Positions 1 to 64,000 of a stretch of 64,000 nt of DNA are shown here, one piece after another. The DNA is from Candidatus Poribacteria bacterium (GTDB lineage Bacteria > Poribacteria > WGA-4E > WGA-3G): positions 1,344,001 through 1,408,000 of the forward strand of contig OZ240248.1 of assembly GCA_965198235.1 (NCBI GenBank), in the 5' to 3' direction. The position numbers were made by a program, and so were the translations under genes. The notes under the pieces were generated by a model that was given only the letters and a program-made list of their open reading frames with translations, had not been told where the DNA came from and did no database searches. Every line of letters starts with the position of its first letter. The first letter of the stretch is position 1.

Positions 1-774
1 CGTCTTATCTGAGCATCCGAAAGCGACGCGACTTGCGTCTGGTGAGAAAGAGAGCCCGTACACAGTATCATAACTCGAACGCATCGCTTTGATGAGTGTG
101 TTCGTTGCCGTATCCCATAGCTGCACTTCGCCAAATTGCGCAGGAGATCCGCCTGCCATACCTAAGATCTTTCCATCTGACGTATACATCAGCGATTCTA
201 TGCGATGTGCTTTGCCTGCCAATCTTGCTTTGAGTTCAAAATTCGTTGTGGCATACAACAAAATTTCGCGAAATCCGGACACCGCAAGTGTGCTACCATC
301 AGGCGAGTATGCCAGAGCAGTAACCACGGGAGGCACTACGTAGGTCGGATAGTTGCCTTCATCCATATCGTCGACTTCGGCGGGTGTGTCGTCATGCGCA
401 CCTTCAAGAATCCAACGCCGAAACAGTTCGACCTCTTCAGCGGAGAGCGGTTCTTGGTTCTGGGGCATTGCCGGTTCATCGCCGGAGATGAGTTCAATCA
501 TGAGACTTTCATCCGGTTGCCCGGGGACAATTGCATCGCCTGCCATTCCACCCCGTTTGAGATCTGCGTAGGTTGTCACAATCAGATCACCGTTCGGATC
601 GCCGGGGTGATGGCATCCTTGACAACTCCGTTTGAGGATCGGAACAATCTCGGAATAGTAACTGACTGTTGAATCTGTAGCGTGCTGGTCTGCTGTTACA
701 TACGGGCTCAACGCTACAAAACAGAGCAGATACACCCCTAAATGAATCATAAACCTTGATCGTGGTACTTTCAT
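1..774 (-). CDS. Planctomycete-type cytochrome c domain + WD40-repeat protein (runs off the left edge)
   Basis: Manual translation from ATG at 774 (not in ORF track): signal-like N-terminus MKVPRSRFMIHLGVYLLCFVAL, then YYSEIVPILKRSCQGCHHPG (CxxCH heme motif), PGQPDESLMIELI..MP..LFRRWILEGA, then WD40-like VTALAYSPDGSTLAVSG / GEVQLWD / VYGLSFSPD. Confidence 0.85.
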   Translation of the reverse strand, partial: MKVPRSRFMIHLGVYLLCFVALSPYVTADQHATDSTVSYYSEIVPILKRSCQGCHHPGDPNGDLIVTTYADLKRGGMAGDAIVPGQPDESLMIELISGDEPAMPQNQEPLSAEEVELFRRWILEGAHDDTPAEVDDMDEGNYPTYVVPPVVTALAYSPDGSTLAVSGFREILLYATTNFELKARLAGKAHRIESLMYTSDGKILGMAGGSPAQFGEVQLWDTATNTLIKAMRSSYDTVYGLSFSPDASRVAFGCSDKT

Positions 775-857
775 GTTTTTTGAAAAATCCTCCCTCTCAT
801 TACACCACTTTGGTAAGCTGCACCAAAAATGTCGCAGTTGACATACTTTACTTAATA

Positions 858-887
858 ATTATATCATAATTTTATAACGAAATTCAA
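858..887 (-). promoter_or_regulatory. Putative sigma70 promoter for the cytochrome c/WD40 gene
   Basis: Minus strand TTGAAT-18 nt-TATAAT with extended -10 TGn. Confidence 0.5.
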
Positions 888-915
888 GAAAAAATTTTGT
901 GCCGAACATTTCGCA

Positions 916-944
916 TTGACATCTGTCACACAATACGATATACT
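916..944 (+). promoter_or_regulatory. Putative sigma70 promoter
   Basis: TTGACA-17 nt-TATACT upstream of the yceI-like gene. Confidence 0.6.
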
Positions 945-1084
945 TCTTTTGCCTAATACAACTAAAGTTTGGACAATTTGTGTCGGTTAGCCATTGCGTT
1001 TTTCAGTATCTTCGTATTTTTCTACGAGTTTGGTGTTTCGACGTAACGTGGAAAAAACCTATTTACATTCGACTCGCGTTAGTA

Positions 1085-1280
1085 TAAACATAGCACTCCG
1101 CTGGAGTGCGTTTGCATCTGTATCCTTTTTCTATAGACATATCACCCCTACGGGGTGGGGCTTCCCATATTCAGTGGGTCTCGCCAATACAGATGTTGCT
1201 TCTCTTTGCTCCAGCGGAGCAATATGTCTATAGTCCAGAAGTGTCGCAAGTCCCGCACTCCAGCGGAGTGCTATGTCTGA
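1085..1280. repeat. Inverted pair of hairpin repeats related to the MITE interior
   Basis: catagcactccgctggagtgc ... gcactccagcggagtgctatgtct; also atcacccctacggggtg; the same units recur at 11.8, 19.0, 29.7, 33.8 and 59.1 kb. Confidence 0.65.
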
Positions 1281-1363
1281 AAAATTGTCCAAAGCTTAGT
1301 AATACAAGGCAACACACTCTTAATAAAATTTAACTATTGAATGGATTAAGGAGATTTTTCTTA

Positions 1364-1984
1364 ATGAAAACAGGCTTAAGACGCTCCCAACAGATTTCCT
1401 ATATTGGTATTGGAGGTCTCGTTTTAGCGTTACTCATCATCGGCTTCACTGGAAGCATACAACTCGCAGATGCAGCAGATACATACGAAATTGACACAGC
1501 GCATTCAATGATACTTTTTCGTGCAAAACATAATGGGATTAGCTACAATTACGGCAGATTTAATGAGTTCACCGGTAAGATCACAATGGACGCCGATGTG
1601 TCCAAGAGCACAGTGGCGTTTGAGGTCAAGACAGCGAGCGTTGATACTGCTAACAAGAAACGCGACCAACATCTCAGAAGTTCCGACTTCTTCAGTGCAA
1701 AGCAATTTCCCGTCATTACCTTCAAAAGCACGAAGGTGAGTATGAAGGAAGCGGAAGAAGACATATTGGAAGTCACAGGCGACTTTGAGTTGCTCGGTGT
1801 TAAGAAATCTATCACCGTGGATGTCAAGATTACTGGGAGAGGTAAAGGAAGAGGCGGAGAGTCCCTGATCGGATTTGAGAGCGTCTTTACGGTTAAGAGG
1901 AGCGACTTCGGCATGACTTATGGCGCCGGAACTGTCAGCGATGATATTCGCCTTACTGTTAGTATTGAAGCAAAGGGAGAATAA
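1364..1984 (+). CDS. YceI family (polyisoprenoid-binding) secreted protein
   Basis: YEIDTAHS..GRFNEFTGKI..SVDTANKKRDQHLRSSDFF..FPVITFKS; AAGGAG RBS before ATG 1364. Confidence 0.9.
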   Translation: MKTGLRRSQQISYIGIGGLVLALLIIGFTGSIQLADAADTYEIDTAHSMILFRAKHNGISYNYGRFNEFTGKITMDADVSKSTVAFEVKTASVDTANKKRDQHLRSSDFFSAKQFPVITFKSTKVSMKEAEEDILEVTGDFELLGVKKSITVDVKITGRGKGRGGESLIGFESVFTVKRSDFGMTYGAGTVSDDIRLTVSIEAKGE

Positions 1985-2062
1985 AAATATCCACCCCGAT
2001 TTCCTGTGGGTGCGCTCTGCGAGACCGTTACCTCCAAAAGATGCACAAATGGACCCTCAGCG

Positions 2063-2974
2063 ATGTTAACACTCAAGCAACTTTTCCTCGGTTTATTTTT
2101 GCCGGCTGTTGTTAGCGGTGGGGTTCTTATATTCGCGAGATCTCTCTCTTCCAAACAGGACCCAATTAACACTGCGAAGAGGGAAAATGGATCTTCAGAT
2201 TGGCTCATCGCTGTTGCACTCAGTGTTGGCTACATCGTTGGTTATCTTGGTTTGGAAGGTTTACCGTCGTTTCCGCCGCGTTTGGGAGCGCATTGGCTCT
2301 GCTATCTCGCTATTATCGGACTAATCGTTGGGGGGTTTTGGAATTTTTCGGTTTGGGGACGTTTGATAGCACGGGTGGCACTTGCTGTGATTATACCGCG
2401 CCTTCTCCTAACTCCAACGTTTAAACATACGTGGGGACAGTTTGAAGGGATTATCTGGTGGGTGTGCCTCGCCGCTATGATTTTTATTTTTTGGAACCTC
2501 GTGCAACAGAGTTTTACGACCCTGATATCTGGTGCTTCTGTTCCGTTTGTCTATTTCGGGCTTTCCGGGGGGACTGCCCTCATCCTTGCGCTCTCCGGGG
2601 CTTTGCGGTTGGCACAACACGGTGGCATTCTCGTAGCACTTTTCGCTGTGAGTTGGGTGATCGCACTCGTTTCACAGCGACGTTCCGACAGCAATCAGCA
2701 CATCTTTCCACCCAGCGCATCACCCGTCGTGACGCTCCTACTTGCCGGCATCTGGATGAACGGCTATTTTTTTGAAGAAGTCCCGATGGCGAGTGCTATT
2801 CTGTTATTAATTTCACTGCTCTTTGTACATGTCGGGCGGATAGAGGTAATTCAGAGACTCGGTACGCGGCGTTCTGCCCTTGTCCAGATAGCAGCGGTTG
2901 CGTTACCAGTTGTTATCGCAATCGGTGTTGCTATCGCGCGCTCTGGTCTTTTTGGTGATAGCAGCGGCTATTAA
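2063..2974 (+). CDS. Multi-pass membrane protein, unknown function
   Basis: Long ORF with about 10 hydrophobic segments; start uncertain. Confidence 0.7.
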   Translation: MLTLKQLFLGLFLPAVVSGGVLIFARSLSSKQDPINTAKRENGSSDWLIAVALSVGYIVGYLGLEGLPSFPPRLGAHWLCYLAIIGLIVGGFWNFSVWGRLIARVALAVIIPRLLLTPTFKHTWGQFEGIIWWVCLAAMIFIFWNLVQQSFTTLISGASVPFVYFGLSGGTALILALSGALRLAQHGGILVALFAVSWVIALVSQRRSDSNQHIFPPSASPVVTLLLAGIWMNGYFFEEVPMASAILLLISLLFVHVGRIEVIQRLGTRRSALVQIAAVALPVVIAIGVAIARSGLFGDSSGY

Positions 2975-3550
2975 TTAATGTGAACAAAAGGCTGGAGGAG
3001 TCTGTCTAAATACCTAATGTGAGTTTGACTTAATAGGTTTCCTGCAGCGGCACGAACGACTTATGAAGTCTGCACCGTTTTGGACAGTTGCGTGTAGCGT
3101 CTGCCCCATTTTGTGCAAGTCTTTCTGAACATTTCGCTGAGAATCCCATTAGTGCCGTATTGTTCAGACTGGCACGAAATTTGCTGCAATTGGTATGAAT
3201 TTATAGTGAATTCTATAAATAAGTAGACACTTCAGTAAGTTGTAGACCCCAAACGCGTCCACCACCGCTGGCGAGGTGTTTTTGATAGGGGTTTTTGATA
3301 GGGTATTTCTGCGGATTTCCCCTAGTAACCTCGCCTCTTTAGAGCGTCCAAGTAATTGTAGGTTTTACTATAATCTAAGAATTTAGAGGAAGCCTATAGG
3401 ACAAGATCCATGTGTTTCTGCGGATCTGCGTATGTCCAGTTTAGGTTAGTAAGTCGGAGGACGCGCAGAAAAAGGACCCATTTTGCATGCGACAAAAAAT
3501 TCAAGTCATCTCCTCGGCTTGCACAAAAGAACAAACGACTGGAGGTAAAA

Positions 3551-6500
3551 ATGAGTTTGATACGTAGTCTGACCCGTTTTGGCGTGTTTTATAAGTCAAA
3601 ACTTGCTAATAAAAGTCTTGTCATGGCACTTCTATTTGGCATCTTGTTCCTTTTTAACGGTTGTGTCAAGATGGAGGCGACCCGGAAAGCGGATTGGGAG
3701 ACACATTTCACTGATCTGCACTTCGTCAATCATAAACAGGGCTGGATTGTTGGGCAGCAAGGGGTAATCATCCATACAACAGATCGCGGAGAGACGTGGA
3801 AGCAACAAGAAGTTGATACAACAAGCCCAGGATTTCGTCTTCCTGATGCCTCCTTGGACTTCAAGGCGGTCTATTTTACCAACGAGAACTACGGATGGGC
3901 AGTCGGCGATGAAGGGTTAGTTGCAGCTACCGACGATGGGGGTAAACACTGGACACTGCAAAAAAGCGGCACTTCCGCAATGCTCCTTGATGTCTTTTTT
4001 GCCAATTCAAAAGAAGGCTGGATTGTTGGGGAAGGTTCGGATGTCCTCTATACCGAGAACGGCGGAAAAGAGTGGAAACGTTACGAATACGTCAGCGACT
4101 TTATGCTCAACGGGGTCTGGTTCGTTAACGATTCAACAGGGTGGGTTGTCGGCACTCACGATAGAATTCTTCATACCAAAACCGGGGGCGAATCGTGGCG
4201 AGAGCAGAGCAATCGATTTGCGGGTGAGCGCGACAGGATGATCAACGACAATAAACAGGTCTTCTTCGTCAGCGATAATGAAGGTTGGATTGTCGGCAGT
4301 GACGGCTCTATCTTTCATACGAACACAGCCGGTGTAAACTGGGAACGCCAAGATAGCCGCATCCCACTGATTAATGGACACGTCCGAGATACCATCAATA
4401 GTATCCATTTCACTGATGAAAACTACGGGGTCGCTGTAGCAGATGTCGGATTTATTACCCGGACCGAAGACGGTGGCGACAACTGGCAATTGATGGAGAG
4501 CGGGACCGAAAACAATTTGACGGGGATCCATTTCACCACACCTAACGAGGCGTGGGCGGTCGGATGGTACGGCACTATTTTGCACACGACGGATGCAGGT
4601 GCGACATGGGAGATGACCAGTGGAACGACTGCGAATGACCTGCAGAACGTCCAGTTTGCCGATGCCAATCGGGCCGTCGCTGTCGGTAAGCGTGGCACCA
4701 TGGCGGTGAGCAATGATGGCGGACAAACTTGGAACGAAATTGAAACTGATATCTGGGACGGCATCTGGAATATCTATTTCGCAACTGACAAGCACGGCTG
4801 GGCAGTCGGTGATCGCGGTCTTATTGTCCATACCAATGATGGCGGTGCGAGTTGGGAACATCAGCGCGGTCCTTCCGCATTTGCACTCCGTTCTGTCCAC
4901 TTTGTGAGTCCTAAAGTCGGCTGGATCGTCGGAGATATCGGTAGTATCCTACACACAATTGACGGCGGGCAAACTTGGCTGCCGCAAACCGCAACGGGCG
5001 ATTTTCTTTCTTTGATGCTAAAGGGTGTATTTTTTCTTGACGAAAAGAAGGGATGGGCTATCGGATGGCCCGGTGTTTGCCTCACGACAGAAGACGGGGG
5101 TTTGACATGGAACCAGCAGACTACCGGCACCTTCAATGAACTCTATGCCGTTTACTTCGCAGATGAAAACACAGGGTGGATTATCGGACAGTTTGGAGAG
5201 ATTTTACATACCAAAAACGGTGGAAATAGATGGAACTTTCAACGCAGCGGCACGCAAGAAAATCTCAATAAGCTTTATTTTGCTGACGCACAGCACGGAT
5301 TGATCGTCGGTGATAACGGGGTGATGCTCACGACCGTCAACGGTGGCGCAAAATGGGAAATTCAAGAAAGCGGCACCGACAACGACCTGTACGGACTGGC
5401 TCTCTCGCCTGATGGTGTCGTCGCTGTCGGTAAAGGCGGGATTGCGATGCGTTATTCCGTTGAAGAAGCGGAATTGCCAGCGAAATTACCGCCTGTCGCT
5501 GAAGAAGTAGAGATTGTTACGGCTGAAGAGGAAACTCCTGTTGAGCCTGTTGCCTACCAGTGGGACATTATCCGTCAGGCAACTTGGCGAACGAACTTCA
5601 CCGATACGTATTTCGTAGATGCACAAAACGGATGGGCGGTCGGTTCAGGGGGCGCAATTGCACATACCACAGACGGTGGCAAGACGTGGCTCCCCCAACA
5701 CAGTGGTGTCAGTGAGGATCTGCGCCAAGTCGAATTTTCTGACGAAAAACATGGGCGAATCCTCGGATCTGGTATCTTACTTCAGACCGAAAATGGTGGT
5801 GAAACATGGCAGCCAATTCTTCAAGCAACCAAGCAGAACCTGCCACGTGTTAACACAATGCACTTCCTAAATGCCGAAGAGGGATGGCTTGGTGCAAGGA
5901 TTGGACAGACCTTGCATACGACCGATGGCGGCAAGACATGGAAAATCCAAAAGACCGGAACGACAACGGCAAACATCACCGATCTCCACTTTGTCAATAG
6001 TCAAGAGGGATGGGCAGTCACACCTCAACGTCGGGATGGTGGGTTTATTCTCCAGACCGTTGACGGTGGCGATTATTGGAAAATTCAGGCGAAAACGAAT
6101 CAACCCGGTATTGCTGTCCATTTCGCTGACGAAAATCGCGGTTGGGTAATTCTCGGCAACGGCAACTCTTTGTTGACTGAGGACGGTGGTGAAACATGGA
6201 AATTGCAGACCACGACACGGAGCACACCCGGCTTGCGACGCATCACCTTCCATTCGCATACCAACGCTTGGGGACTCGGTGGTGGTGGTGCTTATGTCAC
6301 CGAGGATCAGGGGTTGACTTGGAAGGCGGTTCCTGTTGATACAGGAGGTGGTGCAGGCGATAACATGTTCGCCATGGAAGAATTCAATCCACTGTTACCC
6401 GAAGAATCCGAAGAACCCGAAGAAGTGGAAGAAAAGGTTTCGGAGGGACCGACGCTAACTTACGACGAGACACCGGAGGAAATTCAAAATCGGTTGCGAG

Positions 6501-7660
6501 CGCAGTGGCAACGTCCAGGACGTTTCGCTCCTGAGGGTGAACTCCCGCCTAACGCCGAGCGGGCGACCCCTCCGACAGCGCAGAGGCAGCAACAACCACC
6601 TCCACCACCAGAACCTGAAGGACGCCGCAGACGCGGGGCACGCCGAATCGCCAACGTATACTTCTTGGATGCAGAGCACGCATGGGCTGTTGGAAGTGGC
6701 GGCAGTATCTACCACACCGCAGACGGGGGCGAGACATGGGAACGTCAGCTCGGTGAACAGCAGCGCAATGACTTCCGAGAGGTCCTCTTCTATGATGACA
6801 AAAACGGTTGGATCGCAGGAGACGGCGGTGTGCTATTGGAAACCCAAGATGGTGGACAGACATGGGAGACACTCCGAAGCCGGACGCGTCAACGTCTCAT
6901 CGGGGTACACTTTGCCAGTCTTGAACCCGAAAAATGGGGGTGGGCAATGCAACGCGACGGAACTGTCCTCTATACGACAGATGGCGTGACTTGGACAGCC
7001 GGAGATACACCTGAGCAACCGCCTTTCATGGAAGGCGATCCACCCGGTACATTCTCGCTGAACGATGTTGAATTCGGTAAGTTTTCTGAAGGCTGGGCAG
7101 TGGGTAGACTCGGATATATCATCCATAACAAAGATGGCGGTCCCACATGGACACCGCAACGCACCACTGCAAACGACACACTTATGGATGTGGATATGAA
7201 ATTCGCACCCCTCGGTTGGGCAGTTGGACAAGGCGGGGTAACCCAACGCACCATCAATGGGGGTGAGTATTGGCGGATGCACGAAACCAAGTCGAATTAC
7301 GATCTCTATGCCGTCTCTTTTATTGCCAAGCGGACAGGATGGGCGGCTGGCGAAGCGGGTATCGTCCTGAAGACGACTGATGGTGGTTTTACGTGGCAAC
7401 CTACGTTGACTGGGGTTACCAAGAACCTACACGGCATCATCGCACTCTCCGAACAGGAGATCTACGCCGTCGGTGAAGAAGGAACGATCGTTCGTTCAAC
7501 CGATGGCGGTGAAACGTGGGAACAGGAGCACACCGATATCGACAACAATCTCTATGTCATCACCCGTTCCAAGGACGGTAAGGCGTTGTGGGTTGTCGGA
7601 CAATGGGGGGTCGTCCTGCGTCGAAAATTAGAGACACCCGTGCGGATGTCAATGCGTTAA
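3551..7660 (+). CDS. Large YCF48/BNR (Asp-box)-repeat beta-propeller lipoprotein
   Basis: More than 20 repeats of 'F.D...GW.VG..G.I..T.DGG.TW'; lipobox-like FNGC; GGAGG RBS before ATG 3551. Confidence 0.9.
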   Translation: MSLIRSLTRFGVFYKSKLANKSLVMALLFGILFLFNGCVKMEATRKADWETHFTDLHFVNHKQGWIVGQQGVIIHTTDRGETWKQQEVDTTSPGFRLPDASLDFKAVYFTNENYGWAVGDEGLVAATDDGGKHWTLQKSGTSAMLLDVFFANSKEGWIVGEGSDVLYTENGGKEWKRYEYVSDFMLNGVWFVNDSTGWVVGTHDRILHTKTGGESWREQSNRFAGERDRMINDNKQVFFVSDNEGWIVGSDGSIFHTNTAGVNWERQDSRIPLINGHVRDTINSIHFTDENYGVAVADVGFITRTEDGGDNWQLMESGTENNLTGIHFTTPNEAWAVGWYGTILHTTDAGATWEMTSGTTANDLQNVQFADANRAVAVGKRGTMAVSNDGGQTWNEIETDIWDGIWNIYFATDKHGWAVGDRGLIVHTNDGGASWEHQRGPSAFALRSVHFVSPKVGWIVGDIGSILHTIDGGQTWLPQTATGDFLSLMLKGVFFLDEKKGWAIGWPGVCLTTEDGGLTWNQQTTGTFNELYAVYFADENTGWIIGQFGEILHTKNGGNRWNFQRSGTQENLNKLYFADAQHGLIVGDNGVMLTTVNGGAKWEIQESGTDNDLYGLALSPDGVVAVGKGGIAMRYSVEEAELPAKLPPVAEEVEIVTAEEETPVEPVAYQWDIIRQATWRTNFTDTYFVDAQNGWAVGSGGAIAHTTDGGKTWLPQHSGVSEDLRQVEFSDEKHGRILGSGILLQTENGGETWQPILQATKQNLPRVNTMHFLNAEEGWLGARIGQTLHTTDGGKTWKIQKTGTTTANITDLHFVNSQEGWAVTPQRRDGGFILQTVDGGDYWKIQAKTNQPGIAVHFADENRGWVILGNGNSLLTEDGGETWKLQTTTRSTPGLRRITFHSHTNAWGLGGGGAYVTEDQGLTWKAVPVDTGGGAGDNMFAMEEFNPLLPEESEEPEEVEEKVSEGPTLTYDETPEEIQNRLRAQWQRPGRFAPEGELPPNAERATPPTAQRQQQPPPPPEPEGRRRRGARRIANVYFLDAEHAWAVGSGGSIYHTADGGETWERQLGEQQRNDFREVLFYDDKNGWIAGDGGVLLETQDGGQTWETLRSRTRQRLIGVHFASLEPEKWGWAMQRDGTVLYTTDGVTWTAGDTPEQPPFMEGDPPGTFSLNDVEFGKFSEGWAVGRLGYIIHNKDGGPTWTPQRTTANDTLMDVDMKFAPLGWAVGQGGVTQRTINGGEYWRMHETKSNYDLYAVSFIAKRTGWAAGEAGIVLKTTDGGFTWQPTLTGVTKNLHGIIALSEQEIYAVGEEGTIVRSTDGGETWEQEHTDIDNNLYVITRSKDGKALWVVGQWGVVLRRKLETPVRMSMR

Positions 7661-7769
7661 TAGGGTGTTTCTGTGGATTTCTGCGGATTTCTTCGGATTT
7701 CTTCAGATCTACGGAGAGGATCGTTATTCATTCAATTCACTTGACCGAACCGCACGGTAAATTAAAAAA

Positions 7770-8750
7770 ATGAAATCAAAATCCAGTAAAGCATTACTTA
7801 TCTCTGTCCTATTGCATCTCGGTGTTGGGGTGCTCGGATTTTTCTTCTGGTTTAGCACCAATCCGCAGCGAAATGCTGATGCTATCAATGCCCTATTTGT
7901 CATCGAAGAAAAGCCGAAGGTCAGACGCGTGACACCTCCGAAACGCACGCAAGTCAGGCACAGAAGAACGCGTGATGTCAGCCAACCGCGACTGAAAATC
8001 CTCACGAGCAATCAACCTGCCAGCACCCGGGGGGTCGTCTCCGCCGCGGAACCCGCACCTTTCCAACCCTTTGACACCAAAGACGTAGGCGAACCTGTAG
8101 GACCCACCGCAACCAATGTCGAGTTTGACAATGCCCCGCGTGTGCAAAGGGTTATCGAACGTCCTTTCAAAAAAGAAAAAAAAGCCAAAACACGTTTCAA
8201 AAGTCGATTAGTGCGGTTCATTGAGGCACAGGAGGGACCGCAGCGCATCGTCTACTGCGTCGATCTGTCTACGAGTATGCAAAACCTCCCACCCCGTAAA
8301 CTCAAAAGAATTATAGATCTCATGCGGAATTCGCTTACCTTCCTTGAGCCACACGATAGCTTCAACGTCGTAGCGTTTAGCACGGAACTCATCGTCTACC
8401 AAGAAGGCTTCATCCCTGTAACAGAGCAAACAGTTGCCGCATCGTCAAACTATCTCGCCGACATCCACTCCCAAATTCACACAAAAGGGACCGATCACGA
8501 TATGCTATCGGCGTTGACCGAAATCGCCAAAACCGCACCTACCATCGTCGTTCTCTTTAGCGACGGCATTCCTACCACGATTGCGGGACCGGATCTTACG
8601 CGCATTGGTGAACACGCCGCAGGCAACGGACACATCTTCGCGATGGGGATTGGAATGGCACCTAATTTTCCGGGTGCTGTGATGTTGAAACGACTCGCTA
8701 CCGTCAGTCAAGGAGATTTGTGGCTCGTTGATAGAGGTAGGGGTAGATAA
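7770..8750 (+). CDS. Membrane-anchored von Willebrand factor A domain protein
   Basis: N-terminal TM (ISVLLH); MIDAS-like DLSTSM, FNVVAFS, VVLFSDG. Confidence 0.85.
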   Translation: MKSKSSKALLISVLLHLGVGVLGFFFWFSTNPQRNADAINALFVIEEKPKVRRVTPPKRTQVRHRRTRDVSQPRLKILTSNQPASTRGVVSAAEPAPFQPFDTKDVGEPVGPTATNVEFDNAPRVQRVIERPFKKEKKAKTRFKSRLVRFIEAQEGPQRIVYCVDLSTSMQNLPPRKLKRIIDLMRNSLTFLEPHDSFNVVAFSTELIVYQEGFIPVTEQTVAASSNYLADIHSQIHTKGTDHDMLSALTEIAKTAPTIVVLFSDGIPTTIAGPDLTRIGEHAAGNGHIFAMGIGMAPNFPGAVMLKRLATVSQGDLWLVDRGRGR

Positions 8751-8905
8751 GGTTTTTTAACTATTCGGTGACCGAGCCGTTTTCGTCTCCGGGGAAGTCC
8801 CTGCCGAGGAACTGAAATCTGCCCTCGTTGCAGGAAAGCCGTTGCCGAAAATGTGGTTTCACGTGATTTAACGAACCTTTTTTTTAACGTTCCATAATTT
8901 CCCGC

Positions 8906-8934
8906 TTGACATCTATCCAAAAATTTGCTAAAAT
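8906..8934 (+). promoter_or_regulatory. Putative sigma70 promoter of the LamG-LamG-FGE cluster
   Basis: TTGACA-17 nt-TAAAAT. Confidence 0.6.
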
Positions 8935-8970
8935 CAACATGAATCAAGACAACACAAGGAGGCGTGACAA

Positions 8971-9756
8971 ATGAAATTGACGATCATCGTAACTGTCTTG
9001 CTCTGTTGCCTGTTCCCGATAGCAACGCCGGCAGAATTGCCCCTTGATGCGCTTGCGATCTATATGTCTTTTGATGACATTCAAGGCAACAAAGTGATAG
9101 ATGGCTCAGAAAACGGAAACGATGGCACGATTATGAAGGCATCCCTTGCGAAAGACAAGGGAAAATACGGCAACGCAATGGAATTCGAAGGCGGAGATAA
9201 CCATGTGCTGATTAAGAGCTCCAAATCGCTCTCGATTGCCGATGAGGTCACAATTTCCGCTTGGGTCAACTGGAACGATGCCCCTGGCAACGGTTGGTTG
9301 ACCGTGATAGCGAACGGAATGCAAGGTGGACCCTGGGAAAACTACGGACTCTTTGTCAACCGTGGGAGTCGCTACTTCTACTTTACGCTCTCTGTCGGTG
9401 GCGAAGGTCAACATAAAGTGATGAATTCTGGGGGCGGTACGACTGAACCTGGAGAGTGGATGCACTGTGTCTGCACCTATGACGGCAAAGATGCCAAAAT
9501 CTATATTGATGGCGATCTGAAAAATGCCGCACCTCATGGAGGCAAATTGGTCGCCGGAGAGCAGGATTTGAGGCTCGGCCACCGAGGGGGCAGCGGCCAC
9601 TGGTATAACGGTTTGCTTGACGAGATCGCAGTATTTTCGGTCGCTTTAGATGAGGATCAGGTTAAAGAAGCGAGTAGCAATATCGAGGAGGCACTTGATG
9701 TTCAGGCGCGTGGAAAACTCGCAACTACTTGGGGTAAAATGAAGGCGGACCCATAG
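8971..9756 (+). CDS. Secreted LamG/concanavalin A-like domain protein
   Basis: Signal peptide; GKYGNAMEF, TISAWV, WMHCVCTYDG, GLLDEIAVF; C-terminal GKLATTWGKMK. Confidence 0.9.
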   Translation: MKLTIIVTVLLCCLFPIATPAELPLDALAIYMSFDDIQGNKVIDGSENGNDGTIMKASLAKDKGKYGNAMEFEGGDNHVLIKSSKSLSIADEVTISAWVNWNDAPGNGWLTVIANGMQGGPWENYGLFVNRGSRYFYFTLSVGGEGQHKVMNSGGGTTEPGEWMHCVCTYDGKDAKIYIDGDLKNAAPHGGKLVAGEQDLRLGHRGGSGHWYNGLLDEIAVFSVALDEDQVKEASSNIEEALDVQARGKLATTWGKMKADP

Positions 9757-9804
9757 GCTAACATCTCAGATGTGCCTTGTCTTTCTTCTATGGAGGCGCA
9801 ACCG

Positions 9805-10581
9805 ATGAAATTACCTATAAGCGCAATTGTCTTGCTCTGTTGCCTGTTACCCACAGCAACACGAGCAGAGTTGCCGATTGATGAACTCGCTCTTTACATG
9901 TCCTTTGATGACATCCAAGGTAACAAAGTTATGGATGGTTCGGAGCATGGGAATCACGGAACAATTATGAAAGCATCCGTCGCGAAAGACAAAGGTAAAT
10001 ACGGCAACGCGATGGAATTCAAAGGCGGGGACAATCACGTCCTGATGAAGAACTCTAAGTCTCTTTCAATATCGGATGAGGTCACAATTTCCGCTTGGGT
10101 GAACTGGAACGATGCGCCTGGAAACGGTTGGTTAACCGTGATGGCAAACGGAACACAAGGTGGACCCTGGGAAAACTACGGTCTCTTTGTCAACCGTGGC
10201 GGTCGCTACTTCTTTTTTACGCTCTCTATAGGTGACGTTGCGGTGATGAATTCTGGCAACGGCTCGACCGAACCTGGAAAATGGACGCACTGTGTCTGTA
10301 CCTATGACGGCAAAGATGCCAAAATCTATGTGGATGGTGATCTGGCAAACACGGCACCTCATGGAGGCAAATTGGTTGCCAGAGATCAGGATTTGAGGCT
10401 CGGCCATCGGTCCGGAAGTGGCCACTGGTACAACGGTTTGCTCGATGAGATTGCAGTGTTTTTGGTCGCTTTAGATGAAGATCAGGTTAAAGAAGCAAGT
10501 AGCAACATTGAGGAGGCACTTGATGTTCAGGCGCGTGGAAAACTCGCAACCGTCTGGGGCAAAGTAAAGGCGGGACAGTAG
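9805..10581 (+). CDS. Secreted LamG domain protein (tandem paralogue)
   Basis: Highly similar to 8971-9756; GGAGG RBS; C-terminal GKLATVWGKVK. Confidence 0.9.
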   Translation: MKLPISAIVLLCCLLPTATRAELPIDELALYMSFDDIQGNKVMDGSEHGNHGTIMKASVAKDKGKYGNAMEFKGGDNHVLMKNSKSLSISDEVTISAWVNWNDAPGNGWLTVMANGTQGGPWENYGLFVNRGGRYFFFTLSIGDVAVMNSGNGSTEPGKWTHCVCTYDGKDAKIYVDGDLANTAPHGGKLVARDQDLRLGHRSGSGHWYNGLLDEIAVFLVALDEDQVKEASSNIEEALDVQARGKLATVWGKVKAGQ

Positions 10582-10614
10582 CCCGGCATCTCAAGGGTTG
10601 TTTGTGTTTCTTGT

Positions 10615-11526
10615 ATGACCATAGTAAGAACAGTTTCTAACCCAAAAAAAGGGCGGGATGGATTCCAACAGAGACCTTCGATACGGTTTCTGCTCCATTT
10701 CGCCCTTGTTTTTATCTACCTTGCCTGCTCCGAAGAGGAAGCATCCGAGCCACCCGAAGGCATGGTGCTGATTCCCGCAGGTGCCTTTCAAATGGGAAGC
10801 ACGACAGGGGATGTCGATGAGGTGCCCGTGCACACGGTGGAACTTGATGCGTTTTACATGGATCCGCATGAAATAACCAACGCTGAATATCAGGCGTTCG
10901 TCGCCGCAACGGATCACCCTACCCCACGAGGGATCGGCTATACCGCCGTCTACGAACTTCTCAAACACGATTACGAACCGTGGGACGACCCCGGTTTCAA
11001 TCACCCAAATCAACCCGTCACAACCGTGACATGGTTTGATGCGACTGCCTACTGCGAATGGGCAGGCAAACGGTTACCAACGGAGGCGGAATGGGAGAAA
11101 GCCGCACGCGGTGGCTTGGAAGGCGCACGCTATCCATGGGGTGACACTGAACCGAATAACACAAGTGCCAACTTTGCTGACAGCCAAACGGAATTTGAAT
11201 GGCGGAGTTCCGATGTAAACGACGGATTCCTTTTTACCGCCCCTGTTGGAACGTTTCCGCCCAACGGTTACGGTTTGTATGATATGGCGGGGAATGTCTG
11301 GGAATGGTGTTCAGATTGGTACAGTCCAACCTACTACAGCGACGTGCAAGGTGCGGAGAGTCCACCCCAGAATCCGAAGGGACCCGACACCGGTGAACGC
11401 CGCGTTTTACGTGGCGGAACATGGTACCGTGCTGTGCACACAATTCGCAATGCCGAACGTATCAGCGATTACCCGGACAGTAGCCTGAACGTTGTCGGTT
11501 TTCGATGCGCCATGGATGCCCCGTAA
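10615..11526 (+). CDS. Formylglycine-generating enzyme (FGE-sulfatase/SUMF1) family lipoprotein
   Basis: MVLIPAGAFQMG, RLPTEAEWEKAARGG, NGYGLYDMAGNVWEWCSDWY, RVLRGG, GFRC; start may lie further downstream. Confidence 0.9.
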   Translation: MTIVRTVSNPKKGRDGFQQRPSIRFLLHFALVFIYLACSEEEASEPPEGMVLIPAGAFQMGSTTGDVDEVPVHTVELDAFYMDPHEITNAEYQAFVAATDHPTPRGIGYTAVYELLKHDYEPWDDPGFNHPNQPVTTVTWFDATAYCEWAGKRLPTEAEWEKAARGGLEGARYPWGDTEPNNTSANFADSQTEFEWRSSDVNDGFLFTAPVGTFPPNGYGLYDMAGNVWEWCSDWYSPTYYSDVQGAESPPQNPKGPDTGERRVLRGGTWYRAVHTIRNAERISDYPDSSLNVVGFRCAMDAP

Positions 11527-11585
11527 GAGGACATGGTGTGCACGTTGGTGTTCCTCGTTCAGGGGTAGGCGATTGGAGGTCTGTT

Positions 11586-12596
11586 GTCAGAACTGTGATT
11601 TTTGTGATTCAGTGATTTACAGGATGGGAGATGCCTATCGAGTGAAAATTGTCCTTTGTAGAATTACCGAAATATAGTAAAGCCCGAAAATATGTAGACA
11701 GTCGTTCAGCAAACAAACCCACCACCGCTGGCGAGGGTGTTTTTGATAGGGGTGTTTTTGCTTGGGTATTTCTGCGGATTTCAACAAGGTTTTTCATGCA
11801 CTTTCCCACCCCATAGGGGTGATATGTCTATAGAAAACGGTGTATTAAAGCGACTGCACCCCGTAGGGGTGCTATGTCTATAAATAGGTGGCAACTTGCG
11901 TTATAATAACGTGAGCTTGATAAAAAGTCTTGTAGGTGTTTTTGCTTGGGGTTTTTGATAAGGTGTTTCTGCGGATTTCCCCCAGGTTGAACGGGAATCA
12001 AGTAAAACGTGGATAGAAAAGACACCGATCAAGTTCAGTAGGAAACCTGAAGCCACTAAAGAACGAGTGAAACCCAACACTTTTTACTTCCAACACGATG
12101 CGTCTGTTGGGTTTCGCTATATCTCTCTCTATCAACGATTCGCAGAAAGGCGTAATTTCCTGTATAAACGCAAGGGGCTTTACCGCTCAACCCAACCTAC
12201 GGAAACCATATTCAGATTTTTAATTATCAAACTCACATTATAATATGTAAAATCATAGCAAATTTCGACGCATCTGTCAAATTGTACCGCAAACTTTCGT
12301 TTGCGCCCTGAAACCGTCAATGTCCCTAACCCCGTCTCTTCCTAACAAAAACCGTCGATAAACAGAAACCCCAAAAATCCGCGTAATCCGCACAATCCGC
12401 GCCAATCCGCGATTTGCGGCGTACTCGCCCAAATGCGACGTGCATTCAGACAATTCCCCAATCATAAAAATCACTAAATCACAATAATCACAGTTCAGAC
12501 TTCTTCCACTGCCCACTGCTCGCTGACTGCTCTTTGTAGGAGCGACCTCCCGGTCGCGATTCCCCTGTTCGTAGTAGTGCGATTTATCGCACGTTC
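11586..12596. repeat. Intergenic mosaic of repeat families (AATCACAGA-type repeats, partial MITE, REP-like units)
   Basis: cagaactgtgatt..(11586) and ..aatcacagttcagac (~12500); MITE right half 11780-11903; aacccaac/gttggg REP 12060-12201; REP doublet 12535-12596. Confidence 0.75.
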
Positions 12597-12605
12597 TCCA
12601 ATTAC

Positions 12606-14930
12606 TTATCGCAATGTTTTCAACTGTCCCCATGTGGATATCTCCTTACCAGCAGCACCGACATGCCCTTTCAGGCGGATGCCACGGGTCAAGGTCTGAT
12701 GATTCCCGTCAAGAGAGACCTCCTCTATCTGGTAGTAGTAGACGACGTTGGGTTGAGCAGTTGTATCCGTGTAGGTATAGAACTGCTTCTCGCTGGTCGT
12801 GCCTGCGCCAGGGACCATGGTTGCGTTGATGACCTTGAACTGTCCGTCTCGTTGCTGACTCCGCTTGATAAAGAATCCAGCGTTGTTCAACTCCGATTGC
12901 GTAGACCAAGTAATCACCACTGCGCCAGTCGCCTTATCACGGGCAGGACGGAAGTGCGAAAGCTCGACGGGCAACGCACCACCAGCACGGAATCCGGGTG
13001 TGCCGACATCAATCGGTAAGCCGTAGTAACTGCGTGCGCTCAGATGCATCTGTTGTGCGAAACTCGTATCAGAGGCGAGCACCCAAGAATCCATCAGCGT
13101 GCCGTCTTTCGGTTCCGCGGGACCCACAGAAACGGGAACGTGTCTACGGATAATCGAGCTACGTGCACCATCTTCGTCTATCGGTAGTGCCCACATCGCA
13201 GTGCCATCCTCAGAAACCAGGTTGCCAACCACATCCATTGCCGCGGCGCGAGCGGCTGCCTGTCCAATAAATACAGCCGTAACCGGCGGTGCAAGCGTTA
13301 TTTTGAACGCCGTCCCGCTCATCAACGAATAACGGCGTTTGGAAATACCCAACAGAATCAGTTCATACAGTTGATCCGTCCAGAGATTGACGACCTGACC
13401 GTCTGCCAGCCAGCCGTCAAGGTTATTACGTCCCTGTGCGGTGACAACGAGAACGGTTGACGGGGTATCGTGCTGTCCACTCGGATCAATCTTTGTGCCT
13501 TCCGGGATCGTGAATACCGCCTTCGCACCGATACTCACATCGACATCAGCAGCGTCGTTCTCGACTGTCAGCGTCCAACCACCCAGGTTCACCTGCTCTG
13601 TCCGGGAACCGTTGGAAATCTCAATCCACTGTGGCAATCTGCCACCCCCAGCGAACATAATCTCGCTGATGTAGATTTGACCTTCCTCCGGTATCATCAC
13701 GGAAGCATCTGCGGCTGTCGCATCGGCATCAGCAGTCGCCTTTTCCGCAGCTGCGGAGTCTATGCCGGAGCCAGCCTTATCTTTGACAGGAATGTCGTGT
13801 CCAGCTGTGCTGTTCGCATCAGTGATCTTTACATCATCGTCGTGTGGCAGGGATAGCGTAACCCCTGTTCCGGGTGGCATCGTGGTTGTCGCTACCGCAA
13901 GTCTGAGTTGCTCACGCCCGTTCGGCTTGTTCGCTACACCGAACGGCTTATACACATTCACGAATGGGGAAGCACCATCATGGAACTCCTTGAGACTGAT
14001 CTTCACCGTATCCACTCTGCGATGCGGCGTAATCGTCACACGGTACTGATGATACATATTATCCGTGCCAGTGGGCATAGGAACGTTCATAGCATCCGCA
14101 CCTGGTGCCACACCGGCCAAACCATCATCGGCCTCTCCACTGTGCACGTACATTCCCTCAGACGGATGCGGCAGAATCGTCGAATCCGCATCTCCCTGTG
14201 CATTCGCTCGTCGTGCGAAGGGGACACCTACGACCAAGTTGCTGGCTGTTCCACCTTCAACGTTAATCTTATCAAGTGTCAGACCGCCGTCAGGTTTCTC
14301 GGTGAGCACAATCCGCACGTCAAAGGCACCCGTAACTTTCTCCTCTTGGAAAGCACTGACGACCGCTTGGCTACTCGGGCGCAACCGCTGGATGGAAACC
14401 ACGTTCGGGCGATCAGTATTTACCGGTATGGGACCCATTAAATTAAACGACAGGGAACCCTCTTTACTCGTCTGCTCTTCATTAGGAGTAAGACGTTTGA
14501 CACCCGCTTTTATGTACAGATGAACTTTTCTGTCATCTGCATCAGTGCTGGCGGCAGCAATAGTAAACGCGAAGGTTTTCCTATCCGTTTGAACTCCACC
14601 AACGGCAGCATTGATGTCCTTTATGCTAATTTCTGATGTCGATCCAGCACCCGCTTGCCCGGTGCCATCAGTTGTTGCTGGAACAGCAAGAGCAGTTCGA
14701 ACACCGTTCTTATCTTCAACGTGAACAATGATAAACGCCCTCTCAGCAGTTGTAAGTGCTACTTCCTCAGCAAATGTAAGCGTAACGACGATATCTGTGC
14801 CGTATTGCTTGTTAATAACGCTAAATGTGGCATCGAAGTCATCAGCCGCCATCGCGGAAGGCACCACGAAAGCAAGAACAAATATTGTGATTAAACGCAT
14901 TAACGAAAATGCCATTTTCTTTGACAACAT
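12606..14930 (-). CDS. Secreted lamin-tail-like-domain surface protein, paralogue A (774 aa; apparently promoterless)
   Basis: Signal peptide MLSKKMAFSL..VPSAMA; IYISEIMF..QWIEISN..VNLGGWTL (LTD-like); C-terminal LPVELSHF..WSTQSELNNAGF..TWGQLK. Confidence 0.85.
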   Translation of the reverse strand: MLSKKMAFSLMRLITIFVLAFVVPSAMAADDFDATFSVINKQYGTDIVVTLTFAEEVALTTAERAFIIVHVEDKNGVRTALAVPATTDGTGQAGAGSTSEISIKDINAAVGGVQTDRKTFAFTIAAASTDADDRKVHLYIKAGVKRLTPNEEQTSKEGSLSFNLMGPIPVNTDRPNVVSIQRLRPSSQAVVSAFQEEKVTGAFDVRIVLTEKPDGGLTLDKINVEGGTASNLVVGVPFARRANAQGDADSTILPHPSEGMYVHSGEADDGLAGVAPGADAMNVPMPTGTDNMYHQYRVTITPHRRVDTVKISLKEFHDGASPFVNVYKPFGVANKPNGREQLRLAVATTTMPPGTGVTLSLPHDDDVKITDANSTAGHDIPVKDKAGSGIDSAAAEKATADADATAADASVMIPEEGQIYISEIMFAGGGRLPQWIEISNGSRTEQVNLGGWTLTVENDAADVDVSIGAKAVFTIPEGTKIDPSGQHDTPSTVLVVTAQGRNNLDGWLADGQVVNLWTDQLYELILLGISKRRYSLMSGTAFKITLAPPVTAVFIGQAAARAAAMDVVGNLVSEDGTAMWALPIDEDGARSSIIRRHVPVSVGPAEPKDGTLMDSWVLASDTSFAQQMHLSARSYYGLPIDVGTPGFRAGGALPVELSHFRPARDKATGAVVITWSTQSELNNAGFFIKRSQQRDGQFKVINATMVPGAGTTSEKQFYTYTDTTAQPNVVYYYQIEEVSLDGNHQTLTRGIRLKGHVGAAGKEISTWGQLKTLR

Positions 14931-15067
14931 TCGTTTAATCCCCCCGTGACCCTCTTCTGTAGGAGCGACCTCCTGGTCGCGATCTTCTGTTCGTAGTAGT
15001 GCGATTCATCGCACGTTCCCAAATCACAGTTCAGACAATTACTGACAACCGATAACTAACAACTACT

Positions 15068-15109
15068 AAAAAACAAAACGGGGTAATGTCGCTAAGGACA
15101 CTACCCCGT
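15068..15109 (-). terminator. Rho-independent terminator of paralogue B
   Basis: Minus strand acggggtagtgtc-cttagc-gacattaccccgt followed by tttgtttttt. Confidence 0.8.
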
Positions 15110-15171
15110 CTTGTGGTTAAGGTTAGTTCAAACAAATTTTATCCCTGAAATAACCTTGTTGTTCCTACTAC

Positions 15172-18100
15172 TTATTGCGATGTCTTCAATTCTCCCCACG
15201 TCAGCGTGGCTTTACCGGCGACACTCACATGCCCTTTCAGGCGCATGCCGCGGGTCAGCGTCTGACGATTACCATCGAGAGATACATCTTCAATCTGGTA
15301 GTAGTATACGACGTTGGGTTGAGCAGTTGTATCCGTGTAGGTATAGAACTGCTTTTCACTCGTTGTGCCTGCACCAGCGATCATTGCCGCGTTGATGACT
15401 TTGAACTCGCCGTCTTTTTGCTGACTCCGCTTGATGAAGAATCCAGCGTTGTTCAGCTCAGATTGCGTAGACCAGGTAATCACCACTGCGCCAGTCGCCT
15501 TATCACGGGCAGGACGGAAATGTGAAAGTTCAACAGGCAACGCACCACCAGGACGGAATCCGGGTGTGCCGACATCGCTTTGTGCGCCGTAGTAACTCGC
15601 GGCACGGATGTGCGTCGGTTGCGCGAAACTCGTATCGGATGCGAGTGCCCAATTCATCATCATCGTGCCATCTTCGGGTTCCGCAGCACCGACAGAGACT
15701 TGGACGTGTCCACGAATAATCGAGCTACGTCCGTCCTCACTCATCGGCAATGCCCATGCGGCAGCACCATCAGCACCGAGGTTACCCACGATATCCGTCG
15801 CTTCTGCGCGTTCCTTCGCGGCTTTGGCATCAGCGGCGGCCTTGGCGGCTGCAGCTGCGCGCGCGGCTGCGATTTCGGCTGCCGTTGTTGGCGCGGCTGC
15901 TTTCTTCGCTGGAGCTTCAATCGGCACCGGGGGGGCGAGCGTTATTTTGAACGCCATACCGCTCAACAACGAATAGCGAGGTTTCAGAACACCTGCTATG
16001 ATCAGGTCAATCTCGGTCGTAGACCCTGGTTGATTCAGGACCATAACCTGACTCCTTGCCTTCGCGCCCGTAAGGTTGTTACGTCCTCTTTCGGTCACGA
16101 GGAGCAGCGTTGACGGGGTATCGTCCTGTCCACTCATATCGATCTTCGTGCCTTTCGGGATCTCGAAAGTTACTGAACCGACACTCACATCGGTATCGGC
16201 TGCAGCGTTATCGACCGTCAGCGTCCAACCGCTCAGGTCGACCTCTTCTGACCGCGAACCGTTGGAGATCTCAATCCACTGTGGGAGCGTCCCACCGCCA
16301 GCGAACATAATTTCGCTGATGTAGATTTTACCGACCATCGGCATCGAGACAGAAGTATCTGCTGCTTTTGCGGCTGTTGCGGCTGCGGCAGCAGCTTTCG
16401 CTTTTGCTGCTGCTACTATAGCTGCGGCTTCAGAAGGACTAATGACACGTGTGGAACCCGGTGAAGCATCGTATTTACCTTCAAGACCTAACTTGAAGTT
16501 GACGCTTGGCGATGTCGACTGCATCCAACTACCTGCTACCGTACCGTTTGCGGGCATCATCGCGCCTGCTGCTGCACCTACTGTTGTATCTGCCACCATC
16601 CCACGATACATAGAAGCAAGCTGCTGTATCGGTGCGATTGCAGCGACATCTGCGGTACCTGCGTCAACCCCAGATCTTCCACTCTGACCTTTACCGGCGA
16701 TTGACCAGTAAATATCCGCTGTGGTCCCTGTTGTTGCGGGTGCGATAACGGTTCCAGCAAATGTTTTCGTACCGACCCGGTCAACGAGCACACCCGCTGT
16801 GCCATCATCCTTCACGTATGTCGCACGAGGGGTCTCGTTCGCTTGATAGAACCACAACGCCCATTTATTTTCACCAATCTCAATAGCGGCTGTGGTCGCA
16901 TTGGCAATCTCAATCCATTGGCTGTTTGTGGCATCAGCGGTTTGGCTGGCATCGGTGCCCCACATCACTTCACTGATATAGGCGGCTCCCGCTGCTGTGC
17001 CATCGTATGCCACGAGGTCAATCGTGCCATTATTGGCGAGGAACGTCTCTAAGTTCGGCAGACTCCCCGATGCCCTGACATTGTATAACAATTGGGCAGG
17101 CGTCTGCTTATGGGGGACATTCTCTACTTTCGTCTTATCCGCCGCATCTACCTCGTCCGAGAAATCTATGCCGGAACCAGCCTTATCCTTCGTAAGGATG
17201 TAGTGCCCAGCCGTGTCCGCGTAAGTGATCATTGCAGCTTCGCCGTGCGGCAGGTAAAACATAAACCCTGCACCGAGTGCAGCAAGGTCTGTCGCTACGG
17301 CGAGTCTGAGTTGCTCACGCCCGTTCGGCTTGTTCGCTACATTAAAAGGCTTATACACATTCGGAAACGGTACAGCATTATCATGGAATTCCTTGATACT
17401 GATTTTCACCATATCCACTCTGCGATGTGGCGTAATCGTCACACGATACTGATGATACATACTATCAGGACCCGTAGTCAGCGGGACAAATGTGTGATCG
17501 GTAAGACTTGGTGAACTCACCTCACCTAGCGCACCAACTAAAGCGTCGTCACCATCGTGAGCATACATACCCTCAATTGGATGGGGTCTATACGTGCTTG
17601 CCAACTGATCAGCGGTAGGCTCATCAGCGAGCGTATCTCCGAGCCGCGAGAAGGGCACACCTACGACCAAGTTGCTGGCTGTTCCACCGTCAACCTCAAT
17701 GTGAGCAAGTTTAAATTCATGCGGCAACTCGGTGAACACGATCTTAACGTCAAAGGCACCCGTAACTTTTTCCTCTTGGAAAGCAGAGACGACTGTTTGG
17801 CTACCCGGACGCAACCGTTGGATAGAAACCACGTTCGGACGATCAGTATTTACCGGTATGGGACCGATCAAATCAATACTCGCTGAAGCCTTTTTGCTCG
17901 TCTTCGCTTCCTCAGGGACAAAACGGGCAACACCTGCTGGTATGAACAGATGAATTTTTCTGTCATCCATATCAGTGCTTTCGGCATCAATAGTAAACAC
18001 GAACTGTTTTCTATCCGTTTGATCGCCGGTAACAGCAAGGTTGATGTCCTTCGCGCTAATTTCTGATGTTGATGTAGCACTAGCATCTGGCGGGTTGTCA

Positions 18101-18381
18101 CCAACTGCTGTAATTGTTGTGGGGACAGTGATAGCAGTTCGAACACCGTTCTTATCTTCAATATGAACGGTAATTATCCTTGTCTCTGCCTCCTGTATAT
18201 TTGCAAGCGGTACTTCCTCTTTAAAAGTAATCGTAACCTCGATATCTGTGGCATAGGTTGTATTAACAACGCTAAATTCGGCATCGAAGTCGTCAGCCGC
18301 TATCGCAGAAGGCACCACGAAAGCAAGAGCGAGAATTGTTATTAGACTCATTAACGAAAATGCCATTTTCTTTGACAACAT
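15172..18381 (-). CDS. Secreted lamin-tail-like-domain surface protein, paralogue B (1069 aa; faces the promoter)
   Basis: Same N- and C-termini as A and C; two LTD-like modules (YISEVMWG..QWIEIAN; IYISEIMF..QWIEISN); Ala/Lys-rich linkers. Confidence 0.85.
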   Translation of the reverse strand: MLSKKMAFSLMSLITILALAFVVPSAIAADDFDAEFSVVNTTYATDIEVTITFKEEVPLANIQEAETRIITVHIEDKNGVRTAITVPTTITAVGDNPPDASATSTSEISAKDINLAVTGDQTDRKQFVFTIDAESTDMDDRKIHLFIPAGVARFVPEEAKTSKKASASIDLIGPIPVNTDRPNVVSIQRLRPGSQTVVSAFQEEKVTGAFDVKIVFTELPHEFKLAHIEVDGGTASNLVVGVPFSRLGDTLADEPTADQLASTYRPHPIEGMYAHDGDDALVGALGEVSSPSLTDHTFVPLTTGPDSMYHQYRVTITPHRRVDMVKISIKEFHDNAVPFPNVYKPFNVANKPNGREQLRLAVATDLAALGAGFMFYLPHGEAAMITYADTAGHYILTKDKAGSGIDFSDEVDAADKTKVENVPHKQTPAQLLYNVRASGSLPNLETFLANNGTIDLVAYDGTAAGAAYISEVMWGTDASQTADATNSQWIEIANATTAAIEIGENKWALWFYQANETPRATYVKDDGTAGVLVDRVGTKTFAGTVIAPATTGTTADIYWSIAGKGQSGRSGVDAGTADVAAIAPIQQLASMYRGMVADTTVGAAAGAMMPANGTVAGSWMQSTSPSVNFKLGLEGKYDASPGSTRVISPSEAAAIVAAAKAKAAAAAATAAKAADTSVSMPMVGKIYISEIMFAGGGTLPQWIEISNGSRSEEVDLSGWTLTVDNAAADTDVSVGSVTFEIPKGTKIDMSGQDDTPSTLLLVTERGRNNLTGAKARSQVMVLNQPGSTTEIDLIIAGVLKPRYSLLSGMAFKITLAPPVPIEAPAKKAAAPTTAAEIAAARAAAAAKAAADAKAAKERAEATDIVGNLGADGAAAWALPMSEDGRSSIIRGHVQVSVGAAEPEDGTMMMNWALASDTSFAQPTHIRAASYYGAQSDVGTPGFRPGGALPVELSHFRPARDKATGAVVITWSTQSELNNAGFFIKRSQQKDGEFKVINAAMIAGAGTTSEKQFYTYTDTTAQPNVVYYYQIEDVSLDGNRQTLTRGMRLKGHVSVAGKATLTWGELKTSQ

Positions 18382-18556
18382 TCGTTCAATCTCCTTGTTC
18401 TTATGGAATAAAATTTTAAACTTAAACCTAAAACCTCACGGAAGGGAAAAAATGGAAAAGTAATCTTTTTCATGTCTTGCCTCCGCTTATGTACAAAATA
18501 AGAACGGATCCAGGGATTGTAAACCCATTCCTCATTTGAACCTAACCTTTTGCACA
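18308..18556 (-). repeat. Left arm of ~250-bp inverted repeat (leader + signal-peptide codons of B)
   Basis: Reverse complement of 20346-20592; only a few differences in the ~175-nt leader. Confidence 0.95.
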
Positions 18557-18695
18557 TAATGTAACTTACACATTATGTGCTGTTTTCAAGGGTTGCTAAT
18601 CGATGCGGCTCTAAGAGTGACTCTTAATGTGTGAAAACATCGCGTTTCAACTCATAATGTGCCAAAATATCGCGTTTCAACCCTTTACACAGTTA

Positions 18696-18724
18696 ATTCT
18701 ACCCTATTAAACGCTATTTGTCAA
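18696..18724 (-). promoter_or_regulatory. Strong sigma70 promoter directed at paralogue B, inside the inter-repeat segment
   Basis: Minus strand TTGACA-17 nt-TAGAAT; A/T tracts upstream (18725-18810), UP-element-like. Confidence 0.8.
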
Positions 18725-19372
18725 ATTAAAATTACAAAAAAACGCACTTTTTTGCGAAAAAACGCATAATTCGTCAAAAAAAGTGCGAAATTCGCAAAAA
18801 AAGTGTAAAATGGAGTATTGGTTGTCGTCAGAACTGTGATTTTTCTGATTTACTGAGTGGAAGAAGTCAGAACTGTGATTTCTGTGATTTCTGGGATGTG
18901 CCGTGATTGGGAAATTTTCAGAACTGTGATTTGTGGGATTTCTGGGATGTGCCGTGATGTAGAAAACGGTGTATCTAAGCAACCCCACCCCGTAGGGGTG
19001 CTATGTCTATAGAAAACGGTGTATCCAACCAAACGCACCCCGTAGGGGTGCTATGTCTATAAATAAGTGGCAACCTGCGTTACATTAATATATATTAAAG
19101 GAACCGAAGGTGGGGTATTATCTACAGCAGTTTCGTAGCGGAAACCCTCATCACAGAAATCACATCATCAGAAAAATCACAGTTCAGACAGCGGTTTTGC
19201 GGATAAGGCGGGTTAGAGGGGGGAGGTGCTGATAACGCCTGTCTTCTGTAGGAGCGACCTCCTGGTCGCGATCCACCTGTTTGTAGTAGTGCGATTCATC
19301 GCACGTTCTTATGCACCCCTGTCCCCCTGATAAGGGGGATTGAGAGGGTTGGGGGGTTACTGACCCCTACTA

Positions 19373-19491
19373 ACAAAAGCAGATAACGGGAGAGTTCCCT
19401 ATACTCCCCCGCTACCCTTTTAGTTTAATCAAATGGAGGAGATTAGTGTCGTCCTCAGGACAGGTTAAGTTTAGCCTCATTCCAGGAGGTT
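19373..19491 (-). ncRNA. Candidate small RNA (or 22-aa small ORF transcript)
   Basis: Between promoter 19499-19527 and hairpin gcgggggagt/actctcccgt + U-rich tail; contains anti-SD-like CCTCCT and CTCCTCC. Confidence 0.4.
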
Positions 19492-19498
19492 AACCTTA

Positions 19499-19527
19499 AT
19501 TATCCAATTTCTACGGAAAAATGTCAA
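19499..19527 (-). promoter_or_regulatory. Putative sigma70 promoter of the candidate sRNA
   Basis: Minus strand TTGACA-17 nt-GATAAT. Confidence 0.6.
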
Positions 19528-19766
19528 GGGGCAAGTCTTGTGCCTTCAGGGCTATTTAGTTTTAGGTGCTTTATCCAATTGAGCCGAAAAGTCGCGAGCG
19601 GGAGCTCGTTTCCCCAGGTCTTGTGCCTGCGCACCCAAGAACCATTGTAGGGGGTTTTTGCTTGGGGATTTCCCCAGGTCTTGTGCCTGCCCGTTCCCTT
19701 GTGCCTGCCCTATATACAGTATATATAAGGAGCACACCATATATACCTACATATAAGGAGCATACC

Positions 19767-20183
19767 ATGTCAAACGAAATCTATCTCTCCGTCGCCCAAG
19801 CCGCCGATCTACTGGGCATCTCGCAAGAAACCCTCTACAAAGAAATTCAATCTGGGAACCTTACCGCGACAGAGAACCCGGACCAAAAACGGAAGCATAA
19901 AGTCATCGCCGTCAGCGAACTCTCGCGCCTCTACGGTAAGATATGCATCCCTGACGGGTATCTCGAATACTCCGGGGATAAGTCAGTTGATTTTGTGAGG
20001 GTTGCGCTCCGACAAGAGAATGAGAGGCTCCGTAAGGCGTTGGAAGAGACCCAGAATCGCGAGCGGAATCTCAATGAGCAGCTCAAGACCGCACTTCAAA
20101 ACCACAAAACGCTTATCGAGACCCACGCAGATCTCACCAAAACCATCGATAATTTAACCACTGTGCTGGATAAAATGACCTAA
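19767..20183 (+). CDS. Excisionase/MerR-like winged-HTH DNA-binding protein with C-terminal coiled coil
   Basis: YLSVAQAADLLGISQETLYKEIQSGNL (HTH_17-like); heptad tail LRQENERLRKALEE; AAGGAG RBS before ATG 19767. Confidence 0.8.
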   Translation: MSNEIYLSVAQAADLLGISQETLYKEIQSGNLTATENPDQKRKHKVIAVSELSRLYGKICIPDGYLEYSGDKSVDFVRVALRQENERLRKALEETQNRERNLNEQLKTALQNHKTLIETHADLTKTIDNLTTVLDKMT

Positions 20184-20345
20184 ATTCTTTCTTGTTTGTA
20201 AAACACCTGCTATTTTACAGAGAATCCCTCCGGAATTACAATTTTTTGAAATACCTCCCGGCCCTCCCTCGTCTCGGTAGGCGCGGTTTGTAACTGGAAG
20301 CCTCACACTTCCGATTCTCGCCGCTCCTGGCCGAATTTAACCTTT

Positions 20346-20592
20346 TGTGCAAAAGGTTAGGTTCAAATGAGGAATGGGTTACAATCCCTGGATCCGTTCT
20401 TATTTGTACATAGACGGAGGCAAGACATGAAAAAGATTACTTTTCCATTTTTTCCCTTCCGTGAGGTTTTAGGTTTAAGTTTAAAATTTTATTCCATAAG
20501 AACAAGGAGATTAAACGAATGTTGTCAAAGAAAATGGCATTTTCGTTAACAAGTCTAATAACAATTTTTGCGCTTGCCTTCGTGGTGCCTTC
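20346..20592 (+). repeat. Right arm of ~250-bp inverted repeat (leader + signal-peptide codons of C)
   Basis: tgtgcaaaaggttaggttcaaatgagg...aaggagattaaacgaATGttgtcaaagaaaatggcattttcgttaa matches 18556-18308 reversed. Confidence 0.95.
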
Positions 20593-23500
20593 CGCAATGG
20601 CAGTGGATTTTGAGGTCACGATTGAGGGGCAGCGAGTGGTGACTTATCCAACAGGTCAAGAAGCCACAGCGCTTGATCCTATTCTACTGACAGTTACGTC
20701 CGAAGAGGCTCTTCCTGACCCTCTTATGGTAGGGGAGGATACCGATGAAAATGGTCTTACTGATCACGCAAATGATATCCTCGGAAACATAACTGTCACC
20801 ACTCGTGATGAAAGGGGTTTCGAAAAAGTTTTCATTACTGTTGAATCAGGTGATGATGCTCATAGTAGTATTGCTACAGGTGTTACAGTAGTAGACGACC
20901 CTGTAGATACTTTTGCTGATAGATCAGTGAAACTGCGTCAGTTACGTGTTACCATCACACCGGGTGCAGCTCCCACAACCCTCGAGCGGGTCACGATAAC
21001 AATACCTGCCTTTGAGACGCCTGATGTTCGTGTCGATGATCTTCACGATTGGAGCCTCGGGGCGTCACACACGATCCTCGTTAGAGATGTAGCGGATGTT
21101 GAGCTTGATGAGGATGACGCACAAGTGGTATCAATCCAGCGGTTGCGTCCGGGGAGCCAAACGGCAGTTGCGGCCTTCCAAGATCAGGAAATTAGTCCCG
21201 ATCCTTTTGATATTCGGGTCGTGCTCACCGAGTCGCGTTTTAACCGGATAGATTATATTGAGAAGACCCCGGATGAGCTTGCGGAGGAACTCATTGAGGT
21301 TGACGGCGGGGAAGTCAGTGACTTGAGAAGAGGTGTCCCTTTTGAAATTCGCAGAGTAACTGCTGCTACAGAATCTACGACTTTCAAACCGCATCCGAAT
21401 GAGGGGAGGTACGAGAATACTGGTATAGATGATGCACTCCCAGGACTGGAACCTATGGAGACTGTCCCGGAGCCCACGGGTCTTGATAATATGTATCATG
21501 AGTACCGTGTGACGGTTACGCCCCAGAGACGGCAAGGTCCTTACACCTTGACGCTCAGCGTGAAGGGATTCGGGAGTTATGCCCCGTTTCTCATAGGTGA
21601 AAAACCCAACGGTCGTGAGCAACTCAGGGTTCCCGTAAGGATGGATCCGAGAGACCGCACGGCTGGCATTCGGATAATTGTGGGGCACGATATCGTCGTT
21701 CCTAAAAATGGCTACTTGATCATCGCGACGGACTGGTGGCAGTCTCAAATCGTAATACCGCGGGGTAGGATAGACAAATCACCGAGGGCGATTGACCGGC
21801 AACCCGCTCAAATGATTTACAACCTTATCGACCACGGCGGTCTCCCGAACCTCGCAACCCAATTCTACAACGGTGTTGTGATTGATGTAGAGAGTTCAAA
21901 CGACTTGGTTATCTCTGAGGTGATGTGGGGTGAAGATGCAAGTTTGACTGAACCTGCACGCAGCCAATGGATCGAGTTGTATAACCCTGGTGATGAATTT
22001 AAGACGCCAGAGGATGATGCGGCTACGTATGACATTGATGAACGCCTCACGCTCGTTATCTATAGAGCGAACGAGTTCAGTGATATTCCGGCAAAGGTGG
22101 CAGTAGCGGCAACGGCGACTGCGCCCGCTACTATGGCATTGCCAGATAGAGTTACCGATCGGATCGGAACGCTCGATGCGACTGGGAAATACTGGTCACC
22201 CGCAACCAAAGGTCAAAGCGGTCGGAGCGGTCTTCCTATCGAGAGATTTGGAGAACTCGTAGACGTCGAAGTCATACCGACTATTGGGACAGGAGATGTT
22301 ACGCCCATCGTTTCGATGTATCGGGTGATGGAACCAGATACCTCAACAGATGCGGCAATCGGTGCGATGAAACCTGTCGACGGTCAAATGGCCGCGAGTT
22401 GGATGTCCTCTCAGCAGCCAAGGTCTGCGAACTTTCGTCCGCATGCGATTGGTCTCCGACACGGCACACCGGGTGCGACAACGGATGCTACCGATACACC
22501 GGCAGATACCGAAGCTGAAGCAAAAGCTAAAGCGGATAAGGAAAAAGCCGATGCGGATAAGATCGCCGGCACTGGGACGATTCCGAAAGCGGGTCAAATC
22601 TACATCAGCGAAGTTATGTTCGCTGGCGGTGGCACACTGCCGCAGTGGATTGAGATCGCCAACGGTTCTCGGGCAGAAGAAGTCAACCTGAGCGGTTGGA
22701 CGATTACGGTGGATAACGCCGCTGCGGATGCCGATGTGAGTATCGGTGCTTCAGCGACGTTCACGATCCCCAAAGGCACGACGATCGATATGAGTGGTCA
22801 GGACGATACACCCTCAACGATACTCGTTGTCACTGAAAAGGGACGTAACAGCTTTAGTGGTCCGAAAGCAGCGAGTCAGGTCATTGTCCTGGATGAACCG
22901 GGCTCAATGACTGAAATCGACCTGATTCTGGCAGGTGTTACGAAGGGCAAATACACATTGCTCAGCGGCATGGCGTTCCAGATAACGCTCGCACCGCCGG
23001 AACCAGAGGTGGATGAAACGGCAGCTGAGAAGACAGCGCGGTTAACCGCTGAGAAGGCTGAAACGGTAGCTGCGAAGACAACACGGCAAGCCGCTGAAGC
23101 GAGAGCCGCAGCGGAACGTAAAAGGGCAACGGATACGGTCGGTAACCTCGGTGCTGACGGTGCTGCTGCATGGGTATTGCCGATGAGCGAGGAAGGCGGT
23201 CGTAGTTCGATTATCCGCAGACACGTTCAGGTCGCTCGAGGTCCCTCAGCACCCGAAGACGGCACGATGATGGACAATTGGGTGCTTGCATCCGATACGA
23301 GTTTCGCACAAGTCACGCATATTCGTGCGCAGAGCTTCTACGGTGCGGCGAACGATGTCGGCACCCCCGGATTCCGTCCTGGTGGTGCATTGCCTGTAGA
23401 ACTTTCACACTTCCGTCCTGCGCGTGATAAGGCGACTGGCGCAGTGATGATTACATGGTCGACCCAATCAGAGTTGAACAACGCTGGATTCTTTATCAAG

Positions 23501-23761
23501 CGGAGTAATCAACCTGACAGCGAGTTCAAAATCATCAACGCGGCAATGATTCCTGGCGCAGGCACAATCAGTGAGAAGCAGTTCTATACATTTACGGATA
23601 CAACTGCGCAACCCAACGTCGTATACTACTACCAGATTGAAGATGTATCTCTTGACGGAAACCGTCAACAATTGACCCGTGGCATCCGCCTGAAAGGGCA
23701 TGTGAGTGTCGCTGGGAAAGCCACGCTGACGTGGGGAGAATTGAAGACGTCTCATGAGTAG
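20519..23761 (+). CDS. Secreted lamin-tail-like-domain surface protein, paralogue C (1080 aa)
   Basis: Same signal peptide and C-terminal ~150 aa as B; divergent N-terminal half; two LTD-like modules. Confidence 0.85.
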   Translation: MLSKKMAFSLTSLITIFALAFVVPSAMAVDFEVTIEGQRVVTYPTGQEATALDPILLTVTSEEALPDPLMVGEDTDENGLTDHANDILGNITVTTRDERGFEKVFITVESGDDAHSSIATGVTVVDDPVDTFADRSVKLRQLRVTITPGAAPTTLERVTITIPAFETPDVRVDDLHDWSLGASHTILVRDVADVELDEDDAQVVSIQRLRPGSQTAVAAFQDQEISPDPFDIRVVLTESRFNRIDYIEKTPDELAEELIEVDGGEVSDLRRGVPFEIRRVTAATESTTFKPHPNEGRYENTGIDDALPGLEPMETVPEPTGLDNMYHEYRVTVTPQRRQGPYTLTLSVKGFGSYAPFLIGEKPNGREQLRVPVRMDPRDRTAGIRIIVGHDIVVPKNGYLIIATDWWQSQIVIPRGRIDKSPRAIDRQPAQMIYNLIDHGGLPNLATQFYNGVVIDVESSNDLVISEVMWGEDASLTEPARSQWIELYNPGDEFKTPEDDAATYDIDERLTLVIYRANEFSDIPAKVAVAATATAPATMALPDRVTDRIGTLDATGKYWSPATKGQSGRSGLPIERFGELVDVEVIPTIGTGDVTPIVSMYRVMEPDTSTDAAIGAMKPVDGQMAASWMSSQQPRSANFRPHAIGLRHGTPGATTDATDTPADTEAEAKAKADKEKADADKIAGTGTIPKAGQIYISEVMFAGGGTLPQWIEIANGSRAEEVNLSGWTITVDNAAADADVSIGASATFTIPKGTTIDMSGQDDTPSTILVVTEKGRNSFSGPKAASQVIVLDEPGSMTEIDLILAGVTKGKYTLLSGMAFQITLAPPEPEVDETAAEKTARLTAEKAETVAAKTTRQAAEARAAAERKRATDTVGNLGADGAAAWVLPMSEEGGRSSIIRRHVQVARGPSAPEDGTMMDNWVLASDTSFAQVTHIRAQSFYGAANDVGTPGFRPGGALPVELSHFRPARDKATGAVMITWSTQSELNNAGFFIKRSNQPDSEFKIINAAMIPGAGTISEKQFYTFTDTTAQPNVVYYYQIEDVSLDGNRQQLTRGIRLKGHVSVAGKATLTWGELKTSHE

Positions 23762-23819
23762 TAGCAACAACAAGGTTATTTCAGGGATAAAATTTGTTTG
23801 AACTAACCTTAACCACAAG

Positions 23820-23858
23820 ACAGGGTAGTGTGCTACGGTGCATTGCCCTGTTTTGTTT
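23820..23858 (+). terminator. Rho-independent terminator of paralogue C
   Basis: acagggtagtgtgc-tacg-gtgcattgccctgt + tttgttt; homologous to the terminator of B. Confidence 0.8.
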
Positions 23859-24383
23859 ACAGACAACTCTATAAAAACGTTCATTGTTCGCGAAATATCG
23901 TAGTGCAACCTTTGTGAACACTAAAAAAAATTAATTCGGTGATGTGGGGTGTAAATCGTCTGAAGTCGGATTCATTGTGATTTAGAGATATACCCAATCA
24001 CAAAAATCACTGAATCATAAGAATCATAGTTCTGACAATTGCCCACAACCGCCCCTATTTCAAAATCACCAATAGCACACTATAGATTAAATCGGCAATT
24101 TGGCGCGGTTAGGACACCTCAACATAACGGGCTACATCCGCTCCGTTCGGACAGGAAATGCTGAGCTCCCACCCCACAGCAGGGGACTGTAGAACAAGAT
24201 CAAGGTAAACGCATCTTTTTTCAATATAAAGGCTGTCGGCAGTCAGGGCGTTCGCTGACGCTCACTTTCAGCAATCGGAAACCTTCAGTTAGCGTTCTGA
24301 TGGAAACCGATGGAAACCGACATCCAAAATTCTGACGGCTGACGGCTGATAGCCGACGGCTATAAATTGAGGTATATTTTTTC

Positions 24384-27300
24384 ATGAACACTTTAACCAC
24401 ACGACAAATTGTCCTTGGACTGCTGATGACGCTCGTGCTGGCGTTCAGCGTGCCGGGTATTGTAGACGCACAGAGCGTGTCGGTCAGCGGTGATGGGTCT
24501 ACTACGAGTACAAGTAGTGGAACTACAGTTATAACGGATTACCGAACTACGCCCGCCGTGGAGCGCTCTTTCACTATTACAGTAAGTAAAGCGGAAAATG
24601 GTGAAGTTATTACTATCAGAGGTAGTTCTGATGTTACTATCAACGAGATAAAGAAAGAAGATAAGTTAACTAACGAGACGGGAAGTGTTACTGGCGAGGG
24701 ATCAGGGGTGGTTACCATTACTGTTAATGCACCTAATGTTGGTGCTGACCGAGATCTCAATGGTGATAATGATAAAAACGATATAGTCACCTCTTTCTTG
24801 GAGAGTAATTTAGATGAGGATCTCAATAATGATGGTGACAAAGTTGATACATTCGGCTCAATCTCGGAGAGTGATTTAAATGCGGATCTCAATGGTGATG
24901 GTGACCAAACTGATACACTCAGTTCGGTAAAGGAATATCTAGAAGACCCAAACTGGGAGTCGGGATCTGTCACGATCACGGTGGATTACACTGTCACTGA
25001 ATTCGGGAGATATACGGTGACGGTGACAGCTAATGAAATTGATACCGATATATCGGGTTCTCCGATCACGGCTTACGTTGTCCGAAGCGACACCCTTGCG
25101 AGGGGTACCAGCATTGCTACGGGGTCAACCACAACTCCTGTGTTAAGAACAAGTAGTGTTAGTTTCACGATAGCTCCAGCTACTCAGTGGACCCGAGTGG
25201 ATTTGAAGGTCACCGGTGGGAAACTCTATTTGGACAGTGGTCGGTATTTGAGTAGTAACAAACTCTTTGACGTTACGCAAAGGAAAGAGTTCACCAGCCT
25301 TTCCATGTTTACAGGCGCGGGTGGTTCTCTCACCGTGAACCTTATACAAGATAGCGGGAAGGTTGCTAAAATTACTGCGACAATTCCGGGTTCCAACGCA
25401 CGAGGAAAAACGTATACCGTTACCTCTTTCGCCAGTGCCATTACAGTAGAGCAGGTATCCGGCAATCATCAGTTCGGATACACGAACCAAGGGGCAAACT
25501 ACGGCTCTTGGGAAAAGCTGCAAAATGCGCTTGTTGTTCGCGTAGTAGATGGACACCAAACTAACAACAACGTTGAGGGACAATGGGTTACGTTTACTAC
25601 GACTGGCACATCACGTTTGCGAGCTACCTCCCGCGCCAACCTCTGGCCTGGTGCCGATGGTACTATAACTGCTGCAGATGATAACCAGAGCCCCTTAACA
25701 GTGAAGACGGATGGCAGCGGCAGGGCGCAGGTTTACTTGCTACCAGGGACTACCCCTGCTACTTATACAGTAACCTACGCCGTGGTGTCTCAAGAGTCTC
25801 CTACGGCGTTGGGGACGGCTCTTACCGGAGCTGCTGCAAGTAGTCAGAGTCGAGGTGCCATTAATGAACAGTTCACGGCGACTGCAATTCTGGATCCTGG
25901 TGATACTCGCGAGCATGTAATTAATAGAAGTGAGTCTACGCCAACACCTGAAATACGTCGTGCCCAAGGCGACACAGAGATGATAGTCGATGTTGAAAAC
26001 AGTGGTGGAACTGATGCGCAGAATGTTCAAGTCGATTTTTCAGTCTCCGGTGGACGGCTCACGCTGACGCCGGGCTCGAACTATCAGACCTCGCTCTCCA
26101 CGGTCACCGATAGTGGGGGCGATGCCAGGGTTTGGGTCCAAGCAACTGGTAATTCTGTTGCCATAGTTACGGCTCGGATCGCTGGGAACAATGAAGATGC
26201 TGGAAGATATGTTGTTACCTTTCTCCGCACTGGTGCTTACATCGAGTATGTGTCGGGTGATGACCAGGACGGTGCTATCGGTGGAAGACTGGAAAATCCC
26301 CTTGTCGTTAAAGTGTTAGATGGCAGAGGCGGTAGTGCTATGCCGAACCAGATCGTTAGGTTTAATGTGACTGCCGATGATACCAATGACCATAATAGTA
26401 ACCGACGACAGTTTATTCCGGTCCCTGACACATACGTGTTTGTGACAGCAGCTAATACGGATATATTCGACGAGATTGGGGCTGACATGCCAGACGCTAC
26501 GAGTGTCCCACGTTTAGCTAACGCACTCCGACCCATTCGTGGGAGTAATGGCACTGGCCAGAACATCTTTATCCAAACCGATTCCAATGGCGAGGCTAAA
26601 GTTTACCTCCGATTAGGGAGTGCGGATGATACGGGTACCTCCGACACAGTGGAAACGGTGGATGCCGCGAGATTTAATGCCTTCAAAGTCCACCGGGTCA
26701 CGGCTACAACGCCAGATGGGGCTCCCAATGTGGGGGTCCGTTTTAGAGCCGATGCCGTGGATGATGCAAGACAAGCGAAGTTAGAGATTGTCTCAGGGGA
26801 TAGGCAGAGTGCCGAAAAAGGCGATCCTCTTGCGGATCCCTTGGTTGTTCGGGTGCGAACTGTGCGGGGATTTCTGATCCAAGGCATACTCCTGGAGTTC
26901 ACTGCCCTCGATGGTACCCTTCTCACGGATCCTGACCACGATACCGTCCTTGTTTCTGAGAGCGGAGGTGGTAACCAAATACGGGTCAGAACAGGTCCTG
27001 ACGGTGAAGCCCGGGTTGACTACAATGTGGGTCAACTGAGAATTGCGAGGGATGTCACAGTAGAGGTTGTAGAGGAACAAGGTACCCTTCAATACGACTT
27101 CGCGATTGATGAGGTAAGATTTGGTGTCAACGGTGGGCAAGGCACTGGCACAGGTGGAGGCACACGTCAACCGCCACCGCCACGAACGCCAACGAATACG
27201 ATCACGATTACGCTGTCGAGTAGGACGGGCGAGCCGGGTGACGAGATAGATGTTGAGGTTGATTCATCTCCGAGGGGTGTATTGGTCACTATAGACAGTG

Positions 27301-29591
27301 GCGAGCTCGATGACGACGATTTCTCGCGTCTCTCTAGAGGAACGCCTTTCACCAGTACCCTCTTACTTCCGGACGAAGAGGGGGAGTATACCTTCTCTGC
27401 CGAGCGTTCAGGTTTTGATTCAGACACAGCGACGGTTACGGTGGAATCCGAAACACAAGGCAGGATTTTGATTACGCGGAGCGGTAGCCCAACAGCAAAC
27501 AATATCCAAACGTTTAGCATTACCGTCCGAGGGACAGATGACGCTTTCATATCGGGTCCTTTGACGGTGAGGGTGACGGGTCCTGGAATCAATAGCAATG
27601 TACGAACCGCTAATGGCGCCGGTGCTGTAGATATTCCGCTACCGACCGCGTCAGGATTTCACACGTTCACTGCGAGGGCTGAGGGATATCTCTCAGGGAC
27701 GATTCAAGTGAGAGGAACCGGGACGGCACAGCAGGAAGCCACCGATGATGAAGAGGTAGAGGAGGAGGAAACGCCGACCGTCAGTGTGCCGGATAGTATC
27801 AGCATTGTCGGTCCATCCCAACGCAGTGGCACGGTGAACGCGGAACTCGAGGCGGCACTGATCGTCCAAGTCCTTGATGATGACGGTGATGCCGTTGAAG
27901 ATGCGATAGTCTATTTCCGTGTTGTCTCTGGACGGGGCAGGCTTTCGCAGCGTGGGAACGGACGAGCAATCGGAGTCGTGACCGATGATGACGGTTATGC
28001 ACGCGCCGCTCTCACCCCCACGGGTGATGGCACTATCACAGTCCGGGCAGAGGCTAGGGGTGTTACTCGAACCGTCGAGTTCACCATCAATACCGGTTCC
28101 GCACCTCCTACCACCAGAACTCCCGGCACAGGCGTTACGCCCAGCACGACAGTAAGTCCGGTTGTGCATGTCGGTGCTGCCAAGCGTCCGCCGATGTTAT
28201 GGGTAGACGGTGGCGCGATTTACGCACTTGTGGGTGCAAGCCCCGAAAGATTCGCACCGAGTGTTGATAACGCACTGAACATCGCAGTGAGTGGTGGTAA
28301 AGTCTACTGGACGGAGAAAACGGGTGAGAGTGGTGGCACGATCAACAGTGCGAACCTCAACGGGACAGGCGTTACCGAGCTGGCTTCGATCTTTGCTACC
28401 CCGATAGGGATCGCTGTTGACGCGGCGGGAAGTAAACTCTACTGGACGAACTCCGCTGGCAGAATCCAGAGTGCGAATCTCAACGGTTCCGGTATCCAAA
28501 ACGTGCTGCAAAACTTGGACAATCCGATGGATCTCGCCTTAGCGGGTGGCAATGTGTATTGGACACAAGGCAACGGCAGCGTCCGGTTTGTGAACCTCAG
28601 AGGTCAAAAAGTTGTTCGCAATATCTCCACAGGTTTGGATACCCCTGGAAGCCTCGTGATCGGTGGCGGGAAAGTCTACTGGACGGAGAAAACGGGTGAG
28701 AGTGGTGGCACGATCAACAGTGCGAACCTCAACAACACAGGTGCGACCCAGCTTGCCTCGATCCTTGCCGTTCCGATGGGCATTGCCGTTGACACTGCCC
28801 GGAGCAAACTCTACTGGACGAACTCGCGTGGTAGAGTTCAGAGTGCGAACCTTGACGGCAGCAAGATCCAGAACGTCGTTAGCGGTTTAGGGAGTCCGGG
28901 TGACATGGTGCTGAGCAACAGCATCGCAGCACCTGCGGCGACAACGACGACGACAACGACGAGGACCACGACAACCGCCTCCAAATATGATGTCAACGGA
29001 GACGGCTCCGTCGATAACGCGGACGCAAGTTTAGTCGCAGCCGCCATGAACACAAGCAACACCAGATACGATGTGAACGGGGACGGCACGGTCAACTTCC
29101 TTGACCTGCTCCTCGTCTTTGACAATCGTGATCCGGGTGCAGCGGGTGCGCCGACGATCGTTGGCATGAAGTTGAGTGCCGCTCAGATAGATCGCATTGA
29201 AGAACAGATCGATCTGTTGATCGCAACAGGTGATCGGTCACCGGCAGCGATGCGGACGCTGATTTATCTGCAGCAACTCCTCGTGATGGCACGTCCAGAG
29301 AAAACGCAGTTGCTCGCCAACTATCCGAATCCGTTCAACCCAGAAACCTGGATTCCTTATGAGTTGGCGACGGATACGCATGTGGAGATCACGATTTACA
29401 ACCCGCAAGGTGTTGTGATCCGGAGGTTGCAGCTGGGTCAGCAGTCGGCTGGCTACTACACGGATCGTGAGCGTGCGGCGTATTGGGATGGTCGGAATGC
29501 GCTTGGCGAACAGGTGGCGAGCGGTCTCTATTTCTACCAGTTTGAAACCGACGAAATGTCGTCAATGCGGAAAATGGTTATTTTGAAGTAG
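24384..29591 (+). CDS. Giant secreted adhesin-like protein: Ig-like (invasin-type) repeats, YWT/LDL-receptor class B-like propeller, dockerin-like and FlgD/T9SS-like C-terminal domain
   Basis: Signal peptide; repeated 'VSGD.Q...L..PLVV.V' and 'TDxxGxA.V'; KVYWTE/KLYWTN repeats; DVNGDGSVDNAD / DVNGDGTVNFLD; LLANYPNPFNPETWIPY..ASGLYFY..RKMVILK. Confidence 0.85.
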   Translation: MNTLTTRQIVLGLLMTLVLAFSVPGIVDAQSVSVSGDGSTTSTSSGTTVITDYRTTPAVERSFTITVSKAENGEVITIRGSSDVTINEIKKEDKLTNETGSVTGEGSGVVTITVNAPNVGADRDLNGDNDKNDIVTSFLESNLDEDLNNDGDKVDTFGSISESDLNADLNGDGDQTDTLSSVKEYLEDPNWESGSVTITVDYTVTEFGRYTVTVTANEIDTDISGSPITAYVVRSDTLARGTSIATGSTTTPVLRTSSVSFTIAPATQWTRVDLKVTGGKLYLDSGRYLSSNKLFDVTQRKEFTSLSMFTGAGGSLTVNLIQDSGKVAKITATIPGSNARGKTYTVTSFASAITVEQVSGNHQFGYTNQGANYGSWEKLQNALVVRVVDGHQTNNNVEGQWVTFTTTGTSRLRATSRANLWPGADGTITAADDNQSPLTVKTDGSGRAQVYLLPGTTPATYTVTYAVVSQESPTALGTALTGAAASSQSRGAINEQFTATAILDPGDTREHVINRSESTPTPEIRRAQGDTEMIVDVENSGGTDAQNVQVDFSVSGGRLTLTPGSNYQTSLSTVTDSGGDARVWVQATGNSVAIVTARIAGNNEDAGRYVVTFLRTGAYIEYVSGDDQDGAIGGRLENPLVVKVLDGRGGSAMPNQIVRFNVTADDTNDHNSNRRQFIPVPDTYVFVTAANTDIFDEIGADMPDATSVPRLANALRPIRGSNGTGQNIFIQTDSNGEAKVYLRLGSADDTGTSDTVETVDAARFNAFKVHRVTATTPDGAPNVGVRFRADAVDDARQAKLEIVSGDRQSAEKGDPLADPLVVRVRTVRGFLIQGILLEFTALDGTLLTDPDHDTVLVSESGGGNQIRVRTGPDGEARVDYNVGQLRIARDVTVEVVEEQGTLQYDFAIDEVRFGVNGGQGTGTGGGTRQPPPPRTPTNTITITLSSRTGEPGDEIDVEVDSSPRGVLVTIDSGELDDDDFSRLSRGTPFTSTLLLPDEEGEYTFSAERSGFDSDTATVTVESETQGRILITRSGSPTANNIQTFSITVRGTDDAFISGPLTVRVTGPGINSNVRTANGAGAVDIPLPTASGFHTFTARAEGYLSGTIQVRGTGTAQQEATDDEEVEEEETPTVSVPDSISIVGPSQRSGTVNAELEAALIVQVLDDDGDAVEDAIVYFRVVSGRGRLSQRGNGRAIGVVTDDDGYARAALTPTGDGTITVRAEARGVTRTVEFTINTGSAPPTTRTPGTGVTPSTTVSPVVHVGAAKRPPMLWVDGGAIYALVGASPERFAPSVDNALNIAVSGGKVYWTEKTGESGGTINSANLNGTGVTELASIFATPIGIAVDAAGSKLYWTNSAGRIQSANLNGSGIQNVLQNLDNPMDLALAGGNVYWTQGNGSVRFVNLRGQKVVRNISTGLDTPGSLVIGGGKVYWTEKTGESGGTINSANLNNTGATQLASILAVPMGIAVDTARSKLYWTNSRGRVQSANLDGSKIQNVVSGLGSPGDMVLSNSIAAPAATTTTTTTRTTTTASKYDVNGDGSVDNADASLVAAAMNTSNTRYDVNGDGTVNFLDLLLVFDNRDPGAAGAPTIVGMKLSAAQIDRIEEQIDLLIATGDRSPAAMRTLIYLQQLLVMARPEKTQLLANYPNPFNPETWIPYELATDTHVEITIYNPQGVVIRRLQLGQQSAGYYTDRERAAYWDGRNALGEQVASGLYFYQFETDEMSSMRKMVILK

Positions 29592-29601
29592 GGAAAGACA
29601 G

Positions 29602-29631
29602 AAAGGCGTGGTTTTCAGACCGCGCCTTTTT
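29602..29631 (+). terminator. Rho-independent terminator
   Basis: aaaggcgtggt-tttcag-accgcgccttt + tt. Confidence 0.7.
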
Positions 29632-29639
29632 CTATCCTA

Positions 29640-29792
29640 ACTCAAGTTGCTACTAACAGATTTTTCACATCCCAGTAAGGGTTTTTTAGTACCTTTCCTT
29701 ACCCCAGAGGGGTGATATGTCTATAGAAATAGCATATTTAAGCGACCGCACTCCAGCGGAGTGCTATGTCTACAATAGGTGGCAACTTGGGT
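29640..29792. mobile_element. 153-bp MITE (IS982-like ends)
   Basis: TIRs actcaagttgctac / gtggcaacttgggt; flanking 7-bp direct repeat TATCCTA. Confidence 0.85.
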
Positions 29793-29957
29793 TATCCTAT
29801 GTAAGAGAGACCTATCTTGTGCCTACCCGCACATTACTTTAAGGAGAATATCATGTCGGAAGAAACAGCTGTATATCAAGGCGGATCAAAGAACCAGAAG
29901 CAGAATTGTTAGGCAGATCGCCAAATCAGTAAGTTTATCAGAGAGGCTTATACGTAT

Positions 29958-30494
29958 ATGGAAATAGGTATTCTTATAGGGTTGTTTCTTACGAACATTA
30001 TTTTGATTTTCTTGGACAGCCGTCAGCGAAGCGCGTTTCGTCAAACCAAGAAGCACCTCCAAGATAAATTGCTCAAAAAGATTGAAGATGTCGAGCTTCT
30101 ACAGCACCGTCATCATCAGACCGAGACACGCCTCCAAGATAAATTGCTCAAAAAGATTGAAGAGATCGAACACCTGTTGAAGCAATACCGCACATCAACA
30201 TTATTCGATTACCAGGCCCCTTGGTGGCGAGACTACTCGTGGTTATATCGACATGTGCGGGGCTGGCAGTGCGAAGAATGTCAACTCTCGTTGAACTTGG
30301 ATAGGCAGTATCTGCACACGCACCACATCTCCGGGACACAGCATAACGATCCGAATGATTTGAGGGCATTGTGTATCGCATGCCATTCAGAACAGCTGGG
30401 TACAAATCATGAAAGACTCCAGTCACTCGAAGACTATCACGAATTTATGGAGAAATATGGCGAGCAATGGCAATTAAGAAGGATCATAGCATAA
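29958..30494 (+). CDS. HNH endonuclease-domain protein with N-terminal TM helix
   Basis: GWQCEEC..LHTHH....HNDPNDLRALCIACH; duplicated LQDKLLKKIE coil. Confidence 0.8.
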   Translation: MEIGILIGLFLTNIILIFLDSRQRSAFRQTKKHLQDKLLKKIEDVELLQHRHHQTETRLQDKLLKKIEEIEHLLKQYRTSTLFDYQAPWWRDYSWLYRHVRGWQCEECQLSLNLDRQYLHTHHISGTQHNDPNDLRALCIACHSEQLGTNHERLQSLEDYHEFMEKYGEQWQLRRIIA

Positions 30495-30735
30495 TTGAGA
30501 CCGAATGAAATTCTGAATCTTCATTTAGGGTGAATTAAAAAAATACGTTGACACTTTTTCACACGACGTGCGATGAATCGCACGACTACAAACGCTTCCT
30601 CGTTAAGGGTAGGTGTAAACGTAATTGTAAGTTTCACCATAGTTTGTGGCATTCTGAAGTCCGCATCACACAACGACGAACTCTAGCGACTTCACACAGA
30701 CACCGCCCCGCTGGGGCTACTGACGGAACACTTTG

Positions 30736-31521
30736 ATGGATTTACGCCCCGACCAGCATTTTGTCTATGCGTGGTGCTACACAGACGATACCGCCTGTAA
30801 ACTCGGATATAGTACCACTCGCACCTTTTATTCCCGCATCAAAGCCGCAAAAACGGTGACGCATCAGCCGGTCGAACTCCTCGGGGTCGAGGTCTTCAGC
30901 ACCGAAGCCGCAGCCCGGGCAGCGTATCAGCAACGGCTGGAAACTTTTCAGCAGCTCGCGGATCGACGGGCATGGGTGCACCTCACCGATGCGGTATGGA
31001 AATGGTTGAACACGGAGTGTCTCCCAAACCCACCTACCCTTGAGGACTTCAAAGCTGCGTTTCTCAAGGACCCAGTGCGTCGGGAGAAGGAACGCACCTA
31101 TCAACGCAGAACCTCACGGAAACGGGCTGCCGCGAAACGCCGGCAGAAACGCACAGGACGCACCGAGCAACAACGCGCTTACGAACGCGAATATCAGCGG
31201 AAACGTCGAGAAACCGATCCTGCGTATCGGGAAAAACAAAAGCAGCGTCAGAAGGCGTGGCGAGCGAAGCACCCCGATTACGATAAAAAACGGTATGCGA
31301 ATGACCCGGAGTATGCAGAAAAACACAAAGCCGTACGCCGCAAAAAGTATGCGGAAGACCCGGCATACCGTGAACAACAGAAAACACGTTGGAACGAATG
31401 GAAACAGGAGAACCCGAACTACAGGCAACGTCGCGCTGCCTATATGCGAGAATGGCGAAAGAAAAACCCCGACTACGACAAAAACCGGTATCGAGCGAAG
31501 GTGGCAGCGGAAGAAGAATAG
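30736..31521 (+). CDS. Possible GIY-YIG (T5orf172-like) domain protein with long basic repeat tail
   Basis: FVYAW..ACKLGYSTT..SRIK; tail of DP.Y.E / (N/H)PDY.K repeats, very Arg/Lys-rich. Confidence 0.55.
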   Translation: MDLRPDQHFVYAWCYTDDTACKLGYSTTRTFYSRIKAAKTVTHQPVELLGVEVFSTEAAARAAYQQRLETFQQLADRRAWVHLTDAVWKWLNTECLPNPPTLEDFKAAFLKDPVRREKERTYQRRTSRKRAAAKRRQKRTGRTEQQRAYEREYQRKRRETDPAYREKQKQRQKAWRAKHPDYDKKRYANDPEYAEKHKAVRRKKYAEDPAYREQQKTRWNEWKQENPNYRQRRAAYMREWRKKNPDYDKNRYRAKVAAEEE

Positions 31522-31568
31522 CCGTTCAAGGCTGCCAATAATCCATTCCAACCTCCGATTCCCGACTT

Positions 31569-31725
31569 CTTCTGTAGGATTCTCACTGCGAAGCACTCCC
31601 GGTCGCGATTCTTACTGACTCCTTCTGTAGGATTCTCACTGCGAAGCACTCCCGGTCGCGATTCTTACTGACTCCTTCTGTAGGATTCTCACTGCGAAGC
31701 ACTCCCGGTCGCGATTCTTACTGAC
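31569..31725 (+). repeat. Tandem repeat, 3 x 53 bp, REP-derived
   Basis: Unit cttctgtaggattctcactgcgaagcactcccggtcgcgattcttactgactc starting at 31569, 31622 and 31675. Confidence 0.95.
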
Positions 31726-31906
31726 AACCGATTCCTAATAATCCTGCAAATCTCTAAATCTTGTAAATCCTCCTTCAGACAGTTACCAATCACAAAAATC
31801 CCTAAATCACAGAAATCACAGTTCAGACAATTATCACCCAAAGGGTATATAATCCTGAAAATCCTGATTCTGACAATTACCCTTTCTCTTTATGCTAATT
31901 TTCTGC

Positions 31907-31935
31907 TTGACATCTATCCGAAAATCCCCTAAAAT
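31907..31935 (+). promoter_or_regulatory. Putative sigma70 promoter of the sulfatase gene
   Basis: TTGACA-17 nt-TAAAAT, nearly the same sequence as 8906-8934. Confidence 0.6.
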
Positions 31936-32145
31936 TCAAAAAAGGTGTGCAGCCTGAAACGAAGTGGAAGGGTTTTTGCTTGGGCGTTTCCCCTTGCTTG
32001 GGGTTTTTGCTTGGGGTTTTTGCTTGGGGTTTTTGCTTGGGTGTTTCTGTGGATTTCTGCGGATTTCTGTGGATTTCTTCAACTCCGCATCAGATACCGT
32101 GAAATCCCAAATCCGCGTTGTTTAACCGCAAGGAAAATTAAAAAA

Positions 32146-33513
32146 ATGCCACAAAGTGATACAAATCAACCGAATGTCATCGTCTTTTTCACCGACCAGC
32201 AACGGTGGGACACCTCCGGCTTGCACGGCAATCCACTCGACTTAATGCCCAACTTCGACCGGATGGCACAGCGTGGAACACATGTCCACCGCTCTTTTAC
32301 ATGTCAACCCGTCTGCGGGCCCGCCCGCTCCTGTCTACAAACGGGATTATACGCAACTCGCACTGGATGCTTCCGAAACGGTATCCCACTATCCCCCAAC
32401 CTCAAGACCCTCGCGCACCACTTCGGTGAGGCAGGCTACGCCACCGGATACATCGGGAAATGGCACCTCTATAGCGGCGGTACCGGTCCGGGACCTGTGC
32501 CAGCTGAGCATCGCGGCGGGTATGACGACTGGTTAGCGTCCAACACCCTTGAATTTACTTCCGATGCGTATCAAACAACACTCTACAATAACGACAATCA
32601 ACCCGTTGACCTCCCCGGCTATCGTGTGGATGCGCTCACGGATGCAGTGATACGTTACGTTGATCGGCGTAAGAGCGAACCTTTTTATCTCTTTACGTCT
32701 TACATTGAACCGCATCACCAGAATCATCTGGACGATTATCCGCCGCCGGATGGGTATCGCGAACGATACGCTGGGAAATGGATACCCCCGGACCTCGCCG
32801 CGCTCGGTGGTTCGACACATCAACACTTGGGGGGTTACTACGGTATGGTGAAAAGGCTGGACGAAGCACTCGGCAGACTGCTGGATGCGCTCAAGAGCCT
32901 CCACCTGCTTGATAACACTGTCATCCTCTTCACCTCTGACCACGGGTGTCATTTCAAAACCCGCAACGGTGAATACAAACGCTCATGCCACGAGAGTTCC
33001 ATCCGTGTCCCGACGGCGTTCCACGGACCCGGATTCATCGGGGGTGGACAGATCCAAGAACTTGTGAGCCTTGTGGACCTCCCGCCGACGCTCCTTGATG
33101 CCGCTGGTTTGGAAGTACCGGGTGAGATGCAGGGCAAATCCATTCTGCCACTCCTACGTGGAGAAACGGATGACTGGCAAGAGGAGGTTTTCGTTCAAAT
33201 CAGTGAGGCGCAAGTCGGACGTGCCGTCCGAACCCAACGCTGGAAATACGGCGTGGATGCCCCGCATAAAAATGGGGGTGCAGATGCCGGGTCCGACCGG
33301 TATGTCGAGCAGTATCTTTATGACCTCCAAGCCGATCCCTACGAGTTACGGAACCTTATTGGATTGCAATCCCACGAAGTTGTCACAACGGTGATGCAGG
33401 AGCGACTCATTCGTCGGATGCTTGAGGCAGGTGAAGAGGCACCCACAATCGAACCTGCACCCACACAAAGAAGTGGACAACGCCGTGTCTCCGAAACAGA
33501 AGCAAGAAGTTGA
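32146..33513 (+). CDS. Sulfatase (Cys-type, arylsulfatase A-like)
   Basis: PNVIVFFTDQQR, CGPARSCLQTG (CxPxR), GYIGKWHL, FTSDHG. Confidence 0.92.
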   Translation: MPQSDTNQPNVIVFFTDQQRWDTSGLHGNPLDLMPNFDRMAQRGTHVHRSFTCQPVCGPARSCLQTGLYATRTGCFRNGIPLSPNLKTLAHHFGEAGYATGYIGKWHLYSGGTGPGPVPAEHRGGYDDWLASNTLEFTSDAYQTTLYNNDNQPVDLPGYRVDALTDAVIRYVDRRKSEPFYLFTSYIEPHHQNHLDDYPPPDGYRERYAGKWIPPDLAALGGSTHQHLGGYYGMVKRLDEALGRLLDALKSLHLLDNTVILFTSDHGCHFKTRNGEYKRSCHESSIRVPTAFHGPGFIGGGQIQELVSLVDLPPTLLDAAGLEVPGEMQGKSILPLLRGETDDWQEEVFVQISEAQVGRAVRTQRWKYGVDAPHKNGGADAGSDRYVEQYLYDLQADPYELRNLIGLQSHEVVTTVMQERLIRRMLEAGEEAPTIEPAPTQRSGQRRVSETEARS

Positions 33514-33518
33514 AGAAA

Positions 33519-33910
33519 GTCTGAACTGTGATTCTTGTGATTTAGTGATTGATATGATTATGGGTTCTTGATTTCGGAGAGTTGGTTCTCGTTTACAAGC
33601 GGGTTTTGTTAAACGAAACCTCGTGTATTGGTTATAAGTTGTAAATGAGGAGATATTCAGTCTACCCAAGAACTCTTAACTTATAACTTCCTTCAAGAGA
33701 AGTTGCCAATCACAGAAATCATATAATCACAGAAATCACAGTTCAGACGGAAGGGTTAACATGGTAGATAAACCCAAGTTACTACTAACAAATTTTGAAC
33801 GTTCCAATAAGGTTCTTCAAGCACTCTTGCCACCCCATAGGGGTGCTATGTCTATAGAAAACGGTGTATGGCAGAAACCGCACCCCATAGGGGTGCTATG
33901 TCTATAGAAT
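33519..33910. repeat. Inverted AATCACAGA-type repeat pair plus partial MITE
   Basis: gtctgaactgtgatt (33519) ... aatcacagttcagac (~33748); acccaagttactactaac (33773) followed by caccccataggggtg hairpins. Confidence 0.7.
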
Positions 33911-33989
33911 TTAAGAATCTTGTACAGTGATGATCGGAAACCTGCGCGAAACGAAGTGGAGCGCAGCCCAGGAGCCCATAGTTAAAAAA

Positions 33990-35135
33990 ATGAAAATTAC
34001 AGATGTCAAAACCCTTGTCATGGGGACCAGTTGGCGCAACCTAACGTTCGTGAAAGTTGAAACCGACGAAGGCTTAACCGGTGTCAGTGAAGTGCGGATG
34101 AACAACCGAACTGACGCACTCGTTGCCTATATCGATGGCGCGAAACGACGGCATGTCATCGGAAGCGATCCGTTCAACACCGAGGACCTCTACCAACGTC
34201 TGTTCCGCGACGATTATGGTCGCGCCGGTGAAATCGTTGCAACCGGTATCAGCGTTATTGAAATTGCATGCTGGGATATTGTCGGTAAAGCACTGAACCA
34301 ACCCGTCTACCGCTTACTCGGCGGAGCCTGCCGCGATAAAATCAAAGCGTATGCCAACGGGTGGTATCGTGTTGAACGCGCACCAGAGGAGTTTCATGCC
34401 GCCGCCAAAAGAGTGCTGGCAAAAGGCTACCGAGCCCTCAAGTTCGACCCCTTCGGTGCAGGCTATTATGAACTCTCTTATGAAGAGAAGTTGAAATCCG
34501 TTGAACTCGTCGAAGCCGTACGGGATGCCGTCGGACCTGATGTCGAAATTCTTGTTGAGATGCACGGTCGGTTTAGCCCGTATATGGCAATCGAAATTTC
34601 TGCAGAATTGGAGAAATTCCAACCGAGTTGGGTTGAAGAACCTGTGCCGCCCGACAACATCGCTGCACTCGCAAAAGCCGCTGAGAAGATTAACCTCCCC
34701 GTTGCCACAGGGGAACGGCTCCACAACAAGTATGAATACCGTGAATTGATTAACTTACAAGCCGCAGACATCCTGCAGCCCGACATTACCCAGACAGGCG
34801 GATTCTTAGAAACCAAGAAGATCGCGGCGATGGGCGATATGTGCTATATGACGGTAGCGCCCCACAACGTCGGTGGACCTGTCTCTACAGCGTCGGCTCT
34901 ACACTTTGCCGCAGGTACCACGAATTTCAAGATTCAGGAGCATTTCAACGATTTCTCTGAAGCGTGGGTTAAGGAGGCTGCCACCGGGTGCCCCGAAGTC
35001 ATTGACGGCTATTTTAGTCTGCCCAATGGACCGGGACTCGGTATGGAGTTGAATGAAGATCTCATCGCTGAACATCCTTATCGCGAAGGTTCATTCAACC
35101 TCTGGGAAGACGACTGGCACAAACGCGAATATTAG
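33990..35135 (+). CDS. Mandelate racemase/galactonate dehydratase-like enolase superfamily protein
   Basis: WDIVGKALNQPVYRLLGG, KFDPFG, EMHGR, EEP, GER, QPD, APHN. Confidence 0.9.
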   Translation: MKITDVKTLVMGTSWRNLTFVKVETDEGLTGVSEVRMNNRTDALVAYIDGAKRRHVIGSDPFNTEDLYQRLFRDDYGRAGEIVATGISVIEIACWDIVGKALNQPVYRLLGGACRDKIKAYANGWYRVERAPEEFHAAAKRVLAKGYRALKFDPFGAGYYELSYEEKLKSVELVEAVRDAVGPDVEILVEMHGRFSPYMAIEISAELEKFQPSWVEEPVPPDNIAALAKAAEKINLPVATGERLHNKYEYRELINLQAADILQPDITQTGGFLETKKIAAMGDMCYMTVAPHNVGGPVSTASALHFAAGTTNFKIQEHFNDFSEAWVKEAATGCPEVIDGYFSLPNGPGLGMELNEDLIAEHPYREGSFNLWEDDWHKREY

Positions 35136-35140
35136 GTCGC

Positions 35141-36659
<1,519 letters not shown>

Positions 36660-36754
36660 GGCACCCCCGGCCCGGTAGGTGCGGTTTTCTGCTTGTGGGA
36701 GGGGTGTTTTTGCTTGGGTGTTTCTCCCGGCTTACCGAATTATTTATTGAAACG

Positions 36755-37771
36755 CTACAATCGCGCCTCTAAGAACGCAATCCCAGTTTCCAAATCAATC
36801 TCATGTTCACCCTGAAAGTGATCCAGCACTAATGGGTCGCGTTGCCCTGATGCTGTGTAGATATTCTCCAGTTGCCCGAACGCCGCCAAAGCGTCTGATT
36901 CGATAAAACACATATCGTCCGAACCGATCTGCACCATACACGCTCGCGGGGCAATGAGTCCGGCTACGTCAGCGATGTCCCCTGCTTTCCGAAGCCCGAA
37001 CATAAACTGCGAACCGCACGTATTCCCACGTCCCCTATCATTTAACGCATCCGTCAATGTACTGAGATAACAGACAATGACTGCCGCCTTCACCCGCTGG
37101 TCCAGGGCGGAAATATAGGTCGTCATCGTGCCACCGAATGAACATCCCATGCATCCTAAACGACGCGCATCAACTTCGGGGAGCGACTGGAGATAGTCCA
37201 AACACCGTTGTCCGTCCGAGATATTCAGCTGCATCAGTTGATAGCCGAAATACCCGTATGCGAGATAAGCAACATTGCATCCATCGCGACCGGGGCGGCG
37301 CACCCACGCATCTCTATCCTTTCGTTCACCGAAGCACCGCCAGTCGGGTGCTAATGTAACAAAACCACGCCTCGCCAATTCCACGGCGTACTGTTTCTGA
37401 TAGTCCTCCACAATCCCGACTGCCCCGTCTTTACCGACTCCGTGTCCGTGTGCACATAATACTGCAGGGGCTGGATTCTTCGCGCTTGCACTTTCCGGGA
37501 TTAAAACATACGCTGGAATTGAAGAAAATGGATCTGGGTTAAAAATTATCTTTTTCCGTGTATAGCCGTACTTTTTTATCTCCTCCAAGGTTTCAACTTC
37601 CAATGGCAATGCTTCCGGCACAGGGCCCAGGTCCTTGACGAGGTTGCGCCGGAATCTTCTTCGCCATTCTTGCCACTCCGTTTTTGTCGTCCCGTTGAAA
37701 TGGAGGGGTGGGGTTGCGTTCAGAAGTTGTTCAACGCCTTGCTCTGCTGTCAAAAAACGCCGCGCTACCAT
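36755..37771 (-). CDS. Alpha/beta hydrolase (dienelactone hydrolase/acetyl esterase-like)
   Basis: PAVLCAHGHG, DYLQSLPEVDARRLGCMGCSFGG nucleophile elbow. Confidence 0.85.
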   Translation of the reverse strand: MVARRFLTAEQGVEQLLNATPPLHFNGTTKTEWQEWRRRFRRNLVKDLGPVPEALPLEVETLEEIKKYGYTRKKIIFNPDPFSSIPAYVLIPESASAKNPAPAVLCAHGHGVGKDGAVGIVEDYQKQYAVELARRGFVTLAPDWRCFGERKDRDAWVRRPGRDGCNVAYLAYGYFGYQLMQLNISDGQRCLDYLQSLPEVDARRLGCMGCSFGGTMTTYISALDQRVKAAVIVCYLSTLTDALNDRGRGNTCGSQFMFGLRKAGDIADVAGLIAPRACMVQIGSDDMCFIESDALAAFGQLENIYTASGQRDPLVLDHFQGEHEIDLETGIAFLEARL

Positions 37772-38058
37772 AATCGTGTCTCCTCCTGCTAATGATGTAA
37801 TACCGTTTCTGATTGGAAATTTTTCAAGTAGAATTATTTTTTGCTTTACTATGTATACCGCGAATTCAAGAAAAAATCAACTGTTATTTCTTTCTCAGAA
37901 GTTATCAGTTTTCAGCAGAATAGCCATCAGCTGTCAGCCGTCGGTTCTCCGTCAGAAAGAGTCGGGAATCGGAATTCCCTCCTACAGCGAAGGACCTGCC
38001 AGTAGGAAATCGAAATTAAGGGAGAGCTGAATGCCTCTGACTCTTTTCTCAATTTCCC

Positions 38059-38087
38059 TTGACTTCTACAGAATTCCATGCTATAGT
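38059..38087 (+). promoter_or_regulatory. Putative promoter of a leaderless mRNA
   Basis: TTGACT-17 nt-TATAGT, ATG 7 nt downstream, no SD. Confidence 0.55.
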
Positions 38088-38093
38088 AATTTC

Positions 38094-40295
38094 ATGGACG
38101 ACACATTGCTCAGCGTACAAAACCTCAAAACCTATTTTCGCACCCCGGAAGGACTTGCCCGTGCCGTTGACGGCATCTCTTTTGACATCAAACCGAACGA
38201 AATTTTTGCGCTCGTCGGGGAGTCCGGTTGTGGTAAAAGCGTCACCGCGCTCTCTATAATTCAACTCGTCGCGCAACCCGCCGGGTTCATCGCCGACGGT
38301 GCTATCTATTACAAAGGGCAAGACATCACACGCTTGTCTGAAGTTGAGAAACGGAGAGTCCAAGGCAACGACATTGCCATGATATTCCAAGAACCGATGA
38401 CCAGTCTCAACCCTGTTTTCACCATCGGCAACCAGATCTCAGAGGCAATCCAGGAACATCAAAACCTTCGGGGTACCGCCGCAAGGAATGCAGCAATTGA
38501 GATGCTCGACCGCGTCGGTATTCCGGAACCTGCTGCCCGTTACGACGAATATCCATATCAAATGTCCGGGGGTATGAAACAGCGCGTCATGATTGCTATG
38601 GCACTCTCCTGTCGTCCAGGGCTCCTCATCGCCGATGAACCCACAACCGCGCTTGATGTCACTATACAGGCACAGATCCTCGAACTTATCCAACGCCTCC
38701 AGCAAGAATTGCAGATGGCAGTCCTCCTGATTACGCATGATTTGGGGGTCGTCGCCAACATCGCCGACCAAGTTGCTGTTATGTATGCCGGAAAGATTGC
38801 TGAGATGGGAACATGGAAACAACTCTACGAAACGCCACAGCACCCTTACACGGTAAAACTCCTCGAATCGACACCCGCGCGGGATAAACGCGGAACGGAG
38901 TTGCACACAATTACCGGTAGAGTCCCGAAAGCGACCGAGTATAATGACGGTTGTCGATTCGCCGATCGGTGTCCTAAAGTCATGGACGGATGCGATAACA
39001 TTGTCCCTACGTTACATGCCGTTAACGGTAGCGAACACAAGGTCGCTTGTCATCTCTACAACCCCGAACCGCCATTTTCGGTGCAGCTTGCAAACCGAAA
39101 ACTTGCTATACAAAAGTCGGTGCAGCTTGCAAACCGAAAACTTGCTATACAAAAGTCGGTGCAGCTTGCAAACCGAAAACTTGCTATACAAAAGTCGGTG
39201 CAGCTTGCAAACCGAAAACTTGCTATACAAAAGCGTGCTACAGGAGTTCCGGCTACAAAACTTGAGCTTGAAACAGAGATTAACGAAAAAAATGAAGAAC
39301 CTTCGACACGGTTTCCAACGGCATCGCATCCTCAACTGCAGGTGAAGGACCTGTGTGTTCACTACCCTATTCAGAAGGGTATCTTCAAACGGACGGTCGG
39401 TTATGTTTACGCTGTTGATGATGTTACGCTTGATATCCCACGCGGCAAAACGCTCGCACTCGTCGGAGAATCTGGATCCGGCAAGACCTCCTTTGGCAAA
39501 GCTATTCTCCAATTAAGCGTGCCTGTCGAAGGCGATATTGTTTATGATGGCGTTAACATCGCTACGACCACCCGTCAACGGATGCATCCCTATCGGAAAA
39601 GAATGCAAATTATCTTCCAAGATCCCTACGCCTCCCTTAACCCCCGAATGACTGTGGGAGCTATTATTCAGGAGGGGATGCAGGCACACGGTATGGGTGC
39701 ATCCAATGAGGAACGGCAGGCGCGGGTCGCAGAATTGATGCGTCGTGTCGGTTTATCTCCTGATATGGTAACACGCTATCCACATGAATTTTCCGGTGGT
39801 CAAAGACAGCGCATCGGCATCGCACGGTGCCTCGCCGTCGATCCAGAGTTCATCGTCTGTGACGAGGCTACCAGCGCGTTAGATGTGTCCGTGCAAGCGC
39901 AAATACTCAATCTGTTGAAATCGCTACAGGTTGATTTTAATCTCACCTACCTCTTCATCACACATAACCTTTCCGTTGTCGAGTACTTCGCCGATGAAGT
40001 GGCGGTAATGTACCTCGGTAGAATCGTTGAGCGTGGGACAACAGAGGAGATTTTCGATTCACCCAAGCATCCTTATACCCGGGCACTCCTCTCCGCGGTA
40101 CCGAAGATGGATGAACAGACCGGCGTTGAAAAAATTCGATTGGAGGGCGATGTACCATCCCCTATCAATCGTCCATCCGGATGCCACTTTCATCCACGCT
40201 GTCCGGAAGTAATGCCGGTATGTAAAGACGAATATCCGGGTACAACCAATTTTACACAGACGCATTCATGCCGTTGCTATCTGTATCAGGCATAA
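38094..40295 (+). CDS. Dipeptide/oligopeptide ABC transporter ATP-binding protein, fused double ATPase
   Basis: Two Walker A motifs (GESGCGKS, GESGSGKT), MSGGMKQR / FSGGQRQR, two C-terminal Cys-rich oligo_HPY tails. Confidence 0.93.
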   Translation: MDDTLLSVQNLKTYFRTPEGLARAVDGISFDIKPNEIFALVGESGCGKSVTALSIIQLVAQPAGFIADGAIYYKGQDITRLSEVEKRRVQGNDIAMIFQEPMTSLNPVFTIGNQISEAIQEHQNLRGTAARNAAIEMLDRVGIPEPAARYDEYPYQMSGGMKQRVMIAMALSCRPGLLIADEPTTALDVTIQAQILELIQRLQQELQMAVLLITHDLGVVANIADQVAVMYAGKIAEMGTWKQLYETPQHPYTVKLLESTPARDKRGTELHTITGRVPKATEYNDGCRFADRCPKVMDGCDNIVPTLHAVNGSEHKVACHLYNPEPPFSVQLANRKLAIQKSVQLANRKLAIQKSVQLANRKLAIQKSVQLANRKLAIQKRATGVPATKLELETEINEKNEEPSTRFPTASHPQLQVKDLCVHYPIQKGIFKRTVGYVYAVDDVTLDIPRGKTLALVGESGSGKTSFGKAILQLSVPVEGDIVYDGVNIATTTRQRMHPYRKRMQIIFQDPYASLNPRMTVGAIIQEGMQAHGMGASNEERQARVAELMRRVGLSPDMVTRYPHEFSGGQRQRIGIARCLAVDPEFIVCDEATSALDVSVQAQILNLLKSLQVDFNLTYLFITHNLSVVEYFADEVAVMYLGRIVERGTTEEIFDSPKHPYTRALLSAVPKMDEQTGVEKIRLEGDVPSPINRPSGCHFHPRCPEVMPVCKDEYPGTTNFTQTHSCRCYLYQA
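39078..39233 (+). repeat. In-frame tandem repeat, 4 x 39 bp
   Basis: tcggtgcagcttgcaaaccgaaaacttgctatacaaaag x4 = SVQLANRKLAIQK x4. Confidence 0.97.
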
Positions 40296-40315
40296 TCGTA
40301 AGTATATTAGTTTTC

Positions 40316-40565
40316 CGTAGGTTGGGTTGAACGGAGCGTCTCAAATGTTATCGCCGCAAAGATGACCGGCGTTGTTGCATATACCTTTGATTGCGAAAAT
40401 ACCGAGTGAAACCCAACGCATTCCATGTAAGTGGTTGTGGGGATGTGTGGGTATAAATCGAGTTGGGTTTCACTTCTTTTTTGAGGGGATACGATGGAAT
40501 AGCGCGTTCAAAGACATTTGGACGTTCAAAGTCGTATTTCACAGTTGCGTTCAACCCAACCTACG
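40316..40565. repeat. REPIN-like element (GTAG-type REP inverted pair)
   Basis: cgtaggttgggttgaacg ... cgttcaacccaacctacg (18-bp perfect IR) with internal gtgaaacccaac/gttgggtttcac. Confidence 0.85.
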
Positions 40566-40666
40566 AGACTGAACTAATAGATTGTGCTACAAAGATGACA
40601 ACTTGCGTTAGATAACCGAACGAAGCACTACCATCGCTTCAACGAACCGCAAGGTAAATCAAAAAT

Positions 40667-42550
40667 ATGCCGAAGATTAAAATACTCTCCGCAGATGTTG
40701 CCAATAAAATCGCCGCGGGCGAAGTTGTCGAACGTCCTGCATCAGTCGTCAAGGAACTCGTTGAAAACGCTATAGATGCAGGAGGCACCTCTATCCGCGT
40801 CGAAATTCGGGCAGGCGGGAAACGCCTCATCCGCGTGTCTGATAACGGTGCCGGTATGGAACGCGAGGACGCACTCCTCGCCTTGGAACGCCACGCGACG
40901 AGCAAAGTGAACGGTATTGAGGACCTTGAGTGTATTCAAACCTTTGGGTTCCGCGGCGAAGCTTTAGCAAGTATCGCCTCCGTTTCACAATGTGAGCTCC
41001 TCACCCGCACCGCTGACGCCCTTGAGGGAACAAAGGTGGACGTTGAGGGCGGCGTTTTCCGTTCTGTGAAAGAAAGCGGATGTTCCCCCGGCACCCACAT
41101 GTCGATTAACAACCTCTTTTACAATGTCCCCGCACGTCTGAAATTCCTCAAAACCGATACGACCGAAATGAACCATATCACGAATCAGGTGACATGGGCT
41201 GCACTCGCGCATCCGAAAATCCATTTTTCGCTGGCGCACAACGGCAGAGCGGTACTTGATGTCCGTTCCTGTGATTCATATCTCGAACGAGCACGCCTCC
41301 TCTACGGCAGAGAGTTCGCCGAAAACCTCATCGAATTTACAGAGGAGCTGCCTGACCTGAAGATGTACGGTTTGCTCGGTAAACCCGAATTTACGAAGCC
41401 GAATCGAGAATATCAACTCTTTTTCCTCAACCAGCGACCCATACGCAGCCGTATCATCGGCGCAGCATTGACAGAAGCACTCGACGCAATGGTTGCCAAA
41501 GACAGGCAACCTGTTGCGCTACTTTTCCTAACACTGGAACCCGAAACGGTCGATGTTAATGTGCATCCCGCCAAATTCGAGGTGCGCTTTCGCAACGAGC
41601 GGACGATTTATAGTGGGGTCGTCCGGATGCTTCGGGACGCTGTCCATAGAGCAAAATATATCCCCAAAATTGAGACCCCCATTGAACCGACGCAATCCAA
41701 GGGAGAGACTGAAGGTTCCCGTGATACCCCGCTATCACAACGGGTTTCCACACCGGGGTCCCCACCCGTTGCTGGGAGGGGGCAACGGACAACGCCTATT
41801 GCACAAGTGCATCGCAGGCAAACGTCTCCTGTCACGCCACAAGAGACAGAGAGCAGCGATCAGGAAACTATCAACACTTCGGAAGCGCAAACGCCGTCTA
41901 TCCCTACTGAAATCGTTGTACAGCCACCACAGCAGCGGATTCCTGATGATGCAAATCTCAGTCTGCTCGACTTTGAGAACGTCCAGCTCAAGACGAACCT
42001 CTTTAAAACCTACATTGTCGTCGAGTCGGGAGATAAAATCTTCTTCATCGACCAGCACGTCGCTGCTGAACGCGTCCTTTATGAACGTTTCGTCAACCAG
42101 GTGGAAACCGATGGAATTCCTGTGCAGGGGTTGCTACTGCCGGTAACTTTAGAAGTTACACCACAGCAGCTTGGAGTCCTCAAAATTCACGGCGATATCT
42201 TCAAGAAACTCGGCTTCGATCTGGACGAATTCGGTGGGAATACCATCCTAATTCGTGCGATTCCGTCGCCTTTACCAACCCGCGTCGCCGCGCAGACCGT
42301 CACCGATCTGCTTGACAAACTTCCCGAAGCACCACATACCGACGTACAAATCCCGGAGGCACTCGACAACGCCCTGATAACGCTCGCCTGCAAATCGGCT
42401 GTCAAAGCGGGGGACACATTGGATACGAAAGAGATGATCAACCTCATTAAGGAACTCTCCGAGGCGAAACTCCCGTTCAATTGTCCACACTCACGTCCTA
42501 TCATCGTCGAGATGGGGCGCGATGAATTGGAACGTCGATTCCACCGGTAA
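40667..42550 (+). CDS. mutL: DNA mismatch repair endonuclease MutL
   Basis: IAAGEVVERPASVVKELVEN, GFRGEAL, DVNVHPAK, DQHVAAER, ACKSAVK, CPHSRP. Confidence 0.97.
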   Translation: MPKIKILSADVANKIAAGEVVERPASVVKELVENAIDAGGTSIRVEIRAGGKRLIRVSDNGAGMEREDALLALERHATSKVNGIEDLECIQTFGFRGEALASIASVSQCELLTRTADALEGTKVDVEGGVFRSVKESGCSPGTHMSINNLFYNVPARLKFLKTDTTEMNHITNQVTWAALAHPKIHFSLAHNGRAVLDVRSCDSYLERARLLYGREFAENLIEFTEELPDLKMYGLLGKPEFTKPNREYQLFFLNQRPIRSRIIGAALTEALDAMVAKDRQPVALLFLTLEPETVDVNVHPAKFEVRFRNERTIYSGVVRMLRDAVHRAKYIPKIETPIEPTQSKGETEGSRDTPLSQRVSTPGSPPVAGRGQRTTPIAQVHRRQTSPVTPQETESSDQETINTSEAQTPSIPTEIVVQPPQQRIPDDANLSLLDFENVQLKTNLFKTYIVVESGDKIFFIDQHVAAERVLYERFVNQVETDGIPVQGLLLPVTLEVTPQQLGVLKIHGDIFKKLGFDLDEFGGNTILIRAIPSPLPTRVAAQTVTDLLDKLPEAPHTDVQIPEALDNALITLACKSAVKAGDTLDTKEMINLIKELSEAKLPFNCPHSRPIIVEMGRDELERRFHR

Positions 42551-42642
42551 ATTATGGTAACCCAAGTTACTATGGTGAATCCTAAAAACAAATAGACACT
42601 TTCCCCTCCTGGTAGACAAGGTTTCCTAACCTCGCCAGTGGT

Positions 42643-43260
42643 AGTGCTAAAGCGTTTCCACCCGCTTCACCCGCAGATGGAAACTATTTAGTCCTCGATG
42701 GGGACGACGACCACGCCGTTTTAGATTTTGGAACTTTCGGTAGACCTTTACCCAACGGTACGGAAGAGTTCACCGTCGAAGCATGGATATATCCCACCAC
42801 ACCGCCCGACAACAAGGACACGTTATTAACGATACTCCATCAACAGGTGCGTATAATCATCGTGAACGATGAATTTCAACCGCTACTAAATAATCTGGTT
42901 AATGCGCTAAATATCGAGCACCCGAAGGGGGACCTAATCTTGCTAATGAGTGCCTATCTTGACGGAGAGCCCGGTCGGAGATTACCTTTCCCGATCCCGC
43001 TTGAGCTGAACCAGTGGCACCACATCGCTTATCAGTCAAATGGGCCTCACACAACAATGATCGTCAATGATTTCGTAGCGATATGGCCACACGGCTTTCC
43101 TCTCGGACACAGGGCTTGGCTTCCACTGGACTTCGTGCTTGGAGGGTTTGGAAAAATAATTGAGGTGCCTGTTGGTCCGAAAGAGATATGGTTTTGGGAT
43201 TCCTTTACTGGATATATTGATGAGGTTCGCATCTCAACGGAGGCTCGTTACGATGTCGAC
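42643..43260 (+). pseudogene. LamG-domain gene remnant without N-terminus
   Basis: Open frame GNYLVLDGDDD..FTVEAWIYP..QWHHIAY..FTGYIDEVRIS; in-frame stop at 42613 and no start codon before the domain. Confidence 0.6.
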
Positions 43261-43400
43261 TCTCGAAATCGGAACACGGGCTATCTTGGTGTGAATTGTG
43301 GCAGTCAATGCACGCTTGTGCGACTGCGGTGTCCGCATAGACAGCAGTGAAAAAAAATGGGCGGATTTTCACATCCACCCAGTCAAAAAAAAAGAAAAGC

Positions 43401-45290
43401 CTAAAGAACCCACACAACCATCTGTCCCTCGCCGCGATTGCACCATGCGTAATACGGAATTGCCGTAACATCTGTGCGCTTCATAAGTGGTTTTGAATGT
43501 AGATAGAGGTTATTTCCCCAATCGGTGGCATCAAGCACCGTCCCCGCACCGCGGATAAGGGTAACACCCCCCAAGAGTTCACTGTCAAATGCTATTTCTA
43601 AGGGTGCACCATCTACCAGCGACAACGTGTGGAAAACGCCATCGGGATTGTCCACGTCCTCAAAGCAGTAGACCAGAGGACCGCGGCGCAGCGCAAACCG
43701 TCCGAGGTTTTCTTTAACAAGTGGATGTGCGTAAACCCGCTCAATCGGCATAGCGAGTGTCAGGTTAACTGTATCCTTTGCTTGCCACTGTCGCTCAATT
43801 GAGAGGTACCCGTTCGCGTTCGTTTCTGGCGTGTGAACCGATCCATTGACACACACTTCAAACGCGTCACACCAAGCAGGGATTCGTAAGTTCAATCCGA
43901 ATGTTACAGGCGTTTCCGGTTCCACCGTTATCTTGACATCGCCCGACCATGGATAATCCGTTTCCTGAGTTACTTTCACCGAAACGTCTCCGGTAACAGT
44001 CGCGTCGGCGGTGCCACCGATATATAGGTTCACCCATACACCTTCGTCCGATTCGGCATAGGCGTACTGTCCGACGGATGCGAGAAGTCGTGCGATATTC
44101 GGTGGGCAACACGCGCAGCCAAACCACTCATGCCGATGCCGACCGCCGTGGCTTGCCAGTGGATTCTGATAGAAGAAGCCCGTGCCATCAAGTGAGATTC
44201 CTGAGAGCGCACCGTTGTAAAGTGCCGTCTCCAATACATCAACAAAGCGCGACTCACCGCGCAATAGGAACATTCGGTGTGCCCAAAATATCAGTCCGAT
44301 AGACGCACACGTCTCGGCGTAGGCGGAGACGTTCGGTAACTCATAATCGTTTGTGAAACCTTCGTTGTGTCCAGAAGGACCCACACCACCGGTGACATAT
44401 AAACGTTTCTCTGTTACGTTCCGCCAAAGCACTTCCAGGGCATTTATAATTGCGGTATCGCCTGTCTCATAAGCGATGTCGGCAGCGGCACTGTAAAGAT
44501 ACATCGCTCGCACCGCGTGTCCAACGCATTCTCTTTGTGCCTGTATCGGGAGATGCGCTTGTGCGTAATGCCCCTCAAATTTTCCATCACGCGTGAAGTG
44601 ATGTCGATACGCGTCGAGCCCACCGGGAATGTCCGGATTCTCTAATTCCTTCTCAAAGACCGAGGGTGAATGTCCACGTCGGGTGACAAAGTATTCCGCG
44701 AGTGCCGAGTAGCGTGCTTCACCTGTAACGTCCGCCAACTTCACGAGCGCGAGTTCAATGCCTTCATGTCCGGGCAGTCCGTCTTGCTTGCCGGGACCAA
44801 AGATGTTATCGATTAGGTCTGCGAATCGGCATGCAACGTCAAGCAGGGTACCCTTTCCAGTAGCTTGATAATGCGCAACGGCTGCTTCGAACAGGTGTCC
44901 GGCGCAATAGAGTTCGTGCATGATGCCGAGGTTTTGCCACCGCTGCGTTGGCTCGACCAGCGTGAAATAGGAATTCAGGTAACCATCAGGCTGTTGGCTC
45001 GCCGCGATCTTTGCGATGACCTCATCCAACTCCGCTTCCCATTCCGGGTTCGGATGCGTCCGAAGCGTATACGATGCTGCCTCCACCCATTTGTGGACAT
45101 CGGAATCGTTGAAGAAAATACCTTCAAATTCTCCGGACATCAAGCCAGCGGCTTTCGCGAAGTTATCTATTCTACCGGTGGTTCGGCACTGGACCAGTTC
45201 ATGCGGGATCGTTACCTCGGAATTCGTCTGCTGCCGAGGTGCCCAAAACCGATCGCTAATTGTAACAGCCGTAAACGGAAGAGCTCTCAA
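43401..45290 (-). CDS. Glycoside hydrolase family 127 (beta-L-arabinofuranosidase-like)
   Basis: DSDVHKWVEA, HELYCAGHL, GHAVRAMY, YAETCAS, CACCPPN, RGPLVYC. Confidence 0.93.
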   Translation of the reverse strand: MRALPFTAVTISDRFWAPRQQTNSEVTIPHELVQCRTTGRIDNFAKAAGLMSGEFEGIFFNDSDVHKWVEAASYTLRTHPNPEWEAELDEVIAKIAASQQPDGYLNSYFTLVEPTQRWQNLGIMHELYCAGHLFEAAVAHYQATGKGTLLDVACRFADLIDNIFGPGKQDGLPGHEGIELALVKLADVTGEARYSALAEYFVTRRGHSPSVFEKELENPDIPGGLDAYRHHFTRDGKFEGHYAQAHLPIQAQRECVGHAVRAMYLYSAAADIAYETGDTAIINALEVLWRNVTEKRLYVTGGVGPSGHNEGFTNDYELPNVSAYAETCASIGLIFWAHRMFLLRGESRFVDVLETALYNGALSGISLDGTGFFYQNPLASHGGRHRHEWFGCACCPPNIARLLASVGQYAYAESDEGVWVNLYIGGTADATVTGDVSVKVTQETDYPWSGDVKITVEPETPVTFGLNLRIPAWCDAFEVCVNGSVHTPETNANGYLSIERQWQAKDTVNLTLAMPIERVYAHPLVKENLGRFALRRGPLVYCFEDVDNPDGVFHTLSLVDGAPLEIAFDSELLGGVTLIRGAGTVLDATDWGNNLYLHSKPLMKRTDVTAIPYYAWCNRGEGQMVVWVL

Positions 45291-45328
45291 AATTTTATCC
45301 TCATTCTATAAATCGGGTGAGTGTAGAA

Positions 45329-46015
45329 CTAACGGCTTCTCACGCTAATCCCTTGGAACGCTTCTGTAGGTAAGTATCTCCCCAACACGTTCTGAACGTC
45401 TATTTCCGAGAGTTGTTGTGGTGTGATTAAAACACATTTGTTCCGCGAACTCCTGCTCCAAGTTGTCTCAAAATCTTCATATTTCAATCGGCGTTTGGTA
45501 AGACTGATCGGATTCTGAAGTGATATTTCGCCTAACTGGTCGTTGTAATCGGACAAGGATAAGATCTCTGGGCTTCGTCCTTGGAATTGGATCATCACGA
45601 TAGGAGGCCACCCTTTCGCAATAAATGCCTTCAGGACATCGAGCGAACCGTTGGAGATAATGGCAACGTGCTGCACTCTACCACGAGTCGTGACATAAAA
45701 ATCGTCGAGGCCACCTCTGCTCCCAACGCGCGGGGGTTTTTTGAAGGCGTTTCTGACGTACGGCAGTTTCTGTAACTGGACGGTAGCACTATCAGGGAGG
45801 CTGGCTTGGCTCTGCCCGGATTGCGGCCTCGTGTTCCTCTCAGCGGCGGCAAGTGCCGTTTCAGGAACATGATATTGTCCTTGCGGAGGGGGACCGCAGT
45901 TTATTGCCAGAAACACGAAAATGAGCGATGCCACACAAGCACCCACCGTTGAATATGACGAACCCGTAAGTAGTGATTGACGAAATTTCCTTAAATAAGA
46001 CAGATGGTGTTTCAC
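45329..46015 (-). CDS. Hypothetical lipoprotein (possibly degenerate peptidase C39-like fold)
   Basis: Lipobox-like LAINC; LKAFIAKGWPPIV..DYND..FETTW pattern. Confidence 0.55.
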   Translation of the reverse strand: MKHHLSYLRKFRQSLLTGSSYSTVGACVASLIFVFLAINCGPPPQGQYHVPETALAAAERNTRPQSGQSQASLPDSATVQLQKLPYVRNAFKKPPRVGSRGGLDDFYVTTRGRVQHVAIISNGSLDVLKAFIAKGWPPIVMIQFQGRSPEILSLSDYNDQLGEISLQNPISLTKRRLKYEDFETTWSRSSRNKCVLITPQQLSEIDVQNVLGRYLPTEAFQGISVRSR

Positions 46016-46074
46016 GGTTCATTCCTCCTTACATATAGAAACGGTTTGCGTGAGATATGGTTTACGTGTCATTT

Positions 46075-47094
46075 TTAATCGATCTGAACCGCGACTTCCC
46101 GTTTTTCCTTCCACGATTCCACAATAGCTTCAGTAATACGTAACGCTTGCAAACCATCTCTCCCCGTTGGGGCAGGCGACCGATCGGCGAGTAAGTCATC
46201 GACGAGGGCAGCCACCCGTAAGGCGAATGTTCCATCAAACGCAAGTTGTTCGTCTCTAAAAATAGAGGGACGGTATTCTTCGACGACCTGATTGTCCCGT
46301 CTCATCAAGGTTGCACGTGTGAGGACATTATCAACGACGATTTCGCCAGCGGAACCGCAGATTTCAAGTCGCTCGATCGGATGGATGAAATCGCTATCCC
46401 AACTCGCCATCAACGTAGCGACTGCTTCTGTTTCATAACGGAAAGAGATAGCCATGCTGGTATAACAGGCATCTTCGCCCTCACGCGCTTCATGTTGCCG
46501 CGGCTTCGCCATTTGCACACAAACAGCGACAATTTCACCGCCAAACCATCGAAGCAGGTCAATCGCGTGGGTTTCCAGTTCATAGAGCAGGTAATAGTCG
46601 CCTTTCCACGTTGAAGCCGGTCCACCTTGAGATAGTTTCATATCTAAGTAGTAAGTCTGCCCAATAGCACCCGCATCAAACCACTTGCGGGCTTGGACAT
46701 ACCCAGGGGCGAACCGACGATTGTAATCTATAGCAAGGTGGACACCTTTTTCGTCTGCCTTCACAACCATCTGTTCTGCTTCATCAATATAAAGTGACAA
46801 CGGTTTTTCAGAGATAACATGTTTCCCGGCTTCCAGACATTCCATCACGGGTTCAAAGTGCAGGTAATCCGCGGTTACAACGTCTACGAGGTCGCACTCT
46901 TCATTCGCAAGCATCTCTTTGATGGAAGGGTACCACTTCGCGATGCCGAGTTCTTCAGCACGTGTCTTCGCTTTAGCAGTATCTATATCGCATACTGCCA
47001 CCAATTCCGCACCCGGATGCTGAAGATACCCCAGTTGATGACGATGACCGATGCCACCGCACCCAACTGCTGCTACTTTCAGTTTCCCTGCCAT
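46075..47094 (-). CDS. Gfo/Idh/MocA family oxidoreductase
   Basis: VAAVGCGGIG, GKHVISEKP, NRRF, HAIDLLRW. Confidence 0.92.
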   Translation of the reverse strand: MAGKLKVAAVGCGGIGHRHQLGYLQHPGAELVAVCDIDTAKAKTRAEELGIAKWYPSIKEMLANEECDLVDVVTADYLHFEPVMECLEAGKHVISEKPLSLYIDEAEQMVVKADEKGVHLAIDYNRRFAPGYVQARKWFDAGAIGQTYYLDMKLSQGGPASTWKGDYYLLYELETHAIDLLRWFGGEIVAVCVQMAKPRQHEAREGEDACYTSMAISFRYETEAVATLMASWDSDFIHPIERLEICGSAGEIVVDNVLTRATLMRRDNQVVEEYRPSIFRDEQLAFDGTFALRVAALVDDLLADRSPAPTGRDGLQALRITEAIVESWKEKREVAVQID

Positions 47095-47548
47095 GATTGT
47101 GTTCTCCTTTACGCGCTAGGGCGCGCCGTGAGCACACTGTGCTCCTACCAAAGTTCTGATGAAGACTGACAACCTTCTGCTCAAAATTTTTTCTTCTGTT
47201 TATTATATTGGCTTACAAATTTCGACCTAAACATATAATATACAATGCAAAAAAAAATAACAAGGGAAAATTTTTCAACAGTTCCCTTAGACCAAAACGG
47301 GGACATTTATACGAAGTGGGTGTTCTGCGACAGCAACCACGCTCCATCGCTGTGGGGTTTTAACTCCATCGGTGTATCGTTAATGGTTGGCTCAATATAG
47401 TTTTAGCGTGCGTTCGGCACGGGACCTTGGAATAGAGTATAATTTCTTAAAACTGAATGACCCTGTAGGTGGCAACTTGCGTTATTGCTAAAGTAGTGAT
47501 TTTTATGTTATACTACCTTTTACCATGTTTTCAAGGAGGGGCACCGCG

Positions 47549-47989
47549 ATGAACTGTCCGCGCTGCAAACGGGAAGACGTTGTTAAAAATGGGAAAGCCA
47601 GGGAACGCCAACGCTATAAATGTAAATCTTGTGGATTTCAGTTTACACGACTTACCTCCCGTGGAAGACCGCCATGGCAAAGAGCCTTAGCGGTGTTCCT
47701 ATACTGTCGTGGGATTTCTATAAGCACAATCGCGCGGATGTTTTCAGTATCACCGAGTACCGTCTTCAAATGGATTCGGAAATTTGGCACACCGCTCGGA
47801 CCTACCCCTGAATCTGCTGCAAAGGGTGTGGTTCTTCTTGACGACGCTGAAATATCACAGTATCTGAAAACACAGAGCGAAAGCTGCGAATCTGGAAAAA
47901 TTTTTGTCGTCATACCGGAAGACGTGTCGTCTGAAAATGTAGTCGTCGGAATAAAACGAGATGGACGCAGAGAAAATCGTCGACACTAA
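47549..47989 (+). CDS. IS1 InsA-like Zn-ribbon + HTH protein without a full catalytic domain
   Basis: CPRC..VVKNG...QRYKCKSCG..F; HTH ISTIARMFSVSPSTVFKWIRK; AAGGAGG RBS. Confidence 0.75.
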   Translation: MNCPRCKREDVVKNGKARERQRYKCKSCGFQFTRLTSRGRPPWQRALAVFLYCRGISISTIARMFSVSPSTVFKWIRKFGTPLGPTPESAAKGVVLLDDAEISQYLKTQSESCESGKIFVVIPEDVSSENVVVGIKRDGRRENRRH

Positions 47990-48179
47990 CGAGACTCAAA
48001 ACACGGGGACCTGTGAACACGAAGAATTTGCTAATCTCCCTTTCTTAGGAATGTGGGCAGATCCGGCGGATATGCAGGACAGTGTAGCGTGGGTACGGAA
48101 ACAGAGAGAAAAATGGATAGAACGGCTCACGAACAGAATTTGCCTCTCTATACCAAGAAGACGCGCCACTTTCACATGA
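47961..48179 (+). CDS. Small antitoxin-like protein or remnant
   Basis: FLGMWAD..DMQDSVAWVRKQRE.W resembles the C-terminus of VapB/DUF2281-type antitoxins. Confidence 0.45.
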   Translation: MDAEKIVDTNETQNTGTCEHEEFANLPFLGMWADPADMQDSVAWVRKQREKWIERLTNRICLSIPRRRATFT

Positions 48180-48238
48180 TTCCAGGATTAACAGTTGTTC
48201 GACCATATTAAACCCTCAAGGCAGGAAGACTTTTCGCT

Positions 48239-49129
48239 ATGCAAAACATATATTTAAGATGGTGGGGATGCGGCGCATTTGACGTACGCTTTGGAGACAT
48301 CAATATCGCTTTCGATCCATATCTGTTTGGTCAGAACTTAGCGGATGCCCAACCCATATACGACTATATCTTCATATCCCACGAACACTTCGACCACTGC
48401 CACCCCGTGACCTTGCAAAAATTGTGTTGCGGTGAGCGTTTTAAAAAGTTATTTATCAACGTTGGTTGTATGACCCCCGCACAACCCATCGCCGAGAAAT
48501 ACGGAGATGCCGCCTTTGCGCGCGATCTACCGATTACCAAGCATGTCCCCGCCGATAAGGTCCAGGTTCTCTATCCAAAACATCTCAACGAAAAACAGGG
48601 ATTATCGCGCACCTTTCAAGGTTCAGACACGCTCGATCTTGGCGATATTCATGTCGAGACGATTGAAAGCGGCGAGAACCAAACGCCAAATCTCCCGACA
48701 AACGGTTATCTGATAACACACACGGCAAAAAATGTCTCTGTTCTACACACGGGCGACTTGCACGAACCCTACCCGGCGTTAGCAAACCTCCGCGGGAAGG
48801 TTGATTTCCTGATCCACATGAAACTCGGTCTCGGTGAGGGGCTTGCGTCCCGGCTTATAGAACTTGTAGAATTAATCCAACCGCGCTTCGTGATACCGAC
48901 GCATTACCGAACCGACCGGAAATCCGATCCGATACCAACGGGGCATTGGCCCCCAAATGTCACCGATGAAATGGCGTTTATTGAATCAATCCGTGAAATA
49001 GTAGGTGACAGAACGTCCCTCCTCCCTTTCACCGCAGGCATAGAATATGAGGTAAAAATGCCAGAGAAACGGGTTATCTGGAAATGGGAGTGGTTCAACA
49101 CATGGGACGTTCCACCTTGGAGGGAATAG
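48239..49129 (+). CDS. MBL-fold metallo-hydrolase (UlaG-like)
   Basis: DPY, ISHEHFDHC, LHTGD, IPTHY. Confidence 0.85.
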   Translation: MQNIYLRWWGCGAFDVRFGDINIAFDPYLFGQNLADAQPIYDYIFISHEHFDHCHPVTLQKLCCGERFKKLFINVGCMTPAQPIAEKYGDAAFARDLPITKHVPADKVQVLYPKHLNEKQGLSRTFQGSDTLDLGDIHVETIESGENQTPNLPTNGYLITHTAKNVSVLHTGDLHEPYPALANLRGKVDFLIHMKLGLGEGLASRLIELVELIQPRFVIPTHYRTDRKSDPIPTGHWPPNVTDEMAFIESIREIVGDRTSLLPFTAGIEYEVKMPEKRVIWKWEWFNTWDVPPWRE

Positions 49130-49324
49130 AATTCCCGCAGGTGGTTTTCTGAGAGCAAGGAGCCATTCTGATGAAACCGACCATTTCTCTTACAAATACC
49201 GGGGGATGTCAACAGTGATGGCGTGACTTCCGATCTTCAACCCCAGCGGGGTGATATGTCTATAGGGGAACAATGCCCGGGAGCCCATAGTTAAAAAATC
49301 GCAAAAGTTTGGAGAGTATATATC

Positions 49325-50335
49325 GTGTCAACAACACCGCGCGTCCGTGTCGCTTTCTATGGATGTGGGAACTTCGCGAACCGAACCCGCATCCCGAACC
49401 TATTACAGACAAATTCGGTGGATATTGTCGCTGCGTGCGATAGCAACTTACGGACGGCACAAGAAACAGCCGAACACTTCAAAATTCCGAGCGTCTACCA
49501 AGACGCACACGAAATGCTTGACACCGAAGCGATTGACGTGCTATACTCTATCGTACCGGCGTACGTACGAACCAATGTTGAATCGACTGCTGCAGAAAAG
49601 GGTATCCACATCTTCAGTGAGAAGCCACAGGCACTCACGATGCAGGTTGCCCACCGAATCAATAACGCCATTCAACAAGCAGGGGTTATCAGCACCGTTG
49701 GGTTTCGTGAACGGTATCGTCCGATCTTTCAAAAAGCTCGCCGATATTTGACGGACAAACATATCGTGCATGTCCGGTTTCAGAGTTTCGGGGGCTTACC
49801 GCCCTCAACAGACGGTGGACCCAAAACATGGTGGGAAGAGATGGACAAATCTGGGGGGAGTGCCCTCGATTGGGGGGTTCACGCAACCGATTATACACGA
49901 TTCATGACGGGATTGAACGTTGCCAAATCCCAAGCGTTTTATTGTGAACGCCCAGCTTACGCGAATGCTCTGTCTACCAGTTTCAATTACTGCTTTGAGA
50001 ACGGTGCTACGATGACACTCAACTTTGTCGCAGCCGGTCCGGGTCCGAAAACTGAACCGCGATTTACTATCTTCTATGAAGGCGGATGCCTCGAAATTCA
50101 CGGATACGATAGGATTATAGTGAATGGCGAGGTCCTTTACCAAGCCGACGAATTCGATCCGTGGTTGGAACAGGACAAAACCTTTATCCGCGCCCTTCAA
50201 TCTGGGGATGCAAGTCTTTTGCAAAGTGATTATTACGATGGGCTCTTCTCTTTAGCCCCTATTTTAGCAGGTTGGGAGTCTTCCCGCCGCGGCGGAGAGT
50301 GTATTGATGTCGCGGTGTTCATGGATGATGCATAA
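49325..50335 (+). CDS. Gfo/Idh/MocA family oxidoreductase
   Basis: FYGCGNFA, GIHIFSEKP, SGGSALDWGVHATD. Confidence 0.9.
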   Translation: MSTTPRVRVAFYGCGNFANRTRIPNLLQTNSVDIVAACDSNLRTAQETAEHFKIPSVYQDAHEMLDTEAIDVLYSIVPAYVRTNVESTAAEKGIHIFSEKPQALTMQVAHRINNAIQQAGVISTVGFRERYRPIFQKARRYLTDKHIVHVRFQSFGGLPPSTDGGPKTWWEEMDKSGGSALDWGVHATDYTRFMTGLNVAKSQAFYCERPAYANALSTSFNYCFENGATMTLNFVAAGPGPKTEPRFTIFYEGGCLEIHGYDRIIVNGEVLYQADEFDPWLEQDKTFIRALQSGDASLLQSDYYDGLFSLAPILAGWESSRRGGECIDVAVFMDDA

Positions 50336-50379
50336 TTTAAATGGCTGTCAGCCGAAAACTAATACATAAAGGAAAAAAT

Positions 50380-50595
50380 ATGGATGCAAAATTGAAAAAA
50401 ATTCAGATTACGCCAATGAAATTCGATAAACAGGGCGAAATACAAAAAGAAGAGTTCGCTACGCTCACCATTGAAGTACCGATGGATAGCACAGGACAAC
50501 GTGCCGCAATTATAGAGTTGTGTGAACTCCTCGATCAAGAATGGGTTGTTGTGGAGGTTGAGGGCAAAACGGTCGTGGCTGTCAACACCGCTTAA
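50380..50595 (+). CDS. Small hypothetical protein
   Basis: AAAGGA RBS; 71-aa ORF of protein-like composition. Confidence 0.6.
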   Translation: MDAKLKKIQITPMKFDKQGEIQKEEFATLTIEVPMDSTGQRAAIIELCELLDQEWVVVEVEGKTVVAVNTA

Positions 50596-50856
50596 GGTGT
50601 GAGTAAAGGGGATAGAGTCTTCGAGGTACAAATTCCCATTTCCGTTGAACTTCACCGAAAACCATCGTGGAGTGTTTTTCTAACTATGGAAATCTGGTCA
50701 CTGCTCCATTATATTCCTTGCCCCTTCCCAGTAACGGGTGGGGACCCCGGTTTTTGGTTAGTGCCAACACATCCCAGGGGTTCAAAGGTTTTTGACTTCA
50801 CCAGAAACCGTTGTGAAACGAAGTGGAACAACGCCCAGGAGCCCATAGTTAAAAAA

Positions 50857-51984
50857 ATGATTAAAAAATGGCTTTTTACACCCGGTCCCACGCCGATTCC
50901 GCCTGAAGCGTTGTTGGCGATGGCACAACCGATTGATTACCACCGCAGCGATGCCACTGCAACGCTCATTAAAGACGTTCTTGAAAAACTCAAACACGTT
51001 TTCCAAACCGAGAATGATGTCCTCTTTCTAACATCATCTGGAACCGGTGCTATGGAAGGCGCAGTCGCCAATCTTTTATCTCGTGGCGACAAAGTCATTG
51101 TCATCCGAAGCGGTAAATTCGGGGAGCGGTGGAGCGACATCTGCACCGCTTACAGCATTGAAGTGATCCCGATTGACGTGACATGGGGGGATTCTGTTGA
51201 ACCACAGACAGTTGAGGCACTCTTGACGGAACACCCCGATGTGAAAGCCGTCTTTGCAACGCTCTGTGAGACATCGACGGGGGCTTTGCACGATATTGAG
51301 ACGTTGGCAGGTCTAACGCGAGTTCGTCCGACACTCTTGCTTGTTGATGCTGTCAGCGCGCTCGCTGCCGATGATTTACAGATGGATAATTGGGGGGTGG
51401 ACGTTGTTGTTTCCTGCTCCCAAAAAGGCTTAATGACACCGCCCGGTCTGGCGTTCGCTGCGCTCAATGAACGCGCATGGAACGCTGTTGCGTGTTCTGA
51501 CCTCCCAAAATACTATCTCGACTTCCGAAAAGCACATCAAAGCGGCTTAGAGGGTTCTGTACCCTACACACCGGCGGTAACGCTGCTGACGGCACTTCAA
51601 TGTGCCTTGAATCGCATCTGTACAGAAGGTATCCGCAATACCATCGCCCGTCACAGTCGCTTGGCAGTCGCGACCCGGAGTGCGGTTAAAGCACTGGGTC
51701 TCTCCCTCTTTGCAGCGTCTCCAGCGAATACTTTGACCGCTATCCACCTGCCAGCGGAAATTGATGGACAGGCGTTTATCAGTCTGATGCGCGACACATA
51801 CGGTATCACCTATGCCGGCGGTCAGAGTCAGTTAAGCGGAAAAATCGTCCGGATCGCACATCTCGGCTGGATGAATGAAAACGATGCTATCGTCGCCATT
51901 TCTGCCTTGGAGCGAGGTCTCTGCTCCATCGGATATGACGTTCCACTGGGTGCTGGCGTTACCGCTGCACAGGAAGTTTTTTAG
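50857..51984 (+). CDS. Class V PLP aminotransferase (serine-pyruvate/alanine-glyoxylate family)
   Basis: FTPGPTP, SGTGAMEG, ETSTG, VDAVS, SQKGLMTPPGL, RIAHLG. Confidence 0.92.
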   Translation: MIKKWLFTPGPTPIPPEALLAMAQPIDYHRSDATATLIKDVLEKLKHVFQTENDVLFLTSSGTGAMEGAVANLLSRGDKVIVIRSGKFGERWSDICTAYSIEVIPIDVTWGDSVEPQTVEALLTEHPDVKAVFATLCETSTGALHDIETLAGLTRVRPTLLLVDAVSALAADDLQMDNWGVDVVVSCSQKGLMTPPGLAFAALNERAWNAVACSDLPKYYLDFRKAHQSGLEGSVPYTPAVTLLTALQCALNRICTEGIRNTIARHSRLAVATRSAVKALGLSLFAASPANTLTAIHLPAEIDGQAFISLMRDTYGITYAGGQSQLSGKIVRIAHLGWMNENDAIVAISALERGLCSIGYDVPLGAGVTAAQEVF

Positions 51985-52232
51985 GAGTCGTCAGCGGTCA
52001 GTCGTCGGTTTTAACTATCAACTCGCCTCTGTTATAAATATTAAAGCACGAGTTGATGCTTAAAGAAAAGGAACCTTGTGGCAGGTGAAAGCGATAGCAA
52101 CAGGCACAACGGTCTACCGAAGGTCTCCGATAGCCATTCCTACCGACTGTCATTGACCCAGAGGCAGTTGAACTTCACCAAAAACCGCTGCGTAATGGAA
52201 TGGAGCAGCGACCAGATTTAATAGTTTAAAAA

Positions 52233-53507
52233 ATGGCTGAAACCACACTTTTTGACGCTTCTTACGAACACCGAAAAAAGCCGCTATTGACCCTAACACT
52301 GGAACGTTTGCGTCCCATCTATAGCAAGTCCGAATTGAACGCTTTACGTATTGACAGTATGAGTCGGGAGGGGTTAGCACAACGCTCTGGACGCGGATTC
52401 GTCAATCGGGATATTCTTGAAACCGTGCTTGGCAATTTACTGGAATGTGTCGCACCAGGATCCCATAATGCGCCGCAGCTGCATAACCAAAGGCGTGAAC
52501 TCTCGGAAGCGATTGAAGAGGTAGCAGACCAGTTGTATGCGATGGTAGCGCAATCGTTTTTGGCTGTTACAGATGAAACACGTCTCGGTGCTGCGCTTGA
52601 AACCGCTTTTTCGCTCCTCTGGGAACTACCACGGCTCAAAAGTCGAGCCCTCTGGAATCGCTTCGCCTCTCTTAAAGATCCGGCTGTCTGGGATGCCTAC
52701 CTTCTCCACACCGGTATCTCTCGCGAAAAACTCGCCGCGCTTGATTTCCGTTCCCAAATTGACACCGCAATTCAGGAGCGAACCTTTGAACCGTACCAAG
52801 ACTTCCTTGGTAGTTTGAATCTCGCCTCTGTTTTGGATTATCAACTCCAATTGGTAGGGAGTACGTATCCCGGTTGGCGTGTACTCTTTTACCACGATGT
52901 CGCACACGCTTTAACACGAAGCGATGACCTTGAGGAAAGTCCAAACATTCACAGAATCCCAGTTCCATTATTGCCGCGCGCCATCTCGGAACTCGGTGGA
53001 CGCTACTATCAAGCCGATTTACATCCAGAAACGCAGATAGGCGATGCCAATTTCTTGGAACACCCGCATCGCGGTGTAACCACCGGACAGACGGGCATCA
53101 TCGGTTCCGGGTGCGTTATTTATCCAAGCACGCTCGGTGGATTGAGTGTCAAGGTAAAACAACGGCATCCCGTCATCGGCGATTTTGTTGAAATCGGCAC
53201 GGACACCAGCCTGCTCGGACCTGTTCAGGTTTCTGACCATTCTACTGTCGGCACGAACACTGAAATTTATGGATTTGTTGAAATTGAACAACGGTGTCGC
53301 ATCGGTTCGTCAGTCGTCATCGGGACGATCCGCGGCGCGTCAGAGCATCCCGGAAAAATCTATATCGGAGATGAGGTGCGCATCGGAGATGGCACTATCA
53401 TTGAAAATACATCGGAAATGGACCTGATTATACCCAACCGCTCGCAGATCCCGGCGCGAAGCCATATCGCAAATGATGGGTTTGGATTCCCTCGATATGT
53501 TATGTAA
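52233..53507 (+). CDS. Hexapeptide-repeat protein with serine acetyltransferase-like C-terminal half
   Basis: ADLHPETQIG..EHPHRGVTTGQT..TLGG..RHPVIGDFVEIG, then further beta-helix repeats. Confidence 0.7.
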   Translation: MAETTLFDASYEHRKKPLLTLTLERLRPIYSKSELNALRIDSMSREGLAQRSGRGFVNRDILETVLGNLLECVAPGSHNAPQLHNQRRELSEAIEEVADQLYAMVAQSFLAVTDETRLGAALETAFSLLWELPRLKSRALWNRFASLKDPAVWDAYLLHTGISREKLAALDFRSQIDTAIQERTFEPYQDFLGSLNLASVLDYQLQLVGSTYPGWRVLFYHDVAHALTRSDDLEESPNIHRIPVPLLPRAISELGGRYYQADLHPETQIGDANFLEHPHRGVTTGQTGIIGSGCVIYPSTLGGLSVKVKQRHPVIGDFVEIGTDTSLLGPVQVSDHSTVGTNTEIYGFVEIEQRCRIGSSVVIGTIRGASEHPGKIYIGDEVRIGDGTIIENTSEMDLIIPNRSQIPARSHIANDGFGFPRYVM

Positions 53508-53528
53508 GGAGTTAATATTTTACGTATA

Positions 53529-55139
53529 ATGAGAGAGATACAACGTGTGCTCATCAGCGTCTACGACAAAACTAACCTCTTAGAAATAGCCAGTGTCCTC
53601 GCACAACGTGGTGTCGAAATCCTCTCTACCGGTGGCACTGCCCGACACCTTCGAGACGCTGGAATTGACATCCTTGATGTTTCCGACTACACCGGTTTTC
53701 CTGAAATGCTGGAGGGTAGAGTCAAAACGCTACATCCGAAAATTCATGGCGGGCTCCTTGCCGAACGGGATAATCCGGAACACAACGCCCAAGCAGAGGC
53801 ACACGGCATTACCTCTATTGATATGGTGATATGCAATTTGTATCCGTTTGAGGCGACCGTCGCCAAACCCGACGTGACACTCCCCGAAGCAATTGAGAAC
53901 ATTGACATCGGCGGTCCAACGATGATCCGCGCCGGAGCGAAGAATTATCGTCACGTCGCTGTCCTCACGGAGTCAAGCCAATACCCCCAAATTATCGCAG
54001 ATCTGGATGCAAACGACGGCTGCCTTTCGGAAGAGAGGCGGTTTGAACTGGCAAAGGCAGCCTTTGCCCATACCGCGCAATATGACACCGCAATCGCCGC
54101 TTACCTCATCGACGGTAATTCCCCCCTGATAAGGGGGGGTAGGGGGGTTGATAAAGCAGAGGACTCCGAAACAGATGGATTCTCAGATAACCTGACGCTC
54201 CGTTTCAAGAAGGAGCGCACGCTCCGCTATGGCGAAAACCCGCATCAACGCGCCGCTTTCTACAAAACTGAAACCAGCCCAGGCGCATGCGCCGCATGGG
54301 CAAACCAACTCAGTGGACAGCCGCTCTCCTTTAATAACCTCCTCGATTTAGAAGCCGCCTTAGAGATCGTCAAAGACTTCGAGACCCCTGCGTGTGCCAT
54401 CATCAAACACAATAACCCGTGTGGACTGGCGACGGCGGGCAACCTGCAAGATGCCTTCGCGAACGCATTGGAGTGCGATCGGACTTCTGCCTTCGGTTCG
54501 ATTGTCGGGTTAAATCGGAAAGTGACAATCCAAACCGCAAACATCATTCGCGAAGCCGCAAATGCGGGTGTGAAAATTGACGCAATTATCGCACCGAGTT
54601 ATACCGAAAAGGCACTCCGTGCTTTGTCTCGTGTCAAACGCCGACCGATTCTTGAAGCTGGATCGCTCTCGGCAACAGAACCTGTCTTGCAGATTCGCAA
54701 TATTACCGGTGGCGTGCTGGTCCAAGATCCGGATGTCCACGACTTAAATGCGAATGATTTAGAAGTGGCAACCTCCCGCTCACCAACGGAAGCAGAAATA
54801 AAATCCCTCCTTTTCGCGTGGAAAGCATGCAAACATGTCAAATCGAACTGTATCCTGCTTGCCAACGGCACACAAAGCGTTGGTATCGGCGCAGGTCAGA
54901 TGAGCCGAGTGGATGCGGCTATTATCGCTATCCGAAAGGCGGGTGATAAGGCGAAGGGAGCAGTGTTAGCCTCAGATGCCTACTTCCCATTTCCCGACGG
55001 TGTCGAGATTGCTGGTGAGGCGGGCATCAGTGCCATTATTCAACCTGGTGGTTCCGTCAATGATGCCCCTGTGATTGAGACAGCGGACGCTTACGGCATG
55101 GCAATGGTGCTGACGAGTATACGACATTTTCGGCATTAG
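53529..55139 (+). CDS. purH: Bifunctional AICAR formyltransferase/IMP cyclohydrolase
   Basis: LISVYDK, STGGTA, GRVKTLHP, IDIGGP, LRYGENPHQ, KHNNPCG, GAGQMSRVD, RHFRH. Confidence 0.98.
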   Translation: MREIQRVLISVYDKTNLLEIASVLAQRGVEILSTGGTARHLRDAGIDILDVSDYTGFPEMLEGRVKTLHPKIHGGLLAERDNPEHNAQAEAHGITSIDMVICNLYPFEATVAKPDVTLPEAIENIDIGGPTMIRAGAKNYRHVAVLTESSQYPQIIADLDANDGCLSEERRFELAKAAFAHTAQYDTAIAAYLIDGNSPLIRGGRGVDKAEDSETDGFSDNLTLRFKKERTLRYGENPHQRAAFYKTETSPGACAAWANQLSGQPLSFNNLLDLEAALEIVKDFETPACAIIKHNNPCGLATAGNLQDAFANALECDRTSAFGSIVGLNRKVTIQTANIIREAANAGVKIDAIIAPSYTEKALRALSRVKRRPILEAGSLSATEPVLQIRNITGGVLVQDPDVHDLNANDLEVATSRSPTEAEIKSLLFAWKACKHVKSNCILLANGTQSVGIGAGQMSRVDAAIIAIRKAGDKAKGAVLASDAYFPFPDGVEIAGEAGISAIIQPGGSVNDAPVIETADAYGMAMVLTSIRHFRH

Positions 55140-55305
55140 TAAAACTGAGGCGATTAGAACTAATGCTTATATGCGTGATGGAATGGACATCCGATAGGTT
55201 TTATGGTATTCTATGCTAAGAAAAATACGACAACTCATCACGGACTTAAAAAAAACTGGTTTCATCGACAATACAACTACGAGACTAACCTAATAGGAGG
55301 AACAG

Positions 55306-55611
55306 ATGAAAACGTATGCATTTGAGGTTGTTTTAGAAAAGGACAAGTGGCCCGATGAGCCAGATGAGAAAGCCGTTTGGCGGGCGTACATCCCCACACT
55401 GGAGCATAAAGGTGCAGCAAGTTGGGGGTATACTCAAAAGGAGGCTTTAAAAAATCTGCAAGACGCGGTCGACCTCCTTTTTGAATATCTGTTGGAGCAG
55501 GGAGAAGAAATTAATTTTGAGTCGCTATTGGCAGATCAAGAAAAAAGCCTATCTGAATTCCATCCGCGAATTCAGGTCAGCGATGTACCTTTAGTTACCG
55601 TAACAGTCTAA
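55306..55611 (+). CDS. hicB: HicB-like antitoxin
   Basis: WRAYIPTL..GAASWGYTQKEALKNLQDAV.L. Confidence 0.8.
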   Translation: MKTYAFEVVLEKDKWPDEPDEKAVWRAYIPTLEHKGAASWGYTQKEALKNLQDAVDLLFEYLLEQGEEINFESLLADQEKSLSEFHPRIQVSDVPLVTVTV

Positions 55612-55612
55612 T

Positions 55613-55858
55613 ATGGCTATTGATTACAGTCGGTTGCGCTCGCTCACAGCGCGAAGGTTAATACGCGCTTTGAAACAGGACGGTTTTCATGAACTGAAAA
55701 AAAGAGCAAATCGCTTTTTTGTGCACCCAGATGGGCGGACAACAACCCTTCATCTTCACAAAACGGGGCAAACCTTTGCTCCTGGCACGCTCAAAGCTAT
55801 CATTGAACGGCAGGTAAGGTGGACCGAGGCGGACCTTAAACGCCTTGGACTGCTTTAA
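55613..55858 (+). CDS. hicA: HicA-like mRNA interferase toxin
   Basis: LIRALKQDGF..HPDGRTT..H..GTLKAII; the usual GSH motif is replaced by ANR. Confidence 0.75.
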   Translation: MAIDYSRLRSLTARRLIRALKQDGFHELKKRANRFFVHPDGRTTTLHLHKTGQTFAPGTLKAIIERQVRWTEADLKRLGLL

Positions 55859-55963
55859 CCCATGAAAACCAAACTGTTCAGCACGCAACAACGGCGCATG
55901 CGGAACTGATAGAAAACCTTTTTGGTAGAACGTTTTTATCGCGCGCAAGCAAAATTAAAAAAA

Positions 55964-57121
55964 ATGGCTACGACATTAACACTCCCACACACAATAATTA
56001 CAGGTGCAGGCGCATCCGAGAACGTCGGTGAACAGGCGAAACGACTCGGCGCAACGACCGCACTCATCGTGACCGATCCGGGTATCGCTGAAATCGGATA
56101 CGCCGACAAGATCGCCAAAAATTTGAATGATGCCGGGATAGCGTCCTCATGCTTCTCTGATGTCACACCCGACCCAACTCTACAGAACGTGCGAGACGGC
56201 TTAAAACAGCATGCTGACGAAGCCTGCGATGTAATCGTGAGCATCGGCGGCGGAAGTGCCATCGACTGCGGAAAAGGCATCGCCATGAAACTGACGAACG
56301 ACAGTGAATTCGCCGATTACATGGGTGTGGACAAGATCCCGAATCCGGGTGCACCCTTGATCGCGATACCAACGACAGGTGGGACAGGCAGTGAAGTCTC
56401 CAAAGTTACTGTCATCACCGACGATCTTCGATCTGTGAAGATGATGCTCAGTAGCCCATGCCTGTTGGCACACGTTGCACTGGTGGATCCGCTGCTATCC
56501 CTGACAACCCCACCCCACCTGACTGCAGCAGTCGGTGTTGATGCGTTGACGCACGCAATAGAGGCATATATCTCCAAACGCGCCCAACCGATAACCGATG
56601 CCCTCGCCTTGAAAGCCATCGAGATGATTTCCGGTTCGCTTCGGCAGGCGTGGGCAGACGGTGAAAACATCCCTGCCCGTACAGATATGATGATCGGTGC
56701 GTCTATCGCAGGCATGGCGTTCAGCAATTCATCTGTGGCTTTAGTTCACGGGATGTCTCGTCCAATCGGTGCGTTTTTCCACATCCATCATGGGCTATCG
56801 AATTCGGTGTTGTTGCGTGATGTGATGGAATTTAGCGTCGTCGGTGCACCTGCTCGTTTTGCCGATATTGCGTCCGCTATGGGCGAACCGATCGACGGGT
56901 TGTCCCCGATGGAGCAAGCGGACGCAGCGATTGATGCCGTGGAACGCCTTGTCACCGATATTCAGATGCCACGACTCGGTGAAATCGGTATTGACAGAGA
57001 GAAATTCGAGGATGTTATTGAACAGATGGCGAGGGACGCGATTGCGAGTGGAAGTCCTGCTAACAATCCGCGGCAAGCGACAGTTGAAGAGATTGTTGCA
57101 CTGTACCGTCAGTGTTTTTAG
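55964..57121 (+). CDS. Iron-containing alcohol dehydrogenase
   Basis: GGGSAIDCGK, PTTGGTGSE, DALTHAIE, HGMS..HHGLSN. Confidence 0.93.
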   Translation: MATTLTLPHTIITGAGASENVGEQAKRLGATTALIVTDPGIAEIGYADKIAKNLNDAGIASSCFSDVTPDPTLQNVRDGLKQHADEACDVIVSIGGGSAIDCGKGIAMKLTNDSEFADYMGVDKIPNPGAPLIAIPTTGGTGSEVSKVTVITDDLRSVKMMLSSPCLLAHVALVDPLLSLTTPPHLTAAVGVDALTHAIEAYISKRAQPITDALALKAIEMISGSLRQAWADGENIPARTDMMIGASIAGMAFSNSSVALVHGMSRPIGAFFHIHHGLSNSVLLRDVMEFSVVGAPARFADIASAMGEPIDGLSPMEQADAAIDAVERLVTDIQMPRLGEIGIDREKFEDVIEQMARDAIASGSPANNPRQATVEEIVALYRQCF

Positions 57122-57302
57122 AGAGTATTTTGTGGAAGGGGTTGTAACCTCGAGTTTGTGGAAGGGGAAACACCCAAGCAAAAAAACGGATTCCTTTATC
57201 CTGTAAATCCTGATTCAGGCAATTGACAGCTTGCTTCGCAGTGAGAACCAAAGCGCGCAGCTTGGAACAGAGTGGAAAGCGAATTTAAGAAAGAGACGTT
57301 AA

Positions 57303-57914
57303 ATGCCAAACCCATGTGCTTTAACCGCAAGGAAAATTAAAAGAACGTTTCTGTTGTGCCTATTGCTTGTGGGATGTGACACATCTATTGTGTCGATCCC
57401 CGATAGCAGGACGCCAATCTATTACGGCACAATTGATAACGTTGACAGTGTTTACGATGGCGACACGATTCGGGATGTATCTATCCAGATATATCCATTT
57501 CGTTCTCGGCTATCTAATATGGGTAAGGAACGATTGACACTATGGCCCGGCATTGAACGTCGTGTCGACGGGATTTATAGCATCACGGACATCAGGATCG
57601 CCGGAATAGACACACCTGAAAGACACCCGACACGCGCCGGACGCACCGAAGCCTCACTTCAACGGGAAAAAGAGCGTGCTGCAGCCGCAACGGACTTTCT
57701 CAAACAACTTCTACTTGAAAATAGTGAAGATGATGGTACCCTCGGATTTGTAATTCAGAATCCGCAGCCCGATAAATATGCAGGTCGCATCGTCGCCGAT
57801 GTCATTTGTGTCAAAGAGGACGTGTCTATTAATGCGGCTGAGGCGTTACTGAAAGCCGGACACGCTGTCGTCTATACCGGTGGCACGAAAACGCACGATT
57901 GGGGTGCCGAATAG
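57303..57914 (+). CDS. Thermonuclease (SNase) family lipoprotein
   Basis: Lipobox LVGC; VYDGDTI, IRIAGIDTPE, DKYAGRIVADV, LLKAGHAVVY. Confidence 0.85.
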   Translation: MPNPCALTARKIKRTFLLCLLLVGCDTSIVSIPDSRTPIYYGTIDNVDSVYDGDTIRDVSIQIYPFRSRLSNMGKERLTLWPGIERRVDGIYSITDIRIAGIDTPERHPTRAGRTEASLQREKERAAAATDFLKQLLLENSEDDGTLGFVIQNPQPDKYAGRIVADVICVKEDVSINAAEALLKAGHAVVYTGGTKTHDWGAE

Positions 57915-57923
57915 GTAAAGTAT

Positions 57924-58976
57924 ATGAAAAAGAAAAACTTAATCAACCCCAAACCCAGTCACGATTTAACTGAGAACCCGATTTTGACAGCGGAAAAATC
58001 GGCGCGAAAACTTAATAGTTTAAAATACAAAATTGTTGTCCCCGGTGATTCACCACCGCAAATCCAAGGCTCGCCGCATCTGGAACGTCTGAAACCCTAT
58101 GGCGATGTCGTTCTTTATACTGACCGACCCGAAACTGACGCAGAGAAAATCCGCCGTGCTGAAGATGCAGATATCCTCATCAATTCACGCGGAATCGTCA
58201 AATGGCCCGCGGAAATCCTACACCAGCTCCCCGAGCTCAAGTTGATTTCGCTCTGCTCCATCGGCACCGATATGATTGGACTTGAGGAAGCGAAAAAGCG
58301 CGGAATTACCGTTTGCAATCAACCCGGACGTACCGCTCCAGTTGTAGCGGAACACGGGTTTGGACTGATGTTCGCGCTCGCTAAACGGGCGGCATTCCTG
58401 ACAACGTCTATGAAGGCGGGTGGATGGCCCCGTATGGACAATATTTACCTTCAAGGAAAAACTTTGGGAATTATAGGCACTGGGCATATCGGGGCAGAGA
58501 TGGCACGCCTTGGACGAGCCATCGGGATGAATGTTATCGCGTGGACGTATCACCCTTCAGCAGCGCGCGCAGCGGAATTGGGGGTTCAGTTTGTTTCTCT
58601 GGATGAACTGCTCCGAACTGCTGATGTTGTAAGTCTGCACGTCAGGCTGACAGAGGAGAGTCACCATCTCATTGGGGAACGTGAACTCGGTTTAATGAAG
58701 CAGGACGCGCTCCTAATCAATGTCGCACGTGGTGGGATGATTGATACAGATGCGTTGGTTGCTGCTTTGAACGGCGGACACCTCGGTGGTGCTGCTATTG
58801 ATGTCTATGATCAGGAACCGCCCCCGGCGAACCACCCTCTTTTGGAATGCGAGCAGGTAATTTTGACCCCACATTGTGCGGATATGACACCTGAAGGCGT
58901 TGAGCTTCTTAATGAGGGCGCCGTGGACAATATCATCGCTTTTTTGGAAGGCACACCACAGAACGTAGTTGTTTGA
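57924..58976 (+). CDS. D-isomer-specific 2-hydroxyacid dehydrogenase (SerA-like)
   Basis: GKTLGIIGTGHIG, LINVARG, AIDVYDQEP, LTPHCA. Confidence 0.92.
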   Translation: MKKKNLINPKPSHDLTENPILTAEKSARKLNSLKYKIVVPGDSPPQIQGSPHLERLKPYGDVVLYTDRPETDAEKIRRAEDADILINSRGIVKWPAEILHQLPELKLISLCSIGTDMIGLEEAKKRGITVCNQPGRTAPVVAEHGFGLMFALAKRAAFLTTSMKAGGWPRMDNIYLQGKTLGIIGTGHIGAEMARLGRAIGMNVIAWTYHPSAARAAELGVQFVSLDELLRTADVVSLHVRLTEESHHLIGERELGLMKQDALLINVARGGMIDTDALVAALNGGHLGGAAIDVYDQEPPPANHPLLECEQVILTPHCADMTPEGVELLNEGAVDNIIAFLEGTPQNVVV

Positions 58977-59032
58977 TTTTTTTTAACGGTTAGGGCTGGA
59001 CAGGGTGTCCTGCTCCACCTCGATCTAAAATT

Positions 59033-59185
59033 ACCCAAGTTGCTACTAACAAATCTTGGACGTTTCAACAAGGTTTTTCATGCACTTTCCCACCCCATAG
59101 GGGTGATATGTCTATAGAAAACGGTGTATTAAAGCGACTGCACCCCGTAGGGGTGCTATGTCTATAAATAGGTGGCAACTTGCGT
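59033..59185. mobile_element. 153-bp MITE (IS982-like ends), second full copy
   Basis: TIRs acccaagttgctac / gtggcaacttgcgt; 7-bp direct repeat TAAAATT on both sides. Confidence 0.87.
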
Positions 59186-59267
59186 TAAAATTGGTAAAAA
59201 ACCGACTTTAAGGTATTAAGGGCTTTTTGACGAATGCCCAGAAAGAATCAGAACTCACCGGAAACCG

Positions 59268-61340
59268 ATGCGTAATGAAATGGAGCATCGACCAGATTTA
59301 ATAATTAAAAATATTGGGGTTGATACGGGTGGCACCTTCACCGACATTGTGATGCGTATTGATGGCGACCTGTTCACACACAAAGTCCTGTCTACGCCGC
59401 AGAATCCTGCCCTCGCTGTCCTACAAGGTGTGAGTGAAATCTTGCGTATGCACGACACCGATACCGAACGCTTGGACATTGTCCACGGATCGACGGTAGC
59501 AACGAACGCACTTCTTGAGCGTAGAGGTGCCCGTATCGCCCTCGTCACCACGAAAGATTTTGAGGACATTTTAGAGATAGGCAGACAGGCACGTCCGAAC
59601 CTCTATGATTTCTTCGTAGAGCGTCCCGCTCCGCTTGTCCCTGCGGATAGACGCTTCGGTATATCAGAACGGACACTGCACACAGGTGAAATCCAAACTG
59701 AGATTGAACCAAGCGATTTAGAGGCACTCGCGTCCGAACTCGCTACATTGGAACTTGATGCCATCGCGGTCTGTTTCCTCTTCGCCTACGTCAACCCACA
59801 GAACGAACAGATTGTTGCCGAGCACCTCGCCCGGCTTGATATACCCATCTCATGTTCACACGAAGTCTTACCGGAATATCGAGAGTATGCGCGTTTCAGC
59901 ACTACTGTCGCAAACGCGTATATCCGCCCTACTTTGGAACGGCATCTCTCTACGCTGACCGATTCTGAGCAGTTTCCAGCGTCTTTCCGTTTGATGCTCT
60001 CCAACGGAGGTTGTATCTCTGCAAGGAACTTTGAGTCTGCGGGTATCCGCACTGTCCTTTCCGGTCCTGCTGGTGGTGTTATGGGTGCGTATCAAGTCGC
60101 CAAGACCGCTGGCTACGACCAAATCATCACATTTGATATGGGTGGCACTTCAACGGATGTGAGCCTCTGCAATAGTGGTATCTCCCTCACGACCGAGAGC
60201 ACAATTAGTGGACTCCCGATCAAAGTTCCGTTGATTGATATTCATACCGTCGGTGCCGGGGGTGGTTCTATTGCGACTGTGGATGCAGGTGGCGCACTCC
60301 GCGTCGGACCCGAAAGTGCAGGGGCAGATCCAGGTCCCATCTGCTACGGAAACAATGGAGAAGATGTCACGGTAACCGACGCGAACCTTTACTTGGGACG
60401 TATCGCAGCGACCCAGTTTTTAGGGGGGGCGATGTCCCTTGACGCCGATAAGACCCGCACACACATTGAAGAATTTGCGAAGCGTCTTGGCGTTCCACCG
60501 TTGCAAGCAGCAGATGGCATTCTTAAGGTTGCCAACGCGGCGATGGAACGCGCCATCAAGGTCATCTCTGTGGAGCGCGGATTTGATACACGCGATTTCA
60601 CGCTCGTCTCCTTCGGTGGGGCTGGCGGTTTGCATGCCGCATTTATGGCAGAGAATCTCGGCATCAAAACAGTGCTGATCCCACCAAACGGCGGTTTGCT
60701 CTCTGCTTACGGGATGCTCTTCGCAGATGTCGTTAAAGATTATTCGCAGACCGTCTTGTGGCAATTTGAAAAGAGCAATGAAGATAACGCAAGTCTTGTT
60801 GAAGCGTTGAACGCCGGTTTTGACACACTCTTGACCCGTGCGGAGAATGAGATGAAAAGTGAGGGGTTCGTCCCGCATCAGCTTAAAATTGACCGTTCGC
60901 TTGATATGCGGTATGAGGGACAGTCTTATGAGTTGAATATTCCGTGTTTTACCGAGGAACATGCTCCTTCAACCGAGATAAAGGCTCTTGCTGAAAGATT
61001 TCACGCTGCGCATGGACTGCGGTTTGGTTATGCCCGGACCGATGCCCCAGTGGAGGTGGTGAACCTTCGACTTACAGCCACTGGAAAGACCGACAAACCT
61101 CCCATCCAATCAGTCCCATACACCGATACTGATGCCTCTGAAGCGTTTACTGTCCAAAACCGTGTTATCTTTGAAGGTGAAGCACACCCAACCGATTTCT
61201 ACCGCCGTGAGGCGTTGCGTCCCGGCAATCGAATCGCAGGTCCCGCGATTGTGACAGAATTTAGCGCGACGGCTGTAATACCCCCAAATTTCTCCGCCGT
61301 TGTTGATGCCTACCAGAATCTTATTTTGAAAAAAAAATAG
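59268..61340 (+). CDS. Hydantoinase/oxoprolinase A family protein
   Basis: IGVDTGGTFTD, HGSTVATNALLER, SGPAGG, DMGGTSTD, GAGGGS, FGGAG; start uncertain. Confidence 0.93.
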   Translation: MRNEMEHRPDLIIKNIGVDTGGTFTDIVMRIDGDLFTHKVLSTPQNPALAVLQGVSEILRMHDTDTERLDIVHGSTVATNALLERRGARIALVTTKDFEDILEIGRQARPNLYDFFVERPAPLVPADRRFGISERTLHTGEIQTEIEPSDLEALASELATLELDAIAVCFLFAYVNPQNEQIVAEHLARLDIPISCSHEVLPEYREYARFSTTVANAYIRPTLERHLSTLTDSEQFPASFRLMLSNGGCISARNFESAGIRTVLSGPAGGVMGAYQVAKTAGYDQIITFDMGGTSTDVSLCNSGISLTTESTISGLPIKVPLIDIHTVGAGGGSIATVDAGGALRVGPESAGADPGPICYGNNGEDVTVTDANLYLGRIAATQFLGGAMSLDADKTRTHIEEFAKRLGVPPLQAADGILKVANAAMERAIKVISVERGFDTRDFTLVSFGGAGGLHAAFMAENLGIKTVLIPPNGGLLSAYGMLFADVVKDYSQTVLWQFEKSNEDNASLVEALNAGFDTLLTRAENEMKSEGFVPHQLKIDRSLDMRYEGQSYELNIPCFTEEHAPSTEIKALAERFHAAHGLRFGYARTDAPVEVVNLRLTATGKTDKPPIQSVPYTDTDASEAFTVQNRVIFEGEAHPTDFYRREALRPGNRIAGPAIVTEFSATAVIPPNFSAVVDAYQNLILKKK

Positions 61341-61356
61341 GGATGGGCAAATTCCT

Positions 61357-61385
61357 TTGACACGGCGCATTCCGTTTGATATACT
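61357..61385 (+). promoter_or_regulatory. Putative sigma70 promoter
   Basis: TTGACA-17 nt-TATACT. Confidence 0.65.
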
Positions 61386-61429
61386 TTCAACACGAAATGG
61401 AGGGGTTTTTGCTTGGGCGTTTCTTTGAC

Positions 61430-61576
61430 TCTACGGGAAGGCACTCTATCTATCAAACCGCCCTAACCGAACCGCAAGGGAAAATTAAAAAGCCTGCAAC
61501 AACGGCGCAGGTGGGTCTACGGGAAGGCACTTTATCTATCAAACCGCCCTAACCGAACCGCAAGGAAAAATTAAAA
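61430..61576 (+). repeat. Direct duplication of a 61-bp leader
   Basis: tctacgggaaggcact(c/t)tatctatcaaaccgccctaaccgaaccgcaagg(g/a)aaaattaaaa at 61430 and 61516. Confidence 0.9.
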
Positions 61577-61577
61577 T

Positions 61578-62771
61578 ATGAAAATTACGGATGTAAAAAC
61601 AATTCTGACGGCACCCAACGGGACTCGGCTTGTTGTTGTTAAAATTGAAACGAGTGAACCCGGCTTATACGGAATCGGTTGTGCCACATTTACACAGCGT
61701 CCACTCGCTGTAGCAACCGCAGTCGATGAATATCTCAAGCCCTTTCTCATTGGGAAAGATCCGACGAACATAGAGGACATTTTCCAGACCAGTTTCGTCA
61801 GTTCCTATTGGCGGAATGGACCGGTCCTAAACAATGCCCTCAGCGGTGTAGACATCGCCTTGTGGGACATCATGGGCAAGCGTGCCAACATGCCTGTCTA
61901 CCAACTGCTCGGCGGTAAATGCCGAGACGCTGCGACGCTTTATGCGCACGCAGGCGGTGGCACTTTCGAGGAGGTAGAGGAGAGTATCCGCCGTTATATG
62001 GAGCAAGGCTATCGCTATGTCCGCGCACAGGTAGCAATACCGGGGTATTCGACTTACGGTGCAGGCGGTGGAAAGCGGAGTTCGCCTGCTTTTGAACCCA
62101 CTCCTTATGTCAATACCATCATCAAACTCTTCGATCATTTGCGGACGCATCTCGGCGACGAGGTGGAACTTCTCCACGACGTGCATGAGCGCATTCCGCC
62201 CATCCAAGCGATTAATCTCGCGAAAGGACTGGAACCGTATAACCTCTTCTTCCTTGAAGACCCGTTTGCACCCGAAGATGTCGACTATTTCCAACGAATG
62301 CGTCAACAGACGAGTATCCCGATTGCGATGGGTGAATTGTTCAACAACCCGAATGAGTACGTCCACCTTATCAAGGATCGGCTTATCGACTTTATCCGAG
62401 TGCATATCTCGCAAATCGGTGGTATCAGTCCTGCGCGTAAACTCGCCGCGTTCTGTGAATTCTTCGGTGTACGCACTGCATGGCACGGTCCTGGCGATGT
62501 TTCTCCAGTTGGGCATGCCGCCAATGTGGCACTGGATCTCGCGTGCTATAACTTCGGTATTCAGGAGCAGCATGTCTTCGGTGAAAATACCAAAGAGGTC
62601 TTCCCCGGTTGTCCCGAAATTCGAGATGGCTGTTTTTGGGTAAATGAGGCACCGGGACTCGGTATTGATTTAGATGAGGAACTCGCGGCACGATTCCCAT
62701 TTCCGGAGGATCCACTCAACGGCAGCTGGGCACCAGTGCGGCGAATGGACGGCACGGTTATCCGACCTTAG
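61578..62771 (+). CDS. Mannonate dehydratase/RspA-like enolase superfamily protein
   Basis: SSYWRNGPV, LLHDVHER, FLEDP, MGE, WHGPGDVSP, GIQE. Confidence 0.9.
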   Translation: MKITDVKTILTAPNGTRLVVVKIETSEPGLYGIGCATFTQRPLAVATAVDEYLKPFLIGKDPTNIEDIFQTSFVSSYWRNGPVLNNALSGVDIALWDIMGKRANMPVYQLLGGKCRDAATLYAHAGGGTFEEVEESIRRYMEQGYRYVRAQVAIPGYSTYGAGGGKRSSPAFEPTPYVNTIIKLFDHLRTHLGDEVELLHDVHERIPPIQAINLAKGLEPYNLFFLEDPFAPEDVDYFQRMRQQTSIPIAMGELFNNPNEYVHLIKDRLIDFIRVHISQIGGISPARKLAAFCEFFGVRTAWHGPGDVSPVGHAANVALDLACYNFGIQEQHVFGENTKEVFPGCPEIRDGCFWVNEAPGLGIDLDEELAARFPFPEDPLNGSWAPVRRMDGTVIRP

Positions 62772-63690
62772 TGTCGAACCCCAGCCGTTTTACTTCTGTC
62801 TGTAGGGAGATCCCTGTCTTTTCACGCACCTGTTCTTGGATGTAAGCGATCAAATCCAATACATCAGCCGCTGTTGCGTTGTCGATATTGAGGATAAAAT
62901 TCCCGTGTACTGTGGATACCTCTGCGCCACCGATACGATGACCTTTCAAACCGCTGATGTCGATCAGTCGTCCCGCGGAATCACCGGGTGGATTTTTGAA
63001 CATACATCCCGCATTCTCTTCAGCGAAGGGTTGCGTTTCAACTTTCTGTTTGTAGAATGCTTGCATCTGTGCCGTGATTGTGTCAGCGTTCCCGGGTTCG
63101 AGTCTCAGCGTCGCGCCTGTAACACAGAAATAGGCATCCAAACCGCTGTGTCGGTATTCAAAGTCTGCCTCGGCGTGGGTTAAGTTGACGAGTTCACCGG
63201 TGTCGTTCATGACCGTGACATCTGTGACGACATCTCCGAAACTACTCCCCCATGCGCCAGCGTTCATAATCAGTGCCCCGCCGACGGAACCGGGGATGCC
63301 GAGCGCAAATTCCACACCACTCAGACCGCGTCGCGACATCGTTTTTGAGAGTCGCGGCAGTGAGAGACCTGCGCCGACCGAAACGACGTTCCCATCAACC
63401 TCCAGTTTTGCTAACTCCCCGACTAATCTGATGCCGATGCCGTTGAAGCCGGTATCGCTCACCAACAGATTTGAGCCACGACCAATAATTGCGACCGGAA
63501 CATTCCACTCCCGATGAAAACGTGCCACTGCTGCCAATTCGGTTGTCGTGCTGACTTCAATGTAAGCAGTGGCTTCACCACCGATGCCGAAGTAGGTATG
63601 CTTTGCGAGAGGTTCCGCAAACCGGAGTGTTTTTGCTTGGGCGTTTCCCGAATCCTTTACGATGCCCAGTAGCGCATCTTTCCAATCCAT
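62758..63690 (-). CDS. murB: UDP-N-acetylenolpyruvoylglucosamine reductase
   Basis: HTYFGIGG, GRGSNLL, IPGSVGGALIMNAGA, FEYRHS, AGCMFKNP, HGNFILN, LQTEV. Confidence 0.95.
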   Translation of the reverse strand: MDWKDALLGIVKDSGNAQAKTLRFAEPLAKHTYFGIGGEATAYIEVSTTTELAAVARFHREWNVPVAIIGRGSNLLVSDTGFNGIGIRLVGELAKLEVDGNVVSVGAGLSLPRLSKTMSRRGLSGVEFALGIPGSVGGALIMNAGAWGSSFGDVVTDVTVMNDTGELVNLTHAEADFEYRHSGLDAYFCVTGATLRLEPGNADTITAQMQAFYKQKVETQPFAEENAGCMFKNPPGDSAGRLIDISGLKGHRIGGAEVSTVHGNFILNIDNATAADVLDLIAYIQEQVREKTGISLQTEVKRLGFDTKVG

Positions 63691-63723
63691 TCTGCCCTCC
63701 CTTTTTCTCTATTATTGAGGTAT

Positions 63724-64000
63724 TCAGTTAGCGGTGTTGTTCACCTGCATTTCAACATTAAATTCCTTTTTCCGTATCCGTAGGTCAAAGTATAGAAGCG
63801 TAATGCCGATGATCCAAATTGGAAAAGCGAGCGTTGCAACGACTGAAGCTGTCCATCGGTAACAGACGAACCCGGAGTCCACACAGGTATAGGGTCTATC
63901 ACAGAAAATATAGTAAAACTGATCCTGATCCTTGATATATCAAAGGCCAAGCTCCATGCAAGAAAAGCCGCTAACACGTGCCAAAACCGATGTAAGGTTT
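63724..64000 (-). pseudogene. 3' end of a membrane-protein gene, apparently frameshifted (runs off the right edge)
   Basis: One frame reads ..FPIWIIGITLLYFDLRIRKKEF..* (stop 63724-63726) but has TGA near 63940; the adjacent frame is open upstream. Confidence 0.4.

Follow-up and report, generated by a model that had tools for sequence, protein, structure and literature searches.

The locus considered here raises the question of whether one promoter, placed between two divergent genes for secreted surface proteins, can be turned from one gene to the other by inversion. It lies in the genome of a Candidatus Poribacteria sponge symbiont (labelled G000 here; other G numbers denote related Candidatus Poribacteria genomes), in a window, i.e., the whole stretch of DNA analyzed, of 64,000 nucleotides at C1:1.344-1.408 Mb. 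Poribacteria are abundant, uncultivated sponge symbionts whose persistence beside phagocytic host cells and phages is a standing question. As argued below from layout and comparison, the locus is a plausible inversion switch working by homologous recombination in the manner of Campylobacter fetus sap, with a probability put at about one half.

The paralogues and their inverted leaders

Three reading frames for secreted proteins with a lamin tail domain (LTD) were found by ORF and Pfam analysis where the sequence-only reading had placed them: paralogue A (12606..14930, - strand, 774 aa), paralogue B (15172..18381, -, 1069 aa) and paralogue C (20519..23761, +, 1080 aa). The domain label given to them then also proved sound, with Pfam LTD (PF00932) scores of 39.7, 51.1 and 57.8 bits, respectively, against a gathering cut-off of 34.3. 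B and C are arranged head to head, and as assembled the promoter P (below) faces B and points away from C. A sits behind a terminator-like hairpin located 3' of B by the scan (15073..15114, -; 18 pairs plus a T-run), a copy of which lies 3' of C at 23754-23858 (a repeat of 105 nt, 90%). That A is behind B's terminator is upheld by the hairpin, and the ~10 nt of leader said to be kept by A became ~13 nt: A retains just this RBS-proximal piece and the signal-peptide codons, with 96 nt aligning to the arm at 88.5%, ~13 nt of these upstream of its ATG.

Once the signal peptide is passed, amino-acid identity between B and C drops to 48%, and in these proteins conservation lies towards the C-terminus and variation towards the N-terminus. 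A, B, C and a distant paralogue, D, have signal peptide and leader parts in common. Among full-length relatives of A, the best match (50%) is the downstream gene of a tandem in G071; paralogues of one genome resemble one another more than they do any gene from another genome, and orthology is soft for this reason. Downstream of C lies a gene (24384..29591, +) whose 1735-aa product combines Ig-like and dockerin domains with a T9SS-type sorting domain at its C-terminus (Pfam, NCBIfam), and in many related loci a gene of this type is likewise conserved next to LTD genes on their downstream side. Pfam and NCBIfam gave no S-layer family for A, B and C, in which only a signal peptide and a conserved C-terminal region are seen, and modelling of their C-terminal 400 residues gave a poor structure (mean pLDDT 53.6). 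"S-layer-like" and "antigenic variation" are putative labels.

The near-identical inverted block previously described at B and C is real, with limits (18308-18556 and 20346-20592) that fell short by a few bases at either end. In one gapped alignment the arms, 18299-18562 and 20340-20601 inverted, extend over 264 nt at 93.9% identity; there are 14 mismatches and 2 gaps, and the longest uninterrupted match is 98 bp. The repeat finder splits them into 18299-18497/20403-20601 (199 nt, 94%), 18496-18525/20376-20405 (97%) and 18522-18562/20340-20380 (95%). The segment between them is 1.78 kb. The left arm (18299..18565, -), delimited by repeat search and alignments, is the leader of B and consists of mod2 (18299-18436, -; RBS, start codon and signal peptide), a mid part (18437-18494, -) that varies between genomes and contains a 40-codon upstream ORF, and mod1 (18495-18565, -), a conserved box with a wobble-rich hairpin and a U-run. 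The right arm (20340..20601, +), its inverted copy, is the leader of C and has the same order of mod1, mid, mod2 and signal-peptide codons. A whole-genome motif search found three copies of mod1, at B, C and the distant locus D. No conserved sigma-70 hexamers (-35 or -10) were found in the arms or mod1; the invariant parts of mod1 form a 10-pair hairpin, and its loop length differs by 3 nt between copies and thus does not fit a promoter spacer.

Promoters and other contents of the segment

The promoter region P (18566..18834, -; scan and alignment) comprises A/T tracts, TTGACA-17-TAGAAT and a conserved box 3' of the -10. The strong promoter that the sequence-only reading had seen inside the segment, pointing at B (18724..18696, -), was recovered by the scan at 11/12, with TTGACA at 18724-18719, a 17-nt spacer and TAGAAT at 18701-18696, within the segment and outside the arms. 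When 17 upstream units drawn from 15 genomes are aligned, TTGACA is present in 16/17, TAnAAT in 17/17, and the A/T tracts are conserved. The complete P core occurred once in the whole-genome motif search, between B and C; D keeps the -10, not the -35. What is left of a small HTH ORF, which 10/17 of the related units have at this place, occupies positions 18576-18632.

That no comparable promoter was seen before C needs correcting, as a weaker promoter-like site, P2 (TTTACA-17-TACAAT, 20214-20242, +; 10/12 in the scan), lies inside the segment between the HTH_17 gene described below and C's arm, and points at C. By this prediction C is not strictly promoter-less, and with a conserved promoter-like site of its own before C, RNA from both genes would need no inversion. 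Both P2 hexamers are retained in G105, G089, G108, G035 and G097, even without an LTD gene behind, and because the site is equally kept there, P2 may belong to the 3' end of the HTH_17 gene.

Mid-segment, a repeat search revealed dispersed small repeats of families D7-D10 (18823..19378), which are not locus-specific; two of them have 39 and 65 BLAST matches in the genome. Scan and comparison further pointed to a candidate small RNA gene (19381..19527, -) of ~110 nt (19492..19381), with its own promoter (TTGACA-17-GATAAT at 19527..19499, -, 11/12) and a terminator hairpin (19417..19381). This candidate is single copy in the genome, always adjoins P in related genomes, and has a consensus fold in which 5 of the 27 pairs are compensatory; no Rfam family matched it. 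A gene that the sequence-only reading had passed over, divergent from P and in the same direction as C (19767..20183, +), encodes a 138-aa HTH_17 protein with an excisionase-type DNA-binding domain and a coiled-coil tail; its Pfam score is 31.5 bits against a cut-off of 27, and that for the NCBIfam excisionase-family domain (27.8 vs 28.8) falls below cut-off. Copies 75-87% identical adjoin P in 11 other loci. The protein was considered as a recombinase and ruled out, having no catalytic domain in Pfam or NCBIfam.

Related genomes and competing explanations

Comparison of the locus in related genomes, which had been suggested as a check, showed that the layout recurs and that species differ in which way the P block points. 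A single P flanked by two inverted arms is complete in five genomes (G000, G079, G102, G105, G108) and partial in G089, and in 5/5 of those with the complete layout the P-less partner gene is a full-length open frame. Where the locus is flanked by an FGE gene and a sulfatase gene, P faces the FGE side in G000, G035, G029 and G057, and the sulfatase side in G079 and G081; the island between these two genes was absent in 40/40 further genomes examined. Between G079 and G057 both flanks are collinear, yet the block of P and small RNA gene is inverted; the single gene of G057 aligns with the FGE-side gene of G079 at 74.6% (middle) and 84.5% (3'), and with the other G079 gene at 70.3% and 78%. Similarly, the P units of G097 and G108 are 96% identical but inverted relative to the adjoining LTD gene. 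Such differences across species could stem from a multi-step history or from inversion of the whole island.

Within-genome arm identity is 94% in G000, 94% in G105 and 99.4% in G108 (arms of 234-322 nt), and cross-genome arm pairs are mostly at 80-90% (range 68-94%); no within-genome excess was seen in G102 (84%) or G079 (85-88%). As the arms are far more alike within than between genomes in 3/5, the alignments indicate ongoing recombination between them. Part of the identity is to be attributed to functional constraint, since mod1 and mod2 are 80-90% conserved between species across the genus, single-gene loci included. The mid part, in which the two G000 arms agree at 96.6%, is missing or different in most other genomes.

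These findings bear directly on a static reading, a serious possibility if short of a probable one, in which B is transcribed from P and C from P2 or the HTH_17 gene, and inversions are rare accidents with no regulatory role. The likeness of the arms would then be due to a functional 5' leader RNA (mod1 hairpin, RBS), the signal peptide and occasional gene conversion, as the genus-wide conservation of mod1 and mod2 and the G102 and G079 arms, no more alike than cross-genome pairs, would suggest. That account is strained by the likeness of the variable mid part in G000, and by arms of 94-99% beside proteins 48-60% identical in 3/5 genomes, which would need frequent exchange. It draws further on the conserved P2 hexamers, on the lack of a local recombinase, and on A-type genes kept in tandem, with neither P nor mod1, by G071 and another genome, so that a missing P is no proof of silence; P2, however, is kept equally where no LTD gene follows. 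RNA contigs in both X7 and X8, two bulk sponge metatranscriptomes, fall on paralogue-specific parts of both B and C (those on C at 21472-23421), as static divergent genes would have it; that C is covered although P as assembled faces only B also counts in favour of inversion. Such bulk contigs cannot tell a mixed population from co-expression, and they do not bear out the mutually exclusive expression proposed in the sequence-only reading. Less readily accommodated is P itself: its block is oriented differently in species with the same flanks, and in G081 and four G021 loci (a fifth G021 locus has P facing its gene) P, at 11 or 12 of 12, is directed away from an intact LTD gene, with no site of at least 10/12 facing the gene in the two such loci scanned (G081 L022 and G021 L029).

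The same G081 and G021 loci raise the prospect, an improbable one, of a site-specific inverton, wherein a trans-acting recombinase would target the first ~30-70 nt of the leader (the mod1 box) at several LTD loci. In G081 and at L023 of G021, mod1 by itself (~65 nt) makes up the inverted repeat, and no gene follows its second copy (the two 68-nt copies of G081 differ by one indel); in the four G021 loci a block of P and small ORF lies between mod1 and a ~30-nt partial mod1; these four share one junction, resemble segmental duplicates, and thus count as one event. The outer arm edge falls at the same motif in all genomes and the primary sequence of mod1 is more conserved than a plain hairpin requires, both as expected of a recombinase site, whereas its wobble pairs fit an RNA role on the sense strand, and the arms of G000, G105 and G108 are far longer than typical invertase sites. 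Profile search of the genome placed no serine or tyrosine recombinase gene within the locus or close to it. Its sole PF00239 match, at C1:4.80 Mb, carries an N-terminal MerR-type HTH, looks like an IS607-type transposase and was rejected as an invertase; two PF00589 matches, small tyrosine recombinases at 2.97 and 3.48 Mb, are 1.6 and 2.1 Mb from the locus. A broader version appears unlikely, though less so: mod1 would be the crossover site of genus-wide movable promoter cassettes (P, small HTH ORF, small RNA and HTH_17 gene) that control the LTD multigene family, one paralogue per cell, and are flipped by a trans-acting recombinase or by RecA. Finally, a long-read mis-join behind the leader duplication or the segment orientation is scarcely credible, given that the head-to-head layout was assembled independently in four other genomes, two as short whole contigs (8991 and 6260 nt), and that a DNA contig of run X4, from another study, spans 19805-20375 and confirms the junction of the segment with C's arm. 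The public DNA and RNA run data consist of k-mer contigs, which cannot bridge the arms; none of the contigs listed spans an arm or shows the alternative orientation, and a scan of JGI metagenome contigs gave 2 matches, both unrelated.

The proposed switch and known systems

Taken together, a putative invertible promoter cassette is supported by the conservation of P and its single complete copy, by recurrence of the layout, by arm identity and by opposite orientations in relatives. The promoter inversion put forward in the sequence-only reading thereby gains from the architecture, its recurrence, the concerted arms and the orientations in relatives, and loses from the P2 that C has of its own. 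In the homologous-recombination model, the locus would be an expression site for a secreted LTD protein family found in Candidatus Poribacteria. The normal unit of this family consists of a strong sigma-70 P, often a small HTH ORF, mod1, mod2 and then the LTD gene. Between B and C, a cassette with a single P, the small-RNA-like gene and the HTH_17 gene is bounded by inverted leaders that would recombine by general (RecA-type) homologous recombination, with non-crossover events keeping the arms alike and crossovers flipping the 1.78-kb cassette. P would drive B as assembled and C once flipped, the far-side gene being left with the weak P2 or read-through from the HTH gene, and the outcome would be a population with alternative dominant surface proteins. 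Flipping within a population, its effect on expression and RecA as the agent are all three what we infer; for RecA the pointers are indirect, namely the 98-bp perfect run, the concerted arms in 3/5 genomes and the lack of a local recombinase. The further suggestion that crossover could activate A appears weak: A's 5' piece is only a 103-nt, 86% inverted repeat of C's and a direct repeat of B's, and in the latter arrangement a crossover would delete rather than invert.

If true, a reversible switch of variable secreted surface proteins would offer a concrete mechanism for symbiont persistence, and the broader mod1-cassette reading, if true, would give an uncultivated phylum of sponge symbionts its first described phase-variation system, one that may help evade host phagocytosis or phages. 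The locus also defines a conserved promoter, a leader element and a small-RNA candidate for a phylum without genetic tools. Full-text searches for Poribacteria with lamin tail domains found no paper, and those for Poribacteria with phase variation nothing except an unrelated review.

In Bacteroides capsular polysaccharide invertons, E. coli fimS and Salmonella hin, short repeats of tens of bp are acted on by dedicated serine or tyrosine invertases, and a global invertase in Bacteroides flips promoters at several loci. The present locus is like these in having a promoter between inverted repeats and in the control of surface structures, and the G081 and G021 loci, with their short repeat (~65 nt) and single controlled gene, are like an ON/OFF inverton. 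Unlike the Hin, Fim and Bacteroides systems (repeats of ~10-40 bp), the arms in the window are 264 nt, a repeat as short as ~65 nt being confined to G081 and G021, and the neighbourhood of the locus has no invertase candidate. Invertible promoters are a known class, as in abstracts of, e.g., PMC10403206 and PMC11602134, and among the matches listed in the search that yielded them Poribacteria were not named.

A gene exchange rather than a promoter exchange is described in the review PMC3666127, in which oppositely oriented paralogous surface-protein genes are exchanged at one expression site by an inversion that brings a silent gene to the promoter, seen in 0.3% of chromosomes in culture. At the frequency given in that review, such a switch can be hard to see. 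The Lactobacillus acidophilus slpA and slpB genes, named in the sequence-only reading, are likewise said to swap by inversion, and in exchanges of this kind the promoter itself would stay put outside the inverted segment. Unlike the exchange in that review, the promoter cassette itself would flip here and the genes stay fixed, in another phylum and another protein family.

A close parallel is Campylobacter fetus sap, in which, from the work of Dworkin and Blaser in 1996-97, S-layer proteins are said to switch when one promoter, lying between sapA homologues of opposite orientation, inverts in a recA-dependent way. As in sap, there are several paralogous genes for secreted surface proteins with a common conserved 5' block, and no dedicated invertase adjoining, which fits homologous recombination; P, between its two oppositely oriented paralogues, may correspond to the single sap promoter, although P2 also faces C and D keeps a -10. 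Unlike sap, the proteins are of the LTD family and unrelated to Sap, and are conserved in their C-terminal and variable in their N-terminal part; the conserved block is an untranslated leader plus signal peptide of 264 nt and not ~600 bp of coding sequence; the segment also carries the HTH gene and the small-RNA-like gene; and just two genes are in invertible position, with inversion here putative. An inversion switch of this kind would be new for the lineage and the protein family, and is not a new principle.

The LTD genes and their inverted leaders

The three open reading frames put forward in the sequence-only reading are all present, namely A (12606-14930, minus strand), B (15172-18381, minus strand) and C (20519-23761, plus strand), with B and C head to head, and each lies above the Pfam threshold for a lamin tail domain (LTD). 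Their products have a signal peptide in common, a variable N-terminal part of 400-680 residues (over the full length, B and C have 48% identity), and a C-terminal part of about 390 residues that is conserved at 65-72% identity. A structure model of the conserved C-terminal 400 residues, made from a 17-sequence alignment, gave a mean pLDDT of 53.6, dropping under 50 over the final 150 residues, and for residues 930-1080 a protein-atlas look-up returned unnamed clusters only, with values of 0.80-0.81, like those of shuffled controls. Other proteins encoded in the window are a tandem pair with Laminin_G_3 (concanavalin-like) domains just upstream of the FGE-type sulfatase-maturation gene (8971-9756 and 9772-10581, plus strand; proteins 83% identical), a 1416-aa protein with BNR/Asp-box, YCF48-like and sortilin-type repeats (3410-7660, plus strand), and a 1735-aa protein with Ig-like and dockerin domains and a T9SS-type sorting domain (24384-29591, plus strand). 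The last type is a conserved downstream neighbor of LTD genes at many Poribacteria loci (L026-L029, L035-L039, L046, L048), and the 1735-aa and LTD proteins may work together.

The inverted repeats described at the 5' ends of B and C were confirmed by one gapped alignment of the upstream regions and the first ~83 coding bases. The two arms, 18299-18562 at B and 20340-20601 at C, extend over 264 nt with 93.9% identity, 14 mismatches, 2 gaps and a longest perfect run of 98 bp. Comparison of about 40 loci divided the arm into modules, which in the left arm are mod1 (18495-18565), a middle piece that is variable between genomes (18437-18494), and mod2 (18299-18436), which holds the ribosome binding site, start codon and signal peptide. 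Mod1 combines a conserved box with a wobble-rich hairpin of 10 pairs and, behind the hairpin, a U-run; across 31 aligned copies pairing is kept by changes that are mostly one-sided, and the loop varies in length by 3 nt. Sigma-70-like hexamers within mod1 (18523..18495, 9/12) were considered as a promoter and rejected, being non-conserved and with a spacing between the invariant parts that varies by 3 nt; the arms thus look like transcribed leader rather than promoters. By fuzzy motif search mod1 is present three times in the genome of the window, at B, at C and at D, a distant fourth paralogue at contig position 106 kb, where the -10 hexamer is kept and the -35 is not. The middle piece of the arm is found only in some genomes (G049, G033, G089), and in both arms of the window it contains a 40-codon upstream ORF (20428-20550, plus strand; 18350-18472, minus strand) with a strong GGAGG site, overlapping the LTD start codon out of frame.

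Promoters and small genes between the arms

A strong promoter inside the segment between the arms (18563-20339), pointing at B, had been reported and was found as described: P, TTGACA-17-TAGAAT, at 18724..18696 on the minus strand. An alignment of 17 upstream units from 15 genomes showed TTGACA in 16/17 and TAnAAT in 17/17 with a constant distance between the two; A/T tracts upstream and a box behind the -10 are conserved as well, and in the genome of the window the complete P core occurs once by fuzzy motif search, facing B. The accompanying statement that C has no comparable promoter requires amendment, in that a weaker promoter-like site, P2 (TTTACA-17-TACAAT, 20214-20242, plus strand), points at C. 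Both P2 hexamers are kept in G105, G089, G108, G035 and G097, including loci without an LTD gene behind the site, and P2 may either be a genuine, weak promoter of C or belong to the 3' end of the adjoining HTH gene. In the former case, inversion would exchange a strong and a weak promoter rather than produce full on/off switching.

The HTH gene, an HTH_17 gene of 138 aa (19767-20183, plus strand), is an addition to the sequence-only reading. A different, small HTH ORF lies between P and mod1 in 10 of the 17 upstream units; the unit of B keeps only a remnant (18576-18632), and the ORF at D encodes 73 aa (contig C1:106060-106281) with a weak HTH_23 match below the Pfam cut-off. It may be a co-transcribed regulator of LTD genes. 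The segment also contains a candidate small RNA gene (19527..19381, minus strand; about 110 nt) with its own promoter (TTGACA-17-GATAAT) and terminator. The candidate is conserved, its terminator hairpin shows compensatory changes, it adjoins P in most related loci, and it is single copy in the genome of the window. A conserved unpaired stretch containing CUCCUCC has the appearance of an anti-Shine-Dalgarno sequence; pairing with the LTD ribosome binding sites was evaluated and not supported, the predicted duplexes of -15.0 to -17.6 kcal/mol being equaled by 5-16% of 400 random windows. No Rfam family matched at the arms, P or the small RNA. About 550 nt of the segment consists of small dispersed intergenic repeats, from families of which two have 39 and 65 BLAST hits in the genome and which occur at 11582-12600, 14957-15019, 18823-19378 and 23992-24038; depth of the public DNA runs over bins with these repeats is 10-100 times that of neighboring bins.

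As had been noted, A stands behind a strong terminator-like hairpin after B with its leader nearly lost (~13 nt is kept). The proposal that A could be activated through its 5' homology fared less well, and is unlikely in one step: that homology is a direct repeat of the one at B, so that crossover there would delete, and homology between A and C is short, only 103 nt at 86% in a repeat search. In G071 and another genome, tandem A-type genes have persisted behind B-type genes with neither P nor mod1, and absence of P is thus no proof of silence.

Recurrence and orientation in related genomes

The window comes from a genome of 5.17 Mb in two contigs (G000), and the public runs that contain the stretch include sponge metatranscriptomes. 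The leader was found in 29/101 genomes sampled from the family; by genus, and leaving out the genome of the window, it is in 27/53, in 1/40 and in none of four small genera. P with mod1 is in 43/65 genomes of the genus. Five genomes (G000, G079, G102, G105, G108) have the complete layout of a single P cassette flanked by inverted arms and two LTD genes, G089 has it partly assembled, and in all five complete loci the LTD gene without P is a full-length open frame. Two of the two-arm loci were assembled in other projects as short contigs that stand alone, and the layout is thus no assembly artefact of the genome of the window. Several long-read assemblies (G071, G077, G031, G049) place LTD loci on contigs of their own, of only 47-145 kb.

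Arm identity between genomes is mostly 80-90% (range 68-94%). Within genomes, the two arms are 94% identical over 264 nt in G000, 94% over 234 nt in G105, 99.4% over 322 nt in G108, 84% over 328 nt in G102, and 88% and 85% over two pieces of 86 and 98 nt in G079. The middle piece, 96.6% identical between the arms of G000, is absent or different in most other genomes. Near-identical arms beside genes that are 48-60% identical as proteins point to repeated exchange between the inverted copies in three of the five genomes, and on these comparisons arm-arm recombination is well supported. An exchange resolved by crossover would invert the segment. The segment of G108 measures 4.7 kb, enlarged by two IS-like ORFs (locus L033, 9462-10616, plus strand, 384 aa; 11519-12715, minus strand, 398 aa) that are read as putative IS605 TnpB-like and IS630-like transposases.

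The island, meaning the whole LTD locus, sits between the FGE-type gene and a sulfatase gene (9772-11526 and 31945-33513); the latter is single-copy and present in 64/65 genomes of the genus. In 40/40 further genomes (L061-L100) no LTD gene, arm or full P was found in the 19 kb before the sulfatase gene, with a weak P-core match there in one of them and the FGE gene within about 3.5 kb in 12; the island at this site is thus confined to G000, G079, G081, G035, G029 and G057. Comparison of the locus among these genomes, which the earlier reading had named as a check, showed both orientations: with FGE at left, P is leftward in G000, G035, G029 and G057 and rightward in G079 and G081. Between G079 and G057 both flanks are collinear and the block of P and small RNA is inverted, and the single gene of G057 is closer to the left-hand gene of G079 (74.6% in the middle and 84.5% at the 3' end, vs 70.3% and 78%). 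Likewise, the P unit of G097 is 96% identical to that of G108 but inverted relative to the adjoining LTD gene, whose 3' part matches the two G108 paralogues at 86% and 80% identity. Short of proof, these patterns fit a history of the genus with at least one, and probably two, inversions bounded by the arms. Multi-step histories or inversion of the whole island are a possible source of the same orientation differences. Paralogues are closest to each other within each genome, which leaves orthology soft, and an attempt to use orthology between G000 and G079 to separate a segment-only flip from a whole-island flip failed for that reason.

A second arm with no gene behind it occurs in two genomes. 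In G081, P faces away from the sole LTD gene, and a single indel separates its two mod1 copies of 68 nt; at locus L023 of G021, P faces its LTD gene. G021 has five LTD loci (L023, L029, L035, L036, L037), with P facing the gene in one. At the other four, where the LTD gene is intact, the block of P and small ORF faces away from it and terminates in a partial mod1 of ~30 nt; these four have one junction in common and the appearance of segmental duplicates, and thus probably count as one event. A promoter scan of G081 L022 and G021 L029 found no site of at least 10/12 facing the LTD gene, P itself scoring 11 or 12/12.

Expression, probable agent of a proposed inversion, and known systems

Contigs of two public DNA runs (X1, X4) and two bulk RNA libraries of one study (X7, X8) were mapped to 12400-24100. 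Among the joints listed (15 of 33) none switches strand at an arm, and no contig listed spans an arm; these contigs are built from 31-mers, cannot cross the 98-bp perfect run, and are thus uninformative on inversion. The one opposite-strand joint among those listed, 12460/19150, falls in dispersed repeats, and a joint skipping 19567-20275 in X1 and X4 was distrusted, with only 20 letters on its shorter side. A DNA contig of X4, from a second study, covers 19805-20375 and confirms the junction of the segment with the arm of C. JGI metagenome contigs searched with a 20-nt word from the arm middle gave two stretches, neither related to the locus. RNA contigs specific to B (e.g., X7, 15439-16279 and 17342-17842; X8, 16339-16867 and 17795-18066) and to C (X7, 21472-23421; X8, 21763-23419) show that both genes are represented in the bulk RNA libraries, which is compatible both with a population of mixed orientation and with independent promoters. 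RNA contig depth is near zero at the HTH gene bin (19829-20219) and most A-specific bins (13182-14745), where gaps between contigs do not count as evidence.

The locus and its surroundings encode no recombinase. The sole resolvase-family gene of the genome resembles that of an IS607 transposase, with a MerR-type HTH at the N terminus of its product, and two small tyrosine recombinase genes lie 1.6 and 2.1 Mb away; of two box-like words near the latter, one is in a coding region and the other is a 14/17 match, and both were taken as chance. The HTH_17 protein combines an excisionase-type DNA-binding domain with a coiled coil and has no catalytic domain, and is more likely a regulator. With arms of 264 nt and a 98-bp perfect run, general homologous recombination would be the simplest agent of inversion. 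A smaller probability goes to a site-specific process acting on the mod1 box, as suggested by the shortness of the repeats in G081 and G021 and by an outer arm edge that stays constant.

In summary, the anatomy of the locus is real and conserved, and it is suggestive; inversion as a working switch is plausible, with a probability of about one half. If true, the switch would be the first surface system subject to phase variation from this symbiont phylum. In full-text searches no paper connected Poribacteria to lamin tail domains, a search for Poribacteria with phase variation gave nothing beyond an unrelated review, and Poribacteria were unmentioned among the matches listed for invertible-promoter systems. 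The closest analogue is the sap locus of Campylobacter fetus, in which a single promoter lies on a segment that can invert, the paralogues to either side are opposed and have conserved 5' blocks, and general homologous recombination is the agent; the present locus has its logic in common and none of its parts. Next closest, and again alike in logic without common parts, is the slpA/slpB inversion of Lactobacillus acidophilus, where only 0.3% of chromosomes in culture had the silent gene at the site of expression (PMC3666127). The present locus differs from both in protein family and in phylum, in arms that comprise leader and signal peptide, and in a cassette that carries an HTH gene and a small-RNA-like gene.

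Follow-up and report, generated by a model that had tools for sequence, protein, structure and literature searches.

What are two perfect palindromes doing at the inner edges of an inverted repeat that separates a pair of opposed genes in an uncultivated poribacterium? The repeat lies in the 64-kb window (the whole stretch of DNA analysed here, 64,000 nucleotides in length), and the first-pass annotation had proposed that the palindromes are site-specific crossover or protein-binding sites, or else RNA hairpins that differ between ON and OFF leaders. Direct reading of the sequence confirmed both palindromes in position as well as in arm length (Table 1). No other perfect palindrome of that size (arms of 10 or more, loop of 8 or less) is present in the 64-kb window, and 30 random Markov-1 sequences contained 0.5 such palindromes on average (maximum 2); a chance origin of the two is excluded. 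A search with the 22-mer of the right palindrome, with up to three mismatches allowed, finds it at the two leader edges only, with 0 matches expected from 100 shuffles.

The two palindromes are not copies of each other. Read in the register of the right palindrome, the left edge matches at 19 of 22 positions and keeps 7 of the 10 dyad positions, but the perfect left palindrome lies in another register and has a different sequence. The right palindrome has a 12 + 2 + 12 geometry with an A/T-rich inner part and resembles an invertase site; when two G-T/G-U pairs are allowed its arms extend to 15 nt (20333-20347 and 20350-20364). The left palindrome, which we call hairpin H1, lies within the predicted 5′UTR of the left gene when read on the minus strand, where it folds as a separate hairpin. 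A small HTH ORF, of which a remnant is left here, ends with a stop codon inside the 5′ arm of this hairpin, and TAAC-N5-GTG of the leader itself supplies the 3′ arm. The right palindrome is no intrinsic terminator, with no T-run on either strand and no place in the list of terminator-like sites. The left palindrome is terminator-like on the plus strand only (tail TGTTTTCAAG, 4 G-C pairs), and no upstream gene reads into it. The abrupt start of identity between the arms, noted in the first-pass annotation, is correct in so far as identity is unbroken from TGTGCAAAAGG (20346 on the right), but weaker homology continues for about 15 nt further inward, where the left side reads GTAAGTTAC-ATTAT-GTG and the right side CGAATTTAAC-CTTTT-GTG. 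In five other species, 11-17 nt separate the start of the arms from the core.

The inverted repeat is not a free-standing repeat: it consists of the leader, ribosome-binding site (RBS) and signal-peptide codons of two divergent paralogs, which encode secreted proteins with a lamin-tail domain (LTD; PF00932). The left and right arms are 93% identical in the window, with four differences: two 1-nt indels, AAGC/AGAC, and G/A in front of the start codon. Here, as in the related loci L012 and L019, the similarity ends where the signal peptide ends. When contigs were searched for related loci (designated L with a number throughout), a single-protein query found none and an alignment query found 66, all of them in Poribacteria MAGs. 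The proteins of the closest relatives are 89-93% identical, 409 proteins among the candidates scored belong to the family at E <= 0.001, and the LTD family is thus named here as a large, multi-copy and Poribacteria-specific one. An alignment of 41 members shows a nearly invariant signal peptide, about 200 hypervariable residues directly after it, and a conserved C-terminal half.

Table 1. Features of the locus; positions are those of the window, and promoters are predicted
Feature	Position	Strand	Description
Third LTD paralog	12606..14930	-	774 aa; has the RBS and signal peptide in common with the others, without the 5′ module
Left LTD-family gene	15172..18381	-	1069 aa; adjoins the FGE-sulfatase flank
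Left arm of inverted repeat	18299..18562	-	Leader (~175 nt), RBS and signal-peptide codons of left LTD gene
Left 5′ module copy	18489..18556	-	P1 3′ arm, AAGGTTArGTTCAAA, H2 and T-run; nhmmer E 1.1e-19; covariance-model match
H2 followed by ATTTTGT	18500..18532	-	Terminator-like, candidate attenuator; right-arm equivalent 20370-20401
Left palindrome (hairpin H1)	18552..18580	-	GCACATAATGT-aacttac-ACATTATGTGC; perfect 11-bp arms, 7-nt loop
Small HTH ORF remnant	18573..18623	-	Last 16 codons and stop; ..ESLLEPHRLATLENST compared with ..KESLLEPHRMATLEDSTP in L016
Promoter P_B (predicted)	18696..18724	-	TTGACA-17-TAGAAT, 11/12 matches; points at left LTD gene
Conserved centre block	19378..19528	.	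Hairpin 19381-19417 with T-runs, and two further hairpins
HTH_17 gene	19767..20183	+	138 aa; winged HTH, then a long helix (model pLDDT 81.9)
Promoter P_A (predicted)	20214..20242	+	TTTACA-17-TACAAT, 10/12 matches; points at right LTD gene
Right palindrome, extended	20333..20364	+	The conserved family helix P1 (GAAnTTAAC / GTTArGTTC), closed through a 14-nt loop
Right palindrome core	20338-20359	+	TAACCTTTTG-tg-CAAAAGGTTA; perfect 10-bp arms, 2-bp centre
Right arm of inverted repeat	20340..20601	+	Leader, RBS and signal-peptide codons of right LTD gene
Right 5′ module copy	20346..20409	+	nhmmer E 6.5e-18; covariance-model match
Right LTD-family gene	20519..23761	+	1080 aa

The leader is made up of a conserved 5′ module, a variable middle and a conserved 3′ part that reaches the start codon. 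A profile of the 5′ module (the first ~70 nt of the leader) identifies 57 copies at E <= 0.01 in the window and the 66 Poribacteria loci, two of which are in the window. The module, of about 80 nt, has a fixed order: the inverted motif P1 (GAAnTTAAC, 14 nt, GTTArGTTC), the near-invariant AAGGTTArGTTCAAA, the hairpin H2 (GAATGGAT...ATCCGTTC, with the invariant loop AATCCCTGG) and a T-run. H2 is paired in 93.6% of cells over 39 copies, with few compensatory changes. Homology among the leaders of relatives begins at the equivalent of window positions 20346-20352, or about 15 nt earlier. The first-pass annotation had suggested that conservation of the palindromes be examined in relatives, and the inner dyad of the right palindrome proves not to be kept: only the outer TTAAC/GTTAA persists, and the perfect dyad is lineage-specific. 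The other six divergent pairs keep only TAAC/GTTA and the A/T-rich character, the inner arms being non-complementary (in L010 they are partly complementary), and the inner part in L008, L014, L020 and L030 has AAAAGG as a direct, not an inverted, repeat. On these alignments the right palindrome is a family-wide inverted motif that was perfected only in this lineage. P1 was also considered by eye as a promoter of the sigma-70, extended -10, ECF or sigma-54 type and was rejected, having spacings of 15 or 25 nt, poor hexamers and no support from any tool; a promoter within H2 (TTTACA-17-TATTTT) was likewise discarded, since its second hexamer is lost in relatives.

The regions directly upstream of the module are of different kinds. 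When the 37 full leader copies were sorted by their upstream region, 17 fell into class B (like the left side of the window), 5 into class A (like the right side) and 15 into neither. The hexamers of P_B recur in class-B upstream regions, with TAnAAT in all 15 that could be aligned and TTGACA in 10 of the 11 long enough to include it; those of P_A recur in the aligned loci that carry the HTH_17 gene (TACAAT in 4/4, TTTACA in 3/4). Both palindromes lie about 90-130 nt inside the predicted transcripts, the transcription start sites having been placed from promoter consensus matches alone. In L004, L008, L012-L016, L019, L020 and L030 the class-B promoter would drive a small ORF, some 85-97 aa long and weakly matching HTH_23, that is co-transcribed with the LTD gene. 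The stop codon of this ORF lies, in relatives, within a GCAC..GTGC hairpin with varied inner stems, either directly before the leader or 17-35 nt before it, and such stop-codon hairpins occur in single, tandem and divergent loci. About 200 nt of the small ORF are deleted in the window, L010, L017, L018 and L044; the remnant in the window reads ..LLEPHRLATLENST and then stops, and because this stop codon is inside the 5′ arm of H1 we take H1 to be the form that the stop-codon hairpin has in this clade. Class A begins after the stop of the HTH_17 gene. A distant clade (L042, L045, L048, L052, L053 and L055) has a GCUG..CAGC hairpin at the same position, with varied inner pairs and enclosed by a P1-like outer helix.

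The centre, between the two arms, contains the HTH_17 gene and a conserved block (Table 1). The HTH_17 protein is 80-87% identical in seven loci and 77-100% identical in the best 120 of 219 clusters. The best Foldseek matches of its model, all of them weak, are to BldC (6ama_Y, E 4.9e-3), the Xis protein of mycobacteriophage Pukovnik (4j2n_A) and the MerR-type MtaN, and the sub-threshold NCBIfam matches are to a plasmid replication DNA-binding protein and an excisionase domain. The HTH_17 product is a DNA-binding protein and not a recombinase. The conserved block includes a promoter-like site on the minus strand (19527-19499), the hexamers of which are kept in relatives. In the window the HTH_17 gene is immediately preceded by four copies of a CTTGTGCC repeat; they were considered as a link to the TGTGC boundary and set aside as specific to the window, being present in 0/7 other loci.

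Evidence for structure at the RNA level is mixed. Both predicted 5′UTRs fold better than their shuffled counterparts (z = -2.84 and -4.16), with the palindromes forming separate hairpins. RNAalifold found no consensus structure in an alignment of 37 leader sequences. The cells of P1 and H2 together are paired at 82-85% on plain and covariance-model alignments (84.6% on the latter, with 39 copies), P1 by itself in only 76%. On the covariance-model alignment the covariation score is 0.150, compared with 0.139 +/- 0.006 for shuffled alignments (30/500 shuffles were as high), and changes on both sides of a helix are confined to four pairs and seven cells. The P1 and H2 helices are thus mostly conserved and not covarying, and a site acting at the DNA level would look alike. 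A stable hairpin at the edge (z < -2) is found in only 14/37 leader copies; since most class-A copies in other species are without a strong one, the family does not require it. A search of window positions 11000-31000 against Rfam 15 (E <= 1) gave only a chance-level match to isrG, inside a coding region.

The arms enclose a segment with outward-facing predicted promoters, as in an inverton, although here there are two, one at each end. That this segment can invert, as had been proposed for it, is supported on an evolutionary scale. Two full divergent 5′ modules are present in seven loci (the window, L010, L012, L016, L017, L019 and L044), with exactly one side belonging to class B in each, and the flanks of the window are common to only L010, L017 and L018, with flank proteins 85-98% identical. 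When L010 is aligned with the window the flanks match on the minus strand and the centre on the plus strand, and class B is turned towards the FGE-sulfatase side in the window, as in L018, but towards the sulfatase side in L010 and L017. The 1.8-kb centre is inverted between species relative to the conserved flanks, either alone or together with the LTD genes: comparison of the LTD N-termini of the window, L010, L017 and L018 gave scores of 39-105 (up to 191 for pairs among L010, L017 and L018) and no clear partner, and in each genome the 3′ halves of the LTD genes have been homogenised. A second case, independent and clearer, is that of L017 and L044, both with a single LTD gene; the opposite side consists of a truncated leader (the 5′ module only) followed by a homologous stub, and the arms in L017 are identical at 66/67 nt. 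The LTD gene adjoins class B in L044 and the other end in L017, so that the two loci are mirror images; as their inverted repeat is the 5′ module only, a stretch of about 80 nt must have contained the exchange.

Further signs of exchange come from the modules themselves. Identity between 5′ modules is 86-99% within a locus (8 full pairs) compared with a median of 71.8% between loci (730 pairs), which shows that exchange between the arms is ongoing. The homology breakpoint of most copies precedes P1, that of the third L013 copy and of L032 falls between P1 and H2, and that of L017 and L044 comes after H2; by the criterion set in the first-pass annotation, breakpoints at several places argue against a single crossover site. 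Two P1 5′ halves meet in a head-to-head junction in L008, L011 and L028, and the region as a whole has undergone many rearrangements and insertions of IS and MITE elements. No serine recombinase (Resolvase/Recombinase domain) was found among the 41 ORFs of the window or the 92 ORFs of 13 related loci. A single tyrosine integrase was found in the 92 ORFs, on the plasmid-like 24.9-kb contig of L004 and about 9 kb from its centre; this contig also bears a Rep_3 initiator and transposases. In L012 the centre is enlarged by insertions of an IS630-like element and TnpB, neither of them a recombinase belonging to the system. No reverse transcriptase, such as that of a diversity-generating retroelement, was seen in the window ORFs. 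An IS1-type InsA-like HTH protein (47525-47989) is the only product of the window that resembles one of a mobile element. We also note that YhgA-like (Rpn-type) nucleases adjoin several of these loci.

The reading that best accommodates these observations, and to which we give about an even chance of being correct, is that both palindromes are transcribed and fold into stem-loops where a leader module has its 5′ edge, that the boundary of identity is the edge of that module, that the two edges have different structures, and that exchange between modules explains both the concerted evolution and the inversions between species. RNA stem-loops in two different 5′UTRs are the best reading because the palindromes lie downstream of conserved promoters of the sigma-70 type, and the identity of the arms would stop at the palindromes because the module ends there and two different control regions begin. 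The left control region would comprise P_B, the remnant of the small HTH gene and the stop-codon hairpin, and the right one the HTH_17 gene and P_A; with the genes behind two different control regions, the edge structures of their leaders differ. Both palindromes would be transcribed and would most likely act as RNA hairpins. In the right leader the P1 helix would be locked shut, in the left leader the hairpin may compete with P1, and since each edge hairpin is followed by the terminator-like H2, the outcome could be a different folding upstream of a possible attenuator. Gene conversion may keep the two cassettes of leader and signal peptide alike, and exchange between leader modules, probably homologous or illegitimate and not site-specific, would have given rise to the inversions between species. 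The earlier idea of RNA hairpins that differ between ON and OFF leaders survives in its first half, for a hairpin fits best with the position in predicted 5′UTRs, the extension of the right palindrome by G-U-compatible pairs and the recurrence in relatives of a hairpin of different sequence at this position; the notion of ON and OFF states loses ground, as there is a promoter for each side.

The crossover-site proposal of the first-pass annotation fares worse. The palindromes might be hix-like sites of a serine-type invertase encoded elsewhere, which would flip the 1.8-kb centre and swap the control regions, and several features would suit such an enzyme: the right site is a dyad (12 + 2 + 12) around a 2-bp core, from which the left edge differs at 3/22 positions in the same register, the outer TTAAC/GTTAA and the A/T-rich inner part are kept in relatives, and a conserved Xis/BldC-like HTH protein is encoded within the centre. 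The orientation of the centre relative to conserved flanks (L010 and L017 one way, the window and L018 the other), the mirror images L017 and L044, in which the inverted repeat is the 5′ module only, and the head-to-head junctions of P1 5′ halves in L008, L011 and L028 would fit as well. Yet no serine recombinase was found in the ORFs surveyed above, the two palindromes differ, the inner dyad is unconserved and replaced by the AAAAGG direct repeat in L008, L014, L020 and L030, and homology breaks off at three or more places. The motif also precedes genes that have no inverted partner (L005, L013-L015, L020 and L029-L031), as does the left hairpin in single and tandem members of the family, and with promoters on both sides inversion would give no simple ON/OFF switch; we therefore regard an invertase as very improbable. 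A broader proposal is a recombinational switch in which the segment of 1.8 kb, with its two different sets of promoter and regulator, flips at appreciable frequency between the LTD genes by way of the hairpin-bounded leader module, the P1 dyad being the preferred point of breakage or binding for an enzyme encoded elsewhere, possibly the YhgA-like nucleases. The arms may be more than passive paralogy, given that the centre has flipped in evolution, but we hold this switch to be rather unlikely.

TTAAC-N14-GTTAA is conserved without covariation, as expected of a DNA site. The palindromes could be operators for a dimeric HTH_17 protein or for the small HTH protein, serving as roadblocks or regulatory sites before the leaders. 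The predicted fold of HTH_17, a winged HTH with a long helix, resembles MerR-family and BldC/Xis proteins, its gene ends 155 nt upstream of the right palindrome, and the protein is strongly conserved across the best 120 of the 219 clusters; the Foldseek E-values are weak, however, and for all the conservation of the protein the perfect dyad is present only in the window and in part in L010. The palindromes have no half-site in common, so that one protein cannot explain both; they lie some 90-130 nt downstream of the promoters and not within them, and the CTTGTGCC repeats before the HTH_17 gene are unconserved in 7 other loci. Such operators seem to us distinctly unlikely. The palindromes might also be without a function of their own, as quasi-palindromes that were perfected, on the margin of a repeatedly recombining cassette, by template switching in replication or by gene-conversion tracts ending there. 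The perfect right dyad is indeed lineage-specific and built on an older, imperfect inverted motif, the left hairpin was rebuilt in this clade after the deletion in the small ORF, the arms evolve in concert within each locus, and rearrangements, IS and MITE insertions are abundant in the region. Against this, only two such palindromes exist in 64 kb and both are at equivalent positions, and the hairpin of the distant clade, at the same position with a different sequence, argues for selection on structure; a mere by-product is in our opinion rather unlikely. Transcribed stem-loops at the module edge are accordingly the reading that we prefer.

The locus has partial counterparts among known systems. 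In the serine-invertase switches Hin/hix and Gin/gix the sites have half-sites of about 12 bp around a 2-bp core, and the present locus is like them in that a dyad with a 2-bp core lies at the inner edge of the repeat, with identity of the ends starting near the core. It is unlike Hin/hix in that no invertase gene was found in the segment or its surroundings, the dyad is unconserved, no enhancer was identified, and the arms run 260 bp outward as leader and coding sequence. In the sap system of Campylobacter fetus, oppositely oriented surface-protein paralogs have a conserved 5′ cassette that forms long inverted repeats around a segment with a single promoter. The sap locus has been described as repeat-rich and recombining (PMC4943207). 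If the poribacterial locus is a switch that uses the leader as its substrate, it would by analogy resemble sap more than Hin/hix. Both have opposed paralogs with a conserved 5′ cassette (upstream region and first codons) joined to protein parts that differ, both have the segment in both orientations, although here between species, and the long near-identical 5′ regions of opposed paralogs (93%) evolve in concert here, as expected of homologous (RecA-type) inversion between such cassettes. Unlike sap, which has one promoter, this centre has one at each end (P_A and P_B), and its products are LTD-domain proteins of an uncultivated sponge symbiont and not S-layer proteins.

Other likenesses concern the leader. 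As in bacterial attenuator leaders, stable hairpins occur downstream of promoters in long conserved leaders and are followed by a hairpin and a T-run, and one hairpin, like an intercistronic stem-loop, overlaps the stop codon with which a small ORF upstream ends; unlike in known attenuators, no ligand, protein partner or alternative antiterminator pairing was identified here, and covariation is weak. The vsa, vsp and vlp systems, variable surface lipoprotein families of mycoplasmas, rely on promoter slippage or on short sites with tyrosine recombinases of their own. They are similar to the LTD family in that a conserved upstream region and signal peptide are fused to hypervariable mature parts in multiple copies, and recombination at the conserved 5′ part reassorts expression in them.

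Poribacteria are uncultivated sponge symbionts, and no publication was found on the regulation or variation of their surface; among the matches listed in a literature search, none joined Poribacteria with the lamin tail domain or with invertible or phase variation. The locus described here presents a large family of secreted proteins, hypervariable in their N-terminal regions, behind a highly conserved cassette of leader and signal peptide. Within loci the copies of this cassette have been homogenised, and they flank a control segment whose orientation has changed from one species to another. The leader, if a regulatory RNA, is a new motif. Switching of the segment inside a population, should it occur, would make this the first system of surface variation to be described in the phylum, and a switch of leader modules, if real, would be a surface-variation system of Poribacteria that operates on a new kind of site.

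The leader-edge motif P1 (GAAnTTAAC-14 nt-GTTArGTTC, inverted) is found rearranged in relatives. At L008 9060-9130 two P1 5′ halves are fused head to head at the motif centre, to the left of a leftward-facing cassette of promoter and small-HTH ORF, and the same junction is present in L011 and L028, which belong to the same genome as L008. Compared by eye, 16 of 20 positions in the outer half agree with the reverse-complemented 5′ flank of class A (upstream regions that follow an HTH_17 gene). Such a junction would be the product expected of breakage at the centre of P1 or of deletion of a long palindrome. In L005 the 5′ arm of P1 is interrupted by a MITE-like element of about 90 nt, which lies between duplicated CTTAAC-like target copies and whose end sequence is found again in L008.

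Many of the HTH_17 homologues among the matches listed come from very small contigs of 579-2,000 bp. In short-read assemblies the centre, the segment between the inverted-repeat arms, evidently assembles separately from the sequence around it, as would be expected of a unique segment between repeats; this is compatible with mixed orientations as well.

Within the centre is a conserved block that is possibly a small RNA gene. It contains a hairpin (window 19381-19417) with T-runs flanking both sides and two further hairpins, one of which shows a compensatory change (GTCCT/AGGAC versus GTTCT/AGAAC), together with a promoter-like site on the minus strand, TTGAC(A/T)-17-(G/T)A(T/C)AAT, whose hexamers are conserved in seven loci while the spacer is variable. 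L017 and L044 carry a second copy of the block after their truncated leaders.

The upstream ORF in both window leaders is preceded by GGAGG, overlaps the main start codon and may be translated; its start position is GTG and TTG in L013 and L025, which have the same optional leader segment. The two tandem 30-nt units at window 18620-18679 represent a duplication of the 5′UTR of the lost small-HTH ORF.

Locations of repeats, genes and other features in the window and in related loci (L-numbers)
Feature	Coordinates	Remark
Dispersed ~50-nt repeat	window 18984-19088, 11805-11909, 59089-59187, 33830-33906, 1083-1160, 29701-29794; L002 13602-13994	hairpin GCACCCCTACGGGGTGC
67-nt element	window 19242-19308, 14953-15018, 12531-12597	first copy in centre
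YhgA-like Transposase_31 genes	L010 13438-14508; L017 13464-14591, 14844-15935, 16076-16942; L044 12191-13297; L008 18050-19192; L030 4491-5546	
Conserved block of centre	window 19378-19528; L010 9016-9163; L017 9479-9625, 8901-8974; L044 8599-8718, 7194-7298	
40-codon upstream ORF	window 20428-20549, 18472-18351 (minus strand)	middle of both leaders
Two tandem 30-nt units	window 18620-18679	TTGAAACGCGAT..CACATTA.GAG on minus strand
MITE-like insertion	L005 9780-9880	12-bp terminal inverted repeats AGGACTTACGCA
L004 contig (24,869 bp) features	11-1501, 22292-23176, 16405-17805, 7340-8551	

Two repeated elements also have a copy in the centre. The ~50-nt repeat is REP-like; it is intergenic and arranged as tandem pairs or arrays, with at least eight tandem copies in L002. 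The further copies of the 67-nt element are 91-94 % identical and are situated directly 3′ of the stop codons of two LTD (secreted lamin-tail-domain protein) paralogues.

YhgA-like Transposase_31 genes, of the Rpn recombination-promoting nuclease family, adjoin LTD loci in five of the 13 loci scanned; none occurs in the window. The L004 contig encodes three LTD genes and an HTH_17 gene along with a Rep_3 replication initiator, a tyrosine integrase, a Tn5-type transposase and TnpB, and may represent a plasmid or a mobile island bearing members of the LTD family.
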